From an uncultured Sphingobacteriales bacterium (GTDB lineage Bacteria > Bacteroidota > Bacteroidia > Chitinophagales > Chitinophagaceae), in the NCBI GenBank assembly GCA_963791295.1, contig CAWBRY010000001.1, positions 1,271,039 through 1,335,038 of the forward strand: a stretch of 64,000 bases of DNA, read 5' to 3'. Below are positions 1-64,000 of the stretch, piece by piece (the first letter of the stretch is position 1; each line of letters opens with the position of its first letter). The translations under genes and the position numbers were made by a program. The notes below the pieces were generated by a model. The model made no database searches and was not told where the DNA came from. It worked only from the letters and a program-made list of their open reading frames with translations.

Positions 1-156
1 GCGATCCTCTCCGTTCCAAGTTCTTTTCAACGGCTGTCTTTTGACCAGCCCAATATTGCTGTCTTATATTTTCCCTTCATATGGCTTCCCGGATTTATCG
101 TCATGGTCGTATTGTTCAGCCACTTCGTAATGATCAAGCGTTTATTGATGAAGTGA
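1..156 (+). CDS. 3' end of unidentified ORF (hydrophobic tail), cut by window edge
   Basis: Frame 1 is open from base 1 to TGA 154-156 (...FPFIWLPGFIVMVVLFSHFVMIKRLLMK*). No motif recognised. Confidence 0.3.
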   Translation, partial: AILSVPSSFQRLSFDQPNIAVLYFPFIWLPGFIVMVVLFSHFVMIKRLLMK

Positions 157-175
157 AATTTCCTTTAGATATGGC

Positions 176-183
176 TACCTTTG
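176..183 (+). promoter_or_regulatory. Candidate Bacteroidota sigma-A -7 box (TAnnTTTG)
   Basis: TACCTTTG lies 39 nt upstream of the ATG at 222 and matches the TAnnTTTG consensus known for Bacteroidetes promoters. Confidence 0.3.
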
Positions 184-221
184 CGCCCGAATGCAAGATT
201 TAAAAGTATGCTGTAAAGAAT

Positions 222-980
222 ATGGAAACCACGAAAGAGCTAAGACTAGCAGTCCTGATTGACGCCGACAATATACCTTACTCAAACGTCAAGGAAATGA
301 TGGAGGAGATCGCAAAATATGGTACGCCCACATTCAAAAGAATATATGCTGATTGGACCAAGCCTCATGTGACTGGATGGAAAAGTGTGTTGCTGGAGAA
401 TGCTATCACTCCTGTTCAACAGTATAGTTATACAACCGGCAAGAATGCCACAGATTCCGCGATGATCATCGATGCGATGGATATACTTTATTCAGGCAGG
501 GTAGAGGGATTTTGCATTGTGTCCAGTGATAGCGATTTCACCAGGATCGCTACCCGCCTTCGTGAAGCAGGCATGAAGGTAATCGGCATTGGGGAAAAGA
601 AAACGCCTCTTCCATTTATCTCGGCCTGCGATAAATTCATTTACCTGGAGATCCTGAAACCCCCCGTGGAAGCGAGAAAGAGTCCAGTACCCTCCAAAAA
701 TGATCGAGCGATTGCGTCATCCACCCCAGTGATAAGTCCTATTGACAAAGGATTGATCAAATTGATCGGCGATACGATCAATGATATTGCCGATGAAGAC
801 GGATGGGCCTTTCTAGGAAATCTTGGGAATCTATTGTTAAAGAAACAACCCAACTTCGATTCCCGGAACTATGGTTATTCCAAACTTTATCCTCTGATCA
901 AGAGCGTCGGTAAGTTTGAATTTGATGAACGCAGGTCAGGAAAGTCAAATATCACTCACGTCTATGTCCGCACTAAATAA
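222..980 (+). CDS. NYN (LabA/PIN-like) nuclease-domain protein with C-terminal OST-HTH/LOTUS-like domain
   Basis: Intact 252-aa ORF. LAVLIDADNI...YADW...IVSSDSDFTRIATRLREAGMKVIGIG fits the NYN acidic-residue pattern. The C-terminal EDGWAFLGNLGNLLLKKQPNFDSRNYGYSKL resembles OST-HTH. Confidence 0.8.
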   Translation: METTKELRLAVLIDADNIPYSNVKEMMEEIAKYGTPTFKRIYADWTKPHVTGWKSVLLENAITPVQQYSYTTGKNATDSAMIIDAMDILYSGRVEGFCIVSSDSDFTRIATRLREAGMKVIGIGEKKTPLPFISACDKFIYLEILKPPVEARKSPVPSKNDRAIASSTPVISPIDKGLIKLIGDTINDIADEDGWAFLGNLGNLLLKKQPNFDSRNYGYSKLYPLIKSVGKFEFDERRSGKSNITHVYVRTK

Positions 981-1041
981 GGAGGCCTTCTACTTTAACA
1001 TGGCTTTCATTCATTAGCAGATATATTTGCAGCCAGTATAG

Positions 1042-4000
1042 ATGCTGCCCGAGAAGCAAATATTCCAGGACCAGTCGCACAACCGGTGGCAAAAAGTGAA
1101 ATGGATCTTCCGCCTCCTCTTGGTGATATCTCTGTTCCTCATCGCCGTACTTGTAGTTGCCTTGATTCAAGGTCGAAACCCCTCCGCCCTCAGTCTGCAG
1201 TCAAAAGCAAAGGCTTACGCCGATAAGCTAAACCCCGAGCGCCCACTAACCCTCTCCAACAAACAGAACAAAAAGTATAAGGGTATAAAAGATTTCCTGA
1301 TAAGAAAGGAAAAGGAAGAATTGCTGAAAAAGAGATTGAAGAATATTGGGAAAAACATCAATAGGCAACCTTATATCCGCGCTGCCTTTTACACTCCCTG
1401 GGGCGGGAATAGTCTGTCGTTAAAATCATTGGAAAAGCATGCTGGAAAATTGAATACCGTTTTTCCGGAATGGTTTTTCATCGATACCATTACTCACCAG
1501 CTTCAAACACGGATCGACAGTGCCGGTCTCGCGGTGATGAGGGAAAATGAATTGAATATTTTTCCCGTCCTCACCAATTTCAATTCTTCCAAACAACGAT
1601 TCGATGGTGAGCTTCTGCATTATGTTTTAATGGATTCCCTAAGGACCAGGGCATTTGTGAAACAAATAGCTGACACATTGGAGTCATATCATTTTCAGGG
1701 AATCAACGTTGACTATGAAGATATCATTGAGAAAACGAATGAACCATTAACCACATTTCAGAGGATATTGTATGATGGCCTTCATCGAAGAGGGTTTGGT
1801 GTAACCCAGGATGTAGCGCCACTGAATGAAGATTATGATCTTAAGAAATTATCACATTACAATGATCATATACTTTTAATGGCCTATGATGAATCAAATG
1901 GAACTACGCCTGCAGGTCCTATTAGTTCGCAGAAGTGGGTAGAGCAGGTCCTGGACAATGCGGCAAAACAAATTGATCCCGAAAAAATAATTCTGGGCAT
2001 CGCGGGCTATGGCCGGAATTGGGCGAGGGATAGTGAAGGCCGGAGTTGGGTAGAAAGCATCACCTATAGTGACGCAATCAATCTCGCTAAAATCTCCAAT
2101 GCAAAAATCGACTATGACAATACCACCTACAACCTTGATTTCACCTATATCGAATCGGAAAAGGATAGGGGAACGGGGCAGATAGAAAACATCAAACATG
2201 AAGTGTGGTTTACGGATGCCGCCACCACCTTCAATATTCTTCGATTTAGCGACGAATACGCTACGGGCGGAACGGCCCTCTGGCGGCTGGGTAGCGAGGA
2301 TGAACGGATCTGGGACTACTATGATAAGGACCTAAGCAATGACGCCATCGATATAAAACCATATAACTATAATTCATTTTCCTATGTTCCCGTCCTTCCC
2401 GACAACGTCGCGTATCGTGGGGAAGGCGAGGTGCTGGATGTAGTCGCTACGCCTGAGGAGGGAAAGATTGACATCGAAATAGACAGCACTGAAAGGCTGA
2501 TCTCAGAAGAGAATTATGTCCAACTTCCTTCCGGTTATATCATCGAGAAATTCGCGGAAGACAGTGTTCCACCAGGCAAAGGACACAAAATCGTTTTGAC
2601 TTTTGATGATGGCCCGAGTGCTGAATACACTCCTGCTATTCTGAAAATACTCGAAAAGCAAAAAGTGCCAGCCACATTTTTTGTGGTGGGTCTCCAGGCA
2701 GAGGCGAACATTCCTTTGTTGCAACATATCAACCGGGATGGTTTTGAAATCGGCAACCATACATTCACTCATAACAATATAGCCAAAATGAGTGCGGAAA
2801 GAGCCGAATTGGAAATGAAGTCGACGCGACTGCTGATCGAAGCCGTCACCGGACATAGCACGGTCCTCTTTCGCGCACCTTACAATGCAGATGCGTTGCC
2901 CGTCACATACGAAGAATTAGAACCCATTGCCCGCAGCAAGAAAGATAACTACCTCACCATCGGTGAAAGTGTTGATCCCATGGATTGGCAACCCGGGGTG
3001 ACTGCCGACAGCATTTTTGCACGGACTGTCAGGTTAGTAGAGACAGACAGCGCCAGCATCATATTGCTTCATGACGCCGGGGGGCAGACCAGGGAACCAA
3101 CCGTGAAGGCGCTTCCCCGTATCATTAATTACTTCAAGAAACGGGGTTATGTGTTTACAACAGTGGCCGATCTAATGGGAAAAACAAAGGATGATGTGAT
3201 GCCAAAGGTTGCATCTAGCTGGCAGAATAGGATGAATTTCCTTTTTGTTGAAATCGTTTATTGGGGAGGACATATTCTTTTCGCACTTTTCTTCATTGGA
3301 ATTTTTCTTTCGATTGGTAGGATCGGGTTGATGGCGACACTTGCATATTTTCAAAAAAGAAAAGAAAAAAATCAACTCAATACACTTCCCCTTGATTTGC
3401 CCCTGGTGAGCATTGTCGTCCCGGCATATAATGAAGAAGTGAATGCTGTTAGAACAATAGAAAGCCTTTTAGACCAGGATTATCCCAACCTGAATATCAT
3501 TTTTGTAGATGACGGTTCCAAAGATTCAACGTTTGAAAATGTTTCGAATGCTTTTAAGAATAATCCACGCGTACAGGTTTATTCCAAACCGAATGGCGGA
3601 AAATCATCGGCTTTGAATTATGGAGTACATCTTTCAACTGCTCCTTTCATCGTGGGGATCGATGCCGATACACAATTGAAAGAAAATGCGGTCACTGAAT
3701 TGATGAAGAGATTTACAGATGATCGTATAGGTGCGGTCGCAGGCAATGTGAAAGTGGGAAACGAGGTAAATATGATCACTCGTTGGCAAAGTATTGAATA
3801 TATCACGTCGCAGAATTTTGATCGAAGGGCATTCGACCTGCTCAATTGCATAACCGTTGTGCCGGGAGCGATCGGCGCATTTCGACGCGACGCAATTATA
3901 AAGGCAGGACTTTTTACCAGTGATACCCTGGCAGAAGATTGTGATCTCACCATGCGCCTGCATAAGGCGGGTTATCGAATCCGCAATTGCAACAGCGCAA

Positions 4001-4497
4001 TTTCCTATACAGAAGCTCCGGAATCGGTGGGCATGTTCCTGAAGCAACGTTTTCGGTGGAACTTTGGAGTAATGCAATGTTTTTGGAAACATCGTGATGC
4101 CGTTTTCAATTCGCGATATAAGAATTTTGGCATGGTGGCCCTGCCTAATATCCTTCTATTTCAAATGATATTGCAATTCCTGGCACCTTTAGCTGACCTC
4201 ATCTTACTGCTCAGTATTGTTGCCTCCGCTCTGGGTATCGTACAGTCGAGTATCGATCATATCTTCTTCTATTATTTTATATTCACTCTCGTGGATATTG
4301 CGGGAGCGGCTCTTGCCTTTGCCTTTGAAAAGGAAGACTTCAAAAAATTGTTCTGGATCCTGCCTCAACGCTTCGTCTATCGCCAATTAATGTACTATGT
4401 CGTCTTCAAATCAGTTCGTAAGGCAGTGAAAGGGGAGATACAGGGATGGGGGAAATTGAAACGTACTGGAAATGTGAGACTGGATACTAGATACTAG
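1042..4497 (+). CDS. Tri-domain membrane enzyme: GH18-like hydrolase + CE4/NodB polysaccharide deacetylase + processive GT2 beta-glycan synthase (PgaC/NodC-like)
   Basis: Intact 1151-aa ORF with an N-terminal TM helix. The GH18-like block has GINVDYED (D-x-E). CE4 motifs: LTFDDGP, GNHTFTH, FRAPY, ILLHD. GT2 motifs: VPAYNEE, VDDGSKD, DADT, AEDCD, QRFRW. TM helices lie before and after the GT2 domain. Confidence 0.85.
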   Translation: MLPEKQIFQDQSHNRWQKVKWIFRLLLVISLFLIAVLVVALIQGRNPSALSLQSKAKAYADKLNPERPLTLSNKQNKKYKGIKDFLIRKEKEELLKKRLKNIGKNINRQPYIRAAFYTPWGGNSLSLKSLEKHAGKLNTVFPEWFFIDTITHQLQTRIDSAGLAVMRENELNIFPVLTNFNSSKQRFDGELLHYVLMDSLRTRAFVKQIADTLESYHFQGINVDYEDIIEKTNEPLTTFQRILYDGLHRRGFGVTQDVAPLNEDYDLKKLSHYNDHILLMAYDESNGTTPAGPISSQKWVEQVLDNAAKQIDPEKIILGIAGYGRNWARDSEGRSWVESITYSDAINLAKISNAKIDYDNTTYNLDFTYIESEKDRGTGQIENIKHEVWFTDAATTFNILRFSDEYATGGTALWRLGSEDERIWDYYDKDLSNDAIDIKPYNYNSFSYVPVLPDNVAYRGEGEVLDVVATPEEGKIDIEIDSTERLISEENYVQLPSGYIIEKFAEDSVPPGKGHKIVLTFDDGPSAEYTPAILKILEKQKVPATFFVVGLQAEANIPLLQHINRDGFEIGNHTFTHNNIAKMSAERAELEMKSTRLLIEAVTGHSTVLFRAPYNADALPVTYEELEPIARSKKDNYLTIGESVDPMDWQPGVTADSIFARTVRLVETDSASIILLHDAGGQTREPTVKALPRIINYFKKRGYVFTTVADLMGKTKDDVMPKVASSWQNRMNFLFVEIVYWGGHILFALFFIGIFLSIGRIGLMATLAYFQKRKEKNQLNTLPLDLPLVSIVVPAYNEEVNAVRTIESLLDQDYPNLNIIFVDDGSKDSTFENVSNAFKNNPRVQVYSKPNGGKSSALNYGVHLSTAPFIVGIDADTQLKENAVTELMKRFTDDRIGAVAGNVKVGNEVNMITRWQSIEYITSQNFDRRAFDLLNCITVVPGAIGAFRRDAIIKAGLFTSDTLAEDCDLTMRLHKAGYRIRNCNSAISYTEAPESVGMFLKQRFRWNFGVMQCFWKHRDAVFNSRYKNFGMVALPNILLFQMILQFLAPLADLILLLSIVASALGIVQSSIDHIFFYYFIFTLVDIAGAALAFAFEKEDFKKLFWILPQRFVYRQLMYYVVFKSVRKAVKGEIQGWGKLKRTGNVRLDTRY

Positions 4498-4557
4498 ATG
4501 CGGATGCTGGATACTGGATGGTAGAGAATAATCATTACTTTTAAGAAAACAAGCACT

Positions 4558-4956
4558 ATGAACTTTTACCTGATTGATGCCGGAGGTGCGGGGTTACTCT
4601 ACTACGCTGTCTTCTTGGGCGCGCTCTTTATGGTCCTTGCCACCTTGCTGGAGGCAGTGGCGATGATCCTGATGAAATATAATACTCCGTTTAAAAAGGC
4701 AATAGGGGATTCAATGCTTGTTAACCTGGCTTCGTTGGCTGTGGGTTTTTTGCTGATCGTCACAAGCATCAATCTATTTGACAATAAGAGCGCCCTTGTC
4801 AATTTGCTAATTCTCTATGCTATAACCCTGGTAGTTGAAGTGCCGATCCTTTACCAGTTAAATCGTTCAAAACCATTTAAGAGGACGCTAGTGACAGGTA
4901 TGGTCATGAACCTGGTCACCTACTTACTTTTATTTTTGTTTAACCTGAATTCTTAG
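4558..4956 (+). CDS. Small polytopic membrane protein, unknown function
   Basis: Intact 132-aa ORF with about 4 hydrophobic helices, 60 nt downstream of the synthase fusion on the same strand. Confidence 0.55.
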   Translation: MNFYLIDAGGAGLLYYAVFLGALFMVLATLLEAVAMILMKYNTPFKKAIGDSMLVNLASLAVGFLLIVTSINLFDNKSALVNLLILYAITLVVEVPILYQLNRSKPFKRTLVTGMVMNLVTYLLLFLFNLNS

Positions 4957-5000
4957 CCTTGCATCATTAGTGCAACCTGGATCTTCATCATAAAATCTAT

Positions 5001-6062
5001 TTGTTGAAAAAGAAAGCGATCATTCTTTTATTGGCAGCAGGTCATGGATTGAACGATTGCATAGCCGGATATTTTTTAGCCAGGCTCGTTCATCTAAAAT
5101 CAGACCTTCTACAAATCAGTGCCGGATTACTTTTATACAATTTATTGGCGTTCGGAGGACAGTATCCCGTAGCTCTTATCCTTGAAAAGTGGCGAAAGCC
5201 AAAACAGTTCCTTTTGATAGCGTACGGACTGAACATTCTAGCTGTTGGCCTTTTTGCCACAGTTCCGTCGATCTCGATATTCCTCGCGGGTATAGCTTCG
5301 GCAATCTATCATGTGGCAGGGGCAACTGTTTGTGCAAGGGAAAACAAAGCAGTTAATATTGGTCTGTTTGCTGCGCCTGGCGTTGCGGGATTGATAGCGG
5401 GTGGATACCTGGCGTATCAGGGATTCAACATGATCTCGATATTTCTTCTGGGCGCCTTTGTGATAATAAGCATGCTTGCACTTATTTCTATTGACCCAAC
5501 TCCCGCTACACATGAGAGGGAAGTAAACGACGGCCAGAAACATTCATTGGATAACCATGATCTCATAATGATCGGGCTTCTCACTTTCATTTCCCTGCGA
5601 TCTGTGATCTGGAATGTATTTCAATTGATTGAAGAAAATAATTATGCATGGTTGATAGCGATCGCCGCTTCCGCGTTTGCTGGAAAAATATTGGGCGGAT
5701 GGATTGCCGACCGGATCGGATGGAAACTATATACATTCATTTCGCTGTTAGCAGCTACACCGTTAATCACGTTGTTCCGAAAGGAAATTATATTGTTCTG
5801 CATAGGTATCGGCTTGTTGCAATCAAGCATACCTGCAACCACGTCATTGTTGATCCAGGCAATGAAAGGCAAGACGGAAAGGGCTGTGAGTCTATCTTTC
5901 GGAACGGCGATCTTTATAGGAGCCATTCTGTTTTATTTGGTACAAAATATCATCACCGGTTTTGTTCCATGGTTGTCTCTGATCCTGCTGCTTATGTTAC
6001 TTGTTCTTTTCACAATAAGCTATCGTCGAAAGAAGAAAATTTATGGTGGTAATATTCTCTGA
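5001..6062 (+). CDS. Polytopic membrane protein, MFS-like
   Basis: Intact 353-aa ORF (TTG start in the track) with about 10 hydrophobic segments. The loop GGWIADRIGWK is reminiscent of the MFS loop 2-3 motif. Confidence 0.55.
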   Translation: MLKKKAIILLLAAGHGLNDCIAGYFLARLVHLKSDLLQISAGLLLYNLLAFGGQYPVALILEKWRKPKQFLLIAYGLNILAVGLFATVPSISIFLAGIASAIYHVAGATVCARENKAVNIGLFAAPGVAGLIAGGYLAYQGFNMISIFLLGAFVIISMLALISIDPTPATHEREVNDGQKHSLDNHDLIMIGLLTFISLRSVIWNVFQLIEENNYAWLIAIAASAFAGKILGGWIADRIGWKLYTFISLLAATPLITLFRKEIILFCIGIGLLQSSIPATTSLLIQAMKGKTERAVSLSFGTAIFIGAILFYLVQNIITGFVPWLSLILLLMLLVLFTISYRRKKKIYGGNIL

Positions 6063-6164
6063 ATCATGCTAATATAATGCGCCTCTCATTCGATTCCAAA
6101 TCCCAACTACCTAGTGACAAAGAGCATGAAATTTAAATTGTAAATTGTAAGAGATGGCAACCTT

Positions 6165-6791
6165 TTGAACCAGCAATTCGATTTATTCACCAAACAATAC
6201 CAGGAATTGTTATCTGCAGATGAATTGACCTACCATGTCGGGGGTTGTGCGCTCAACAGCCGTGAGAGCCAGAAAGCGATTTATACCTCGTTTTATGGCT
6301 ATGCCATGGCAATCTGCGACAGATATACGAATAGGCAAGAGGACGCAGTGGAGATTCTTAACGACGGGTTTCTTAAAGTTTTCAAGGAGATACATCACTA
6401 TCAACCGGCTTATGCCGATGTGGTAAGTTCTTTCAAGGGATGGTTAAGAAAGATCATGGTGTACACTGCCATCGACCATTTCAGGAAGTATCAAAAGCAT
6501 CGAATGATCACTGAACTGGATTCTGTAGTATATCAGGTGGCATCGATCAATGAAGACGCGGTGGAAAAATTATCTTATGAGGAGATCATCCGCGCAGTGC
6601 AGGAATTATCACCGGGATACAGGACCGTTTTTAATCTGTTTGTTATAGAAGGTTTAAGTCATGATGAGATCTCAGGCCAGTTGGGAATTTCAACGGGGAC
6701 TTCCAAGTCCAATCTTTCAAAAGCCCGGCGACAATTGCAAAAGATATTACATAAACAAAATCAACAACAGATAGCTAAAAATGCAGTCTGA
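6165..6791 (+). CDS. RNA polymerase ECF-type sigma-70 factor
   Basis: 208-aa ORF. Region 2-like GWLRKIMVYTAIDHFRK; region 4 LSPGYRTVFNLFVIEGLSHDEISGQLGISTGTSKSNLSKARRQL. The start codon is uncertain (TTG). Confidence 0.85.
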   Translation: MNQQFDLFTKQYQELLSADELTYHVGGCALNSRESQKAIYTSFYGYAMAICDRYTNRQEDAVEILNDGFLKVFKEIHHYQPAYADVVSSFKGWLRKIMVYTAIDHFRKYQKHRMITELDSVVYQVASINEDAVEKLSYEEIIRAVQELSPGYRTVFNLFVIEGLSHDEISGQLGISTGTSKSNLSKARRQLQKILHKQNQQQIAKNAV

Positions 6792-8145
6792 AGAATTTGA
6801 TAATAAAACCAGGGAAGCAGCTGAACACCATCATCCCGCTTACGATGAGAAAGCCTGGGAAAAAATGGAACAGCTTCTCAATAAACATCTTCCTCAAAGG
6901 AAAGATGGACGGAGAAGGCCTGCCATGATCCTGCTTTTTCTCCTGTTATTGGGGGGAGCAGGAATTCTTCTGGTCGCCAAACCCTGGCGCTCGAATACTT
7001 CTACTGCCAGTACAGGCAGCAAGAAGCCCTTAACTTCTCCTGATGTTTCTTCGGAAAGCAAAGGCCGCCAGGAAAATCTGAATAAAAACAGTTCGCCCGT
7101 GGACCTAAGTAAAAATGTTGCTGCAAAGGAAACTCAACGTTCAATTTCCACGCCAAGTAGTATCAGTATTAAATCAATACCGAACAAACAGTCAAAGGCT
7201 CAAAACAAACTGGCGGGCATCGCCAAAGAAAAAGTTGAAGTAATTACCAATAGCAAAAATCAACTTCATAAGGTCGCCATTCCAAACCCGGAAAATGTTT
7301 CAGTAACAAAAAAAGCTCAGCTTGTTCCGGAGACGAAGCCACTGATCAATAAAATAATTTCGGCTGGGAATCATCCACAAAAAGATGTGGCTAGCGTGGA
7401 TCCGAAGGTAGATCAGGTTACCAAGCATGATGGAGAGGTAAATGATCAAAAGATAGAAGACAAGACAGTCGCTGCTAAACTGAAAAAGCCCAACAGTAAA
7501 AGCAAGAAACAGAATTCATTTTTCTTTACGCTATCGGCAGGACCGGAATTGAGTTCCGTCGATTGGGAAAGCCTGGACAGGGTTAAAGTGATGGTAGGAT
7601 TCGGCGTTGGTTATAGCTTCGCAAACAGGATTACAGTAAGGACCGGCATCTTTTCTTCCAGGAAAATTTATTCGGCCAATCCGTATGATTATCACCCCCC
7701 TGATTATTTCTGGCAATACTATCCGGATTTAAAAGGAGTGGATGCTGATTGCAAGGTGCTTGAAGTTCCGCTTTCGATCGCTTACAATTTTGGCCGGACA
7801 GAAAATCATAACTGGTTTGGTTCAGTAGGCATGTCTTCCTATTTCATGAAAAGAGAGACCTATGATTACCGGTATAAAAACTCATCTGGCCAATTACTCA
7901 CCTGGGAGTCGACCATGCGAAATAGAACCAAGCATTATTTTTCCGTGCTGGCATTATCCGGAGGATATGAACGGAAAATCAATAAGACGATTACTTTGAT
8001 GGCAGAACCTTTTGTGAGGATCCCGTTGATCGGAGTTGGTTTTGGAAAAGTGAAGCTTTCAACGGCCGGTGTGTTATTTTCTGCAACGATCCATCCATTT
8101 CATTCAAAGAATTCAATCAAATCGACAGTACCCACACCTAGGTAG
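6781..8145 (+). CDS. Sigma-coupled membrane protein: short N-terminal segment, one TM helix, Lys/Ser-rich linker, C-terminal OMP-like beta-barrel region (putative anti-sigma/partner)
   Basis: Intact 454-aa ORF that overlaps the sigma gene by 11 nt. TM helix PAMILLFLLLLGGAGILLV. The low-complexity K/S/N/P linker is about 170 aa. The C-terminus has alternating aromatic/glycine strands (GFGVGYSF...GVLFSATI). Confidence 0.6.
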   Translation: MQSEEFDNKTREAAEHHHPAYDEKAWEKMEQLLNKHLPQRKDGRRRPAMILLFLLLLGGAGILLVAKPWRSNTSTASTGSKKPLTSPDVSSESKGRQENLNKNSSPVDLSKNVAAKETQRSISTPSSISIKSIPNKQSKAQNKLAGIAKEKVEVITNSKNQLHKVAIPNPENVSVTKKAQLVPETKPLINKIISAGNHPQKDVASVDPKVDQVTKHDGEVNDQKIEDKTVAAKLKKPNSKSKKQNSFFFTLSAGPELSSVDWESLDRVKVMVGFGVGYSFANRITVRTGIFSSRKIYSANPYDYHPPDYFWQYYPDLKGVDADCKVLEVPLSIAYNFGRTENHNWFGSVGMSSYFMKRETYDYRYKNSSGQLLTWESTMRNRTKHYFSVLALSGGYERKINKTITLMAEPFVRIPLIGVGFGKVKLSTAGVLFSATIHPFHSKNSIKSTVPTPR

Positions 8146-8197
8146 TGTTCCATGTTGTGTCCTAATAAGAGGTTATCCCTGCAGAGGGAAACCTCTT

Positions 8198-8755
8198 TTA
8201 TTTTCCCCAACGGAATGTTTTTATGTCGAAGCCGGCCAAGTCTAGCACGCGGTCAACAACCGTCGCAACTAATTGGTCTATTGTATTTGGCTGACTATAA
8301 AAGGAGGGGCTTGCCGGACAAATGATCCCTCCTGCCAAGGTTACTGTTTCCATATTCCTGATATGGATGAGGCTGTAAGGCGTATCGCGGATGACGCAGA
8401 TTAATTTCCGCCTTTCCTTTAAAATGACGTCGGCCGCCCTGGTTACAAGGTCATTCGAAACTCCCGCCGCAATGCGTCCAAGGGTTCCCATGGAACAGGG
8501 AATAATGATCATCGTGTCGTATTGTCCTGAGCCGGAGGCGAATGGCGCGGAAAAATCTGTGCTGCCATAAAATTGCACGGGGAATTGTTGATGTTCTTCG
8601 TTGCCTAATTCAGTTTTCCAAACCTCGCGGGCGTTATCGCTCATTACCACCGCCAGTTGATCCCAATGCTCTTTCAACGCCATCAACTTAGTCAATATGT
8701 TGGCAGCGTACATCGAGCCACTGGCACCAGTTATAGCAACGACTATTTTTCTCAT
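8198..8755 (-). CDS. ubiX: Flavin prenyltransferase UbiX
   Basis: Intact 185 aa. Motifs: ITGASGSMYA, PCSMGTLGRIAAGVSNDLVTRAADVILKERRKL, PASPSFY. Confidence 0.9.
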   Translation of the reverse strand: MRKIVVAITGASGSMYAANILTKLMALKEHWDQLAVVMSDNAREVWKTELGNEEHQQFPVQFYGSTDFSAPFASGSGQYDTMIIIPCSMGTLGRIAAGVSNDLVTRAADVILKERRKLICVIRDTPYSLIHIRNMETVTLAGGIICPASPSFYSQPNTIDQLVATVVDRVLDLAGFDIKTFRWGK

Positions 8756-8964
8756 GCTCTAAAATCCATCATTTACCGTAAAACATTTGAAGGTAGAAAA
8801 AATCGTGCAAACATTGAGCCTGGTCAATTTATTGTGTTTTTAATACATATTTTCAGGAATTGCCCAAAAAGACATGATGAAAAATTTGAATTAATTAATT
8901 ATTCTCCGATATTAGCTTTGAATTTTCATAGGATAAGGTTTAATGGTTAATGGTTTTTGATTAG

Positions 8965-8986
8965 GCCCCGATCTTTTGGTCGGGGT
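8965..8986 (-). terminator. Weak hairpin downstream of the oxoamine synthase gene
   Basis: CCCCGA/TCGGGG 6-bp stem with an 8-nt loop, about 70 nt past the stop at 9054. There is no clear U-tract on the minus strand. Confidence 0.25.
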
Positions 8987-9053
8987 TCTTCGTTGGAGAG
9001 GTCATAATCGACTAAGCATGACCGTGAACCCATGTGCATTCTATGCAAGAGGA

Positions 9054-10352
9054 CTATTTTGACTTGCCCTTGGCCAGGGAATGGTCAAGTTTCCCAGACG
9101 TCTCTGCCATGTCGGGTATGTCGTCTGCTTTATAGGCGCCAGCATCCAGTTTTTTCTTCGTCTCTTCAAAGGCATTCAGGGTGGCTTCAATTTCTTCATC
9201 CGTATGAAGGGCTGTCGGTATAAGACGGTAAATGATGTTGCCTTTAGGGATGACCGGGTAAACGACGATGGAGCAGAATATGTGATAATTTTCCCGGATA
9301 TCCATGACCATCGCAGTCGCTTCCTCCAGGCCGCCACGCAAATACACCGGCGTAACTACTGAATCCGTTTTGCCGATATCAAATCCTTTTTGCTTAAGAC
9401 CTTGCTGAAGCTTTCGCGCATTGGCCCACAATTTCTCTTTCAATTCAGGTCTTGTTCGAAGCAAGTCCAGGCGTTTTAGGTTGCCAATCACGAGAGGCAT
9501 GGGCAGACTTTTCGCAAAGATCTGCGAGCGTATATTATAGCGAATGTAATCGATAATGTCGCGATCACCTGCAATGAATGCACCAATAGATGCCATCGAT
9601 TTAGCGAACGTGGAGAAATACAAATCGATGCGATCCTGGCAACCCTGCTCTTCACCCGCCCCGGCACCCGTTTTGCCCAAGGTGCCAAATCCGTGAGCAT
9701 CGTCGAGCAATATGCGAAATTCATATTGGTCCTTGAATGCTGCGATCTCTTTTATTTTTCCCTGGTCGCCCGCCATTCCAAATACGCCTTCGGTGATCAC
9801 CAAAATACCACCAGCTTTTTGTTTATCTATGATTGCGGTAGCTCTTTGCAACTGTTTTTCAAAATCCACCACATCATTGTGTTTATATACGAACCGATGT
9901 CCGGGATGAAGGCGAAGGCCGTCGATGATACAGGCATGACTTTCCGCATCATAAACGATAACATCATGGCGACTGCAAAGAACATCAATGGTGCTCACCA
10001 TCCCCTGGTATCCATAGTTGAGCAGGATCGCATCTTCCTTCATTTCAAAAGCTGCGAGTTCCGCCTCCAACTTTTCGTGGAGGTCAGTATTCCCACTCAT
10101 CATTCGTGCTCCCATCGGCGAAGCAAGGCCATATTGACTAGCTCCCTGGGCGTCGGCATCTCTCACCTCAGGATGATTCGCCAGTCCTAAATAATTGTTG
10201 AGACTCCAAACGATCATCTCCTTACCCCTAAACTTCATTCTGCTTCCAATCTCACCTTCTAATTTGGGAAAAGCAAAATATCCATGCGCCCTTGCACGAT
10301 GCTGGCCAATGGGTCCCGCATTTTTCAATAAACGTTCAAAAATGTCAGCCAT
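9054..10352 (-). CDS. Alpha-oxoamine synthase family PLP enzyme (Kbl/BioF/serine-palmitoyltransferase-like)
   Basis: Intact 432 aa. NNYLGLANHPEV, LDDAHGFG and STFAKSMASIGAF (PLP-lysine context) are typical of the Bacteroidota SPT/cysteate-acyltransferase-like clade. Confidence 0.85.
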   Translation of the reverse strand: MADIFERLLKNAGPIGQHRARAHGYFAFPKLEGEIGSRMKFRGKEMIVWSLNNYLGLANHPEVRDADAQGASQYGLASPMGARMMSGNTDLHEKLEAELAAFEMKEDAILLNYGYQGMVSTIDVLCSRHDVIVYDAESHACIIDGLRLHPGHRFVYKHNDVVDFEKQLQRATAIIDKQKAGGILVITEGVFGMAGDQGKIKEIAAFKDQYEFRILLDDAHGFGTLGKTGAGAGEEQGCQDRIDLYFSTFAKSMASIGAFIAGDRDIIDYIRYNIRSQIFAKSLPMPLVIGNLKRLDLLRTRPELKEKLWANARKLQQGLKQKGFDIGKTDSVVTPVYLRGGLEEATAMVMDIRENYHIFCSIVVYPVIPKGNIIYRLIPTALHTDEEIEATLNAFEETKKKLDAGAYKADDIPDMAETSGKLDHSLAKGKSK

Positions 10353-10422
10353 AGTTATCTTTTGATTTTCGTTCTTTTCTCACGGTAGTTTTGATCAAAA
10401 AAACTGGCGCAAAGGTAAGGGA

Positions 10423-11142
10423 TCATCCCAGGTTTAGCACATCGGACATCGTAAAAACTCCTTTCTTAAGATGGATGTATTCGGCTGCCAGGACGGCTCC
10501 AAATGCAAAACCTTTCCGGTTATGCGCGGTATGGATGATCTCGATATCGTCGATTGCAGAGGAATACCGAACATTATGAGTGCCGGGATTTGGATCAATG
10601 CGTTGACTAATGATCTCCAGGTCTTCGGGATTATCACTTAATTCATTTACCCATCGCTTCTTTCTCTCTAATACTTCCAGTACTTGTTCCGCAAAACTAA
10701 TGGCAGTACCGCTGGGAGCATCTTTTTTTTGTGTATGATGAATTTCTTCCAGGATCACTTCATAATCTTCCCGGGCCGACATAAGAGAAGCGAGCTTTTT
10801 ATTTACCTCAAAGAAAATATTTACGCCGACGCTGTAATTACTCGAATAAATAAATGAACCATTTTGTTGGCGACAGAGATTTTTTACTTCGTCCATTTTT
10901 TCTGTCCATCCCGTCGAGCCAGAAACAACGGGAATTCCATAGTTCAGACAGTTTTTAATATTTTCAAAAGCGCTTTGAGGACCCGTGAATTCGATTGCCG
11001 CATCGGCCTTTGCCAGATTTTCTTTAGTGAGATCCTGGAGATTTGGAAGATCGATCTTTAATACAATGGAGTGTCCTTTTTTTATAGCAGTTTCTTCAAT
11101 GGCCTTACCCATTTTCCCATACCCAATAAGCGCGATCTTCAT
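10423..11142 (-). CDS. dapB: 4-hydroxy-tetrahydrodipicolinate reductase
   Basis: MKIALIGYGKMGK Rossmann start and EEIHHTQKKDAPSGTA active-site motif. The track ORF extends to 11181, but the canonical start is the ATG at 11142. Confidence 0.9.
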   Translation of the reverse strand: MKIALIGYGKMGKAIEETAIKKGHSIVLKIDLPNLQDLTKENLAKADAAIEFTGPQSAFENIKNCLNYGIPVVSGSTGWTEKMDEVKNLCRQQNGSFIYSSNYSVGVNIFFEVNKKLASLMSAREDYEVILEEIHHTQKKDAPSGTAISFAEQVLEVLERKKRWVNELSDNPEDLEIISQRIDPNPGTHNVRYSSAIDDIEIIHTAHNRKGFAFGAVLAAEYIHLKKGVFTMSDVLNLG

Positions 11143-11177
11143 TCCGGTTTTTATATTGCAAGATAAGTTATCCAATT

Positions 11178-11660
11178 TCACCTCGACCGGTTCCTTCCTA
11201 AATTTAAGACCAGACTCAGTCCATTGGTGCCGGCCATCTCACTATGCCCTGGCTTGATCTTCAAACTTAAGCCAGGACTTACATCAAACGATTTAAGATG
11301 AGCATCCACTGTTGCATCAACGACATTCAATCCCCACATCACTATAAATAGGAGGGCAGAAAAATCGATATCGCGTCGAAATTGGTTTCGATAAAAGCGC
11401 AGCGATTCCTCGCTGAGCGGCTGCAGCACTTCTTTGATACTTGAATACAAGGCTGAATCAGTCCCGTTTACGCGCATATTATACTTCACCTTGTAAGCAA
11501 ATCGTGTATCGCGATAATTATCGAGATTATAGAAGAAGATGCCGGCACTGATCCCCATGGCGGCATATACGATGGGTAACTTCCAATATTTCTTGTTATA
11601 GATCTGTCCCAGTCCCGGAAAGGTCGCAGAAAGAAGAGCAGCTCTTCTTGGACTATGCAC
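11178..11660 (-). CDS. DUF5683-like membrane protein (Bacteroidota ParB-linked)
   Basis: LLSATFPGLGQIYNKKYWKLPIVYAA motif. A signal-peptide-like extension (TTG at 11784: MTKHRKIFLLLILSFFFTTIIAAQ...) is in another frame and joins through the T8 run at 11679-11686. The gene is therefore probably 11178..11784 with one homopolymer frameshift. Confidence 0.7.
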   Translation of the reverse strand: MHSPRRAALLSATFPGLGQIYNKKYWKLPIVYAAMGISAGIFFYNLDNYRDTRFAYKVKYNMRVNGTDSALYSSIKEVLQPLSEESLRFYRNQFRRDIDFSALLFIVMWGLNVVDATVDAHLKSFDVSPGLSLKIKPGHSEMAGTNGLSLVLNLGRNRSR

Positions 11661-11776
11661 TTTTACCTTGACTGAATCTTTTTTTTGCTGTGGTTGAGTC
11701 GGGATGGTTTTCCTGCGCCGCTATTATTGTAGTAAAGAAAAAGGAAAGAATGAGTAATAAAAATATTTTTCGGTGT

Positions 11777-12701
11777 TTAGTCAACTGAAATAGCTATTTG
11801 CCCAAGTATCTTATTCAGTTCTTCCTGCGAGTAATATTCGATCACGATCTGTCCGCTGCCATTCCTGCTCTGCTTGAGTTTTACCCGGGTACTGAAATGA
11901 GATGCTAATTTATCTTCAATTCGCTGAAAGGAAGAAGGCAGGTGACTTTTTAAGGATTTTTTAATTCCTCCGGCCGATGCGCCTTGTTTGTAGAGGTTTC
12001 TACCAGCGCTTCTGTCTGGCGGACAGAAAGCCTTTTTCTTTTATTTCATTAAAAATATACAACTGCTTATCAATCGTATCGACATTGACAGTGCCCTTGC
12101 ATGTCCCATGCTGAGTTCTCCACTCCTTAATGCCAATTGAATATCGGGAGGTAGCTTTAGCAAGCCGGATGAAATTGGCCACCGTGCTACGGTCCTTGCC
12201 CATTCTTTCAGCGACTTGTTCCTGGGTATAGTTCAATTCATCCATCATCCTTTTATAGCTAAGTGAAATTTCCATGGCATTGAGGTCTTCGCGTTGCAGG
12301 TTTTCCAGTAAGGCGAGTTCCAGCAACTGGGAATCATTTGCCTGGCGTACATAGGCAGGGATATCTTTAAGGCCGGCCATTTTTGCTGCTCTCCAGCGCC
12401 GTTCACCGGCAATGAGGCGATATTTTCCGGATGGAAGTTTCGAAACAGTAACCGGTTGAATGATATCATGTAGTTGAATCGAGTTGGCCAGTTCTTTCAA
12501 CGCATTTTCATCAAAACCTGGCGTGGTTGTTTGGGATTGGGCTCAATCTCCTCGATTGCAATACGGTTGGTATTGGTTGCATTTTCAACCACATTGGCTT
12601 TCAGTTGGCCGCTGCTGGTCTTTAAGATCGGCATCAATACTTTGCAATAAGGAACGAATTCCTTTACCCAAGGCTTCTTTATCTTGTTTGGACGTGGTCA
12701 T
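11777..12701 (-). pseudogene. parB: Chromosome partitioning protein ParB, frameshifted as sequenced
   Basis: MTTSKQDKEALGKGIRSLL..., LIAGERRWRAAKMAGL, and an HTH (YTQEQVAERMGKDRSTVANFIRL then LKLPPDIQ in another frame). At least 4 frame changes. The C-terminus ...QIVIEYYSQEELNKILGQIAISVD* ends at 11777. Confidence 0.85.
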
Positions 12702-12702
12702 C

Positions 12703-13509
<807 letters not shown>

Positions 13510-13567
13510 TTATTCTCTAGCCATGATAACCTGGTAAAATTGTCGCCTATCGTAAGACCGCAAAATT

Positions 13568-13575
13568 TAGTTTTG
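13568..13575 (+). promoter_or_regulatory. Candidate -7 box (TAnnTTTG)
   Basis: TAGTTTTG lies about 60 nt upstream of the ATG at 13636, in the divergent parA/phosphoesterase intergenic region. Confidence 0.25.
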
Positions 13576-13635
13576 CCCATTTGGGGATGAGATTAACACA
13601 CAATAGTTAATGATTTAAAGAATCTTAATTGCAAT

Positions 13636-14968
13636 ATGCGCAACTCTTCTTTCTGGTGGATTCTCATCGGGTTTATGGTGTTGTTGGATTTTTATTTTTT
13701 CCAGGGTATCAAAGTGGTTTCACAATCCAGTAAGTCCAAGAACCAAAGTTATCATCGCTATCATATATTGGGTCGTTTCAATTGCTGCTATCGTGACATT
13801 GTTAATACTTCCTTATCTGCAATTCGAGCACCAGGCAAAAGTTTTTCGAACGACCATTTTTGCCATCATCGCCGGTTTATTTTTCGCAAAGGTTATTGGC
13901 TCTGTATTCCTGTTGGTGGATGATCTGCGGCGGCTCATTCAGTGGATAGCCGGAAAATTCTTTTTTCCAATACAGAAGGGGAAACCATGCAGCAGGGCAA
14001 CGGTATTTCCCGTTCCGTATTCCTAACCTGGGCAGGCATGATCGTCGGGTGGTGGATTGTTTGGATCATTGGTCTGGGGTTTTAGCAATAAATACCGTTA
14101 TCAGGTGAGAAGGGTTAAGCTCCATTATCCGAACCTTCCGGAGCTTTCGAGGGATTGAAGATCGTTCAGATCTCTGATATTCATTCCGGCAGCTTTACCA
14201 ATAAAAAAGCGGTTATGCGAAGGGGTTCAGAAGATAGTTGATGAAAAACCCGACATCGTTTTTTTTACCGGCGACCTGGTGAATAACGTAGCGGACGAGA
14301 TGCAAGAATATATGGATGTATTTGATCAAGATAACGGCTCCGATGGGAGTTTATTCAACACTGGGCAATCATGATTATGGAGATTATGTTCAATGGAATA
14401 CTCCGGCAGGAAAAGCATGCTAATCTCGAATAAATTAAACAAGATCCATGCTCAACTTGGTATGGCGATTGCTGATGAATGAACATGTGGTATTGGAAAG
14501 AAATCTATTCCGGGGAAGCTCACCTCAAACGGAGGAAAAGGAACTGAGAAAATTGCCGTGCTGGGTGTCGAAAACTGGAGTGCCATGGCCAGGTTTCCAA
14601 AGTATGGAGATCTGAGAAAAGCGCATGCAGGATCCGAAGCGTATCCGTTTAAGATATTGTTGAGTCATGATCCTTCTCATTGGAAGGCCGAAGTTTGTAA
14701 ATCATTTCCCGATATCGATCTGATGCTGGCCGGACATACACATGGTATGCAGTTTGGAGTAGAGATTCCCGGATTTAAATGGAGTCCGGTCCAATATATT
14801 TATAAGGAGTGGGCGGGGCTATATGAAAAAAATACTTCTTGCCATGAGGCATCCAATGGAAAACCAGGAAATGGACAGAAACTCTATGTGAACAGGGGAT
14901 ATGGGTTTATTGGTTATCCAGGAAGGGTGGGCATCTTGCCGGAAATCACCGTTTTAGAATTGGTTTGA
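13636..14968 (+). pseudogene. Membrane-anchored metallophosphoesterase (YkuE-like), frameshifted
   Basis: N-terminal TM helices (13636-14026 pieces). IVQISDIHSGSF-type motif is readable near 14160-14200. The C-terminal piece has LLSHDPSHW...MLAGHTHGMQF...VNRGYGF. Several frame changes. Confidence 0.75.
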
Positions 14969-15133
14969 TCTTATTACTGACTAACTATCGATATATTAAA
15001 CTTTTATTTAGCCTCTTAGTCTTAAAACCTGCTCCGGAACTGCCAAGATGCTCTGAAAGCCCGAATACGACTGCCACATGATCAAAAAAGGATAGATAAT
15101 CTTGGTCTTTCTTATGCAGGGACGAATGGGTTT

Positions 15134-16111
15134 ATGCCAGCAAAACCCGTCCGATTCAGCCAGTTCCTACCAAGTGAAGAGATCAGCGATATCGATACCC
15201 TGGACTATGAATCATTGTTCCAGGACTTCGATGCGTTTATGGATTCGATCCTCTCGCCACATAGCTATTTTCTCGCAAGTGTATCGGTCGGCAAAGGCTA
15301 TTTCAATTTTGAAAGAAAAGGCATGCGCGGTCCTCGAAACATCGAAAAGGATAACTTATTCGCCAACTCTTGGTTATTTTGATCAAAGTGGCGTTGGCAT
15401 TGAGTGCTATGGGTTATATTGTGAACGACAAGGCCAATATGAATTTTTATCAGTTTTCCATATCGCCATCGTTCGATTATCTGCAAAATAAAGATTTTGC
15501 TACAGGATTTTCTTACTCGCGATACTTTACCAAGGATTCGTTACCTTTTTATACTTCTCCTCTGGAAAATGAATTGTATGCTTATTTTACCTATCGTAAA
15601 TGGTGGATGAGCCCGAGTGTTTCGATGAGCTATGGATGGGGAAGCCGTTCCGATTATATGAAAAGAGAAGAACTGATTCAATCCCTTCGCTTGCGTCCCA
15701 CGGGGCTTTACATATATCAATACCCGTGAGTCAGTCGCCGATTTTTCAATCATGGCTTCGGTTCGACATGATTTTTATTGGCTCGATGTACTGACTTATA
15801 ATGACCATATCCGTTTCACTCCCCAGGTTTCTTTTACCAGCGGTACACAAAAATTTGGCTTTAATCAGTCGTCGGGGACCTATGCCACCACGCTGATCCG
15901 AACCGGCACCAATGTGCTGTTCAATACAGAAGATGTTTTCCTGGATGACCAGATCGATTTTCAACCATTATCGTTGACGATGTATTTCCGGGGCGAGTAT
16001 TCGATTGGGAAATTTTTTATCCAACCTCAATTTATGATGGACTATTATTTCCCCTCTTCGAATAATAATTTCAATTTGCTATTTTCCGTGAATGCCGGCT
16101 TTCTATTCTGA
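15134..16111 (+). pseudogene. Hypothetical outer-membrane beta-barrel-like protein, fragmented
   Basis: Three consecutive ORF pieces in different frames (15134-15382, 15370-15729, 15752-16111). Aromatic-rich alternating strands with a C-terminal ...VNAGFLF*, typical of an OMP terminus. Family not recognised and the start is uncertain. Confidence 0.35.
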
Positions 16112-16303
16112 TTTTTGAAAACCTTCACAACTTTCCCGCAATAATCAAAAGGAATTTATAGTTTTTAACACGCATATCCTTAATTGTCATCGCAGTTAAA
16201 AAATTTAACAGGCTCAACGGCTTACTGGCATTAAAATTGAATTTTCTTTACCTCCTGGAAATCTTACGATAGTTGAAGGGTGTGGATCAAAAACTAAAAA
16301 TAT

Positions 16304-16895
16304 ATGAAGACTAAAATTCACCGCATTATTGATCGCTGCATTGGCATTTTCACAAGCAATGATGGCGCAGTTTCACATCGGATTAAAAGGTGGTGCCAAC
16401 ATCATCAAGGTAGATGGCAGATCATTTAAAGATGAATTCCGGTACGGATATCACCTCGGAGGTTTCGTGGAACTTGGGATTGGGAGATAAATTAAGCTTC
16501 CAACCTGAGGTATTGTTCAATCAGTACTCAACTACGGTTGACAGTAATTTCAACACATCTATCAGAACGTTTTCAATCCTTCTTATCAAAGTAACGTAAA
16601 GCTGAATTATTTGTCGATTCCGCTCCTATTGAATTATAAATTGATCGGCCCACTTTCTATCCAGGCAGGTCCTCAATTCGTGTATCTGATCGATAAGAAC
16701 AAAACCTTGCTGGAGAATGGCGGTAATGCTTTTAAGAACGGAGATTTTTCAATGCTGGCCGGTGCACAATTAAAATTGAGCGCTATTGCGTGTAACCGGC
16801 CGCTATGTGATCGGATTAAATAATATCAATGACATCGATAACCAGGACAAATGGAAATATCAGGGTTTCAGTTATCCCTTGGATTGGCCTTATAG
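16304..16895 (+). pseudogene. Porin-family/OmpW-like small outer-membrane beta-barrel protein, frameshifted
   Basis: Reconstructed sequence: MKTKI...AQFHIGLKGGANI...FRYGYHLGGFVELGIGDKLSFQPEVLFNQ...LNYLSIPLLLNYKLIGPLSIQAGPQFVYLI...GDFSMLAGAQLKL...GRYVIGLNNIND...QGFQLSLGLAL*. At least 4 frame changes. Confidence 0.65.
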
Positions 16896-16915
16896 AATTC
16901 ATTTATCTATGAATC

Positions 16916-16945
16916 AAATCCCTTCCTTTCGAAGGGATTTTTTTT
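16916..16945 (+). terminator. Rho-independent terminator
   Basis: AATCCCTTC/GAAGGGATT perfect 9-bp stem, 5-nt loop, followed by a T-run. It starts 21 nt after the porin stop. Confidence 0.7.
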
Positions 16946-17127
16946 CGCCCTTGAGTCGTTGGGCCTGGAAAACTTGGCAGCGAAGAACTACTCTTTTTTC
17001 CGACGTGGAATATTTTTTTTATCACCTAATCCATTAAGGGATACCCAAATGTGAGGGTTTTTGACTTTTCAATTCAATTCTTCCCCATTCCAGCGGGCAC
17101 GATACTTGACTACTATTTATTCCTTTG

Positions 17128-17135
17128 TATTTTTG
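17128..17135 (+). promoter_or_regulatory. Candidate -7 box (TAnnTTTG) upstream of lon
   Basis: TATTTTTG lies 53 nt upstream of the first in-frame start at 17188. Confidence 0.3.
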
Positions 17136-17187
17136 CCCTTGCGGCCCTGCCGTGACAGATTGTCTAAACTAAGATTGGTAATGACTT

Positions 17188-19593
17188 TTGAAAAATATTA
17201 TCCAGCGCTCCGAAGACGAGATGGATTTTTTGCCTATTATTCCCCTGAATGAATCCGACCAGGAAGATACTGATGGGATCGATGTTCCGGCCCATATCCC
17301 CTTGCTTCCCCTACGCAATACGGTGCTTTTTCCCGGTGTGGTGCTTCCGATCACTGTCGGCCGGGATAAAAGCATCAAGGCAGTCAACGATGCGTATAAA
17401 GCTGATAAGCTGATTGGGGTGGTTGCACAAAAAGACAGCAACATTGAAGATCCCGGAATTACAGACCTGGAGGATATCGGTACCATTGCCAAGATTGTGA
17501 AGCTGATTAAGATGCCGGATGGGGGAACTACCATCATCATCCAGGGGAAAAGCCGATTCATGATCGAAGCGATTATTGAAGAGGAACCTTATTTCAAAGC
17601 AAAGATCAGAAAACTGGAAGAAGAGGAATCGCCCAAAGACGCCAACTTTGATGCTTACATCGCAACGATTAAAGATCTGGCGACTGAAATTGTACAGCTT
17701 TCTCCCAATATCCCAACCGAAGCGTCGATCATACTTCGCAATATCGAAAACCCTTCCTTCCTCATCCATTTTGTTTCCAGTAACCTCAATACTGACATTA
17801 AAGACAAGCAACGTTTGCTGGAATTGAATCAGATCCGGCAGCGGGCAGACCTGCTGATGCAATTATTGCAAAAGGAATTGCAGTTTGCAGAGTTGAAAAA
17901 TAAAGTAACGACGAAGACAAGGACAGAACTGGATAAGCAGCAACGGGAATATTTCCTTCAACAGCAAATGAAGAGTATTAAGGACGAATTGGGAGGTGAT
18001 AGCTAATACGCAGGAGATAAAAGAGATGCAGAAGAAAGGCGATGCAAAAAAATGGCCGGCGACTGCGAAAGAACTTTTCAAGAAAGGAATTGAGAAACTG
18101 GAAAGGATGCATCCCAGCACGCCTGATTTTTCTGTTGTATATAATCACCTCGACCTGATGCTGGAACTTCCCTGGGAAGAATATACCGAGGATCGGTATG
18201 ATCTGAAGAAAGCCAAGAAAGACGCTGGACATTGATCATTATGGGATGCATAAGATCAAAGAAAGGATTTTGGAATATCTGGCCGTACTTAAATTGAAGG
18301 GCGATATGAAAAGCCCGATACTTTGTTTCGTTGGTCCTCCGGGAATAGGCAAGACCTCGCTTGGCAGGAGCATTGCCAATGCGATTGGAAGAAAATATGT
18401 GCGGTTGAGCCTGGGCGGCTTGCACGATGAAAGCGAGATCCGCGGCCACCGGAAGACCTACATCGGCGCTATGCCTGGCAGGATTTTGCAATCCATCCGA
18501 AAGGTAAAGATCATCCAATCCGGTGATGATCCTGGATGAGATCGATAAGGTGGGAAATGATTTTCGCGGTGATCCCAGCAGTGCACTTGCTGGAAGTACT
18601 GGATCCCGAACAGAATCATACTTTCTATGATAACTACCTGGAAATGGAGTATGACCTGAGTAAAGTATTATTCATTGCGACGGCCAATAATGTTCAGAAC
18701 ATTCAGCCGGCATTGCGAGACAGACTGGAAATCATCGACCTGAGTGGATATGCTGTCGAAGAAAAAATTGAGATTGCGAAGCGTCACTTTGTTCCCCGGC
18801 AGAAAGACTTGCATGGTTTGAAAAGCAGCAATTTCAAGATCAAATGATAAAGTATTGGAAAAGATTATCCAGGATTACACCCGGGAAAGCGGGGTACGCG
18901 AATTGGAAAGGCAATTGGCTTCTATCATGCGATACCAGGCAAAGCAATGGCAATGAAAGGGAAGATTAAAATCATCCATGACCGTACACGACATAGAAAG
19001 ATTAATTGGCAAACCAAGATATAGCAATGAAATCTATAAAACCGCGAATATGGCTGGTGTTGCGATCGGATTGGCCTGGACCTATGTGGGAGGGGAAATC
19101 TTATTTATCGAAACAAGCCTGAGCGATGGCAAAGGAGAATTGAAATTAACCGGCAATCTGGGTAATGTGATGAAAGAAAGTGCGAGCACGGCTTTGACTT
19201 ATCTTCAATCCAATGCAAAAAAATACGATCTGGATTCGGTTCTCTTTGAAAAGAAAAACATTCATATTCACGTACCGGAGGGAGCCGTTCCGAAAGATGG
19301 CCCCAGCGCCGGAATCACTATGATGACTGCTATCAGCTTCAGCGCTCACAGGAAAAAGAGTAAAACCGTTTCTCGCCATGACGGGAGAGATCACTTTGCG
19401 AGGACAGGTGCTGCCTGTCGGAGGCATCAAGGAAAAAGTGTTGGCAGCAAAACGTGCAGGTATGAAAGAAATTATTCTCTGCTGGCAAAATGAAAAGGAT
19501 GTGGATGAGATAGAATCAGAGTTCATCAGAGGAATTAAATTCCACTATGTGAAAACGATGAACCAGGTGATTGATCTGGCGCTGATCGAATAA
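17188..19593 (+). pseudogene. lon: ATP-dependent Lon protease, frameshifted as sequenced
   Basis: Pieces start at 17188, 17996, 18246, 18536, 18978 and 19378, in changing frames. Motifs: LPLLPLRNTVLFPGVVLPITVGR (LON N-domain), [15 protein letters not shown] (Walker A), [15 protein letters not shown] (catalytic Ser). At least 6 frame changes. Confidence 0.9.
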
Positions 19594-19656
19594 AGTAATA
19601 CAACACTCTCTCGGTAGCAGGAATTTGCTTTTTCATTTCGATCGTAAAATAGTTTT

Positions 19657-20974
19657 TCATTTCTTCTTCAAATCGTTGTTCGTGTAGTCTGTATAAATGT
19701 CTTTTTTCTGCTGCAACATTTCCTGCACTTTAGGATCTGTTTTTGGAACGAATTCGATGATCAGGAAGCGGGTCAATCCCGCAAATAATTTCGCAATAAG
19801 TCGTAAAGAAATATTTTTTCCAATAGCCAGGTGATGTATCAAAGCAAGAGCCAGCACCATGTCAACACGAAGCCGTGAGAGAAAAGAATCTCTTTCTTTA
19901 TTATTGACTCCAATTGCCGGAGAAGGATTCGCAAAGTCCATGATCAGCGGCTGAATATTTTTTTCACCGTTATTCCTGATTTGATGGTAAAGATTATTGA
20001 TACAAACAGGATCGAGGTCGGCCGCAATCACCTGGATCTTTCTCTCAGAAAGAAAGCGTGAAAACTCGCCTTCATTTGCACCCAGGTCAGCAGCTAAAGA
20101 AATGGGGCCTGATTTATCCATCCATTCCTGGATGATATTTTTCTTTTGCTCTAAGTAGTCATTCCGTTGTGATGCTTCCTCATAATATTCCGACCAGGTT
20201 GTTTGTTGATCAGGAGCCTTCAATTGATGGAGGAGTATTTCCAGGCTTTGCACAGGTTAAGTAGTTTTTGTTTGGAGAATTTTATCTTCCTTTTTTCCCC
20301 GGCTTTTTTTTTTTGCTATGCCTCCATGCAATCTGATATGTAGATAGGTATGAAGAGAGAATCGGCTTCTCCACGGAAGGAATGATTTGGCGATGGATAG
20401 AGGAATTCCGTTCGGGTATGCGAGCGATAATCGTTGTAAGGATTCTTACTATAATGCATCAACACCAGCGGCGAAAGAAAACATTCGCAAATTGCCGGTA
20501 AGCGATCCAGGGATCTTCTTCCCGGTATATTTTCAAAGGAGAGTGTATCAATAAAGACGAGCTTTCCCTTATGCCATTGAACATTATAAGGAGTGGCATC
20601 CTTCAATACAAGTCCGAAATTCAAAGCTTCTTTCAGCAAATCAAGCGTGAGCAAAGCCGCATCTTTCAGCATATCGAACGACCATTCATAAGGATAGCTG
20701 ATAAAGTGGAGTCTTTTCCGGCTTCAGGGTCAGATACCATCCGGTTGAACCGGTCAGGTTTTGCTGGATGGTTTCATGAGGAACGAGCAATCCCTTTATC
20801 ACCATGGATTGATAGCATCCGCTGCTGATGAAAAGATCAAAGTCGTTCGCTGAAAACCTTATTGACTTGCCGTGTAAAGATGCCCTTCCTTCTCAAAAAT
20901 AAACCCGAGGGATCGCGATAGGAGGATGAGTGAGTAGGCAACGGTAAGTTGACATCAGGCCTGTGGGTTATCAT
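19657..20974 (-). pseudogene. Class I SAM-dependent methyltransferase with N-terminal extension, frameshifted
   Basis: The C-terminal 198-aa piece has the AdoMet motif LAADLGANEGEFS...VIAADLD. The upstream pieces (20316-20672 and on to the ATG at 20974: ...YRDPSGFIF...) are in other frames. One break coincides with the T11 run at 20304-20314. Confidence 0.7.
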
Positions 20975-21122
20975 TGTCGGCTTTTTTCCGAACGAGTGAA
21001 AATGGATTTCACATATATGCGAACGTTCCGGAAGAAAAAACCAACTCCCAATACTGCTGCGATAATCACCTGTACGAGATAACTCCCGCTTCCCGGATCA
21101 ATGTACAAAAGCCAATGATGCA

Positions 21123-22236
21123 TCAGATATATTTTAGATTTGTATTAGGCGACAAAATTAACAAAGTTTCATACATCATCCTGATCGTATTTTCAATATC
21201 ATCCCGGTGCAGCATTTCTACCGTGGTATGCATATAACGCAAAGGAATGGAAATCAGGACGGAAGGGCAACCATCGTTGGCGTACGCAAAAGAATCGGTA
21301 TCCGTTCCCGTACTCCGGCTCAAAGCTCTCCATTGGACGGGAATTTTATTATCGGCTGCCACTTTTTCCACCAATCGCCAACAGCTTATTATGGATGGCC
21401 GGGGCATAGGAAAGGACGGGGCCTTTTCCGCATTGTACTTCTCCCTCAATAAATTTATTGATCATGGGAGTGGTGGTATCATGAGTTACATCTGTAACGA
21501 TCGCAATATTAGGCTTGATCCTGCGGGCAATCATTTCAGCGCCCCGCAATCCAATTTCTTCCTGAACGGCATTCACCACATATAAGCCGAAATGGAAGTT
21601 TCTTCTTGTTTTCCTTGAGCAATCTCGCCACTTCTGCGATCATGATAACCGCCGATCCGGTTATCAAAGGCACGGCCAATAAAATTATTATTCGCCAGTT
21701 CATCAAACCCTCCGTATAGGTCACCACGGCTCCAATATGAATGCCAAGTGCCTCTACTTCTTTGCGGTTTCTTGCGCCGCAATCCAGCCAAAGATTTTCG
21801 ATCTTGGGCAGGGTATTCTTTTTGGTCCGGATTCCGGAACGGGTATGAATTGCCGGCCATCCAAAAACCGCTTTTACCGTCCCTTTTTTGCCATGAATGA
21901 TAACCCGCTGAGCCGGGGCGATCACGGGATCGACTCCGCCATTTCTTTTCACATACATCAATCCTTCTGGCGTAACATAATTGACAAACCAACTGATCTC
22001 ATCGGCATGCGCTTCAATAACCACTTTGAATGGAAGATTGGCATTGATGACTCCAACGGCCGTTCCATAGGGATCTGTGAATTGAGAATCCACATAAGGT
22101 TTTAAGATATTCAAGCCACAACCGCTGGCCCCTGTGATTCAAATCCAACAGGTGAAGGGTTATTTATATAATTACGAAAGAATTCCATGCCTTTGTCAGT
22201 AATGATCGATTTTTTTGATTTTATTGCTTTCGCCAT
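21123..22236 (-). pseudogene. M42 family metallopeptidase (FrvX/YsdC-like), frameshifted
   Basis: MAKAIKSKKSIITDKGMEFFRNYINNPSPVGFE... then PYVDSQFTDPYGTAVGVINA...VIEAHADEI...; middle VQEEIGLRGA; C-terminal ...IPLRYMHTTVEMLHRDDIE. At least 4 frame changes. Confidence 0.8.
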
Positions 22237-22245
22237 AAAGAATTA

Positions 22246-23134
22246 TTAATTGGTAAAAATAATTAAATGCCGGGGATCAACAGTGATGAATGCGGGAAGT
22301 GCCATGAGTCCATCCAATACCAAATAATAAAACACATCGGAAAAATTTCGTTGCGAATAGTTGAACAGGAAAGCAAGGATGATTCCCGGCAATGCCAACA
22401 GAGCCAACACTGACACACATAGAATAATTAAAATGCAGCAGGCAGCAGAGTGGCAACCGCGAAGATGATAAGGGAAGCAAGTAAACAGGTAAAGGATCCC
22501 GCGTTGATCGAGATAGGTGATGAGGCTGCGGATGCCATTGGCTTTATCATCTTCGCGGTCGCGACAATCAAACAGGATACAGATTGCATAGATCAGGAAA
22601 AACCTGCTGATGAAAAAATAAAAAAATGAAATCTGTCCACGTCTCACGGGAAAGGATAACCGGTAATATCGGTGGTCACATAAGTCCATACAAACGCCAG
22701 GAAGATCGTTTTTCCCGAACGCGACTTTGCGCAGGGCGCGAAACAAGGGATGCGGAATTTTTGGCGCGGAATATAAAAAGGTCACAACGGCCGAGAACAG
22801 CCAACCAATGCCAGTAGGGCAACAATTGAAAAAAGAAAATGCCGGCGCCAATGAGACCGATAAAAAACAAAATCGTGTGGGCTATGCGGTTAGGTATTCA
22901 ACCAATCCATACGTCGAGATGGAAAAACTGAATGGGAAGTCAGCTGCCAATGAAAACTATAGCTGCAAAGGGTGGAAAAGAGAACGAAAAACAGGAATGA
23001 ATTATTGGTGGGGGCATTCAACAATAGTTGATAGGTCTGAATGACCATGGCAACGGCACAGCCGACAATAAAGAGATTACTGTAGACTAAAAAATAAAAG
23101 AAATTTTTGAAAAAGTTTCAATGGTCAGACTCAT
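22246..23134 (-). pseudogene. UbiA-family prenyltransferase, frameshifted
   Basis: Polytopic hydrophobic protein with an FDCRDREDDKANGIRSL motif (a D-rich prenyl-diphosphate site). Pieces 22246-22851, 22676-22870 and upstream to the ATG at 23134, which overlaps the stop of the preceding gene (ATGA). Confidence 0.6.
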
Positions 23135-23593
23135 GGTTTGATAAGCCTTATTTTTTCAGATTCGCTATAGTTGCTGACGATGTGCGGCTTTATCTTATCA
23201 AGGAGCAATAAACCCAAAGTAGCGGTTGTATCGCGTTCAGACACGCCCGGCAAAGGAGACAATATCCGGCCAGTTGTTCGTATTGTATTCAAAGGTCACA
23301 TTCGAGGTCGGCCCTGGCTGGGTGCCAACAGGCAGTCTTAGGTTGGATAACTATATCGAAAGGTATCATTCAGAGTTGGCGGTATCGCCTTCATACCATT
23401 TATATACGATTAATACGGAATCGATGTCGCCCTGATCATCCGAAAATCGGGACTTCAGATTGACAATATCGCCATCGTGACGGTGTTCGGTGAAATCGAT
23501 TTAACGGTAACCTGAGGTTCTGTTGTAAATTTATCTTTTTTACATTTTGTAAGGATCAATGGCGAAAGCTACCAGGGCAGGAATAGATTTCAT
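23131..23593 (-). pseudogene. Small lipoprotein-like hypothetical protein, heavily frameshifted
   Basis: Reconstructed by eye: MKSIPALVAFAI.LTKCKKDKFTTEPQVTVKSISPNTV..GDIVNLKSRFSDDQGDIDSVLIVYKWYEGDTANSE...GVSERDTTATLGLLLLDK...KIRLIKP*. At least 4 frame changes and no named family. Confidence 0.35.
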
Positions 23594-23602
23594 TATTGCA
23601 AT

Positions 23603-24677
23603 TTGAGTGAAAACAAATTTACAGTTTTTTATTATACAATTCCGGGGATGGGGCGTGAATGGAATGATAAAATTTTACGCGTAAATGAAGTCAGTTTGAA
23701 GCACTGGCGCTTGAAATTTTCAGGTTTCAATACCAACACAATCCCGTTTATCGACAGTATGTCGATGCAGTTGAATAGTCGATCCTGGCTACTATTCAAA
23801 GTATCAGGCACAATTCCGTTCCTGCCGATAGGGTTTTTCCGGTCTCACGAAGTGAAGACAACCGATTTCCAACCCGAGTGCAATATTTGAAAGTAGCGGA
23901 ATACCAGTGGGTCGAATGTAAGCCGGCATTTCATCAAGGATCTTTCCTGGTATGAAAGAAGTTTTCTGAGAATTTTCGAATTTATTTTATGGACAATGTA
24001 AAAGATTATTGCATCATTGGGTTGTTGCCATCTTATCTGGAAAGAAAGAATTCTTCGCTGGTGTATATGACCGATAAGTTGATCGATGCGAGCGGGCATC
24101 AAATACAGTGGAATTTATCTCGAATGAATATTGCAAAGCTTGAACATGTATTAAAGGAATTAGAACAAGAGCACCAAACAGACATGGCTGATAGGTGTCA
24201 GCTTTGCTTTGCTGGACTTAGCTGAACAATTATTCGATCGATCGTGATATGCTTGTATTGAATCGGACAATTGTTGATGGAAACGGGAGGAATGAAAGGC
24301 AGGAAGGAAGAGATGATCAGGCGGAAGTGCATGATCCTGAAAAAAGCTTTTCCAGTCGGGAGTATTCATTCGGAATATGGAATGACGGAGCTTCTATCGC
24401 AGGCCTATTCAAGCCGGAGAAGGATTTTTCAATGTCCTCCATGGATGAAGGTGTCTTGCCAGGGATGAGGAAGATCCGTTCAGGCGATGCGTATCCCGGA
24501 ACGTCGAAAGGGATACTCAATCCGGTGGCCAATAAATATTATTGACCTTGCAAATGTTTATTCCTGTTCTTTCATCGCCACCGATGATATAGGGCGCTAT
24601 ATCCTGATGGAAGATTTGAAGTGCTTGGGCGGATGGATGGAAGCGATCTGCGAGGTTGCAGCCTCATGGTTGTGTAG
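23603..24677 (+). pseudogene. LuxE-like acyl-protein synthetase/acyl-adenylate enzyme (Bacteroidota 'acyl transferase' family), frameshifted
   Basis: IPFLPIGFFRSHEV, an SSG...-type AMP motif in a shifted frame, METGGMKGRKEEM, EYGMTELLSQAYS, and a C-terminal FEVLGRMDGSDLRGCSLMVV* ending at 24677. Many frame changes. Confidence 0.6.
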
Positions 24678-24728
24678 ACTTTGAAGATTGACATTCCTCT
24701 CAATTGGAGAGGGGGCTGGGAGTGAGGG

Positions 24729-25492
24729 CTACGCATTAAAGATCCATTCCTTGAATTGCGGTGAATTTTCCTGGCTCACGATAATACAATGATTGAGATC
24801 GGGGACCATCAGGTCCACCTGTAATTTCACTTTTTCAAAGGTCTTAAACCCTTTGATAAAATTGATATTGATGATGTATTGACGGTTGGCCCTGAAGAAT
24901 ACATTGTTGTCAAGGATTTCTTCCAATTCAGTCAGCGTTTTATCTGCCAGGTATTTTTTGCCTGTGCGGTCAATCACAAAGACCAGTTTGTGTTCGGTAT
25001 AGAAGAAAATGATGTCTTCCAGCTTTAGGGCGATATGTTCAAGTCCTTTGCGGACGACCAGCCTGTTTTTCTTACGCGTTTCATAATTTTTGACCAGGTG
25101 GTTGATCTTATTGGTCTTGCGCGGCAAAATGTTTTTCAAAATTGTGATATTTCAGTAATGCATTTTCCAGTTCTTTCTTATCGATCGGCTTTAGCAGGTA
25201 ATCGATGCCATTGAAAGTGAAGGCATTCATCATGAACTCATCGTATCCTGTAACAAAGATGACCGGTATTTGAACAGAGATATTCTTGAAAATTTCAAAT
25301 GAAATGCCATCAGGCAATTGCACGTCACTAAAGATAAGATCGACGGCAGGCGAATTAGATAAATATTCTATACTTTCCTTCACAGTTGTCAAGCACGGCT
25401 TCCACCTGCACTTCGGCATTGATTTCCGAAAGTGCTTGCACAAGCACTTCCATCGCCGGTCTTTCATCTTCGATAATAATCGCATTTAACAT
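24729..25492 (-). pseudogene. LytR/AlgR-family response regulator (receiver + LytTR), frameshifted
   Basis: MLNAIIIEDERPAMEVL... (ATG at 25492); DLIFSDVQLPDGISF...VIFVTGYDEF in piece 25108-25485; LytTR domain in piece 24729-25139 (...IIFFYTEHKLVFVI...FFRANRQYIININ). Confidence 0.85.
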
Positions 25493-25543
25493 ATGGCTAT
25501 ATTTTTACTTAGGTTAAAAATGGCTGCTCTGATAAATGGCAGT

Positions 25544-26548
25544 TTAACAGTAAACCGTTCTTTTGTTTCTTTCAATAATAATATCCTTATTGCAAAGAAG
25601 TTTATATCGCGAACTCAGGTTTTTCAGTCCGATCTGTGTTGAATTAATAACATAAGGTTTGGGCCGGATGTTGTTCGTCACTTTCAGGTGTTCTCCGTTC
25701 ATTTCAATGGCGATATGCAACGGATATTCGGTGCTGAATTCATTATGCTTGATCGCATTTTCAACCAACAATTGCAGAGAGCAGGGCGGGATCATGGTGC
25801 TATCCCTTCGGATACTGGGATCCAGCCGCGTTTCAAATTGCAGTTTATTATCATGCCGTAAGTTGAAGCAGGAAAAAATAGTCATCAATGAATTCCAGTT
25901 CATTTTTTATTGAGATCAGTTCCCGTCGTTTATTGATCAGAAAATATTTATAAACCTGAGCCAGCTTATTGTTATAAGTATGGGCCTGCATTGGGTTATT
26001 CAGGATGAGGTGATTCAGGGTGTTGAGGGAATTGAAGATGAAATGAGGGTCCATTTCATTGATAAGGGCCTGCAGTTCAGCCTGGGACCGTTCATGGTCA
26101 AGTTGGTCAACGATCTTGTTATCCAGCTCTCTTTCTTTGTTTAGAAAAAGTATTTCATAGATAAGGGTGAAGACAATGACAGCCAGTGACACAGAAGGCG
26201 ATAAAATTGTAGATGCTGCTTGCGGTCAAAGGCTTCTTTGGAAATCTTCATCCAGCCAGTTGCCGCGCAGGCAATCCGACCGATGATCGCGCCATAAATG
26301 GCGGAAAAGGCGACACCGCGGCCATTTTGGTAAAAGGATTTGTAAAAAAGCGGATTTCGTCGGCGCAGGCGGCCATGGATCCAGTTGCATCCGCCCCAGA
26401 TAAGAGGCGAAACAAGAATAAAGAAGAGATTGGCTGCCAGCAGTTCGGGAAAACTATATAGCCGATAGTGGATAATGCCGGACAGGACAGGCAGAAAGAC
26501 TCCCAGCAAAGGAATAAAAACTATCCTTAGAAATACATCCTTGATCAT
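25544..26548 (-). pseudogene. LytS/YehU-type sensor histidine kinase, frameshifted
   Basis: Three pieces. The N-terminus holds TM helices. The middle piece has QALINEMDPHFIFNSLNTLNHLI (His_kinase motif). The C-terminal piece has IPPCSLQLLVENAIKHN (HATPase N-box). Confidence 0.8.
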
Positions 26549-26901
26549 CGAAGCAGTGGTTTGGATATAAAATGCCCTTTTGTCAACCTGTGTTTTCTCA
26601 TGTGCAGGTATAACGTTTAATTGACATAAATCTATTTGTGATAGCTGTTAAGCAATACCAAATATTCCTTTCGCGGAAAAAATCCCTTACAAGTGGTAAA
26701 TACTGAGAAAACCACGCTGCTAATGGTAGGAGGTCGCAGCTGATAAACGGACAATACATAGATACTGAGCTGCATTAGAATCGCCGCATCGTTTATCATA
26801 AGTACCGCGGAACGTCGGCATCGTTTTAGTGGCATCGGGATTACAAATAATATATGGCCTTAATGATCATTTTTGCTGGTTTATTCATCAATTTTCACGA
26901 C

Positions 26902-27182
26902 TCATGCGAGGCGAATATCTGGATAGAGGTAACCGTTGGTAAAATAATCGTCGATAATATCCGTGATTTTTAATGGACGGCTGATTCCGCAGGGGTTTTT
27001 ATATTTGCAGTGGCATAAAAGGTAGGGATTAACGATGTTTGAGAGGTCCTGTTTTTCATGCTTCAGATAATTAAGCTTATCTGCGCTGATGCAACATACC
27101 CGCAATTCGTCTTGTCCTCTAGCCAGTACACCTGACCCACACCAGGAAAGAATTCCAACCCGTGTACCTTCAATTCAACCAT
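26902..27182 (-). other. Possible small Cys-containing ORF, unidentified and possibly frameshifted
   Basis: The ATG at 27182 gives MVELKVHGLEFFPGVGQVYWLEDKTNCGYV..., and a neighbouring frame continues ...ISADKLNYLKHEKQDLSNIVNPYLLCHCKYKNPCGISRPLKITDIIDDYFTNGYLYPDIRLA*. No family recognised. Confidence 0.2.
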
Positions 27183-27234
27183 AGCTGCGAATAGGGTTGG
27201 CTATCTGCAGGCCCTTAATCTAAAATATATTTAC

Positions 27235-30201
27235 ATGAAAAGGTATTTCCTCTTTGCATTGTCCTTTCTGGCAATCCAAATCATGGCTATGCGCCAACGG
27301 GATGTGACGGGTAAGGTTACAGATGCCAGAGATGGCACTCCGCTCTCCGGCGTCAGCGTAACAATTAAAGGCACCCGCACCGGAACGACAACCGATCAGA
27401 ACGGGCAATTCAGAATTTCACGTCCGGCAACGGAGTGACTTGATTTTTTCCAACAGTGGGTTTTGCTGATAAAGAAGTGACGCCAGGAGCGGTCCTGTGA
27501 GCGTAACGCTGGCAGATCACCCAAAGCAACCTGCAGGAAGTGGTTGTCAACCGGTTATTCGGTCCAAAACAAGCGATCGGTTGCCGGCTCAGTTGCAAAG
27601 ATCAAAGGGGATGAGATCAAACTCCAGCCGTTGGGTTCATTTGATAAAGCATTGCAGGGAAAGATGCCCGGACTTTTATCACAATCCCAAAGCGGTCAGC
27701 CCGGTTCCCCTGCCGATGTGATCATCCGCGGTAAAGGATCGATCAACGGTACCAATACTCCACTATATATTATTGATGGTGTCCAGGTAAATGCTGCTGA
27801 TTTTTCAACCATCAATCCCGGAGATATTGAAACATTCAATATTCTCAAAGATGCATCGTCAACTTCCATTTATGGATCACAGGGGTGCCAATGGAGTTAT
27901 CGTTATCACCACCAAGAAAGGATCGGCAGGAAAAACCAGGGTTGATTATGATGGTCAGTATGGATATTCGGAATTGCCGACCAATAAGCTGGCGGCTGAT
28001 GAACATCAGCAGAGAAATTGCAGTATGAGTTCCATGACCGTCCGTTTTACGGACCTAATCCATTTGGATGGACCCCAGACTGAAGTGGATAGCCTGAGCC
28101 AGGCTTAATTATGATATCAAGGATATCCTTTTCCGCAAAGGAAAGACCCAGCAACATCAGGTGAGCTGTTTCCGGGGGTAATGAAAAAACAAGGTTTTAT
28201 ATCTCCGGATCCATTTTCGACCAGGAAGGAATTGTAATTACGACTGGCCTTAAACGTTATACAGGCAGGGTAAATATCGAAAATACTTTTGGAGATTTCA
28301 AAGTCGGACTGAACTCAACTTTCGGTTATTCAAGACAGATAGGAACTCGGGAAAATGACCAGTATATCGGTACACCTCTGAATGCCATCCGTTGGTTCAA
28401 TCCTTACCTGAGTCTTTATGATGAAGATGGAAATTATCAGCAGGATTTTTTTCAGGGTCAGCCCAATCCATTGCAGGAATTGCTCGAGAATAAAGGCAAT
28501 GGCGATGAATTAAAAGGCGTAGGTAATGTTTATGCAGAGTATTCAATATTCCATGGATAAAAGGCTTAAAGGCCCGAACTGTTTGGGGCGCTGATTATAC
28601 ACAAGATGAAGGGTTTACTTATCTCGACCGCACATACCGATCAGGGATCTCAATCCAAGGTGGAAATGGAGAAGTAGACAGGGCATTTGCAAAAACTATC
28701 AGATATACCGGAACGACATCGCTTAGTTATCCAACGCACCTTCGATGATCATGAAATAAGTTTAGCCGTTATATAATGAAATCATCCAGGGCAAGAGCGA
28801 AGGATTTGGGTTTAGCGGATTATGGCCTCGATGGTCCCTTCAGAAATGAGGCAGGGATTACTCCGGGTAGCAGTACAAATGGATATATTCCAATGGTGAC
28901 GGGAACGGGCACACGAAATGGCCTGGTTTCCTATTTCATCGATGGCAGTTATGGATATCAAAAGAAAATATTATATCAATGCAGGAGCACGGAGAGACGG
29001 GATGCTTCTTCCAGACTTTCCGCAGACGATCGCACGGCTACTTTCGGTCAGGTCGGATTTAGCTGGATCATGTCCGAAGAAAAATTTCTGCAGGGAGCAA
29101 GCGGCTGGCTGAATATCCTTAAATTGAAAACCAGCTATGGATCAGTAGGTAGCCAGGGTATTGGAGATTTCACTACCCGCGAATTTTTTGTTTCAACAGT
29201 ATATAATGGATTCAGTGGATTAGTATTGGCCAACCTTCCAAGGCCGCTGACCTGGGAAAGAAAAGTGATCTTCAATACCGGGTGTTGAATTTACGATGTT
29301 CAAAGGAAGATTTGGCGGAACGATTGAAGCTTACCGGAGCCTTACTAAGGAACTGTTCCTCGACCGGCAGTTATCCAGAACTTCCGGAGTTCCAATCCAT
29401 CAACGAATAACCTCGGTAAATTGGAGAACAAGGGGATTGAAGTTTCTCTGCAGGGCGATGTGATAAAAACCAAAGACTTTACCTGGAGTCTGTCCGTGAA
29501 CTATGCATATAACCAAAGCGAGTTGATTGACCAGACCGGACAGAAGAAAATATTTCCGGTCTTGTACATCAACAGAGTTGGTGAGGCAATTAATTCCCTC
29601 TATGTAGTGCGGTATGCCGGAGTGGATCCCGCAAACCGGTGACGCAATTGTATTATCAGGCCGATGGGAAAACAACGACAACAGTTTATGACCCGGCAGA
29701 CCGGGCAATTATCGGACCTAGCAGTCCTCCTCATTTTGGTGGCTTTTCATCAACGATCACTTATAAAGGTATTAGCCTGGATGTATTATTCAGTTATGCT
29801 TGTGGCAACTATATTTATAATAATGACCGCTTGAATGTGGAGAATCCGATTTATTGGTTCTCGGGCTTGTCAGCAGAAAATGCTGCGAGGAATGGCAGCA
29901 ACCTGGAGATATCACTGACATTCCAAGCCCTTTCAGTGATTTTCATCCGGAGACAACCCGATACGTTGAAAAAGGTAACTACCTGCGTTTGCGGAACATA
30001 ACCTTAAGTTATGCCTTACCAACAATCAATCATTGGATAGAGTGCAAAATAAGAAGTCTTCGCATTTTTGCCCAGGGTCAAAATTTGCATGTGTGGCACA
30101 ATTTCCAGGGATATGACCCTGAGGTTGTAACACAGATCTTGGGTGGTGCTCAATACCCCCAATTAAAAACTATCACGTTTGGCTTAAACCTTGGGTTTTA
30201 A
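27235..30201 (+). pseudogene. SusC/RagA-family TonB-dependent outer-membrane transporter (pair 1), frameshifted
   Basis: Signal peptide and carboxypeptidase-regulatory-like domain (VTGKVTDARDGTPLSGVSVTIKGTRTGTTTDQNGQF). Plug motifs (INGTNTPLYIIDGV, ILKDASSTSIYG). C-terminus ...QLKTITFGLNLGF*. At least 8 frame changes. Confidence 0.85.
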
Positions 30202-30207
30202 AAACAA

Positions 30208-31669
30208 ATGACTAAATTAAATTAATCAATATAAATTAAAAATATTAGCTGGGGTAGTTGCTCTTCTTGTCGCTGGCATCTTGCAAAAAAGTGTTGGAAA
30301 AAGACCCCGAATTTCTGCTCGACGGGGCGAACTCAATAGCGTGGAAGATTATGAATTTGCATTGACGGGCGCTTACAGGTCATTCCAGAATGTTAATTAT
30401 TATGGCGCGACCAGTGCTGCATCTAATGCATTTGTAGCTCTTCCGGATATGTTGGCTGATGGGCTGGAAGAAACTGGGGAGTCGCTTGGAAACGAGGAGA
30501 ACTTTTCGAGATGGCTATATGCAGAAGATGACAATCAAATTGAAGCCACCTGGCTGGCGGCTTATGAAATTATTGCCAATGCAAATATTATCACCAGCGG
30601 AATAGACGCATTTGCATCGGAGGACCAGGGCGCCGTAAATCGTATCAAGGCCCAGGCCTTAGCTATCCGAGCCATGGTCCATTTCGATCTCATGCGATAT
30701 TTGGTAGATGAATATGATCGTAATTCAACAAGTCCCGGTGTTCCTTATATAGATGTGTATGATTATGAACAAAAACCATCGCGTGGCACAGTTAAGGAAG
30801 ACTATGACCACATTGTGGCTGACATGCATACAGCGCTAGCCCTGATGGACAATATGGATCATCATATAAATTCCGGAGGCAGTCGTGCGTATATAGATGC
30901 AGATGGAGTTTATGGCATCCTGGCAAGAGTGTATTTATATGCAAACGAACTCGACAGCGCGGTCAAATATTCAACGTTGGCAATCAATGATATGCCATTG
31001 GCGCCGATATCAATGAATTTCAGAATATCTGGACAGATGCTTCAAATGCTGAAGTACTTTGGTCTTGTGTATTCGAGGCCGGACAAGGAACGCTAGGAGC
31101 CAATGCATATTTTGCCCCTTCCAATCGCAGTGAATATGGACCGCCATTTGATTTGCTCTTATTATATGATGATGCAAATGACGTTCGGTTTTCTTCCTAT
31201 TACGCAGTGGTAGAAGACGGATTCGGAGTTTCCCGATTTATATTAGCAAAATATCTTGCTAAGTCTTTTCAACTGAGCAATCCCGATGGTGTCACAAATT
31301 TCAAAGCCCTGCGCACGGGTGAAATGTACTTGATCCGGGCAGAGGCTTATGCGAGGCTGGGTGGTGTAAATGAAGCTTTGGGACTCGATGATCTAAATGC
31401 ATTTGAGAGCAGCAAGAATAAATGGATATGTCCCCGATGTGCTGACTGGTACAGCATTTGATTGATGCCATTTTCCTGGAAAGAGTGAAGGAACTCGAAG
31501 CCGAAGGTCATCGTTTTTTTGACCTGAAAAGAACGACCCGTACAGTCAATCGTCCCAGTTGCAGCAGTTTTTGCACTTTGGATCCAGCGGCCGTTCATGG
31601 ACATGGCCGATTCCTCAACCAGAGATCGATGCCAACCCGAATATCATTCCGCAGAATCCGGGATATTAA
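30208..31669 (+). pseudogene. SusD/RagB-family nutrient-binding lipoprotein (pair 1), frameshifted
   Basis: Immediately follows SusC. Central 271-aa piece. Typical motifs: ALRAMVHFDLMRY, LARVYLYANE, MYLIRAEAYARLG, FLERVKELEAEGHRFFDLKR. Ends ...IDANPNIIPQNPGY* at 31669. Confidence 0.8.
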
Positions 31670-31733
31670 TATCACGCATAAGATAAATGCGCGATGGTTT
31701 GGATAAATTTTTCTGTGAGTTAGGGTTTATACA

Positions 31734-31764
31734 AAAGCTGTTACTTTATGTAGCAGCTTTTTTT
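31734..31764 (+). terminator. Rho-independent terminator after SusD (pair 1)
   Basis: AAAGCTGTTAC/GTAGCAGCTTT 11-bp stem (one G-U pair), loop TTTAT, followed by a T-run. Confidence 0.6.
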
Positions 31765-32276
31765 CTGAGTATGAACGGCTCAAAATTAAGATTGATGGAA
31801 TGGTAATGAAATTCAGACAGAAGCTTCATGCTTCAGTAAATAAATCAGTGGTTTGAATTGAATGAGGCGTAATTTTAACATGTCAGTAGGAAAAGTTAGT
31901 GCCCATAATAAAAGTTCCGCTCCGGGACCTCACTCTTAGGCAACGGACGGAACATAAACGATTTTCTCATGTGACGGTCAGAGAAGACCTAGCATACGCA
32001 GGTGGTTTTCTAGCCAGCCTGCTTTTTCTTTTATAAATATAGGGAATAATTAAATTCCCGGTTTCTCCAGACAGGTTGTGAAAATCAATTGTCAGGCCAA
32101 GGCTTCTCGAGTCCGATGCAGCAAAATGAATTCTTCATTTCTTGGCAGTAATATATTAAATCTGATATTCTAATATATTATGGATTATGTACGAGCGGGC
32201 CTTGATCAGCCTGATGTATTATGATGCGAGACGCCTAAAAATGGCCTGTTTCTACTTTTTAGTATAAATTGATTCG

Positions 32277-32284
32277 TACCTTTG
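32277..32284 (+). promoter_or_regulatory. Candidate -7 box (TAnnTTTG) of the suf operon
   Basis: TACCTTTG lies 40 nt upstream of the sufB ATG at 32324. Confidence 0.35.
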
Positions 32285-32323
32285 TGGCGATGAAAAAAGA
32301 AACACACAGCTAAAGAAAATCCC

Positions 32324-33775
32324 ATGAAAGAGGAACTGATCCGATCGAAACTGCCGTCCTTAACGAATATAAATATGGCTTTACTTCTGATTTTGAATCC
32401 GATGCGGCACCCAAAGGGATTGAGTGAGGATATGTCCGTTTATTTCCGACAAAAAGAATGAACCGCAATGGATGCTGGATTGGCGATTGAAAGCTTATCG
32501 CCATTGGCTTAAATTGGCAGGAGAAGAGCCGAAGTGGGCCAACATGCAATTACCCGCCGATCGATTACCAGGACATCATTTATTATTCTGCACCTATTCA
32601 AAAAATAAAACCCAATAGTCTGGATGAGATCGATCCGGAATTAAGAAGGACTTTTGAAAAATTAGGTATTTCGCTGGATGAACAAAAACGATTCAGCGGA
32701 GTGGCCGTTGATGCCGTGATTGATAGTGTTTCTATCGGTACAAGTTTCAAAAAACAACTTTCTGAATTGGGTATCATTTTTTGTTCCATGAGTGAAGCGG
32801 TGCAGGAGCATCCCGAACTGGTAAAAAAATATTTAGGCACTGTTGTTCCCATTACTGATAATTATTTTGCTGCACTGAATTCCGCAGTTTTCAGTGATGG
32901 TTCTTTTTGTTATATCCCCAAAGGTGTTCGTTGCCCGATGGAACTGTCCACTTATTTCCGGATCAATGCAGAAAATACAGGACAGTTTGAAAGAACATTG
33001 ATTGTTGCAGAAGAAGGAAGTTATGTAAGTTATCTGGAAGGATGTACAGCTCCGATGCGTGATGAAAATCAATTGCACGCAGCTGTGGTTGAACTGATCG
33101 CACTGGACAATGCAGAAATAAAATATTCAACCGTTCAGAACTGGTATCCCGGCGATAAAGAAGGTAAAGGGGGGATTTACAATTTCGTAACCAAGCGCGG
33201 AATTTGCAAAGGTGATCAATTCAAAGATTTCCTGGACACAGGTAGAAACAGGTTCAGCCATCACCTGGAAATATCCGAGTGTGATTTTAAAAGGCGATAA
33301 TTCAGTCGGTGAATTTTATTCCGTTGCGGTGACCAATAATCATCAGCAGGCTGATACGGGTACAAAAATGCAACACCTTGGAAAGAATACAAAAAGCCGG
33401 ATCGTATCAAAAGGAATTTCTGCCGGCCTCAGCAATAATAGTTACAGGGGTTTGGTGCATGTCAGCAAGAATGCAGCCAATGCCCGGAATTTTTCCCAAT
33501 GCGATTCACTTTTGTTGGGTGATAAATGCGGTGCACATACATTTCCCTATATCGAAGTAAAAAACAATACGGCCATAGTAGAACATGAAGCTACCACTTC
33601 GAAGATTGGCGAAGACCAGATCTTTTATTGCAATCAACGAGGCATCGATACAGAGACTGCCGTGGCACTGATCGTAAATGGATTTGCAAGAGAAGTAATG
33701 AATCAATTGCCGATGGAATTTGCGGTGGAAGCGCAAAAATTATTGGCGATTAGTCTGGAAGGAAGCGTAGGGTAA
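32324..33775 (+). pseudogene. sufB: Fe-S cluster assembly scaffold SufB, frameshifted as sequenced
   Basis: Pieces 32324-, 32424-, 32701-33300 and 33212-33775. Motifs: [66 protein letters not shown], and C-terminal [21 protein letters not shown]. Confidence 0.9.
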
Positions 33776-33818
33776 ATAGTCAGTTGTAAAACTAATATAG
33801 ATCATAAATAAGTAAATT

Positions 33819-34608
33819 ATGTTGAAGATTCAGAATTTACATGCAAACGTAGAAGGAAAGAAAATCTTAAATGGAATCAATCTGGAGATCAAGGCCAGGT
33901 GAAGTACATGCTATCATGGGACCAAATGGTTCCGGTAAGAGCACACTGGCATCTGTACTGGCAGGAAGAAAAGAATATGAAGTGACCGAAGGATCTGTGG
34001 AATTTCTTGGAAAGGATTTATTGGACATTGTCTCCGGAAGAAAGAGCAGGCGAAGGATTGTTCCTTGCATTTCAATACCCGGTAGAGATTCCAGGATTGA
34101 GCACGACCAATTTTATTAAGACGGCAGTCAATGAGATCCGCAAATATCGCGGACAGGAGACATTGGATGCGGTTGGATTTTTGAAGATTGATGAAGGAGA
34201 AAATGGCGTTGATGAATATTGATCAGTCTTTGTTGAGCCGTCCCTTAAATGAAGGATTTTCAGGTGGCGAAAAAAAACGAAACGAGATTTTCCAGATGGC
34301 GATGCTTCAACCAAAGCTGGCCATTCTGGATGAAACGGATTCAGGACTTGGATATTGATGCCATCCGTATCGTAGCGAATGGAGTGAATAAACTGCATAA
34401 CAAGGACAATGCAGTACTGGTGGTTACCCACTATCAGCGCTTCTGGATTATATCATTCCGGATTTTGTTCACGTATTATATAATGGACGGATTGTAAAGT
34501 CCGGGACCAAAAGAATTGGCATTGGAACTGGAGGAAAAAGGATATGATTTTATTAAGAACGGAATTAGTGTTGGAGAAGAAGTGGGAGTGGATCGAGATA
34601 AACAATAA
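33819..34608 (+). pseudogene. sufC: Fe-S cluster assembly ATPase SufC, frameshifted
   Basis: MLKIQNLHANVEGKKIL; Walker [11 protein letters not shown]; signature [12 protein letters not shown]; Walker [14 protein letters not shown], read across frames. Confidence 0.9.
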
Positions 34609-35920
34609 TGATGCATGAACACTATATGAATATTATAAAGAACAATTTGATCAGTTGCAATCCGCGAATGGCACAAACGGGCTTTCTAGTATGAGAAAGG
34701 ATGCCTTTAAAGCTTTCAGCAAAATGGGAATTCCCACCGCAAAACATGAAGAATGGAAGTATACCCGCATCAGGAGTTTGTTTAATACAGGATTTCCAGT
34801 TGCCTGCCAGGGAACTGGATAATATTTCAGATAAAGACATGGATGCCATTCGTTTGCCTGGCCATGAGCAAGCGAACGAACTGATCTTTATAAATGGTTT
34901 TTTTTCTCTCCTCTTTCCAATATCCGTTCGGCGTAATTTAAACGTGGTGTCACTGGAAGAAGCTGCTACCAAGGAATATAAGGAATTAGTTTCACAACAT
35001 TTGGGTCACAGTAGTAACTATTTAAAAGATGGACATCAACGCGCTCAATACAGCATTTGTACAGGGAGGCGTTTTTATTCATGTCGAAAAAGGACAGACT
35101 GCAGAACATCCGGTCTACATATATAATATAACAGATGCCGGCCAGGCTAATGTTTTTTCCCAGCCACGCAGTCTTGTTCATATTGGTGAAAATGCACAAG
35201 TGCAAATGGTAGAAACCTATGTAACCATTGGTGCACGAAAGCTTTACCAACCAGGTAATGGAAATCGTTGTCGAAAAAGATGCGATGGTAGAATATTATA
35301 AGATCCAAAATGATGCATCCCATGCCAGCCTGGTAAGTACAACGCATTTCAGGCAAACAGGGAAAAGCTATATTCATGCGGTCACTGTTTCATTAAATGG
35401 GGCTATTGTCCGCAACAATCTCAATGTAGTACTGGAAGCAGACATTGAGAGGCGCATATATATGGTTTGTATTTCCAGGAGGGAAAAGTCATATCGATAA
35501 TCATACGGTCGTTGACAATGTAAAACCCAATTGCTTCAGTAATGAATTGTACAAAGGCATCATGAATGATGAGGCTACGGCGTGTATTCAATGGAAAAAT
35601 ATTTGTGCGGCCGCAGGCGCAAAAAACAAATGCATATCAGTCAAATAAGAATATTTTGCTTTCCGGCAATGCCAGCGTCAACAGCAAACCACAGTTGGAA
35701 ATATTTGCTGATGATGTGAAATGTTCACATGGTTGTACGGTGGGCCAGCTTGATGAAGAAGCATTATTCTATCTGCAATCAAGAGGAATTCCGTGAGAAC
35801 ATTGCCCGGTCATTATTGGTGCATGCATTTGCGACCGATATATCTGGAGCATATCAAGCCTGCACCCATCCGTACTTATGTAGAAAAATTAATTTCAAAC
35901 CGATTAGAATCCGGAAATAG
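34608..35920 (+). pseudogene. sufD: Fe-S cluster assembly protein SufD, frameshifted
   Basis: EEWKYTRI, GVFIHVEKGQTAEHPVYIYN, HIDNHTVVDNVKPNCFSNELYKGI, NASVNSKPQLEIFADDVKCSHGCTVGQLDEEALFYLQSRGI. The start is approximate and the stop TAG is at 35918-35920. Confidence 0.85.
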
Positions 35921-35921
35921 C

Positions 35922-37168
35922 ATGATCAAATCTGCTACGATAAACAAGAGCCTGGATATAAATCATATCCGCGGCAGTTTCCGATTCTGAACAGAGAAGT
36001 GAAAGGAAAACCATTGGTCTATTTTGACAATGCAGCGACCTCACAAAAGCCACAGGTGGTGATCGATGCATTGGTGAATTATTATACCGGTTACAATGCA
36101 AATATTCACCGCGGTATTCATACGTTGGCTGAGGAAGCCACAGCTGCTTTTGAAGCTACCCGTGATACCGTACAACAATTTCATCCATGCATCATCGCGC
36201 GAAGAAATCATTTTTACCCGCGGAACAACCGAAGGCATCAACCTGGTAGCTCATACATGGGGCAGGCAAAATATTAAAGCGGGAGATGAGATCATTATTT
36301 CGGCGATGGAACATCATTCCAATATTGTTCCCTGGCAGATATTATGTGAAGAAAAAGGAGCCATGCTAAAAGTAATTCCGGTGACGATGATGGTGAATTA
36401 TTGATGGATGAATATAAGAAGCTATTGAGCTCAAAAACAAAATTGGTTTCTATTGTCCATGTATCGAATGCACTCGGAACTGTCAATCCTGTTAGAGAAA
36501 TCATTGAATGCGCCCATCAGGTAGGTGCTGTTGGTTCTTGTGGATGGCGCGCAGTCAGCTGTGCACTTGGATATCGATGTGACAGAAATGGATTGTGATT
36601 TTTTTGTTTTTTCTGCCACAAATTATATGGCCCTACCGGCATTGGTGTATTATATGGTAAGAAGAATATTACTGGAAGCAATGCCGGTTTTCCAGGGTGG
36701 GGGAGAAATGATCAAGGAAGTGACGTTTGAAAAAACAACTTACAATGATCTGCCTTATAAATATTGAAGCGGGCACACCCAATATAGCTGATACCATTGC
36801 ATTCAAGGCAGCATTGGATTTTGTCACTGCAAGACCGGGAAAGAGTAATACGGAAGCATGAAGATGACTTGCTGCATTATGCCACGCACGCAATTGGAAC
36901 AAATTCCGGGATTAAAGATCATTGGAAAGGCAAAAGAGAAAATCAGTCTGGTTTCATTTATCATTGACAAGATACATCCACAGGATATAGGAATATTATT
37001 GGATAACCGCGGAATAGCAGTCAGAACAGGTCATCATTGTGCCCAACCCTTGATGGATCGTTTTGGAATTCCCGGTACATCCGGGCTTCCTTTGCCATGT
37101 ACAATACCAAGGAAGAGATCGATGAATTGGTAACTGGATTGCAAAAGGCGATTAAAATGTTATTGTGA
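35922..37168 (+). pseudogene. sufS: Cysteine desulfurase SufS (group II), frameshifted
   Basis: [45 protein letters not shown], and RTGHHCAQP (catalytic Cys). Ends ...LVTGLQKAIKMLL* at 37168. Confidence 0.9.
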
Positions 37169-37170
37169 AA

Positions 37171-37613
37171 ATGGAGCGAGCATAAGAACGATAGAAGAAA
37201 TAGAAAACGAAATAGTGGAAGAGTTTGCCTTATTTGATTCCTGGGATGATAAATATGAATATATTATTGACCTGGGAAAGAAACTAGCTCCGCTGGAAGA
37301 TCAATATAAAATGGATGAGAACAAGGTGAAGGGTTGTCAGTCTACGGTATGGCTGGTGGCAGATTATAAGGATGGAAAAGTTTTTTATAAAGCCGAAAGT
37401 GATGCAGTGATTGTAAAGGGATTGATCAGTATATTGATACGGGTATTATCTGGTCAAACACCTGATGAAATATTAGAAGCCAAACTTGATTTTATCAGAC
37501 AGATCGGGATGACCACCCACCTGGCGCAAACCAGGTCCAATGGTTTACTGTCAATGGTAAAGCAAATGAAGAATTATGCATTGGCATTTAAGATGAAGAA
37601 TGAAACGTCATGA
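37171..37613 (+). pseudogene. sufE: Sulfur acceptor SufE, one frameshift near the 5' end
   Basis: Intact from 37215 (track ORF, GTG). KVKGCQSTVWL active-site Cys motif. The likely true ATG at 37171 is out of frame by one base. Confidence 0.85.
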
Positions 37614-37937
37614 AAGTAAAGAACATGGACACGGAAGCGTTGAAACAAAAGGTAATTGAGGCGTTGCAAACGATTTATGATCCGGAGATACCGGTGAATA
37701 TTTACGAGTTGGGATTGATCTACGAAGTAGATGTGTTACCGATCAATAATGTCCAGATCGTAATGACACTGACTTCCCCTGCATGTCCGGCGGCGCAAAC
37801 CATACCGGTTGAAGTAGATCAGAAAGTAAGAGCAGATCGAAGGAGTGAATGATGTACATGTGGCGGTAACATGGACTCCGCCATGGGACAAGAGCATGAT
37901 GTCGGAAGCGGCGCAACTGGAATTAGGAATGTTATAA
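37610..37937 (+). pseudogene. DUF59/SufT-like Fe-S assembly protein, frameshifted near the 3' end
   Basis: IYDPEIPVNIYELGLIY...LTSPACPA motif. The C-terminus ...VHVAVTWTPPWDKSMMSEAAQLELGML* is in a shifted frame. 4-nt overlap with sufE. Confidence 0.8.
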
Positions 37938-38013
37938 ATATTAAACGTATCAATATGCCACAAATAAGTTTAAAGAGCTTAATGAATAATAATGCGCCCA
38001 CTTATTCGCCGAA

Positions 38014-38418
38014 GTGGTGCAGCCTTTCCGAGATGAATTGACTGCAGTCGGGTTTAAGGAATTATTGACGCCAGCAGATGTGGATGCGGCATTGAACAGG
38101 CAGGATGATAAGGCCGTTTTGGTGGTCTTAAATTCGGTTTGTGGTTGTGCGGCGGGTAAGGCTCGGCCCGGGGTAATTTTTTCTATGTTGAATGAACTGG
38201 TGCCCGATGAGTATGTGTCCATTTTTGCAGGTATGGAAAAAGAAGCAGTAGAGCATTTCCGCCAACAGTACTTGCAGGGCTACACACCATCTTCACCCAA
38301 TATTGCGTTGTTCAGGAATGGAAAATTGTTGCATCTGCTACAGCGTTACCAGGTGGAAGGGAAGAATGCAGGAGAAATTGCGACGGACCTGACGGCCGCC
38401 TATGATACATTTTTGTAA
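38014..38418 (+). CDS. Bacilliredoxin BrxA/BrxB family (DUF1094/YphP-like)
   Basis: VVLNSVCGCAAGKARPG (CGC redox motif), about 134 aa. An upstream ATG at 37992 is one base out of frame, so the N-terminus may be affected by an indel. Confidence 0.8.
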   Translation: MVQPFRDELTAVGFKELLTPADVDAALNRQDDKAVLVVLNSVCGCAAGKARPGVIFSMLNELVPDEYVSIFAGMEKEAVEHFRQQYLQGYTPSSPNIALFRNGKLLHLLQRYQVEGKNAGEIATDLTAAYDTFL

Positions 38419-38513
38419 GCTCAGGAATTCAGCGGAAAAAGCAGATAAGGTGAGGAATATATTGAGAACAGGTATCAAAATAAATATTGATTTCTGAAAG
38501 TCAGAGAATTGAT

Positions 38514-39005
38514 ATGAAGATTACTGCCCAGGAAGAATATGGTTTGCGTGTTCTGATCCGCATTGCCGGCTGCCGGACTGAGGAAGGAATGAGTATTCCT
38601 CAATTGAGCGAGGCGGAAGGATTGACCAGTCATTATATTGCAAAGCTGACCAGGTTACTGCGAATGGAAGGGTTTATCAACAGCAGGCCGGGAAATAAAG
38701 GCGGCTATGTATTGGCCAGGCCTGCCAAGGAGATACGGATCAAGGAAGCGTTGGAAGCGTTGGGTGGCGTGTTGTTTGACAAAGAATTCTGCGGTCTTCA
38801 TGCCGGCTCCTTGAGCCTATGTACTCATTCTGCCGATTGTTCTTCCCGTTCACTATGGAAAATGATCCAGTTCACTGTCGACCGGCTATTGGATAAAGTA
38901 ACCTTACATGATCTCGTCAGCACCGAACAGGAATCGGCCGTGGGTTTGAAGCAATTGCTTGAGCAAAGTGTTGCTCCCTTCCAGGAATCTGACAACAACG
39001 GTTAG
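38514..39005 (+). CDS. Rrf2-family transcriptional regulator (IscR/SufR-like)
   Basis: MKITAQEEYGLRVLIRIA wHTH start. Three C-terminal Cys (FCGLHAGSLSLCTHSADC) are consistent with Fe-S ligation. The track ORF starts 27 nt earlier. Confidence 0.85.
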   Translation: MKITAQEEYGLRVLIRIAGCRTEEGMSIPQLSEAEGLTSHYIAKLTRLLRMEGFINSRPGNKGGYVLARPAKEIRIKEALEALGGVLFDKEFCGLHAGSLSLCTHSADCSSRSLWKMIQFTVDRLLDKVTLHDLVSTEQESAVGLKQLLEQSVAPFQESDNNG

Positions 39006-39883
39006 TCCTTATATCGAAGGATGGGGCGAGTAAGACAGGTTGGGCCTCCACCACCTTTGACACTGATTTCTTCTCCTTTATATTCTATTATTTTGCAACC
39101 GGCCTCTTCAAGGCGTTTTTTTGTTTTCGGATTACCTTTTACCATCAGGCAATGGCGCGGACCAATTGCAAGTACATTACAACCCATACTCTCAAATTCA
39201 TCATCCGGTACTTCGACGAATTCATAGCCGGCACTCGATAAATATTCACGAAAGACAATAGGCATTAGGGGGGAATAAATCACGGCCAGGTTTTTATCCA
39301 CGGGGCTGAGAATAGACATGAGATGAAATACGTCTGATGGACCTTTATAATGGGGTAATGGCACAACAATCACACTCACGCCGATCGGTTTTAGCATGGC
39401 TGCCAATTGACGCAGTCCCTCTTCATTGGATCTATATGAATGACCGGCGGCAAGGGTGTTTTCATTAATCCAGGCGACATCACCACCTTCTAATGTTCCC
39501 GGAGACATGATACTCCCAAGAATACTAATCCCTTTTGTTTGGAATGCTTTTCTTTCAGCCATTGGTTCGTTCATCCGGGCTGGCTTGCCCATATTGCAGA
39601 TGATCATCCCGGCGTTAGTGGCTATGGATGCATCGCGGCAATAGATCGAATCCATATTGACATTGGGATCTGCGGGCAGGCTGTTGATCTGTGTATCCTT
39701 GGCGTTGAGCGCAGATTGAAAGACGGAATATTCTGATGCAGCGGTTTCAAAGTTGGGTTTATCAAGGTAGTTCAAATCCTCCCAATGCTTCGCAATATGT
39801 GAATCATCAACAAAGGCTTCTTTAACATTCTTTATAAAGACCGATCTTAATTTTCCAAATTCTGAGTGACAGGTTAACTCCAT
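39002..39883 (-). CDS. Guanidino-group-modifying enzyme (arginine deiminase/DDAH/amidinotransferase fold)
   Basis: MELTCHSEFGKLRSV..., GTLEGGDV, and C-terminal KGGGGPTCLTRPI (catalytic Cys context). The ATG at 39883 lies 2 nt after the upstream permease stop. The track ORF extension to 40036 overlaps the permease and is unlikely. Confidence 0.8.
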   Translation of the reverse strand: MELTCHSEFGKLRSVFIKNVKEAFVDDSHIAKHWEDLNYLDKPNFETAASEYSVFQSALNAKDTQINSLPADPNVNMDSIYCRDASIATNAGMIICNMGKPARMNEPMAERKAFQTKGISILGSIMSPGTLEGGDVAWINENTLAAGHSYRSNEEGLRQLAAMLKPIGVSVIVVPLPHYKGPSDVFHLMSILSPVDKNLAVIYSPLMPIVFREYLSSAGYEFVEVPDDEFESMGCNVLAIGPRHCLMVKGNPKTKKRLEEAGCKIIEYKGEEISVKGGGGPTCLTRPILRYKD

Positions 39884-39885
39884 AG

Positions 39886-41205
39886 TTACTTTTTTTGCGT
39901 CATTAGAATCAATACATAAAATGGGACACCCGCCATTAAAAGTATAAATCCCCAATACACTATTTCCTGGCCGGAGCCGGCTACAGCCCAAAGTGAAAAT
40001 AAGAATGCCAGCGACGCCAATAAAATAGATTTCCACGCGGAGGAGGGGAGGGCAGTACCCCGATTTTTTAATTTTATGATAATATAAGCGGCTGCGGAAA
40101 AGAGGTAGGGTACTAAAACAGTCAGGGTAGACAATAAAATCAGGAATTTGAATTGTTCAACCAGTCCCCGCGTATAATTCATTGACATGAGTATGGACAC
40201 CAGGATGCTCCCAATGATAATTCCGCGAGCAGGAACAGCCTTCTTGTTCAATTTACTGAAAACGGTTGGGAATAATTTGTCTTTGGCAATAGCATAGGGT
40301 ATTTGTCCCTGGACAAGAATCCACCCGTTTAATGCTCCAAAGGCGGCAATGGCTACACCCGCACTCACCCAATAGCGAGCAGCATTACCGCCGATTATAG
40401 CGGCTGCATCGGCAAATGGCGTAACTGAATTCTTAAGTTCACTTGGGTGTATCATTCCCATTGCGCTCATGCTGCTGAATATATAAATGACCGTTGCGAT
40501 CAAGGTTCCTATCATGGTGGCTTTTGCAATTGTCTTTTCCGGCCGAGCCACACTACCCGATGGAATGGTAGCACACTCGAGTCCCAGGAATGCAAAGAAT
40601 GTGAATGTAGCGGTGGTTGTAATAGCGGAAAAGTTCGAAGTACCACTTGAATTGAAGGGAACAAAATTTTCAAAGTGGATAAAAAATAAACCACCGAATG
40701 CGACTAATAGCAAAGGAAGGATTTTCAAGATCGTAGTGACCAATTGCATTTTACCGGAGGTTACAATGCCCAGGGTATTTATCCAGGTAAGGAACCAAAT
40801 GGCGGATAATCCGGTGGTGATAGCAAGCACTGGACTGGTGGCGAGTGAAGGGAAAAAAGTGCTCAGGGCGCTAACCAAAGAAACCGAGATGGCCGCATTC
40901 GTACACCAAATGGAGATCCAATAGCCCCAGGCGACAAGGAAACCCGCAAAGTCGCCAAAGCCAGCTCGCGAATAAGCATAAGGCCCGCCATCGGCTTTCG
41001 GCATTAGCTTACTTAAATTACTGTAAACCTTTGCGAGCAAGAAGGCGCCGATGGCTGAAAAAAGCCAGCCGAACAAACTAATCCCACCGAAGGCTGCCAG
41101 GGCTGAAGGCATAAGGAAGACGCCCGAACCAATCATATTTCCCACAACCAGGGAAGTGCTTGTCCAAAGACCTAACTTATTTTTCGACGACGAAGGATCG
41201 GCCAT
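39886..41205 (-). CDS. APC-superfamily amino acid/polyamine antiporter (ArcD/AdiC-like)
   Basis: Intact 439 aa with 12 hydrophobic segments. N-terminal motif: NMIGSGVFLMPSALAAFGGISLFGWLFSAIGAFLLA...GGPYAY. Confidence 0.85.
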   Translation of the reverse strand: MADPSSSKNKLGLWTSTSLVVGNMIGSGVFLMPSALAAFGGISLFGWLFSAIGAFLLAKVYSNLSKLMPKADGGPYAYSRAGFGDFAGFLVAWGYWISIWCTNAAISVSLVSALSTFFPSLATSPVLAITTGLSAIWFLTWINTLGIVTSGKMQLVTTILKILPLLLVAFGGLFFIHFENFVPFNSSGTSNFSAITTTATFTFFAFLGLECATIPSGSVARPEKTIAKATMIGTLIATVIYIFSSMSAMGMIHPSELKNSVTPFADAAAIIGGNAARYWVSAGVAIAAFGALNGWILVQGQIPYAIAKDKLFPTVFSKLNKKAVPARGIIIGSILVSILMSMNYTRGLVEQFKFLILLSTLTVLVPYLFSAAAYIIIKLKNRGTALPSSAWKSILLASLAFLFSLWAVAGSGQEIVYWGFILLMAGVPFYVLILMTQKK

Positions 41206-41333
41206 TAATTATTGAGTAAATAAAATGATTAGGGAAGATACAATATAAAATTTACCATGATCATTTCCCCTTAATTCAAAAAAAATGATTTATTCTCCCT
41301 GATTGGTTAAATGATTCATCAAATTCGCTTTCG

Positions 41334-41341
41334 TATTTTTG
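41334..41341 (+). promoter_or_regulatory. Candidate -7 box (TAnnTTTG) upstream of the araC-family gene
   Basis: TATTTTTG lies 35 nt upstream of the ATG at 41376. Confidence 0.3.
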
Positions 41342-41375
41342 AAACCAGTAATGATCCATTCGTTCGAATAAGCCG

Positions 41376-42347
41376 ATGAATATTGAACTAACACTATCCA
41401 ATAATGGGCCTCTGGAATTCAGTCCAGGGTTGCCTTCCAACTATACGGGTCCATTTCTTCCAGGAGCCGTGGCAGTTTATGCAAAGTCCAATAGCGCGCT
41501 TGTTGTCTTGCAGGAATTGGCCGGCGAACATTATTCCATCCGGGTGAGTGCAGGCAGATTTTTAAAACGAGTGAATGCACTTGGGTTCATTCGATTGCAG
41601 GGACTCTATAGTTATTTCATGTTAAAAAACGGAATTCGGAAAGAAGTGGGGACGATGGGCAAGCTACACGTGCGGGAAGGCCAGTACACCTGTTTTTTCA
41701 CTGGCCCCACCGATTGCAAAGGGCGGTTTGAAAAGACTACGGAGTTCAGGGCCTTGGATGTTTTTTACTCTCCGAAACTATTGCTGGAACTGGTTCCTTT
41801 CTTCCCTGAGTTAAAAGGAATATTAGATTCATCGGTTTCACTCACGCTACCGGGTAAGGTATTTTGGGCGTTGCCTTCGATGAAGGAGATCACTAATCAG
41901 ATACTGAACTGTCCTTATGATGAAGACACGCGCCGATTTTATTTTGATCTTAAGGTCAGGGAGTTGTTGTATCAAATGCTTCAAAATGCCTACAGGAAAG
42001 ATTCGGTGGAGCATTTGTTTACTCCTTGGGAGGTAGCAAAGATACATGAGGCAAGGACTATATTGGAAGGCTATATATCAAAGAAGCCACCTTCGATACA
42101 GGTATTATCCAGGCAGGTCGCCTTGAATAAATTTAAATTAAAGCTGGGCTTCCGCCAGTATTTTAAGACGGGAATTTTTGAATGGCTGCTGGAGCAAAGG
42201 ATGCAGCATGCAAAACATCTTGTGTTGACGACCAACCGGCCGATGAAGGAGATCTGTAAATCGGTGGGTTATCCTCGCACCACGAACTTCATCACTGCCT
42301 TTCGCCGGCGGTTTGGCATGACGCCGGGGTCACTTCGGAGAAAATAA
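41376..42347 (+). CDS. AraC/XylS-family transcriptional regulator
   Basis: Intact 323 aa. The C-terminus carries a double HTH (...SIQVLSRQVALNKFKLKLGFRQYF...PMKEICKSVGYPRTTNFITAFRRRFGMTPGSLRR). The N-terminal sensor domain is unassigned. Confidence 0.85.
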   Translation: MNIELTLSNNGPLEFSPGLPSNYTGPFLPGAVAVYAKSNSALVVLQELAGEHYSIRVSAGRFLKRVNALGFIRLQGLYSYFMLKNGIRKEVGTMGKLHVREGQYTCFFTGPTDCKGRFEKTTEFRALDVFYSPKLLLELVPFFPELKGILDSSVSLTLPGKVFWALPSMKEITNQILNCPYDEDTRRFYFDLKVRELLYQMLQNAYRKDSVEHLFTPWEVAKIHEARTILEGYISKKPPSIQVLSRQVALNKFKLKLGFRQYFKTGIFEWLLEQRMQHAKHLVLTTNRPMKEICKSVGYPRTTNFITAFRRRFGMTPGSLRRK

Positions 42348-42353
42348 TACTTT

Positions 42354-42387
42354 TCGCAAAACTTTTAGGTCGTCTCGCAAAACATTT
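42354..42387 (+). promoter_or_regulatory. Two direct repeats TCGCAAAAC(W)TTT spaced 21 bp apart: candidate AraC-family operator
   Basis: Repeats at 42354-42366 and 42375-42387, between the araC stop (42347) and the mauE-like ATG (42442). Confidence 0.4.
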
Positions 42388-42441
42388 CGTGAAAATCGAA
42401 TGGATTCGGAGTTGAACTTTACCCCGCCTTAAAGAATTGTC

Positions 42442-42909
42442 ATGAGAAACTCCGGAATCAGAAACCTAGCCATCGATATCATTGCGGCGTTGCTGATCTT
42501 CCTTTTTATTTATGCCGCGGTGAGCAAGTTATTGGATTATCAAAAATTTCGCGTGCAGTTGGGCCAATCCCCGATGCTAACGGTATTCGCCGGGTGGGTA
42601 GCCTGGTTGATACCTGCGATCGAAATTATTCTAGCCGTGACGCTGGCGGTGCCGGCCTGGCGGCTGGTCGGACTTTATGGATCATTCAGCCTGATGACGA
42701 TGTTTACTGCCTACATCATTGCGATCACGCAGTATAGTGAGTACGTGCCGTGTTCCTGTGGAGGGGTGTTGCAGCACATGAGCTGGGATCAGCATTTGAT
42801 CTTCAACATTGGATTTGTCTTGCTCAGTCTGACAGCCATTATACTTTATCCGGTAAATAATAAACGAATTGTTGCAACAATGATGCCTCCGTATGGCCTG
42901 CGGGGGTGA
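42442..42909 (+). CDS. MauE/DoxX-like redox-associated membrane protein
   Basis: Intact 155 aa with 4 hydrophobic helices. The PCSCGG motif sits between helices 3 and 4, as in MauE-type proteins (CxC-G). Confidence 0.7.
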   Translation: MRNSGIRNLAIDIIAALLIFLFIYAAVSKLLDYQKFRVQLGQSPMLTVFAGWVAWLIPAIEIILAVTLAVPAWRLVGLYGSFSLMTMFTAYIIAITQYSEYVPCSCGGVLQHMSWDQHLIFNIGFVLLSLTAIILYPVNNKRIVATMMPPYGLRG

Positions 42910-42999
42910 GCGTTTGCCCGTGTCGCTAATCACGGGTAAGGGGAAACTGAAAACCTTTAGAAAAGAGTAAGTAAAATTTTTATGATTAAATCTTTTATT

Positions 43000-43266
43000 A
43001 TGAAAAAGAACATTTTCAGCGCGATCATCTTTGTGATGGCATTGTCGGCAGCATTTGCGTTTACGCCGTTGAAACCGGAAGCGAAAGGGAATTTTGCTAC
43101 GCAGACGGTTTATTATAATAGCGGTGAAGCCAATCGAATTGTCCGAATTCGAAGACCTGTAGCAACATAAACAACTGGCACTAGTTGTGTAGCCAATGTG
43201 TCAACTTATTTTGATTCACAAGCAAGCACATGTACTGCCACATCTGCTTATAAATGGAAACCTTGA
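43000..43266 (+). pseudogene. Cys-rich secreted mini-protein, paralogue 1 (two frameshifts)
   Basis: MKKNIFSAIIFVMALSAAFA signal peptide. TQTVYYNSGEA, then QSNCPNSKTCSNIN and TGTSCVANVSTYFDSQASTCTATSAYKWKP* in the two other frames. Collinear with paralogue 2. Confidence 0.55.
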
Positions 43267-43306
43267 ACAAGAGGTTGATAGAATTTAATAAGTAATATAC
43301 ATCTAA

Positions 43307-43573
43307 ATGAAAAAGATCAAATTGCGCTGGCTCGTATTCGCGTTTGCAATTTTGACAGCTTTTCTTAGTAATTCGGCCGTCGGTAGAGAATCAAAAAGCA
43401 CTGTAACACAAACAGTTTATTATAACATAGGTACTCAACTCGATTGCCCGAATTCAAGAGAGTGCAGCTGCGTAAACACAGGTTTTGTATGCGTGGCAGG
43501 CATTACGACTTATTATGATTCGCAAGCCAGTCCGTGCACAGCGGTTTCTACCTGCAAATGGCATCGGTTGTAA
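43307..43573 (+). CDS. Cys-rich secreted mini-protein, paralogue 2 (intact, 88 aa)
   Basis: MKKIKLRWLVFAFAILTAFLSNSAVG signal peptide. The mature part is ...TQTVYYNIGTQLDCPNSRECSCVNTGFVCVAGITTYYDSQASPCTAVSTCKWHRL, with 6 Cys. Confidence 0.65.
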   Translation: MKKIKLRWLVFAFAILTAFLSNSAVGRESKSTVTQTVYYNIGTQLDCPNSRECSCVNTGFVCVAGITTYYDSQASPCTAVSTCKWHRL

Positions 43574-43580
43574 TTCAGCA

Positions 43581-43611
43581 AAAAGAAGTTAGCACAATGC
43601 TAACTTCTTTT
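43581..43611 (+). terminator. Strong hairpin (terminator/attenuator) directly after the mini-protein gene
   Basis: AAAAGAAGTTAGC/GCTAACTTCTTTT perfect 13-bp stem, loop ACAAT, T-rich 3' side. It starts 8 nt after the stop at 43573. Confidence 0.7.
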
Positions 43612-43637
43612 ATTTCTGGGAATGATCAAGATTGTCA

Positions 43638-44687
43638 ATGTATAAGAGAAGGACTTTATTGGTTGTAGTGAGCTTCATAATTGCAATTGCCACTGTTTTT
43701 CTGCTCCACGTTTATTCACGAAAAACAATCGGGGAAAAGAGCAGGTTTTTACGAATTTTCCCCTCTCATGTGGTTGCATCTCAAAGAGAAATCAATATCG
43801 GGTATAATTCTTATTATTTTTCTGGCACTTCATCCAACAATATTTATCTGGGAAATCTGACCGCTCCAATTATACTGAAAATAAATATAGAACAAGGTGA
43901 TACGGAAATTATTAGGTTAAAGCTTCCTCCTATAATAACTGCATCCAGAGGTAATTTTCGGATCACTGTAGATTCTCCGTATGTGTTTCTAAATGATCGT
44001 GTTACGACCCGTACCTATGTAGGGTTGATCGGCGACTCCTGCAAATATCTGGGAAGGCTGGATAGTTTTCAGAGTCTGGAAATAATTCCTATTTCTACGT
44101 CAACTTTTGTTCTGCGAACTTACAGTAAGAGATATCAACAAAGTATGCTGCTAAAAGCAATAGTAGATAATTCGAAAGTAAAAAGGAAAACTTACTTATT
44201 GAAAAAACATTTAGAAGGTTTTTTTTCTACAGATGGGATATTAGAGTATGATCGGCAAAATAATCGATTGGCATTTATTTACTACTATCGCAATCGATTT
44301 GCTATACTTGACACAAATTTGAATCTTTTATATGAACGAAGAACTTTGGACAAAACCGAGGTTCCAGATCTTCAGGTAAGTACGATTTATTCCGAAGAAA
44401 TTTCCACTTTTTCTGCTCCTCCGTTGGTCGTGAACAAAAAGGCCTCCATTTTTGGTGACTACTTGTTAATAAACTCAAACTTACCGGCTGACAACGAAAA
44501 CATGAAGGTATTTGATGACTACTCGGTAATTGATGTGTATATGATAAGAGAAGATAAGTACAAAATGAGTTTTTATATTCCCAAATTAAATAGTGAAAAG
44601 TTATCAGATTTTAGATTTAGTAGCGGAATGCTATTTGCGCTTTATGATCGTTATCTGGCTATTTATAAGATCGGCGTCATCCAATAA
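43638..44687 (+). CDS. N-terminally anchored beta-rich protein, no recognised family (possible propeller-like fold)
   Basis: Intact ORF (the track starts at TTG 43632; the ATG is at 43638). One TM helix, LLVVVSFIIAIATVFLL. The rest is rich in short aromatic/hydrophobic strands (YYFSG, FRITVDSPYVFL, RLAFIYYYRNRFAILD, VIDVYMI, MLFALYDRYLAIYKI). Confidence 0.65.
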   Translation: MYKRRTLLVVVSFIIAIATVFLLHVYSRKTIGEKSRFLRIFPSHVVASQREINIGYNSYYFSGTSSNNIYLGNLTAPIILKINIEQGDTEIIRLKLPPIITASRGNFRITVDSPYVFLNDRVTTRTYVGLIGDSCKYLGRLDSFQSLEIIPISTSTFVLRTYSKRYQQSMLLKAIVDNSKVKRKTYLLKKHLEGFFSTDGILEYDRQNNRLAFIYYYRNRFAILDTNLNLLYERRTLDKTEVPDLQVSTIYSEEISTFSAPPLVVNKKASIFGDYLLINSNLPADNENMKVFDDYSVIDVYMIREDKYKMSFYIPKLNSEKLSDFRFSSGMLFALYDRYLAIYKIGVIQ

Positions 44688-44698
44688 ATCATAAATGT

Positions 44699-46264
44699 TT
44701 AGTTGTCTTTAGATAAGGCTTGGATCTTTGATAAGATGGTTTTAGCATCATCTTGATTTGTGAATTCCGCGGCGATTTTGCCGTTTTGGTCGATCAGTAA
44801 TATAAATGGAGAATAGTTAACCCCATAGTACTTGATAATGGGTATTTGCGAAAATGCCAAGATTCCACTAGAAGGTGACTGTGCGCGCAAATTAATACTT
44901 CCTGGAGTTGTATACTTTCTACTGTAAACGGATTTCATCCAAGTTTCTTTAGATTGGTCAGTTGAAATACTGACAAATTTAATTGGCAATTCCGGAGGGA
45001 TTTGGGGCAGGATTTCTGTAATCATTGTATTATTAAACATGAGACATCCGGAGCATCCAGTGGACCAGATATCCATTAGAACGATATTTCCTTTGAAGTT
45101 CTCCAGACTAACAATTTTTCCGGTCGTATCGGGAAGCTTAAAATTAAATGCTTTGTCTCCTTCAGCCGCCCTTGTTATTGCAGAGTTTTGAATAGCATTT
45201 TTTAACAAAGGTGATTTAATTGTCTGAAGGGCATCGTTGATAAACCTTTTTCTTAGTGACCCCATTGAAATTAACCCGAGGTTTTGATTTGTATTTATGA
45301 GCATTTCTGTCAAAAGGCGCTCCCTTAGTATACCTTTGTATTTTTGCTTTATTTGATAGTATAGATCGGAAAAGGATAAAATGACATCGATATAACTAAC
45401 TCGCTTCTTGAATGAAAGCTCTAGCACCTCCTTATAATACACTGCGGCTATAAGTTGTGGAGAATAGGGAATAATTAGTGACTTGACTTTGATGGGCGAA
45501 GTTTTGTGCTTTTCCAGCAGCTCAATATGACTTTGGAGATTTTCAGAAGTGTCAAGAATAAGTATAATCCGCAGTAAGTCAATTAATGTCCTATCATAAG
45601 AACTATAAAATTCACCTGCCACATCAGCTTTCATGATTTCGTAGGTGGCGACACTTAAGTCTTTCTTATTTGAATTCAGCAAATTTTGTTGCCTTTGATA
45701 AAATTTAAGTTTCTCAGATCCTATGCTCGCCCAATAATTGATAATTGAAGGGGCTGACTTTGTGTCCGCGGCTTTCCGAGTTTTCGTTACCGAATCTTCA
45801 TATTCTTTAGATTCGGACTTAAATTTCCGATTTGCGAAAATCAAAGATGATCTGCAGTTATATTTGCTGGATCCCGGCCCGCTAGTTTTTACGTCGGTTA
45901 TCCATTTATTCCTTACCTCAATTTGCATACTTAATTTGTCATTCCTTTCCACTACATATTCGTCTACAATATCATTGTCTTGGTTGTTGGTACTGTCGAA
46001 GTAGACGGAAAGCTGACCAATCTTTCCGATGTTCTTAACTGGAATATTTAGTTTGAACCGCCCTTCATATACTTTTACTAAAGTATCATATCGATGTAAT
46101 ATATCCATTTGAGTAACGCATTGGTCATAGTAATAGAGGCTCACTGCATGGACCGTGCTTACCTCACCTTCTATCTTTCCATCAATTGTTACGTATTTAG
46201 ACTGACCTCTTGACAAATTGCAAATAAGAAGGGCTACAACAATAAATACCAGGCGCGAATTCAT
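44699..46264 (-). CDS. TlpA/ResA-type thiol-disulfide oxidoreductase with about 370-aa N-terminal extension
   Basis: Intact 521 aa with a signal peptide (MNSRLVFIVVALLICNLSRGQ). The C-terminal thioredoxin fold has FKLPDTTGKIVSLENFKGNIVLMDIWSTGCSGC (CxxC). It is the last gene of the sigma/FecR/SusC/SusD operon. Confidence 0.8.
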   Translation of the reverse strand: MNSRLVFIVVALLICNLSRGQSKYVTIDGKIEGEVSTVHAVSLYYYDQCVTQMDILHRYDTLVKVYEGRFKLNIPVKNIGKIGQLSVYFDSTNNQDNDIVDEYVVERNDKLSMQIEVRNKWITDVKTSGPGSSKYNCRSSLIFANRKFKSESKEYEDSVTKTRKAADTKSAPSIINYWASIGSEKLKFYQRQQNLLNSNKKDLSVATYEIMKADVAGEFYSSYDRTLIDLLRIILILDTSENLQSHIELLEKHKTSPIKVKSLIIPYSPQLIAAVYYKEVLELSFKKRVSYIDVILSFSDLYYQIKQKYKGILRERLLTEMLINTNQNLGLISMGSLRKRFINDALQTIKSPLLKNAIQNSAITRAAEGDKAFNFKLPDTTGKIVSLENFKGNIVLMDIWSTGCSGCLMFNNTMITEILPQIPPELPIKFVSISTDQSKETWMKSVYSRKYTTPGSINLRAQSPSSGILAFSQIPIIKYYGVNYSPFILLIDQNGKIAAEFTNQDDAKTILSKIQALSKDN

Positions 46265-46305
46265 AGTTCTAATTTTGTGTTTACAGATGAATACGTTAGG
46301 AATTC

Positions 46306-47665
46306 TTAGTAACCCGCATTTTGAGTAATGTGCGGATTGTTTTGGATCTCTTGCGATGGAATGGGAAATAGAATGTCTGAGGGCTCCCAGGATGTTTTTA
46401 GTGGGGCGAGAATAGAGTCCGCTGTTTCGGTTCTTTTCATATCAAGCCAACGATGTCCCCATTCTCCAAATAGTTCGTGCTGGCGTTCATCTAGGATTGC
46501 CATGAGCATACTATTTTCATCATTCGCCGCAGTTGGACTAAGTCCTGCTCTTGAGCGAATCATGTTTAGATCCTCTTGTGCTCCAACAATGTTATTTTGA
46601 TGAACTCGAGCTTCGGCCCTGATGAGGTACTGTTCTGCAAGCCGCAAAATCATAGAATATTCATCAAGACTTGCACCGGATTTGATTTTGTATTTATATG
46701 GAAAATAGTACGCGTTGACCCCATCCGAAAAGCTATCTATCCAATTCGACAACCTCTGATCTGTGTTTTCGAAGGAGCTAATCAAAGTTGTCGTTATACT
46801 CGATATGTTGGGTACGCTGGTTAGTATAAAATATCTGCCTTCATTTGTATTGTATCCGGGTTCATTAGGCATCAGCTGCCATATAGCTTCTGAACTGTTT
46901 TTTAGAAATATCGCATTTAGGTCCGAGATCAGGATAATAATTAGTATTATTAATTACGGAATTGCTCTCTATCTCAGCATTGACCCAATCTCCTAAGTAT
47001 AGAAAAGTGCGCGCCAGCATCGCTGTGGCTGTCCATTTATTTGGCCTAATCCTTTCATTATTTGAAAAAGAGTATGTCTGATAATAGCGCCTTTAGCATC
47101 CTCTAAATCGGCAATGATTTGTTGATAGACTTCAGATTTGGATGAACGCTATGCCTTTGAATTAACTCGATAGTCTGTAGAGAGAATTAGAGGTACGTCC
47201 CCAAACAGGTTTATTAGATAAAAGTAAAAGAAGGCTCTTATAAATTTCGTTGCCCTATTAATTCTTTTTTAATGTCGACTGAGAAAGTTGATGAATTCTC
47301 AATCCTTCCAATACCGCATTGCAAGAATAAATTACTGATAAGGTTCTCCCCACATATGTGCGATGATTGCTCATTCGTTGGAATGATGGAATTTTCAAAA
47401 AACTGAATATCGTCCTGACTAGATGAATAATTAATTCGTCCGATAGTCCTGCCTGCGTCGAAAAATATTCGACTGCCCCGCTTGCAAATGCGAAGGTGAA
47501 AACCATTCTACTATATATTCCGTCTACCGCCGCCTTTGCAGAAGCATCGCTTGAAAATACTATCGAACTAATTAATTCGGTAATTGGAGGATCAATTTCT
47601 ACAAATTTCTTACAGGAATTGAGTGTCAATTGCAAAATTACTATGAAAAGGCAGCCCAATCTCAA
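46306..47665 (-). pseudogene. SusD/RagB-family lipoprotein (pair 2), frameshifted
   Basis: N-terminal piece with lipobox LTLNSC (47258-47665). C-terminal piece 46306-46872 with YLIRAEARV...RQHELFGEWGHRWLDMKR...PIPSQEIQNNPHITQNAGY*. The middle is in other frames. Confidence 0.8.
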
Positions 47666-47702
47666 AGAGTTAATGTATATATTTTTTGATTGTTTTCAAA
47701 AA

Positions 47703-50700
47703 TTAAAAGTTCAATTGAATACCTGTGGTAATATTCGTAGTGGGGGAAGAATAAGTTGTTGTGTTTCGGGGTCGAATCCGATATAGTTGGTAAACGTGAA
47801 AAGGTTTTGACCTTGTAAATAAATTCGCAAATTTCTCAAGCCCTATTTTTATTTTATTTTTTTTAGTTTCAACTTGATAAGACAAAGACAAGCTCTTAAA
47901 TCGAACAAAGGAGGCATCTACGATAGCGCCATCACCAAAAGAGTAATTATTGTAATATGCAGTGGCAGCCTCAGAACCAAAATCTTGAGTGAATTTTTGG
48001 ATGGCAGTGATATCTCCCTGCTGACGCCAACGATCAAGAACAACTGTTGGCTGGTTCACAGGCGCTCCAGGAACTCCAATGCTCCTTGAATAATCAAAGC
48101 CTGTCTGTTTGACAAATTGAATTAAAAACTCTAATTCAAAAGCTTTGTACTTTATACCACTGGAAAATCCCCCATAAAATCTTTGGCCGATCATTTCTTC
48201 GCCGTAAGGTCTAAGGGAAAGTTTGGATTTGCATTCCCATCGCCGTTAATATCTTCAAATTGGTACACCCCGGTTTGGGGGTCGACTCCGGTTAAATGAA
48301 ATCCCTTATATATTCCCAGCGGTTTTCCAACTTCATAAAAGTATATATAGTTAGAATTGTCAATGTCAGGAAACCTTAATAATTTATTTTTCGGAATTGT
48401 AAAATTAAAATCTACTGCCCACGATACATTTTTGCCCCTTAATACTTCGGAATTAAACTCAAATTCAAATCCTCTATTTTCAATTAACGCAGGTAGATTA
48501 TATTGGATGCTTGAAAATCCAGTGCTTAATGGTAGAGGAGAGGCCACTAATTGGTTGGATGAACGGTTTCTAAAGTAATTGAGCTTCATCAAGAGCCGTT
48601 CTCTAAATAGTCCCAGTTCCAATGCGATTTCAAACTTCCTATTAACCTCCCAACTGTAATCTGGATTTGCAATCCGAACCGGTCTTAATCCTGCATTGCC
48701 CTGATAGGGAAAACTAGTTGCCTGCCAAGATGTTAAATATTGATAAGGAGCTAGTTGATCATTTCCTGTAGTACCATAACTAAATCTCACTTTTCCGTAA
48801 GATAAAAACCCGAGGGCTTGTTTAGCAAAGGCTTCGTTACTAAAAATCCATCCGGCCCCAACTGCACCAAGATTTGCAAATTGTCTATCGGGACCGAAGC
48901 GACTAGAGCCGTCTCTTCTCCAGTTAAATTTAAAAGATATTTATTCTGATAATTATAATTCAGCCTTCCGAATATAGCATTATACCTATATTGAGAGTAG
49001 CTATTTGTTGAGACTCGAATCGATGACGCAGCAGCGATGTTTTCAATGAGGCCATCGTTACTAAATCCACTTGCGGTAATTCCACGCAATTCGCTTTTAT
49101 CGCCTTGGAATGTCGCTCCTATAAGTGCAGTTAGCTGTCCCAGTGCGAATGAAATTCTATATTCAGCTTGTGGCTCAATTATCCAGGTCTCTATAGACTT
49201 GTTAGCAAATTCGGTGTAGGAATCTGCAGCTGTGTAGCCTACAAATGGATTGTATGAACTTAGCGGATTGCTTTGAATTTCGTTTAATGCTAATCGGGAG
49301 TACCCTAGGCCGGCTTTAATTAGAAGGCCGCTAATTGGTTTATACTCGAAGAGACCATGAGAAATTAGCGTACTTGTGTTTGCCTGATATTTTTTTTGTA
49401 ATTCTGCGAGCGGATTAGAAAATGTTCCATTTTCCCAGTTTAAGTTACCTTCTGAATCGTAAACAGCAGGCGCTACTGGCGGAAGCATGATGAGTCCGGC
49501 TATGCTATAACTATATAAATTGCTACGTTCTGAGTTGTAGTTCGCGGTTAAATTTCCTGAAAATTTCCTATTGTTTGTTTGATGATTTAAACTGATGCCT
49601 ACTGAACCTTTTTGTTCCGAAAGACTACCCGGAAACACGGTGGTTTCTTTGTGATAGCCGCCGCTAATAGAAATTGCGTATTTTGATTTCCACCGGAAAT
49701 TGATGATTGCAAATCGGTATAATGGGCTGTTCCTCCGATCAATAATTTTTGCCAATCTGTATAGCGAGTAGTGTCCCATAAAGTCAAATCATAGTCCCAG
49801 GATTGAGGAGTCGCGCCATCATTTAGAAAGGCTTCATGCCGCATGTCGAGATATTGCTTCGTATCCAGGAATTCCATGAAATGCGCAACTTTTCCGACTC
49901 CCGATGTAAGCGTTAACATTTAAATTGGTTTTCTCTATTTTCCCCTTTTTTGTGGTTATTAATATTACTCCATTTGCTCCTCTGGAACCATAAATAGCGG
50001 TGGCATCTGCATCCTTTAGTATTTCAATACTTTCAATATTTGAAGGATTTATACTATTTAGCGTATTACCTCCTCCTGTAATACTATTTGAAAGGTTAGG
50101 GTTTAATGGTCCGGCGGGAAATGGCACTCCATCGACTATGTAAAGCGGGTCATTCCCATTGGCTATGGAATTCCTACCCCGAATTCTGAACGGTGAAATC
50201 TCCGCCGGGCACTCCCGTGTTTTGAGAAATGTAAAGACCGGCCACCCGTCCTTGCAAGGCCTGAAGGGGATTGTTAACCGGCTGTTTAGAAATCGTTTCG
50301 GCCGTAACCTTGCTGATGTTGCCGGTTCTCAGTTTGTCGGTAGTATTATAATACCCCGCATTAATCGTAACCTCTTGTTGGGCAGTAATCTTCGTTTTTA
50401 CCTGGATCAGAATTTTTGATTTATCGCCCACCTTCAACTCCAGGCTTTCTATATTCACTCCGCTGATGATTAATACCGCATTCTGATCAATATCTTTTAT
50501 TTCAAAATAACCGTTGGCATCGGTCATAGCACCTCGTTGCGTACCTTTTATCATCAATGTCGCTCCTTCTATCGGCTCGCCACTCTCGTTGACAACACGA
50601 CCGGTAATGTTGATAGGTTGAAAGGATGTCGTTGCAGGTGGAATAGGTTCTGCTTTTGTTTGTACCACTATATATCGATCCTCGACAATAAATGTAAGCG

Positions 50701-50989
50701 GCTGATCCTTGAAACATGCCGCCAGCGCCTCTGTCAACGTAATGCTCCTTAGTTCACAGGTAACCGGGATCGTCGCCTTTAACTGCGCGCGTGTATATAT
50801 AAATGAATAGCCTGATTGCTTCTTGATTTCTTTGAAAGCCGTCTCTAACGGAGCATTGCTGAGAGAGAGTGTGATGGTCTGACCAAATCCTCCTGCGGAG
50901 ACCTGCAGGCAGCCGACTACGGTAAGCAGGATTAAAAGTTTCATGGTCAATAAAATTGAATGTCCGGATTCGAAAACTTTTAATTGCAT
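47703..50989 (-). pseudogene. SusC-family TonB-dependent transducer with N-terminal STN signalling domain (pair 2), frameshifted
   Basis: The N-terminal 271-aa piece is intact. It has an STN-like domain (LSLSNAPLETAFKEIKKQSGYSFIY...), a carboxypeptidase-regulatory-like domain (ITGRVVNESGEPIEGATLMIKGTQRGAMTDANGYFEI) and a plug. The downstream barrel is in 6 or more pieces and ends ...GIQLNF*. An alternative start is at 50944. Confidence 0.85.
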
Positions 50990-51125
50990 AGTTTTGTAAT
51001 GTTTGGGTTTCTGAACTCAGTTGATTTGCCTCAGTTGATAGTAAGGGTTAACCCAAACTTCTTGCCGTCCCGGCTTCGACCTCGGGACGGTTTTTTGTTT
51101 GCATTAACCTCCGGATATTTAATCG

Positions 51126-52319
51126 TCACGGTAATACATATACGGTTTTGTTGTCGATTTTGAAATGTACATATCCATTTAGCTCCAATAGATGTAATAG
51201 TTTGGTTAAAGGCTCACTGCGTCGTATAGTCGCATTAAATAGCTGCTTGATCTCTCCTTTGTACTCCACAGTTGCTCCGTACCACCGTTCGACTTGGTGC
51301 ATGATCGATTCTATAGGAGTATCATGAAATACAAAATTTCCGTTTTTCCATCCCGTGATCTCATCCGTGTCTACACCTTCCTGCCTTGTCAGTTTGTCGC
51401 CGCTTATCCTTGCTTGCATGCCGGGTTCCAGCTTTTCGATTTGATTCATCCTATTAACAGAAACGGTTCCTTCCAGCAGGGTTATTTCTTTGGACGCCTC
51501 ATTGCTATAAGACATGATATTAAAATGAGTTCCAAGCACCTTAACTCCAACACTATCCCCAACAACCACATGAAATGGTTGGTTTTCATTTTTTGCGACT
51601 TCGAAATACGCTTCACCATCCAATTCAACTCTTCTCTCTGCCCCGGAGAAATGGGAAGGATATTTGATCGTGCTCGCAGCATTTAACCAAACCCTGGTCC
51701 CATCCGGCAATCTGACCTGGTATTGCCCGCCAATCGGAGTGGAAAGAGTGTGAATAGATGCGGGTTCATTCTTTGAAATGTCTGCCACATATTCCAACTC
51801 TCCATCCCGCAGTTTGTTGATATCCACTCCTTCCTCATTTTTCACCAATCCAGTCTTAGCTTCTGTCAAATCGATTACACTACCATTCGATAACCTAAGC
51901 GTTGCACGATTGCCTCCCGGTTCAAGAGTTGTGGAATCCGATTTAGCTATTTCGCGCTGCCCGGCAATATCTTTCGCTGCATAGCGGTAAATGAAAAAGA
52001 GACCTACAATTACGAGGAGAACTGCAGCGGCAATCCAGGCAATGGTTGTCCTGGATTGTTTCGTACGAAGCTTACCGCTTTCCCTCAACCGCCGATAAGA
52101 TTCTCTCGTTTGAACTTCATCCATCCAGGCCAGGTTTGCTTCCAGGTTTTTCTCGTCGGTCAATTCTTCAAATAGTAACATGTTATGATCGCTTGCATTC
52201 ACCCAATCATTCAATTCATCATGCTCCTCTTCCGTGATGCTGCCCCGGATATAGCCTGCTACCAGGTATGCAATCCGATAAGCATCCTTATCCAGATGTG
52301 CGTAGGGATCCTTTTTCAT
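51126..52319 (-). CDS. FecR-family anti-sigma/transmembrane sensor
   Basis: Intact 397 aa. N-terminal anti-sigma region, one TM helix (IAWIAAAVLLVIVGLFFIY), FecR domain (LPDGTRVWLNAASTIKY...GEAYFEV), and a C-terminal DUF4974-like part. Confidence 0.9.
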   Translation of the reverse strand: MKKDPYAHLDKDAYRIAYLVAGYIRGSITEEEHDELNDWVNASDHNMLLFEELTDEKNLEANLAWMDEVQTRESYRRLRESGKLRTKQSRTTIAWIAAAVLLVIVGLFFIYRYAAKDIAGQREIAKSDSTTLEPGGNRATLRLSNGSVIDLTEAKTGLVKNEEGVDINKLRDGELEYVADISKNEPASIHTLSTPIGGQYQVRLPDGTRVWLNAASTIKYPSHFSGAERRVELDGEAYFEVAKNENQPFHVVVGDSVGVKVLGTHFNIMSYSNEASKEITLLEGTVSVNRMNQIEKLEPGMQARISGDKLTRQEGVDTDEITGWKNGNFVFHDTPIESIMHQVERWYGATVEYKGEIKQLFNATIRRSEPLTKLLHLLELNGYVHFKIDNKTVYVLP

Positions 52320-52372
52320 AGTATTAAGTTAGGATAAGCTATTAATAAGAAGGCAGGCGGGGCAAAAAAGGA

Positions 52373-52971
52373 CTATGCCGGCAGGAAAAAAATTTTCAGA
52401 AAGAGAGGAAGTATAATTAGCAGAGGGCGAACGAGTTTTTTTCGCATGGCTTCCAGACCCTTTGTTTTTTGTGTCTTAATCGTACTCCGCGAAAGATTCA
52501 GCTCCCTCGCAATTTCTCCGGTCGTCTTTCCATCAATAAAATGCATGGCTAATCACCCTGCGATTTCCTGGAGCCAATCCTTTTAACGCAGCATGGACAA
52601 GTCGATATGCTTCTGCCCGCACGATCTGATCGTGGGGCGTCTCGTAGTATGATCATTGATCCTTGCGAATCCCGCTGAACCTGATTTCGTCTGGCTTCCT
52701 GGTAAAGCACCTTTTGACTATCTCGCCGCACGATCTTATATAAATATGCGCGAATTGCCTGGTAGGTCGTCAGCTTGCCATGCATTTTCCAGGTTTTTAC
52801 AAATGCTTCCGATGCGATTTCTTCAGCAACGGCGCGGTTTTGAACAAGCCGGTGAGCAAAGAGGGAAAGGGCAGCATGGAATTCTAAAAAAAAGAATTCA
52901 AGCCCCTGCTCGTCTCCTTGTTGAAATAAAGAGGTGTATTCCTGGACCGTAAGATTGAACTTTGAACGCAA
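52373..52971 (-). pseudogene. ECF sigma factor (FecI-like), frameshifted
   Basis: Region 2 is in the 140-aa piece (EIASEAFVKTWKMHGKL...AYLYKIVRRD). Region 4 is in another frame (...FIDGKTTGEIARELNLSRSTIKTQKTKGLEAMRKKL), with the stop at 52373-52375. Confidence 0.8.
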
Positions 52972-53259
52972 GTTTAATTCTTTGGCATTAATAAATGTGG
53001 AGTCGCAGGAAGAGTGGCAAGAAAGGCGCAGGTCTCCGCTTACTGCCTTGGGGTCCGTGGAGACCCGTTAACGAATAAGGGAGCCCACGCCTAAACGTGA
53101 GCTCTTGCTTATCGTCCCGTTAACTTTGAAAATTCCACGGTTTCAAGGCGAGACTCCAAGCGAAAGCTTCAAATTAGTTTATGAAGATTCGCAAATCTAT
53201 ATGGATCGATAATCATCCTTTGGAAATTTCACCGATCAAAGACTAAGGTAATAAAAAAA

Positions 53260-53275
53260 ATGACGAATACGTCAT
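53260..53275. promoter_or_regulatory. Perfect palindrome ATGACG-AATA-CGTCAT, candidate operator of the XRE regulator
   Basis: 6+6-bp inverted repeat ending 37 nt upstream of the ATG at 53312. Confidence 0.3.
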
Positions 53276-53311
53276 TGAGCAGCAGGTTGTTTCTACACAA
53301 CTTGCTCTTTA

Positions 53312-53539
53312 ATGGCTCAACTGCGTGATAAAAAGTTGCTGCAAAAGATCGCACTGGTTGTTAAAGACCTTCGGAAGGAAAAAGGCGTAAATCAAACCGA
53401 TGTTTTTAATGATACGAATATTCATGTCGGCAGGATTGAAACGGCCAAATCAAACCCCAGCGTGAGCACACTCTCAGCTTTATGCAAATATTTCAAAATA
53501 TCCCTCTCTGAATTTCACAAGAAAGTCGAAAGCATCTAA
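53312..53539 (+). CDS. XRE-family helix-turn-helix transcriptional regulator
   Basis: Intact 75 aa. VKDLRKEKGVNQTDVFNDTNIHVGRIETAKSNPSVSTLSALCKYF is a typical Cro/CI HTH. Confidence 0.8.
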   Translation: MAQLRDKKLLQKIALVVKDLRKEKGVNQTDVFNDTNIHVGRIETAKSNPSVSTLSALCKYFKISLSEFHKKVESI

Positions 53540-53626
53540 CCGGTAAATATTAAAGAAAAATCTCTCGGGCCGCGACGATAATTGAAGCATTTTATGCAGA
53601 CCTTATAAGCCACTCATCGTTGACTA

Positions 53627-53875
53627 TTATTCATACCAGAGTAATACTATGTCACCAATTGCCTTCACCAAGCCCTCATCCTCCACCCCTTCAATTTTCC
53701 AGCTGCTCTTGAGACGGTGTAGAATTCCTACGTGCGTCCCATTTAACGTGATGTCCAACTCATAACAAACCTTATCCTTGCAGCTACCTGGAATGGGAGT
53801 TCCTTCTCCTTTATAGGAATTCCCATTGTACACAAATACCAGGGGAACCGGCTCTTTTTCTAATTCACTAATCAT
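53627..53875 (-). CDS. Hypothetical 82-aa protein, coupled to the FAD-Rieske gene
   Basis: Intact ORF whose start lies 2 nt after the upstream stop (53878). No motif recognised. Confidence 0.5.
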   Translation of the reverse strand: MISELEKEPVPLVFVYNGNSYKGEGTPIPGSCKDKVCYELDITLNGTHVGILHRLKSSWKIEGVEDEGLVKAIGDIVLLWYE

Positions 53876-53877
53876 TT

Positions 53878-55440
53878 CTATTTTTCTACCAATGATTTTA
53901 TTTCAATTATCTCCAGGTCGGTATCGGCAGGCCCTGTAATGACTTTCCCCTGATACGAATACCTGGTCCCATGGCAAGGACAGTCCCAACTGCGTTCGGC
54001 AGAATTCCATTTTACCTCGCACTTGATATGTGTACACAGTGGATTTAGTGCAAAGAGTGCACCATCGTCATTCTTATGTAAGGCGATTTTTTGGCCGTTG
54101 TATACGACTACTTTCCCTTCACCCGGCGCCAATTCAACTAATTCTTCCAGCTCATCGTGAGAAAACCATTTGCCGATGAACAATTTGACTACATCCGTAT
54201 TGTGTTTCATGAAATTGACAAAACCGGCAATCGGTTTAATTCGATTTGGGTTGTAAAGGCTTTCATACGGACTCTCTTGCCCGTTAATTAGCGAAGTGAG
54301 CAATCGGGCTGCGACGGCACTGTACACCATTCCATTTCCACTATAGCCCGTAGCAACAAAAATATTTCCCGGATGTCCAGGTAAATGGCCAATATAAGGT
54401 AGTCCATCCGCTGGTTCGAAATACTGCGATGACCATTTGTATTCGACCTCCTTAACATTGAAGTGTTCCCGAATATGGCTTTCCAATTTTAGAAAACAGG
54501 CTTCTGTATTTTCCTCATGAGCTGTTTTATGATCATAACCCCCTACTATCAAATATTTTTTCCCCTTTATTTCCTGCGTCCTGTAATAGTGGTAGGGATC
54601 ATACATGTCGTAGCTCAGATTCTCTGGATATTTACCGCCTCGAAGAGTAACCGCCATGGCATAACTCCGATACGGGATACATCTAAAATGGAGGAGGTTC
54701 ACTCCCGGAGGAATGTGAGTCGCATAAATCAAGCTGCCGCAACGGAAAGTACCGCTAGTTGATTCCACCGTGATCATGTCATTTTGTTCCACACCCATGA
54801 CACGGCAGTCCTGTTGGATGGTGCCTCCAGCTTTTTCAAAGGCCCGGGCGACTCCATATATATAGGTAGTCGGGATAAACTTTGCCTGGCCATCAATTTC
54901 AATAGCCTTATTAAAACCGATCGGGACCGGAATTTCTTCTGAGTATCTTAGTTCTATTCCTGCATCATTGGATGCTTCTGCTATTTCCCCCAATTCTTTC
55001 TCCTGCTTTTCATCGCGTGCAAAGAGGTAGGCCTTTGCATGTTCAAACCCACAATCGATATTGTAATTATTAATATTCCTTTGAATCAACTCGATAGCTT
55101 CTTTTACCGATTGAGATACGAGCTGCGCATTTTCCTTACCGAAATTCTTGGCAATAGTAGTATACGGTGTGTCTAACAGCGTATTGAGGTGCGCAGTAGT
55201 ACCCCCAGTGGTTCCAAATCCAAGGTTTGCGGCTTCGAGCAGCAAACAGTCTTTTCCTTCTTCCTGTAACAGGAGAGCGGAAGTAATGCCTGTTATACCA
55301 CCGCCAACTATGATCACATCATACACCTTCTCGGTATCCGGTAGGCGAGATGCTTTGAAATCTGTTACTGTGTCCTGCCACAAGCTAACACAGGTACCGT
55401 CTCTGTTTATCATTGGAAATAATTTGTGGGGCCTCATCAA
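53878..55440 (-). CDS. FAD-dependent oxidoreductase fused to a C-terminal Rieske [2Fe-2S] domain
   Basis: Intact 520 aa. DVIIVGGGITGITSALLLQEEG dinucleotide motif. C-terminal CTHIKC...CPCHGTRY Rieske ligands. Confidence 0.85.
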   Translation of the reverse strand: MMRPHKLFPMINRDGTCVSLWQDTVTDFKASRLPDTEKVYDVIIVGGGITGITSALLLQEEGKDCLLLEAANLGFGTTGGTTAHLNTLLDTPYTTIAKNFGKENAQLVSQSVKEAIELIQRNINNYNIDCGFEHAKAYLFARDEKQEKELGEIAEASNDAGIELRYSEEIPVPIGFNKAIEIDGQAKFIPTTYIYGVARAFEKAGGTIQQDCRVMGVEQNDMITVESTSGTFRCGSLIYATHIPPGVNLLHFRCIPYRSYAMAVTLRGGKYPENLSYDMYDPYHYYRTQEIKGKKYLIVGGYDHKTAHEENTEACFLKLESHIREHFNVKEVEYKWSSQYFEPADGLPYIGHLPGHPGNIFVATGYSGNGMVYSAVAARLLTSLINGQESPYESLYNPNRIKPIAGFVNFMKHNTDVVKLFIGKWFSHDELEELVELAPGEGKVVVYNGQKIALHKNDDGALFALNPLCTHIKCEVKWNSAERSWDCPCHGTRYSYQGKVITGPADTDLEIIEIKSLVEK

Positions 55441-55694
55441 CGGTCAACAATTACCCTGCCATCAACTTATTTTAAAGCTGATTTCCTCAACACTACGTTT
55501 TGTATTTTTCCACACAACGAAAAAGAGATTTTATTTCGTCTATTGTGTTTGGTTTTCCATCGAGCGTTATGTAGAAAAGTGGACAATCTGGCAAATTATT
55601 CCTCAACTTTTGTTCAGGAGACCTCTGCAGTAGTGCTCTTGTTCATCGGTTACTGCTGGCACTCAATTTGGCTGTGGTTTGGCAAAGCCGAGAT

Positions 55695-56165
55695 ATGGAA
55701 GTCGTTATTGAAACACCCAAGGGAAGCCAGGAAAAATATGAGTACGAAGAAAAGTCGAAGAATTTCCATTTGAAAAAAATATTGCCATTGGGAATGGTAT
55801 TCCCTTATGACTTCGGATTTATTCCCAGCACTCTTGGAGAGGACGGAGATCCCCTGGATGCGCTAGTCATTTCCGAGTTCAAGACATTCCCGGGCTGTCG
55901 AATCGATTGTCGACTTATCGGGGCGCTGAAGGCTGAGCAGTCTGAAGGGACAAAAAAAATCCGAAATGATCGTTATTTTTTTATTCCAGACACCTCGGTT
56001 ACCTACCAACACATCAAGTCTATGAAAGATTTCCCGGCAAAGCACAACAAACAACTTCTTTTCTTTTTTATGTCATATAACGAGCAGGAAGGAAAACAAT
56101 TCCACCCATTGAAGATGTTCAGCGCCGAAAAAGCAAACAAGCTCTTGAGAAGTAATGGTAAATAA
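55695..56165 (+). CDS. ppa: Inorganic pyrophosphatase (family I)
   Basis: MEVVIETPKGSQEKYEY...YDFGFIPSTLGEDGDPLDALV. The track ORF starts 27 nt upstream. Confidence 0.9.
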   Translation: MEVVIETPKGSQEKYEYEEKSKNFHLKKILPLGMVFPYDFGFIPSTLGEDGDPLDALVISEFKTFPGCRIDCRLIGALKAEQSEGTKKIRNDRYFFIPDTSVTYQHIKSMKDFPAKHNKQLLFFFMSYNEQEGKQFHPLKMFSAEKANKLLRSNGK

Positions 56166-56235
56166 TATGGTAGATTTTTTTGTCCGCATCTTCGAGTAAG
56201 TTTCATAATGAAAAAGAATTCATAAAATCAATATC

Positions 56236-56619
56236 ATGACGTTGGATCATCAGGTGGCTCACCTCTTCTTGCTGGCTATTCCGGTAGCTTGTGTTTCATG
56301 GACGGTCACGCATGAGGAAGTATTTAAAGAGCCCAGAGAATTTTGTGTTCGTTGTAGCAAGAGTAGCCGGTATTGGTTGTTAAGGAAATTCTTTTACTTG
56401 CTCACCTGCGAATACTGCTTCAGTCACTATGTGACCGTTGGAATGCTTCTCCTAACCCGCTATCATTTATTGTTGACTGATTGGAGGGGTTATCTCATCG
56501 GCGGCTTTTCCATGGTCTGGATTGCCAATGTTTATATGAGTTTGTACGCCCTATTGAGGACAGATATCAAGAAAGAAAAGACAATTATCAACGAAAAAGA
56601 AAAACAGAACATGGCTTAG
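56236..56619 (+). CDS. Small membrane protein, unknown function
   Basis: Intact 127 aa with 3-4 hydrophobic segments, paired Cys motifs (CVRCSKS, CEYCFSH) and a Lys-rich tail. Confidence 0.5.
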   Translation: MTLDHQVAHLFLLAIPVACVSWTVTHEEVFKEPREFCVRCSKSSRYWLLRKFFYLLTCEYCFSHYVTVGMLLLTRYHLLLTDWRGYLIGGFSMVWIANVYMSLYALLRTDIKKEKTIINEKEKQNMA

Positions 56620-56789
56620 TTGCCGCAGCACACCTTTTTGTCTTCGATAAAGGCTCCAATTTATTGGGGAAAATTTACCCCAAATTTTAATTATTCCCCC
56701 TTTTTAGGAAGAAAGTTTACGGCATGAAAATTTCTAATAAAGGAAGAGATCAAAAAAACGATCCCCTTACACTGTTTATCATATAACGG

Positions 56790-59700
56790 ATGACGAAGAA
56801 TCACAAAATGCGTAGCCTACCCCAGAGAATCGCAAGAGTCATTGTAAAATCTTTCCTTTTTATTATTCTGTTCATCCTGGTCATTTTTATACTGATCCTT
56901 CTGCCTCCCGTACAGAACCTGATCAAGCATAAAGCTGTGCATTTTCTCGAAAATAAACTTCATACTAAGATTGAAATTGGAAGCATCTATCTGGGATTAC
57001 CCAGGACGATCATCATCGAGGATCTTTATGTCCAGGATAGAAAGCAAGACACCTTAGCGTATGCAGGCAGCTTAAGAATAAATGTCGGGTTGTGGAAGCT
57101 GATCTTCAAAAGTGAGATGGATATTAATAAAATTGAATTAAACAATAGTACGCTCAAGATAAAACGCGAATGGCCTGACACGACATTCAATTTTCAATTC
57201 ATTGTAGATGCTTTTTCTCCTTCTAAAGACGAATCAAAGAAGGATACAACGAAAACTTCTTCTCCCATCTCTATTCATTCGGTAGTTCTCGATAAAATAA
57301 GGTTGGTGATGAGTGATACCGTCACTGGTAACAATGCAGTAGTCATGCTGAACCATTTCGATACACGGATCGATAAGATAGATCCCGGTCAATCAGTTTA
57401 CGATGTACCGGTGATCAATATCAACGGGCTTACAACCAGCATCTACCAATATAAGCCTCTTCTTGAACCCGATCCTATCGCAAAAGATATCGTCGAAGCC
57501 AAACAGCCTATTGCCCTTCAACTGCTACTCGATAAAATTGGATTGGAAAATATTCATCTCGACTACCGAAATGACGTATCTGCATTGTATAGTAATATTA
57601 ATTTGAATGAGGCAGCCATAGATGTAAAAACGCTTGATCTTTCAAAACGGATAATCAGCCTTTCTGATCTTTCTTTGCAGCAGCTAATGGCAACGGTCAA
57701 ATTGGGAAAAAAGGAACAGGCCAAAATAGTCGCAAAGGAAACCAAACAGGAAATAAAAAGCCAGGCTGATGCCGGTTGGCGGATCGAAGCAGCTTCCGTC
57801 AAACTGGATAACAATGCAATCAGGTTTGACAACGAAAACAGTCCCGTGCAACCAAACGGTATGGACTACGCGCATCTTCATGCTGATTCGCTCACCCTGC
57901 ACCTAAATAATTTATTGTTCAGTCCCGATTCCATTTCAGGCGAGATCACCAAAGGAAACGTAAAAGAAAAAAGTGGCTTTGAGCTCCAGGAACTGGAGGG
58001 AAGTTTTTTATATGGAAGTACCGGAGGCTATATAAGAAATCTTCATCTTAAGACTCCTGCCACCGACCTTAAACGGGATATCGTTTTTCAATACCCATCA
58101 CTCGCCGCCATCAAGTCGAACCCTGGCATTATTGAAATCACTGCGGATATTCCGAGCAGTCGATTAGGCGTAACTGATATCCTGACCTTTGTTCCCGATC
58201 TTCGGAAACAACCTGCCTTTGCAAATACCGGCGCGACATGGTATATAACAGGGAAAATAAACGGGCGGCTAAACAATCTCAATATAAATAAATTGTCGTT
58301 TCGGGGTTTTTCCGGAACGGCTCTCGACCTGAATGGAAAGATCGTGGGACTTCCAGACATGAAGAAGGTGAAGGCTGACCTGGCTTTAAACAATCTCACC
58401 ACCAATAAAGCCGACATGGCTTTATTTCTTCCGGCAGGCAGCATACCCAGCAATATTTCACTCCCAACTTACCTCCACGCAAATGGAAAGATTAATGGAG
58501 ATATAGCGGGGATGAAGGCAGACCTGGCTCTTCAAACCAACTATGGCGATGCAAATGTGAATGGGCTGTTTAAAGAATATACAAATCCTCAGCAGATAAG
58601 TTATGATGCCACTATAGGAGTGAAATCCCTGAATGTCGGAATGATCATGCATCAAGAACAAAAAATTGGGGTTGTCTCTGCCTCATTTAAGATCAAAGGA
58701 ATTGGTACAGATCCTAAAACGGCGCACGCCGAACTTGATGGCACGATTCAATCGGCTGTGCTGAATGGTTATGACTATCGTGATTTAACCCTAAAAGGCA
58801 GAATTGCCAATCAACAAGCAACTATCGACGCTGCGATAATGGATCCAAATATTCATTTTGCATTGAACGGGAGCGCGGACCTCACAAAGGAATATCCATC
58901 TGTGATTGTTCATCTGACTATTGATAGCATTAAAGCGCAACCATTGAACCTGGCATCCAATCTCGTGGTGTACCGAGGGAACTTGGATGCCGATATTCCT
59001 GTCACCAACCCCGACAAGTTGGAGGGGAAAATATTGTTGACACAAACGCTTTTAGTCAATGGTGATAAAAGAATTCAATTGGACACTATGCAGCTGCTTG
59101 CCGGAGTTGCTGACTCTGGAAACTATATTAGGTTGATCAGTGATGCCGGAAGCGCCGAATTAACCGGTAATTATCGATTGACGGAGTTAGGCTATATTTT
59201 CCAACAAGCCATACAGCCCTATTTTGCTGTCATGCCTACTCAAGTGGCTGCAACAAAACTGCAACCTTATGATTTCAATTTGAATGCAACTATAGTGAAT
59301 AGTCCCATATTAAATGTGGTCATGCCAGGCCTGACGAAAACTGACCCCATTACTCTTCGAAGTCATTTTGGCGATGCATCAGGTTGGAATGCCACGGTTA
59401 CCGCTCCGTTTATTGATATGAGCGGAAGTATTGTTAAAAATCTGGCCCTCCAGGCAGGGACAGAACAAAACAAAATAAATCTCAAAGCAAACGTCGATCA
59501 ATTATCCAGCGGGGGCATGGCATTGATCAATGCTGCTGTCACAGCGACCATTGCAGATAATAAGATTGATTTTTTATTTAATAGTAAAGGCAGCACCGGG
59601 AAAGACCGATATAATCTTTCAGCAATCCTGCAACAACCTAGTCCTGGAAATTATAGCCTCTCCATCAAACCGGCGGATCTAATTCTGAATTATGAACCGT

Positions 59701-61889
59701 GGTCGATTGGGCCCAACAATGCATTGTTGGTAAGAGGCAGTGATATAAATGCCAGGGATTTTGTTCTACAGAAAAATGGACAGGTATTTACACTGGCCTC
59801 AGCTTCAACGAATATTAATTCGCCACTGGAAGCCGCGTTTTCCAATTTCAAGTTAGCTACTATAACGGCATTCTTTCAACAGGACGCGTCATTGACGGAC
59901 GGGACAATGAACGGTAAGCTGCTTTTGACAAATCTTAGTTCCAATCCTGTGTTCACAGGAGATCTCACTATCGACAACCTCGCTATCCAAAAAGACACCG
60001 TAGGCAACGTAAAGATCCTGATGAATAACAAATCGCCTAATACTTACTATGCCGATGTGAGGATCAGTGGCCGAGGCAATGATGTCCAGTTGACCGGAAA
60101 TTATTATCCGGAGGCAGTCAGCAACAACAATTTTGATTTTGCAATTGATATAGTAGCGTTGCCTTTGACCACAGCTCAGGCCTTTTCTCAAGGCGCCATA
60201 ACCGATGCAAGCGGTTTTATCAAGGGCAAGTTTACGTTCAAGGGGACTGCAAAAGATCCTTCAATAATGGGTGATTTGAATTTTGATAAGGCTGCATTCA
60301 ATCTTCGTATGTTGAACAGCTACTTTACGATTGACCAGGAGAGGATCAAAGTAACAGATGAAGGATTTACCTTCAATGACTTTGCAGTAAAAGATTCTGC
60401 CGGAAATACATTGTCGGTGAATGGAACTGCAGCCACTCATAATTTTCAGAACTATCAATTTGATCTGACAGTAAGAGCAAATGACTTCCGTGCCTTGAAT
60501 AGTACGAAGATGCACAACCGGTATTTCTATGGGCAATTATATTTCAATACCAATATGAGGATCACCGGAACGGAGGCTGCACCGGTGGTGGATGGACGTC
60601 TTACAGTAAATGAAAAAACAAAAGTCACCATCGTGTTGCCACAGGCAGAACCTGGTATAGTGGATAGGGAAGGAGTGGTTGAATTTGTAGACCTGAGTGC
60701 GGGTGTCAATGATTCACTTTTTCTTTCTGCACTCGATTCGTTGAATACCGTCGGATTTACCGGTATGGATATTTCCATGAATCTTCAATTGGATAAGGAG
60801 GCTGAGATCACATTGGTCATCGATGAGGGCAATGGAGATTTTTTGAATTTGAAAGGTGAAGCCTCGATCACTGCGGACGTGGATCGTGCGGGAAAGATTT
60901 TTATGTCAGGTTCATATGAACTGGAGCAGGGTGCTTATGAAATTTCTTTCAATCTGTTGCGTCGCCGGTTTGCCATTCAAAAAGGTAGTCGCATTACCTG
61001 GCAGGGAGAACCTACCAAGGCAGATGTAGACATTACAGCGATTTATACGGTTAATACTTCGCCGCTGGACCTGGTGAAAAATCAATTGTCGGAAGGAATA
61101 ACCGCCAGTCAACGGAATACCTATCTGCAAAAGCTTCCTTTTGAAGTCACATTGAGGATGACCGGAGAGTTGATGAAGCCGTTGATCACATTTGATATCA
61201 GGCTTCCCGAGAACAAGAGCTTCCAGGTATCCAATGATATTATTACATTGGTAAAAACAAGACTTGATCAACTTAGGCAGGAGGAAGGGGAAATGAACAA
61301 GCAGGTATTCTCCTTGTTGTTGTTGAGCAGATTTGTGGCAGAAAATCCTTTTGCATCGAGTGGAGGTGGCACGAATGTCAGTACGCTCGCGCGACAAAGT
61401 GTTAGCAGGCTTTTGACGGAACAGTTAAACCGCCTGGCCTCCGACCTGGTAACAGGTTTTGAGTTGAATTTCGACGTTCAATCCTCCGAAGATTACACGA
61501 CCGGCAGTCGTAAAGATCGCACCGATCTGAATGTAGGAATTTCCAAAAGGCTCATGAATGATCGTCTAACCGTTACCGTTGGAAGTAATTTTGAATTGGA
61601 AGGGCCACAAAGCCCAAATAGTCAAACAAATAATATTGCCGGAAACGTGGCGCTGGATTATAAGATAAGCAAGGATGGACGTTATTTGTTGCGTGCGTAT
61701 CGCAAGAACGATTATCAGGGTATCATCGATGGATATGTCATTGAAACGGGAGTAGGCTTCATCATTACCGTCGACTATAATCGATTTAAAGATATTTTCC
61801 GCTCACGGCGCGCCCGGCAACGAGACCGTGAAGCCAGGCAGAAAAATGAAACGAGCTCGGTAATTGAAAAGATTCCTACAAAAGAGTAG
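56790..61889 (+). CDS. tamB: Translocation and assembly module protein TamB (AsmA-like, DUF490 C-terminus)
   Basis: Intact 1699 aa. N-terminal TM anchor (VKSFLFIILFILVIFILILL), a long beta-rich body, and a C-terminal ...LTVTVGSNFELEG...GNVALDYKISKDGRYLLRAYRKNDYQGIIDGYVIETGVGFIITVDY typical of TamB. Confidence 0.9.
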   Translation: MTKNHKMRSLPQRIARVIVKSFLFIILFILVIFILILLPPVQNLIKHKAVHFLENKLHTKIEIGSIYLGLPRTIIIEDLYVQDRKQDTLAYAGSLRINVGLWKLIFKSEMDINKIELNNSTLKIKREWPDTTFNFQFIVDAFSPSKDESKKDTTKTSSPISIHSVVLDKIRLVMSDTVTGNNAVVMLNHFDTRIDKIDPGQSVYDVPVININGLTTSIYQYKPLLEPDPIAKDIVEAKQPIALQLLLDKIGLENIHLDYRNDVSALYSNINLNEAAIDVKTLDLSKRIISLSDLSLQQLMATVKLGKKEQAKIVAKETKQEIKSQADAGWRIEAASVKLDNNAIRFDNENSPVQPNGMDYAHLHADSLTLHLNNLLFSPDSISGEITKGNVKEKSGFELQELEGSFLYGSTGGYIRNLHLKTPATDLKRDIVFQYPSLAAIKSNPGIIEITADIPSSRLGVTDILTFVPDLRKQPAFANTGATWYITGKINGRLNNLNINKLSFRGFSGTALDLNGKIVGLPDMKKVKADLALNNLTTNKADMALFLPAGSIPSNISLPTYLHANGKINGDIAGMKADLALQTNYGDANVNGLFKEYTNPQQISYDATIGVKSLNVGMIMHQEQKIGVVSASFKIKGIGTDPKTAHAELDGTIQSAVLNGYDYRDLTLKGRIANQQATIDAAIMDPNIHFALNGSADLTKEYPSVIVHLTIDSIKAQPLNLASNLVVYRGNLDADIPVTNPDKLEGKILLTQTLLVNGDKRIQLDTMQLLAGVADSGNYIRLISDAGSAELTGNYRLTELGYIFQQAIQPYFAVMPTQVAATKLQPYDFNLNATIVNSPILNVVMPGLTKTDPITLRSHFGDASGWNATVTAPFIDMSGSIVKNLALQAGTEQNKINLKANVDQLSSGGMALINAAVTATIADNKIDFLFNSKGSTGKDRYNLSAILQQPSPGNYSLSIKPADLILNYEPWSIGPNNALLVRGSDINARDFVLQKNGQVFTLASASTNINSPLEAAFSNFKLATITAFFQQDASLTDGTMNGKLLLTNLSSNPVFTGDLTIDNLAIQKDTVGNVKILMNNKSPNTYYADVRISGRGNDVQLTGNYYPEAVSNNNFDFAIDIVALPLTTAQAFSQGAITDASGFIKGKFTFKGTAKDPSIMGDLNFDKAAFNLRMLNSYFTIDQERIKVTDEGFTFNDFAVKDSAGNTLSVNGTAATHNFQNYQFDLTVRANDFRALNSTKMHNRYFYGQLYFNTNMRITGTEAAPVVDGRLTVNEKTKVTIVLPQAEPGIVDREGVVEFVDLSAGVNDSLFLSALDSLNTVGFTGMDISMNLQLDKEAEITLVIDEGNGDFLNLKGEASITADVDRAGKIFMSGSYELEQGAYEISFNLLRRRFAIQKGSRITWQGEPTKADVDITAIYTVNTSPLDLVKNQLSEGITASQRNTYLQKLPFEVTLRMTGELMKPLITFDIRLPENKSFQVSNDIITLVKTRLDQLRQEEGEMNKQVFSLLLLSRFVAENPFASSGGGTNVSTLARQSVSRLLTEQLNRLASDLVTGFELNFDVQSSEDYTTGSRKDRTDLNVGISKRLMNDRLTVTVGSNFELEGPQSPNSQTNNIAGNVALDYKISKDGRYLLRAYRKNDYQGIIDGYVIETGVGFIITVDYNRFKDIFRSRRARQRDREARQKNETSSVIEKIPTKE

Positions 61890-61890
61890 T

Positions 61891-64000
61891 ATGCGAAGGG
61901 CAGGATGGATCTATATCGCGATTTTGAGTTTCTTGAGCGCATGCAGTAGTACGCGCAGAATTCCTGACGGGGATGCGCTATACACCGGAGCCAGCGTTGT
62001 TGTAGAAGATACAGCGCTTTCAGCTAAGACAAAGAAAGCGCTGCGAACCGATCTGTCAGCGCTAACAAGGCCCAAGCCCAACACCAAATTTCTTGGTATG
62101 CGGGTCCGGTTATTCTTCTATAATCTGGCGGGTAATCCCAAAAAGAAGCATTCGCCTGCCTCATTCATAAAAAATAAGCTAGGAGAGCCGCCAGTTTTAT
62201 TGAGTGACGTGAACCTGGAGCACAACCGTCAAGTGTTGCAAAGTCATTTAGAAAACCGCGGCTATTTTCAGGCAATCGTGGAAGCCGACACGGTTGTCAA
62301 AAATAAAAAGGCCTCTGCTACCTATACTGCGAGGCCGGCTGTTCAATACGCAATTAACGAGGTGATATTCGAACAGGATAGCTCGGTGTTACAGAAAAAT
62401 ATTTTCGCATCGTCCAGGGAATCTTTGTTGAAGCCCGGTGATCCATTTGACCTGGCTGCTATTAAAAATGAACGAATCCGCATAGATAATTACCTAAAGG
62501 AAAGAGGATTCTATTATTTTGATCCGGACTACCTGATCATCCAAACCGATAGCACCGTTGGCGAACACAAGGTCAATCTCTATGTAAAGGTGAAGCCGGC
62601 AACACCGCAGAATGAACGAAAGCTCTACACTATTAACGAAGTATTTATTTATCCCAACTATCGATTGAACGCAACCAACGCAGACACATCGAAGGAGAAT
62701 GCAGTCTACTACAAAAGGTATTACGTGGTTGACAAGCGAAAGGTATATAAACCGCAGTTGTTTGAACGTTCTATGCAATTTAATCCGGGTGATGTCTATA
62801 ATCGCACCGATCACGGTCAGACCATCAATCGGTTGGCCAGCCTGGGAGTGTTCAAATTTGTGAAGAACCGGTTCGAAAATGTGCCGGGCGTTGATTCTCC
62901 CAAGCTCAATGCATATTACTATTTAACGTCGCTTCCCCGAAAATCATTGAGGGCTGAAGTAAATGCGAGTACGAAATCAAACAATCTGACCGGCTCCTCT
63001 GTCACGGTCGGTTTCAAGAACCGAAATATGTTCAGAGGTGGCGAATTGTTTACGCTTGATTTTACCGGTGGATTTGAAGTCCAGATTAGCGGACAACTCA
63101 GGGGATATAATACCTTCCGCATCGGTGCTGAATCGAATTTATTTTTCCCAAAATTCCTGACGCCTGGATTTTCCTTTAATCCAAAGGGAAATTTTGTGCC
63201 GCGTACCAAACTATTGCTGGGGTATGATATATTGACCAAAGCAAAATTGTACACGATGAACTCATTTCGTGCTGGCTTCGGTTACACGTGGAGGCGAAAT
63301 ATTCGAATTGAGCATCAGTTTGATCCAATTGCAATCAATTATGTTCAGCCTATAGAAGTTACCCAGCAATACCTTGATAGTGCTGCAGGCAACCCCACGT
63401 TGCTGAAAGCAGTGGAAAAGCAATTTATTCTGGGATCCAGTTATAACTATAACTACGATCAACTGGCAGGGAATGCTCATATGAAAGGAATTTATTTTAA
63501 TGGAAACATCGATCTGTCGGGGAACATAGCAGGGATCCTGTCCGGTGCGAATGCAAAGTCGGGTAAGCCGGTAAATATCTTTGGTGCCCAATTTGCACAA
63601 TATGTCAGGCTCGAAGGCGATCTGAGATTTTATCGCCAAGTATCTAAGACAACGGTGTGGGCTAACCGCTTAATTGTCGGATTCGGATATCCATACGGTA
63701 ATTCGACCGAGTTGCCATTCATCAAGCAATTCTTTGTCGGAGGCACGAACAGCATCCGGGCATTCCGTAGCCGTTCACTTGGTCCCGGGACATATAAAGA
63801 TACCGTCCGTGCATTCTTACCGGACCAATCAGGCGACATTAAAGTGGAAGTGAATACTGAACTGAGAGCCAAGTTGTTTGCCATCGTCTATGGCGCTCTG
63901 TTTATCGACGCTGGCAATATCTGGTTATATAATAGAGATCCCTTACGGCCGGGAGGGCATTTTACAAAAGACTTCTTAAGCCAATTTGCAGTTGGTACAG
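61891..64000 (+). CDS. Omp85-family TamA/TamL-like outer-membrane protein with lipoprotein signal (partial, runs off the window)
   Basis: The ATG at 61891 is 1 nt after the tamB stop, and the frame is open to the window end (not in the ORF track because there is no stop). Lipobox ILSFLSAC. POTRA-like region. Barrel motifs: FFVGGTNSIRAFRSRSLGPG and GALFIDAGNIW. Confidence 0.85.
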   Translation, partial: MRRAGWIYIAILSFLSACSSTRRIPDGDALYTGASVVVEDTALSAKTKKALRTDLSALTRPKPNTKFLGMRVRLFFYNLAGNPKKKHSPASFIKNKLGEPPVLLSDVNLEHNRQVLQSHLENRGYFQAIVEADTVVKNKKASATYTARPAVQYAINEVIFEQDSSVLQKNIFASSRESLLKPGDPFDLAAIKNERIRIDNYLKERGFYYFDPDYLIIQTDSTVGEHKVNLYVKVKPATPQNERKLYTINEVFIYPNYRLNATNADTSKENAVYYKRYYVVDKRKVYKPQLFERSMQFNPGDVYNRTDHGQTINRLASLGVFKFVKNRFENVPGVDSPKLNAYYYLTSLPRKSLRAEVNASTKSNNLTGSSVTVGFKNRNMFRGGELFTLDFTGGFEVQISGQLRGYNTFRIGAESNLFFPKFLTPGFSFNPKGNFVPRTKLLLGYDILTKAKLYTMNSFRAGFGYTWRRNIRIEHQFDPIAINYVQPIEVTQQYLDSAAGNPTLLKAVEKQFILGSSYNYNYDQLAGNAHMKGIYFNGNIDLSGNIAGILSGANAKSGKPVNIFGAQFAQYVRLEGDLRFYRQVSKTTVWANRLIVGFGYPYGNSTELPFIKQFFVGGTNSIRAFRSRSLGPGTYKDTVRAFLPDQSGDIKVEVNTELRAKLFAIVYGALFIDAGNIWLYNRDPLRPGGHFTKDFLSQFAVGT

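Follow-up and report, generated by a model that had tools for sequence, protein, structure and literature searches.

MauE has been proposed as a helper in disulfide formation of the small subunit of methylamine dehydrogenase (MADH), and candidate peptide clusters contain mauE/mauD homologues (PMC7794033). The locus described here is like MADH in outline, with a protein of the MauE family, a TlpA-like thioredoxin, a beta-propeller and a small Cys-rich protein for export. It lies in a 64,000 nt stretch of the uncultured Sphingobacteriales bacterium contig CAWBRY010000001.1 (GCA_963791295.1; 1,271,039-1,335,038, forward strand), referred to as the window; coordinates are counted from its first letter. 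The locus is one copy of a widespread, unstudied Bacteroidota gene set with two halves. No published description of a MauE/mini-protein/propeller/SusCD system was found in a literature search, in agreement with an earlier sequence-only reading of the window, which knew of no characterised system of such composition. The observation made in that reading is partly confirmed and its interpretation partly supported. The arrangement recurs at 80 loci spread over four orders of Bacteroidota, and percentages of loci given below refer to the 61 full-length loci among them (full flanks, at least 14 kb).

The sequence-only reading listed five same-strand genes at 41376-44687, and the AraC, MauE-like, orphan and one of the two mini-protein reading frames stand, whereas the first mini frame is open for only 62 aa. 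The AraC-family regulator (323 aa, 41376..42347, plus strand) carries a C-terminal HTH_18 domain (1.6e-18), and the profile search gave no family match to its N-terminal domain of ~230 aa; at 22 of the 61 full-length loci an orthologue immediately precedes MauE on its strand. The 155-aa protein that follows (42442..42909, plus strand) had been called MauE-like from its PCSCGG motif, and it passes the MauE profile PF07291 (5.1e-33; 114.6 bits, cut-off 27). It has four predicted transmembrane helices with PCSCGG in the TM3-TM4 loop, the motif is at least 90% conserved across 70 module MauEs, and charge distribution together with fusion topology suggests that the loop is periplasmic. The fusions in question are found in Flavobacterium, where MauE and the propeller form a single protein of ~500 aa with MauE as the N-terminal part; they make up about 10 of 81 loci and ~20% of the best 150 propeller-family representatives.

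The propeller itself (351 aa, 43632..44687, plus strand) was the orphan of the earlier reading, with one N-terminal transmembrane helix and a beta-rich body, and the AlphaFold2 model agrees (pLDDT 85.5, pTM 0.81; helix at residues 3-34, then an all-beta body). Foldseek placed the model among generic six-bladed propellers at a TM of about 0.5 and ~10% identity; there was no sequence match in Pfam, NCBIfam or PDB, and the absence of a known motif held up, as no match to an understood family was found. Going by the model, the protein is most probably an inner-membrane-anchored periplasmic beta-propeller from a large family that has no Pfam model. That family comprises 2149 representatives at 50% identity, with D201, N221, D240, N268, E289 and D301 as invariant polar residues and no conserved Cys.

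Two Cys-rich paralogues of ~88 aa had been described between MauE and the propeller. The second, mini2 (43307..43573, plus strand), is an intact 88-aa frame with a signal-peptide-like N-terminus and a mature part with six Cys, four conserved and two extra; the export signal of the mini-proteins is Sec only. The first, mini1 (43000..43266, plus strand), is disrupted: its open frame covers 42982-43170, and the tblastn homology to mini2 (39% identity over 87 aa, to 43266) spans an in-frame TAA and a segment in another frame (…SQSNCPNSKTCS…), as would be expected of a pseudogene, or else of sequence errors. The mini-proteins do have a family: mini2 matches DUF6520 weakly (18.9 bits, under the cut-off of 25.4) and a profile built from 60 locus copies retrieves 81 proteins mostly labelled PF20130; on these profile matches the mini-proteins are best classed as divergent members of Pfam DUF6520, a family without an assigned function.

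Conservation of the mini-protein frames, which the earlier reading had called for, was found in 97 copies with four conserved Cys, and one to five diverged copies stand in tandem at each locus. In the 60-copy alignment the four Cys are the sole invariant residues of the mature part, which is hypervariable (mean column identity about 24%) and lacks a conserved Trp, Tyr or Lys. Among the 97 copies, 86 have the pattern CCCC and 10 the pattern -CC-, with no other partial pattern. The first and fourth Cys are thus kept or lost jointly, which implies two nested disulfides (C1-C4 and C2-C3); the pairing is read solely from this covariation, as no usable model of the mini-protein was obtained (pLDDT 49).

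Between MauE and mini1 there is also a structured RNA, absent from the earlier reading. It is an H-type pseudoknot leader (42937..42973, plus strand) matching Rfam RF02914 (DUF805b RNA) at 38.1 bits, with a gathering score of 35.6. Our own leader model gave 58 matches in 1.24 Mb, each on the gene strand and immediately 5' of a mini gene; the median gap to the start codon is 27 nt. Stem 1 is 99% paired and the second helix, which was not built into the model, is 93% paired with 4/4 pairs covarying, so that covariation is present in both helices. Abutting the pseudoknot on its 5' side is an inverted repeat (CCCGTG, 8 nt, CACGGG; 42917..42936, plus strand). At other loci, 56% of 52 leaders have a perfect palindrome, 10 nt or longer, in the same place, versus 2.3% of control windows; its sequence varies by lineage and, as an RNA hairpin, its stability is not above controls. 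The repeat may be an operator or an extra helix. Directly 3' of the mini2 stop is a 14-bp stem-loop with a U-rich stretch (43581..43611, plus strand; centroid energy -16.8 kcal/mol, z-score -4.5, 0 of 200 shuffles folding as well), a putative terminator- or attenuator-like element. A comparable hairpin follows 78% of the 97 mini genes versus 6-8% of the MauE, propeller and AraC genes. Taken together, the pseudoknot leader and the strong hairpin argue that the mini-protein message is separately regulated, and the mini-protein probably made in excess.

The thioredoxin-fold protein (521 aa, 44699..46264, minus strand) has its stop 11 nt from the propeller frame and carries WSTGCSGC in its C-terminal thioredoxin domain, as the sequence-only reading had it, but it does not simply face the module: it closes a minus-strand operon in the order ECF sigma, FecR, SusC, SusD, thioredoxin. 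The SusC and SusD neighbours went unmentioned in that reading. The Thioredoxin_8 and AhpC-TSA profiles both exceed their cut-offs, the C-terminal domain is TlpA/ResA-like with the CSGC motif, and among solved structures its closest relatives are thiol-disulfide oxidoreductases and ResA; the N-terminal ~350 aa had no domain match in the profile search. Orthologues of the same architecture are present at loci L001, L018 and L042. The SusD gene (46306..47665, minus strand) has a SusD_RagB match on one fragment (3.1e-28), its homology to the intact L001 SusD being split across two frames. The SusC gene (47703..50989, minus strand), for a TonB-dependent transporter with STN, CarboxypepD_reg and Plug domains, is in six ORF pieces that follow frames -1, -2, -1 and -3 against L001 SusC, with at least three frame changes. 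Judged by these frames, both are evidently pseudogenes. The FecR-type anti-sigma factor (397 aa, 51126..52319, minus strand) is intact (FecR 4.7e-19, FecR_C 9.5e-18), and the ECF-type sigma factor frame (140 aa, 52549..52971, minus strand) is shorter than usual and has a Sigma70_r2 match only (1.6e-06).

In other lineages the slot after SusD is filled by non-orthologous thioredoxin-fold proteins or peptidases, namely three or four thiol-redox architectures with no relation to one another (types A and B, DsbH-like, DsbD_N), or else Met-zincin and S9 peptidases, all predicted to act on disulfide-bonded peptide material. On this ground the thioredoxin was rejected as a MauD equivalent. This bears on the outline resemblance to MADH, which might be taken to mean a quinoprotein-like two-subunit periplasmic enzyme, with the propeller as heavy chain and the mini-protein as cofactor-bearing light chain, matured by MauE and a MauD-like thioredoxin as in MADH. 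However, the mini-protein conserves no Trp, Tyr or Lys that could give TTQ, CTQ or LTQ, neither it nor the propeller matched the MADH light- or heavy-chain families, the thioredoxin hit models of ResA, TlpA and Bcp, a MauD model not being among its matches, and is missing from half of the loci, and hairpin plus tandem copies suggest a product made in excess rather than a 1:1 subunit. We regard such an enzyme as very improbable.

Across the full-length loci, MauE is present in 92% and a mini gene in 95%, and the co-occurrence proposed from the window alone was borne out, with MauE, mini-protein and propeller together in 55 of 61 (90%). SusC/SusD lie within 7 kb in 87%, as against 48% for the thioredoxin, and about 13% have the trio with no SusCD nearby. 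All but two of 63 SusDs fall in one clade (61/63; median pairwise identity 42.6%, 97% coverage), compared with 28% identity and 47% coverage for unrelated SusDs. The conserved partner of the trio is the SusCD pair, not the thioredoxin. When three canonical DUF6520 genes were looked up, all three adjoined MauE plus SusCD and/or a Peptidase_S9 gene, and two have the propeller, the third being at a seemingly decayed locus. Pedobacter has a single co-directional run of SusC, SusD, S9 peptidase, thioredoxin, hydrolase, MauE, DUF6520 and propeller. It could be supposed that the juxtaposition is due to chance and that the thioredoxin gene just happens to end next to the plus-strand run, as two convergent gene sets could be separate transcription units and, in the window, SusC and SusD have decayed while the trio is intact. 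Recurrence over four orders, the gene fusion, the Pedobacter operon, the orthologous SusD clade and an RNA leader confined to mini genes already contradict this, and we find it scarcely credible. Some loci adjoin conjugative-element genes (RteC, DUF4133/4134, Toprim), and some have an ABC/HlyD exporter pair beside them.

The same data can be read as a catabolic or detoxifying locus. SusCD would import foreign disulfide-rich peptides or small proteins for thioredoxins to reduce and peptidases to degrade, MauE would supply these reductases with electrons through the inner membrane in a CcdA/DsbD-like manner, and DUF6520 and the propeller would be periplasmic accessory or regulatory parts, not the product. 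The reductase-type fillers of the slot after SusD (CxxC, TlpA/ResA-like), its DsbD_N proteins, Met-zincins and S9 peptidases would suit this, a SusD clade conserved over four orders is expected of one fixed substrate class, and ECF sigma/FecR/STN-SusC is the usual substrate-sensing set-up in uptake loci. It gives no role to the mini-protein gene, which is the best conserved and the most elaborately regulated of all and has the pseudoknot leader, the hairpin and the tandem copies. The trio is also found without SusCD, and the MauE-propeller fusion is left unexplained; we consider this reading rather unlikely.

Many known bacteriocins enter cells through TonB-dependent transporters, and the DUF6520 mini-proteins could likewise be bacteriocin-like toxins, folded by MauE and entering competitors via the orthologous SusCD, with self-protection from the producer's propeller, thioredoxin or peptidase. 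Such antagonism would account for hypervariable mature regions on a fixed disulfide frame in one to five diverged copies, for the strong expression signals flanking the structural gene, and for the conjugative-element genes or exporter pair near some loci. In most loci, however, a double-glycine leader, a C39 peptidase and a dedicated exporter are all missing, the mini-proteins have a Sec signal only, profile searches recognised no lysis or immunity gene family, and the sampled loci share a conserved chromosomal context in many species rather than being strain-variable. This makes antagonism decidedly improbable.

Our preferred reading, a tentative one, is a two-half system in which maturation of the mini-protein in the periplasm falls to MauE and the propeller, and the SusCD unit, together with the reductase or peptidase of its operon, takes up or processes the product. 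The producer half would be the plus-strand set of AraC regulator, MauE, propeller and one or more DUF6520 mini genes. MauE would act as a membrane thiol oxidase, for which we propose DsbB/VKOR as working analogue, and the propeller would work with it, holding or modifying the Sec-exported mini-protein while its two nested disulfides form. The MauE-propeller fusions and the mini gene expression signals fit such machinery plus a small Cys-rich product. Oxidative folding by MauE is what we infer, and MauE could equally send electrons outward to the thioredoxin, as CcdA/DsbD do; the propeller family has no conserved Cys, and the part given to the propeller is a guess. It also should be considered that the mini-protein is Sec-only and no outer-membrane route for it is encoded, so that a ligand of SusCD would need an additional export step, and that SusD at ~43% identity is awkward to reconcile with a hypervariable mini-protein as a specific ligand-receptor pair.

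For the source genome, the SusC, SusD and mini1 pseudogenes mean that at most the producer half would be intact, and an intact trio beside a dead SusCD suggests that the trio may work alone. Elsewhere, under the two-half reading, the receiver half would be the one orthologous SusC/SusD clade, often controlled by ECF sigma/FecR, with a thiol-disulfide oxidoreductase, as in the source genome, or a peptidase at the end of the operon. The dedicated SusCD ligand would be the folded mini-protein or its cargo, and the reductase or peptidase would open or destroy the mini-protein, leading to cargo retrieval or to a signal via the STN/FecR/ECF path.

The gene complement proposed by the sequence-only reading was for the most part borne out by the ORF listing. 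On the plus strand lie an AraC-type regulator (41376-42347, matched by the HTH_18/AraC profile), a 155-aa membrane protein carrying PCSCGG (42442-42909), two small genes for the mini-proteins, and a 351-aa protein, here called the propeller, whose N-terminus holds a single hydrophobic helix (43632-44687). The stop of the propeller gene is 11 nt from that of a convergent gene for a 521-aa thioredoxin-fold protein with the motif WSTGCSGC (44699-46264, minus strand). The expectation of two paralogues of about 88 aa held for the second, mini2, which is intact at 88 aa with a signal peptide and six cysteines (43307-43573, plus strand), but not for the first, mini1, the frame of which closes after 62 aa; its homology to mini2 extends as far as 43266 only if an in-frame TAA is read through and the frame is changed for one stretch. 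The thioredoxin gene is the last in a minus-strand run that starts with an ECF sigma factor (52549-52971) and passes through FecR (51126-52319), SusC and SusD. ORF, profile and frame comparison showed both SusC and SusD to be broken (46306-50989, minus strand); their domains were found on the fragments, and with FecR and the ECF sigma factor upstream the pair has the ECF sigma/FecR layout. The ECF sigma ORF is 140 aa long, matches sigma-70 region 2 only, and may be truncated.

Conservation of this neighbourhood was assessed by scanning one genome per species, which gave 363 propeller loci; the best ~80 of the 363 were fetched, from Chitinophagales, Cytophagales, Sphingobacteriales and Flavobacteriales. 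ORFs were annotated by iterated profile searches seeded with the window proteins, and shares were calculated over the 61 loci of at least 14 kb. The co-occurrence check put forward in the sequence-only reading came out positive: MauE is present in 92% of these loci, a mini-protein gene in 95% and the complete trio of MauE, mini-protein and propeller in 90%. SusC or SusD lies within 7 kb in 87%, a thioredoxin-fold gene is present in 48%, and an orthologous AraC gene sits directly upstream in 36%. The gene order is MauE, mini, propeller or MauE, propeller, mini, with one to five tandem mini copies per locus. Three arrangements recur: one convergent as in the window, the propeller gene facing thioredoxin, SusD, SusC and FecR; a second, in Flavobacteriaceae, also convergent with a peptidase replacing the thioredoxin; and a third, co-directional in Pedobacter, which runs SusC, SusD, Peptidase_S9, thioredoxin, alpha/beta hydrolase, a gene of unknown type, MauE, DUF6520 and propeller. 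The reverse test agreed: of three canonical DUF6520 genes looked up independently, all three adjoin MauE and also SusCD, a gene for an S9 peptidase, or both. The trio is kept together as a set, and two of its members, MauE and the propeller, also occur fused.

Some individual loci add further detail. At 17146-19376 of a Pedobacter locus (L083) and 1-2161 of a Flavobacterium locus (L084) the module adjoins conjugative-element genes, with RteC in both, DUF4133/DUF4134 in the former and Toprim/DUF3945 plus HTH_17 in the latter; integrative conjugative elements may on occasion carry the module. Two further Flavobacterium loci (L085, 7161-8852; L086, 4263-5936) encode a 186-aa MauE that lacks the propeller part, a DUF6520 protein and an S9 peptidase reduced to a fragment of 160-170 aa, and these look decayed, the system having apparently been lost piecemeal in some lineages.

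By profile comparison the mini-proteins are divergent members of DUF6520, because a profile built from 60 locus copies (mini2 in the first row) retrieves 81 proteins most of which carry PF20130, and NCBI names several of them 'DUF6520 family protein'; against this profile mini2 has an E-value of 4.4e-9. Taken singly, mini2 (18.9 bits) and mini1 (16.9 bits) both fall below the PF20130 cut-off of 25.4, and a single-sequence search with mini2 returned itself as the only match, hence the need for a profile of locus copies. A literature search found no publication mentioning the family. A Sec-type signal (consensus MKxxK…AFxxAIxxAFA) is common to all copies and precedes a mature part of ~55-65 residues, in which mean column identity is 24% over a 60-copy alignment and only four cysteines are invariant; no conserved residues for TTQ or another cofactor were found. 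Among 97 copies all four cysteines are kept in 86, exactly the first and fourth are lost in 10, and a single loss is seen in none, the sole other pattern being that of the broken window copy. The joint loss of the first and fourth points to disulfides C1-C4 and C2-C3. AlphaFold2 modelling of mini2 with 79 DUF6520 sequences gave a pLDDT of 49 and an unusable fold. The conserved signal and cysteine pattern show a mini-protein predicted to be exported with its cysteines paired.

Small predicted peptides beside a MauE homologue have been described elsewhere: decRiPPter reported mauE (and mauD) homologues in candidate Streptomyces RiPP gene-cluster families, where they were read as peptide-modifying (PMC7794033). 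Those families resemble the present loci in placing MauE homologues outside methylamine metabolism and beside small predicted precursor peptides, and are likewise uncharacterised. They differ in phylum and in having leader-peptide precursors, and they lack SusCD, the propeller and a mini-protein with a Sec signal. One might picture the mini-protein as a bacteriocin for which the SusCD clade is the entry route, a reading we think distinctly unlikely given that genes for C39, ABC and modification enzymes (radical-SAM, LanBC type) are absent from the conserved gene set, and that the mini-proteins carry Sec-type signals only, with no double-glycine or other RiPP leader. An ABC transporter and HlyD-family pair was seen at one locus, from Chitinophaga (L050, 3-2924), where no SusCD is nearby and the pair lies upstream of the trio, with beta-lactamase and alginate lyase genes in between; it could be an export route or a coincidence.

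The mini gene is distinguished from its neighbours by the elements around it. The Rfam scan of the window gave one match, RF02914 (DUF805b RNA), between MauE and mini1 (42937-42973, plus strand; 38.1 bits against a gathering threshold of 35.6), and the same model passes threshold at the same position for seven elements in six other loci. A covariance model was then made from five copies with only a 4-bp stem specified and searched against 1.24 Mb, yielding 58 matches, every one of which lies on the gene strand a short way upstream of a mini gene, with a median of 27 nt from leader end to start codon (placement 20-45 nt 5' of the DUF6520 genes). Stem 1 is 99.1% paired with compensatory changes in three of four pairs. 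A second helix, formed by loop bases and the 3' tail, is 93.3% paired and covaries at four of four pairs, one of which is AU in 22, GC in 21 and UA in 5 copies; slid controls reach at most 43% for the whole structure and at most 54% for stem 1 alone. Because this second helix pairs and covaries though it lay outside the search model, the DUF805b leader is, on comparative grounds, an H-type pseudoknot.

RF02914 is the 5' leader of DUF6520 genes, in the window and at 57 other places. The DUF805b RNA reportedly emerged as a candidate cis-regulatory motif from a comparative screen by Weinberg and colleagues (Weinberg et al.) in 2017. The Rfam entry gives it as a cis-regulatory candidate only, whereas here it is tied to a defined gene family and to a pseudoknot with two covarying helices. 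In size and topology the leader recalls the preQ1-I riboswitch. With a specific downstream gene and a fold in hand for this orphan motif, screens for a ligand or protein partner become feasible. A leader-like match in locus L069 (8522-8568) precedes a small ORF (MKKKNKKKLDLS…) not flagged by the mini-protein profile, and other small genes may share this leader.

Immediately before the pseudoknot, 56% of leaders carry a perfect palindrome (10 nt or longer), compared with 2.3% of control windows. Its sequence varies by lineage while the symmetry is kept, and examples include the comparison loci L038 (in the region of 6653), L078, L059 and L054; the window counterpart is an inverted repeat with an 8-nt spacer (42917-42936, plus strand) abutting the 5' side of the pseudoknot. 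The palindrome might serve a dimeric regulator as its operator, or be an additional or weak RNA helix; folded as an RNA hairpin, it has an energy no better than that of controls. On the 3' side, the mini2 stop codon is closely followed by a 14-bp stem-loop (centroid -16.8 kcal/mol, z-score -4.5) and then by a U-rich stretch. Of the 97 mini genes, 78% have a strong hairpin downstream (median -18.5 kcal/mol for the best 40-nt window), against only 6-8% of MauE, propeller and AraC genes (median about -6.5), and it is kept even where the propeller gene is next downstream. A scan of 41100-46500 for sigma-70 promoters and terminators did no better than on shuffles and missed the mini2 hairpin, and the sequences preceding the leaders showed no TAnnTTTG box. 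Judged by these flanking elements the mini gene is separately and elaborately controlled, and it is probably over-expressed relative to its neighbours.

Likening the 155-aa protein to MauE proved correct, with 114.6 bits against PF07291 (cut-off 27, E 5.1e-33) over profile positions 3-127 of 128. Four hydrophobic segments, read from the sequence, are kept in 70 homologues, and the fusion of MauE to the propeller fits an N-in, four-TM topology. The PCSCGG loop is invariant and on this topology would face the periplasm, and the propeller, fused behind it, would be periplasmic too. To our knowledge the biochemical role of MauE proteins has stayed undefined since the 1990s. The present module would offer such work a tractable client, a small two-disulfide protein, together with a natural fusion partner.

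The 351-aa protein had been taken for an anchored, beta-rich orphan carrying no nameable motif. AlphaFold2 and Foldseek support a propeller fold, neither Pfam nor PDB sequences gave a match, and the protein belongs to a large family. A homology search returned 59 relatives, none of which has a Pfam domain in the region of the match, and ~20 of the 59 are proteins of ~500 aa in which a MauE domain is fused N-terminal to the propeller domain. An exhaustive profile search gave 2149 representatives at 50% identity, 1555 of them at E <= 1e-30, and about one in five of the best 150 are MauE fusions. The AlphaFold2 model (pLDDT 85.5, pTM 0.81) has a TM helix at residues 3-34 and then an all-beta body, for which Foldseek returned generic six-bladed propellers only (NHL domains, Drp35, strictosidine synthase and the Bacteroides DUF4221 structure 3s9j) at a TM-score of ~0.5 and ~10% identity. 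Since the fold search was this generic and the propeller profile had no match among PDB sequences at E up to 10, no catalytic family can be assigned. A Pfam scan of 25 homologues at E up to 1 left the propeller part unmatched (TolB_like PF15869, DUF4221, DUF5128 and NHL all absent), apart from one marginal match (E 0.042) to an unrelated plant propeller domain; the UniRef label 'TolB-like 6-blade propeller-like' on some homologues was not reproduced. By these searches the propeller is a member of no curated family, and a family of ~2,000 clusters at 50% identity is thus without a Pfam model. In the family alignment the invariant residues are mostly polar (D201, N221, D240, N268, E289, D301) and none is a cysteine, from which we infer a conserved binding or catalytic face rather than a redox site.

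The partner on the opposite strand is a SusCD unit. In the window SusC is broken into six ORF pieces, its frame changing at least three times, and SusD is spread over two frames, while both are intact in L001 (another Bacteroidota locus) and most other loci, and the flanking FecR, thioredoxin gene and plus-strand genes of the window are full length. Culturable species in which the locus is intact include Flavobacterium aquidurense, Pedobacter panaciterrae, Chitinophaga rupis and Tamlana fucoidanivorans. Real gene decay seems more likely than random sequencing error, because a second SusC/SusD pair at ~27.3-31.6 kb (plus strand, about 27300-31590) is likewise shattered by frame shifts and stops, and long ORFs are scarce between 12 and 38 kb, in contrast to intact ones of 1151 and 1699 aa elsewhere. 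Across loci, 61 of 63 SusD proteins fall in one cluster, in which pairwise identity has a median of 42.6% and a 5th percentile of 36.5% over 97% of length, compared with 28% over 47% for two unrelated SusDs from a single locus; by this measure the SusD proteins are orthologues.

What follows SusD is varied. The thioredoxin of the window (type A) has ~350 unmatched residues before its Trx domain, and orthologues of the same architecture occur in few loci; type B, in most loci, has an N-terminal AhpC-TSA/Redoxin domain and ~300 further residues. Elsewhere this slot holds a DsbH-like thioredoxin, a DsbD_N protein, a Met-zincin (DUF4953+DUF5117) or an S9 peptidase. In the set of 82 loci (the window and the 81 fetched), a thioredoxin-fold gene is present in 48, and either that or such a peptidase in 64. 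The metagenomic locus L087 (5762-9685) has two tandem MauE genes before the propeller, and in its SusCD operon a DsbD_N-domain protein with FG-GAP and Fib_succ proteins, another unrelated thiol-redox domain in the slot. Time and again, then, the position after SusD has recruited unrelated proteins acting on disulfide or peptide bonds, and this is the best argument that the SusCD unit handles disulfide-bonded peptide material. Taken together, the comparisons show one SusCD clade, with thiol-redox or peptidase accessories, co-inherited with the trio. The material handled might be foreign: the locus would then take up disulfide-rich peptides made by others, and MauE would serve as electron donor to the reductases. 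We regard this as improbable.

As for the window's own accessory, the thioredoxin fold proposed for the C-terminus of the 521-aa protein was confirmed by Thioredoxin_8 (33.4 bits, cut-off 27) and AhpC-TSA (27.2 bits, cut-off 26), and the nearest solved chains are thiol-disulfide oxidoreductases and ResA. Its NCBIfam matches are ResA (36.4 bits, cut-off 170), TlpA (22.5 bits, cut-off 230) and Bcp only, all far below cut-off and short of equivalog level, with no MauD model among them. By these scores it is a TlpA/ResA-like thioredoxin-fold protein and equivalog of neither. The parallel once drawn to the MauE/MauD pair therefore stands for MauE and not for the thioredoxin.

The wider resemblance to mau clusters, as in Paracoccus denitrificans, is real as far as it goes: both place a MauE-family protein beside a small exported Cys-rich protein, a beta-propeller and a TlpA/ResA-like thioredoxin. 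The differences are extensive. The window system has neither MauA/MauB homology nor conserved cofactor residues; its thioredoxin is no MauD orthologue, varies in architecture, forms part of a SusCD operon and is missing from half of the loci; the propeller is either anchored in the membrane or fused to MauE; the mini genes are tandem, hypervariable and preceded by an RNA leader; and the system as a whole is confined to Bacteroidota. Neither mini-protein nor propeller matched a MADH family in Pfam, and membership of a methylamine dehydrogenase cluster was ruled out, as MauA, MauB and MauD matches are lacking and cofactor residues are not conserved. The same findings make a quinoprotein-like two-subunit enzyme, for all the similarity in gene company, a highly improbable interpretation.

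Private disulfide pairs beside their clients are familiar in DsbB/DsbA and VKOR generally, in BdbB/BdbA of the Bacillus sublancin cluster, and in DsbI/DsbL with a propeller arylsulfotransferase. The present loci share with these a private membrane thiol-redox protein next to a client, and with DsbI/DsbL also the adjacent periplasmic beta-propeller. Here, however, the membrane protein is of a MauE/DoxX-like family with a CxC motif, no ABC/C39 exporter is present, and the propeller, having no conserved cysteine, is not the client. Compared with SusC/SusD (RagA/RagB-type) loci, the layout of ECF sigma, FecR, SusC (STN, CarboxypepD_reg, Plug), SusD and accessory protein is the usual one, but the accessories are thiol-disulfide oxidoreductases or peptidases rather than glycoside hydrolases, and one orthologous SusD clade is tied to the MauE/DUF6520/propeller set. 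PADLOC gave no match for any of the five proteins, and an anti-phage defence reading was set aside. The literature yielded no characterised system matching the ensemble. There is a real chance that this combination, a SusCD locus with private disulfide machinery for a small secreted protein, is new in kind.

Loci that both produce and retrieve a siderophore combine an AraC-type regulator with a TonB-dependent receptor and ECF sigma/FecR-type signalling (pyochelin PchR; pyoverdine FpvA/FpvR). By analogy, the present loci may be compared to them in the producer-side AraC regulator, the dedicated TonB-dependent transporter with sigma and anti-sigma factors, and a reductase or hydrolase by which the molecule, once retrieved, is released or destroyed; a ribosomally made protein with two disulfides would be the product in the present loci, and the likeness is one of analogy only. 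The most likely reading of the present loci is that MauE would act as the membrane thiol oxidase for the mini-protein and the propeller would bind or modify it. The role given to MauE follows the precedent in the passage of PMC7794033 that cites van der Palen et al. 1997, where MauE is proposed to help disulfide formation in the small subunit of methylamine dehydrogenase. As its ligand the SusCD unit would bind the mature mini-protein, or else some cargo of it, and there a reductase or peptidase would open it.

Against such a ligand stand four observations: the mini-protein has no known route across the outer membrane; SusD is conserved and the mini-protein hypervariable; some loci lack SusCD; and in the window the trio is intact with the SusCD dead. 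The full circuit, a two-disulfide mini-protein matured by MauE and propeller under riboswitch-like pseudoknot control, released, retrieved or sensed by its own SusC/SusD with ECF sigma/FecR, and opened by a reductase or peptidase, with production and recognition in one Bacteroidota neighbourhood, is offered as a speculative and rather unlikely model.

SusC/SusD pairs are the signature nutrient-uptake machines of Bacteroidota, and nearly all of those studied take glycans, a few taking peptides or vitamins. The clade described here, orthologous across four orders, is associated with thiol-redox enzymes or peptidases and with a disulfide mini-protein that the locus itself encodes, along with the putative proteins for its maturation. 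Were this association functional, it would represent a new class of SusCD substrate, possibly with a produce-and-retrieve or signalling logic; and should the circuit sketched here be true, it would amount to a protein-based carrier, or 'xenophore', or else a self-signal circuit, built on a SusCD transporter.
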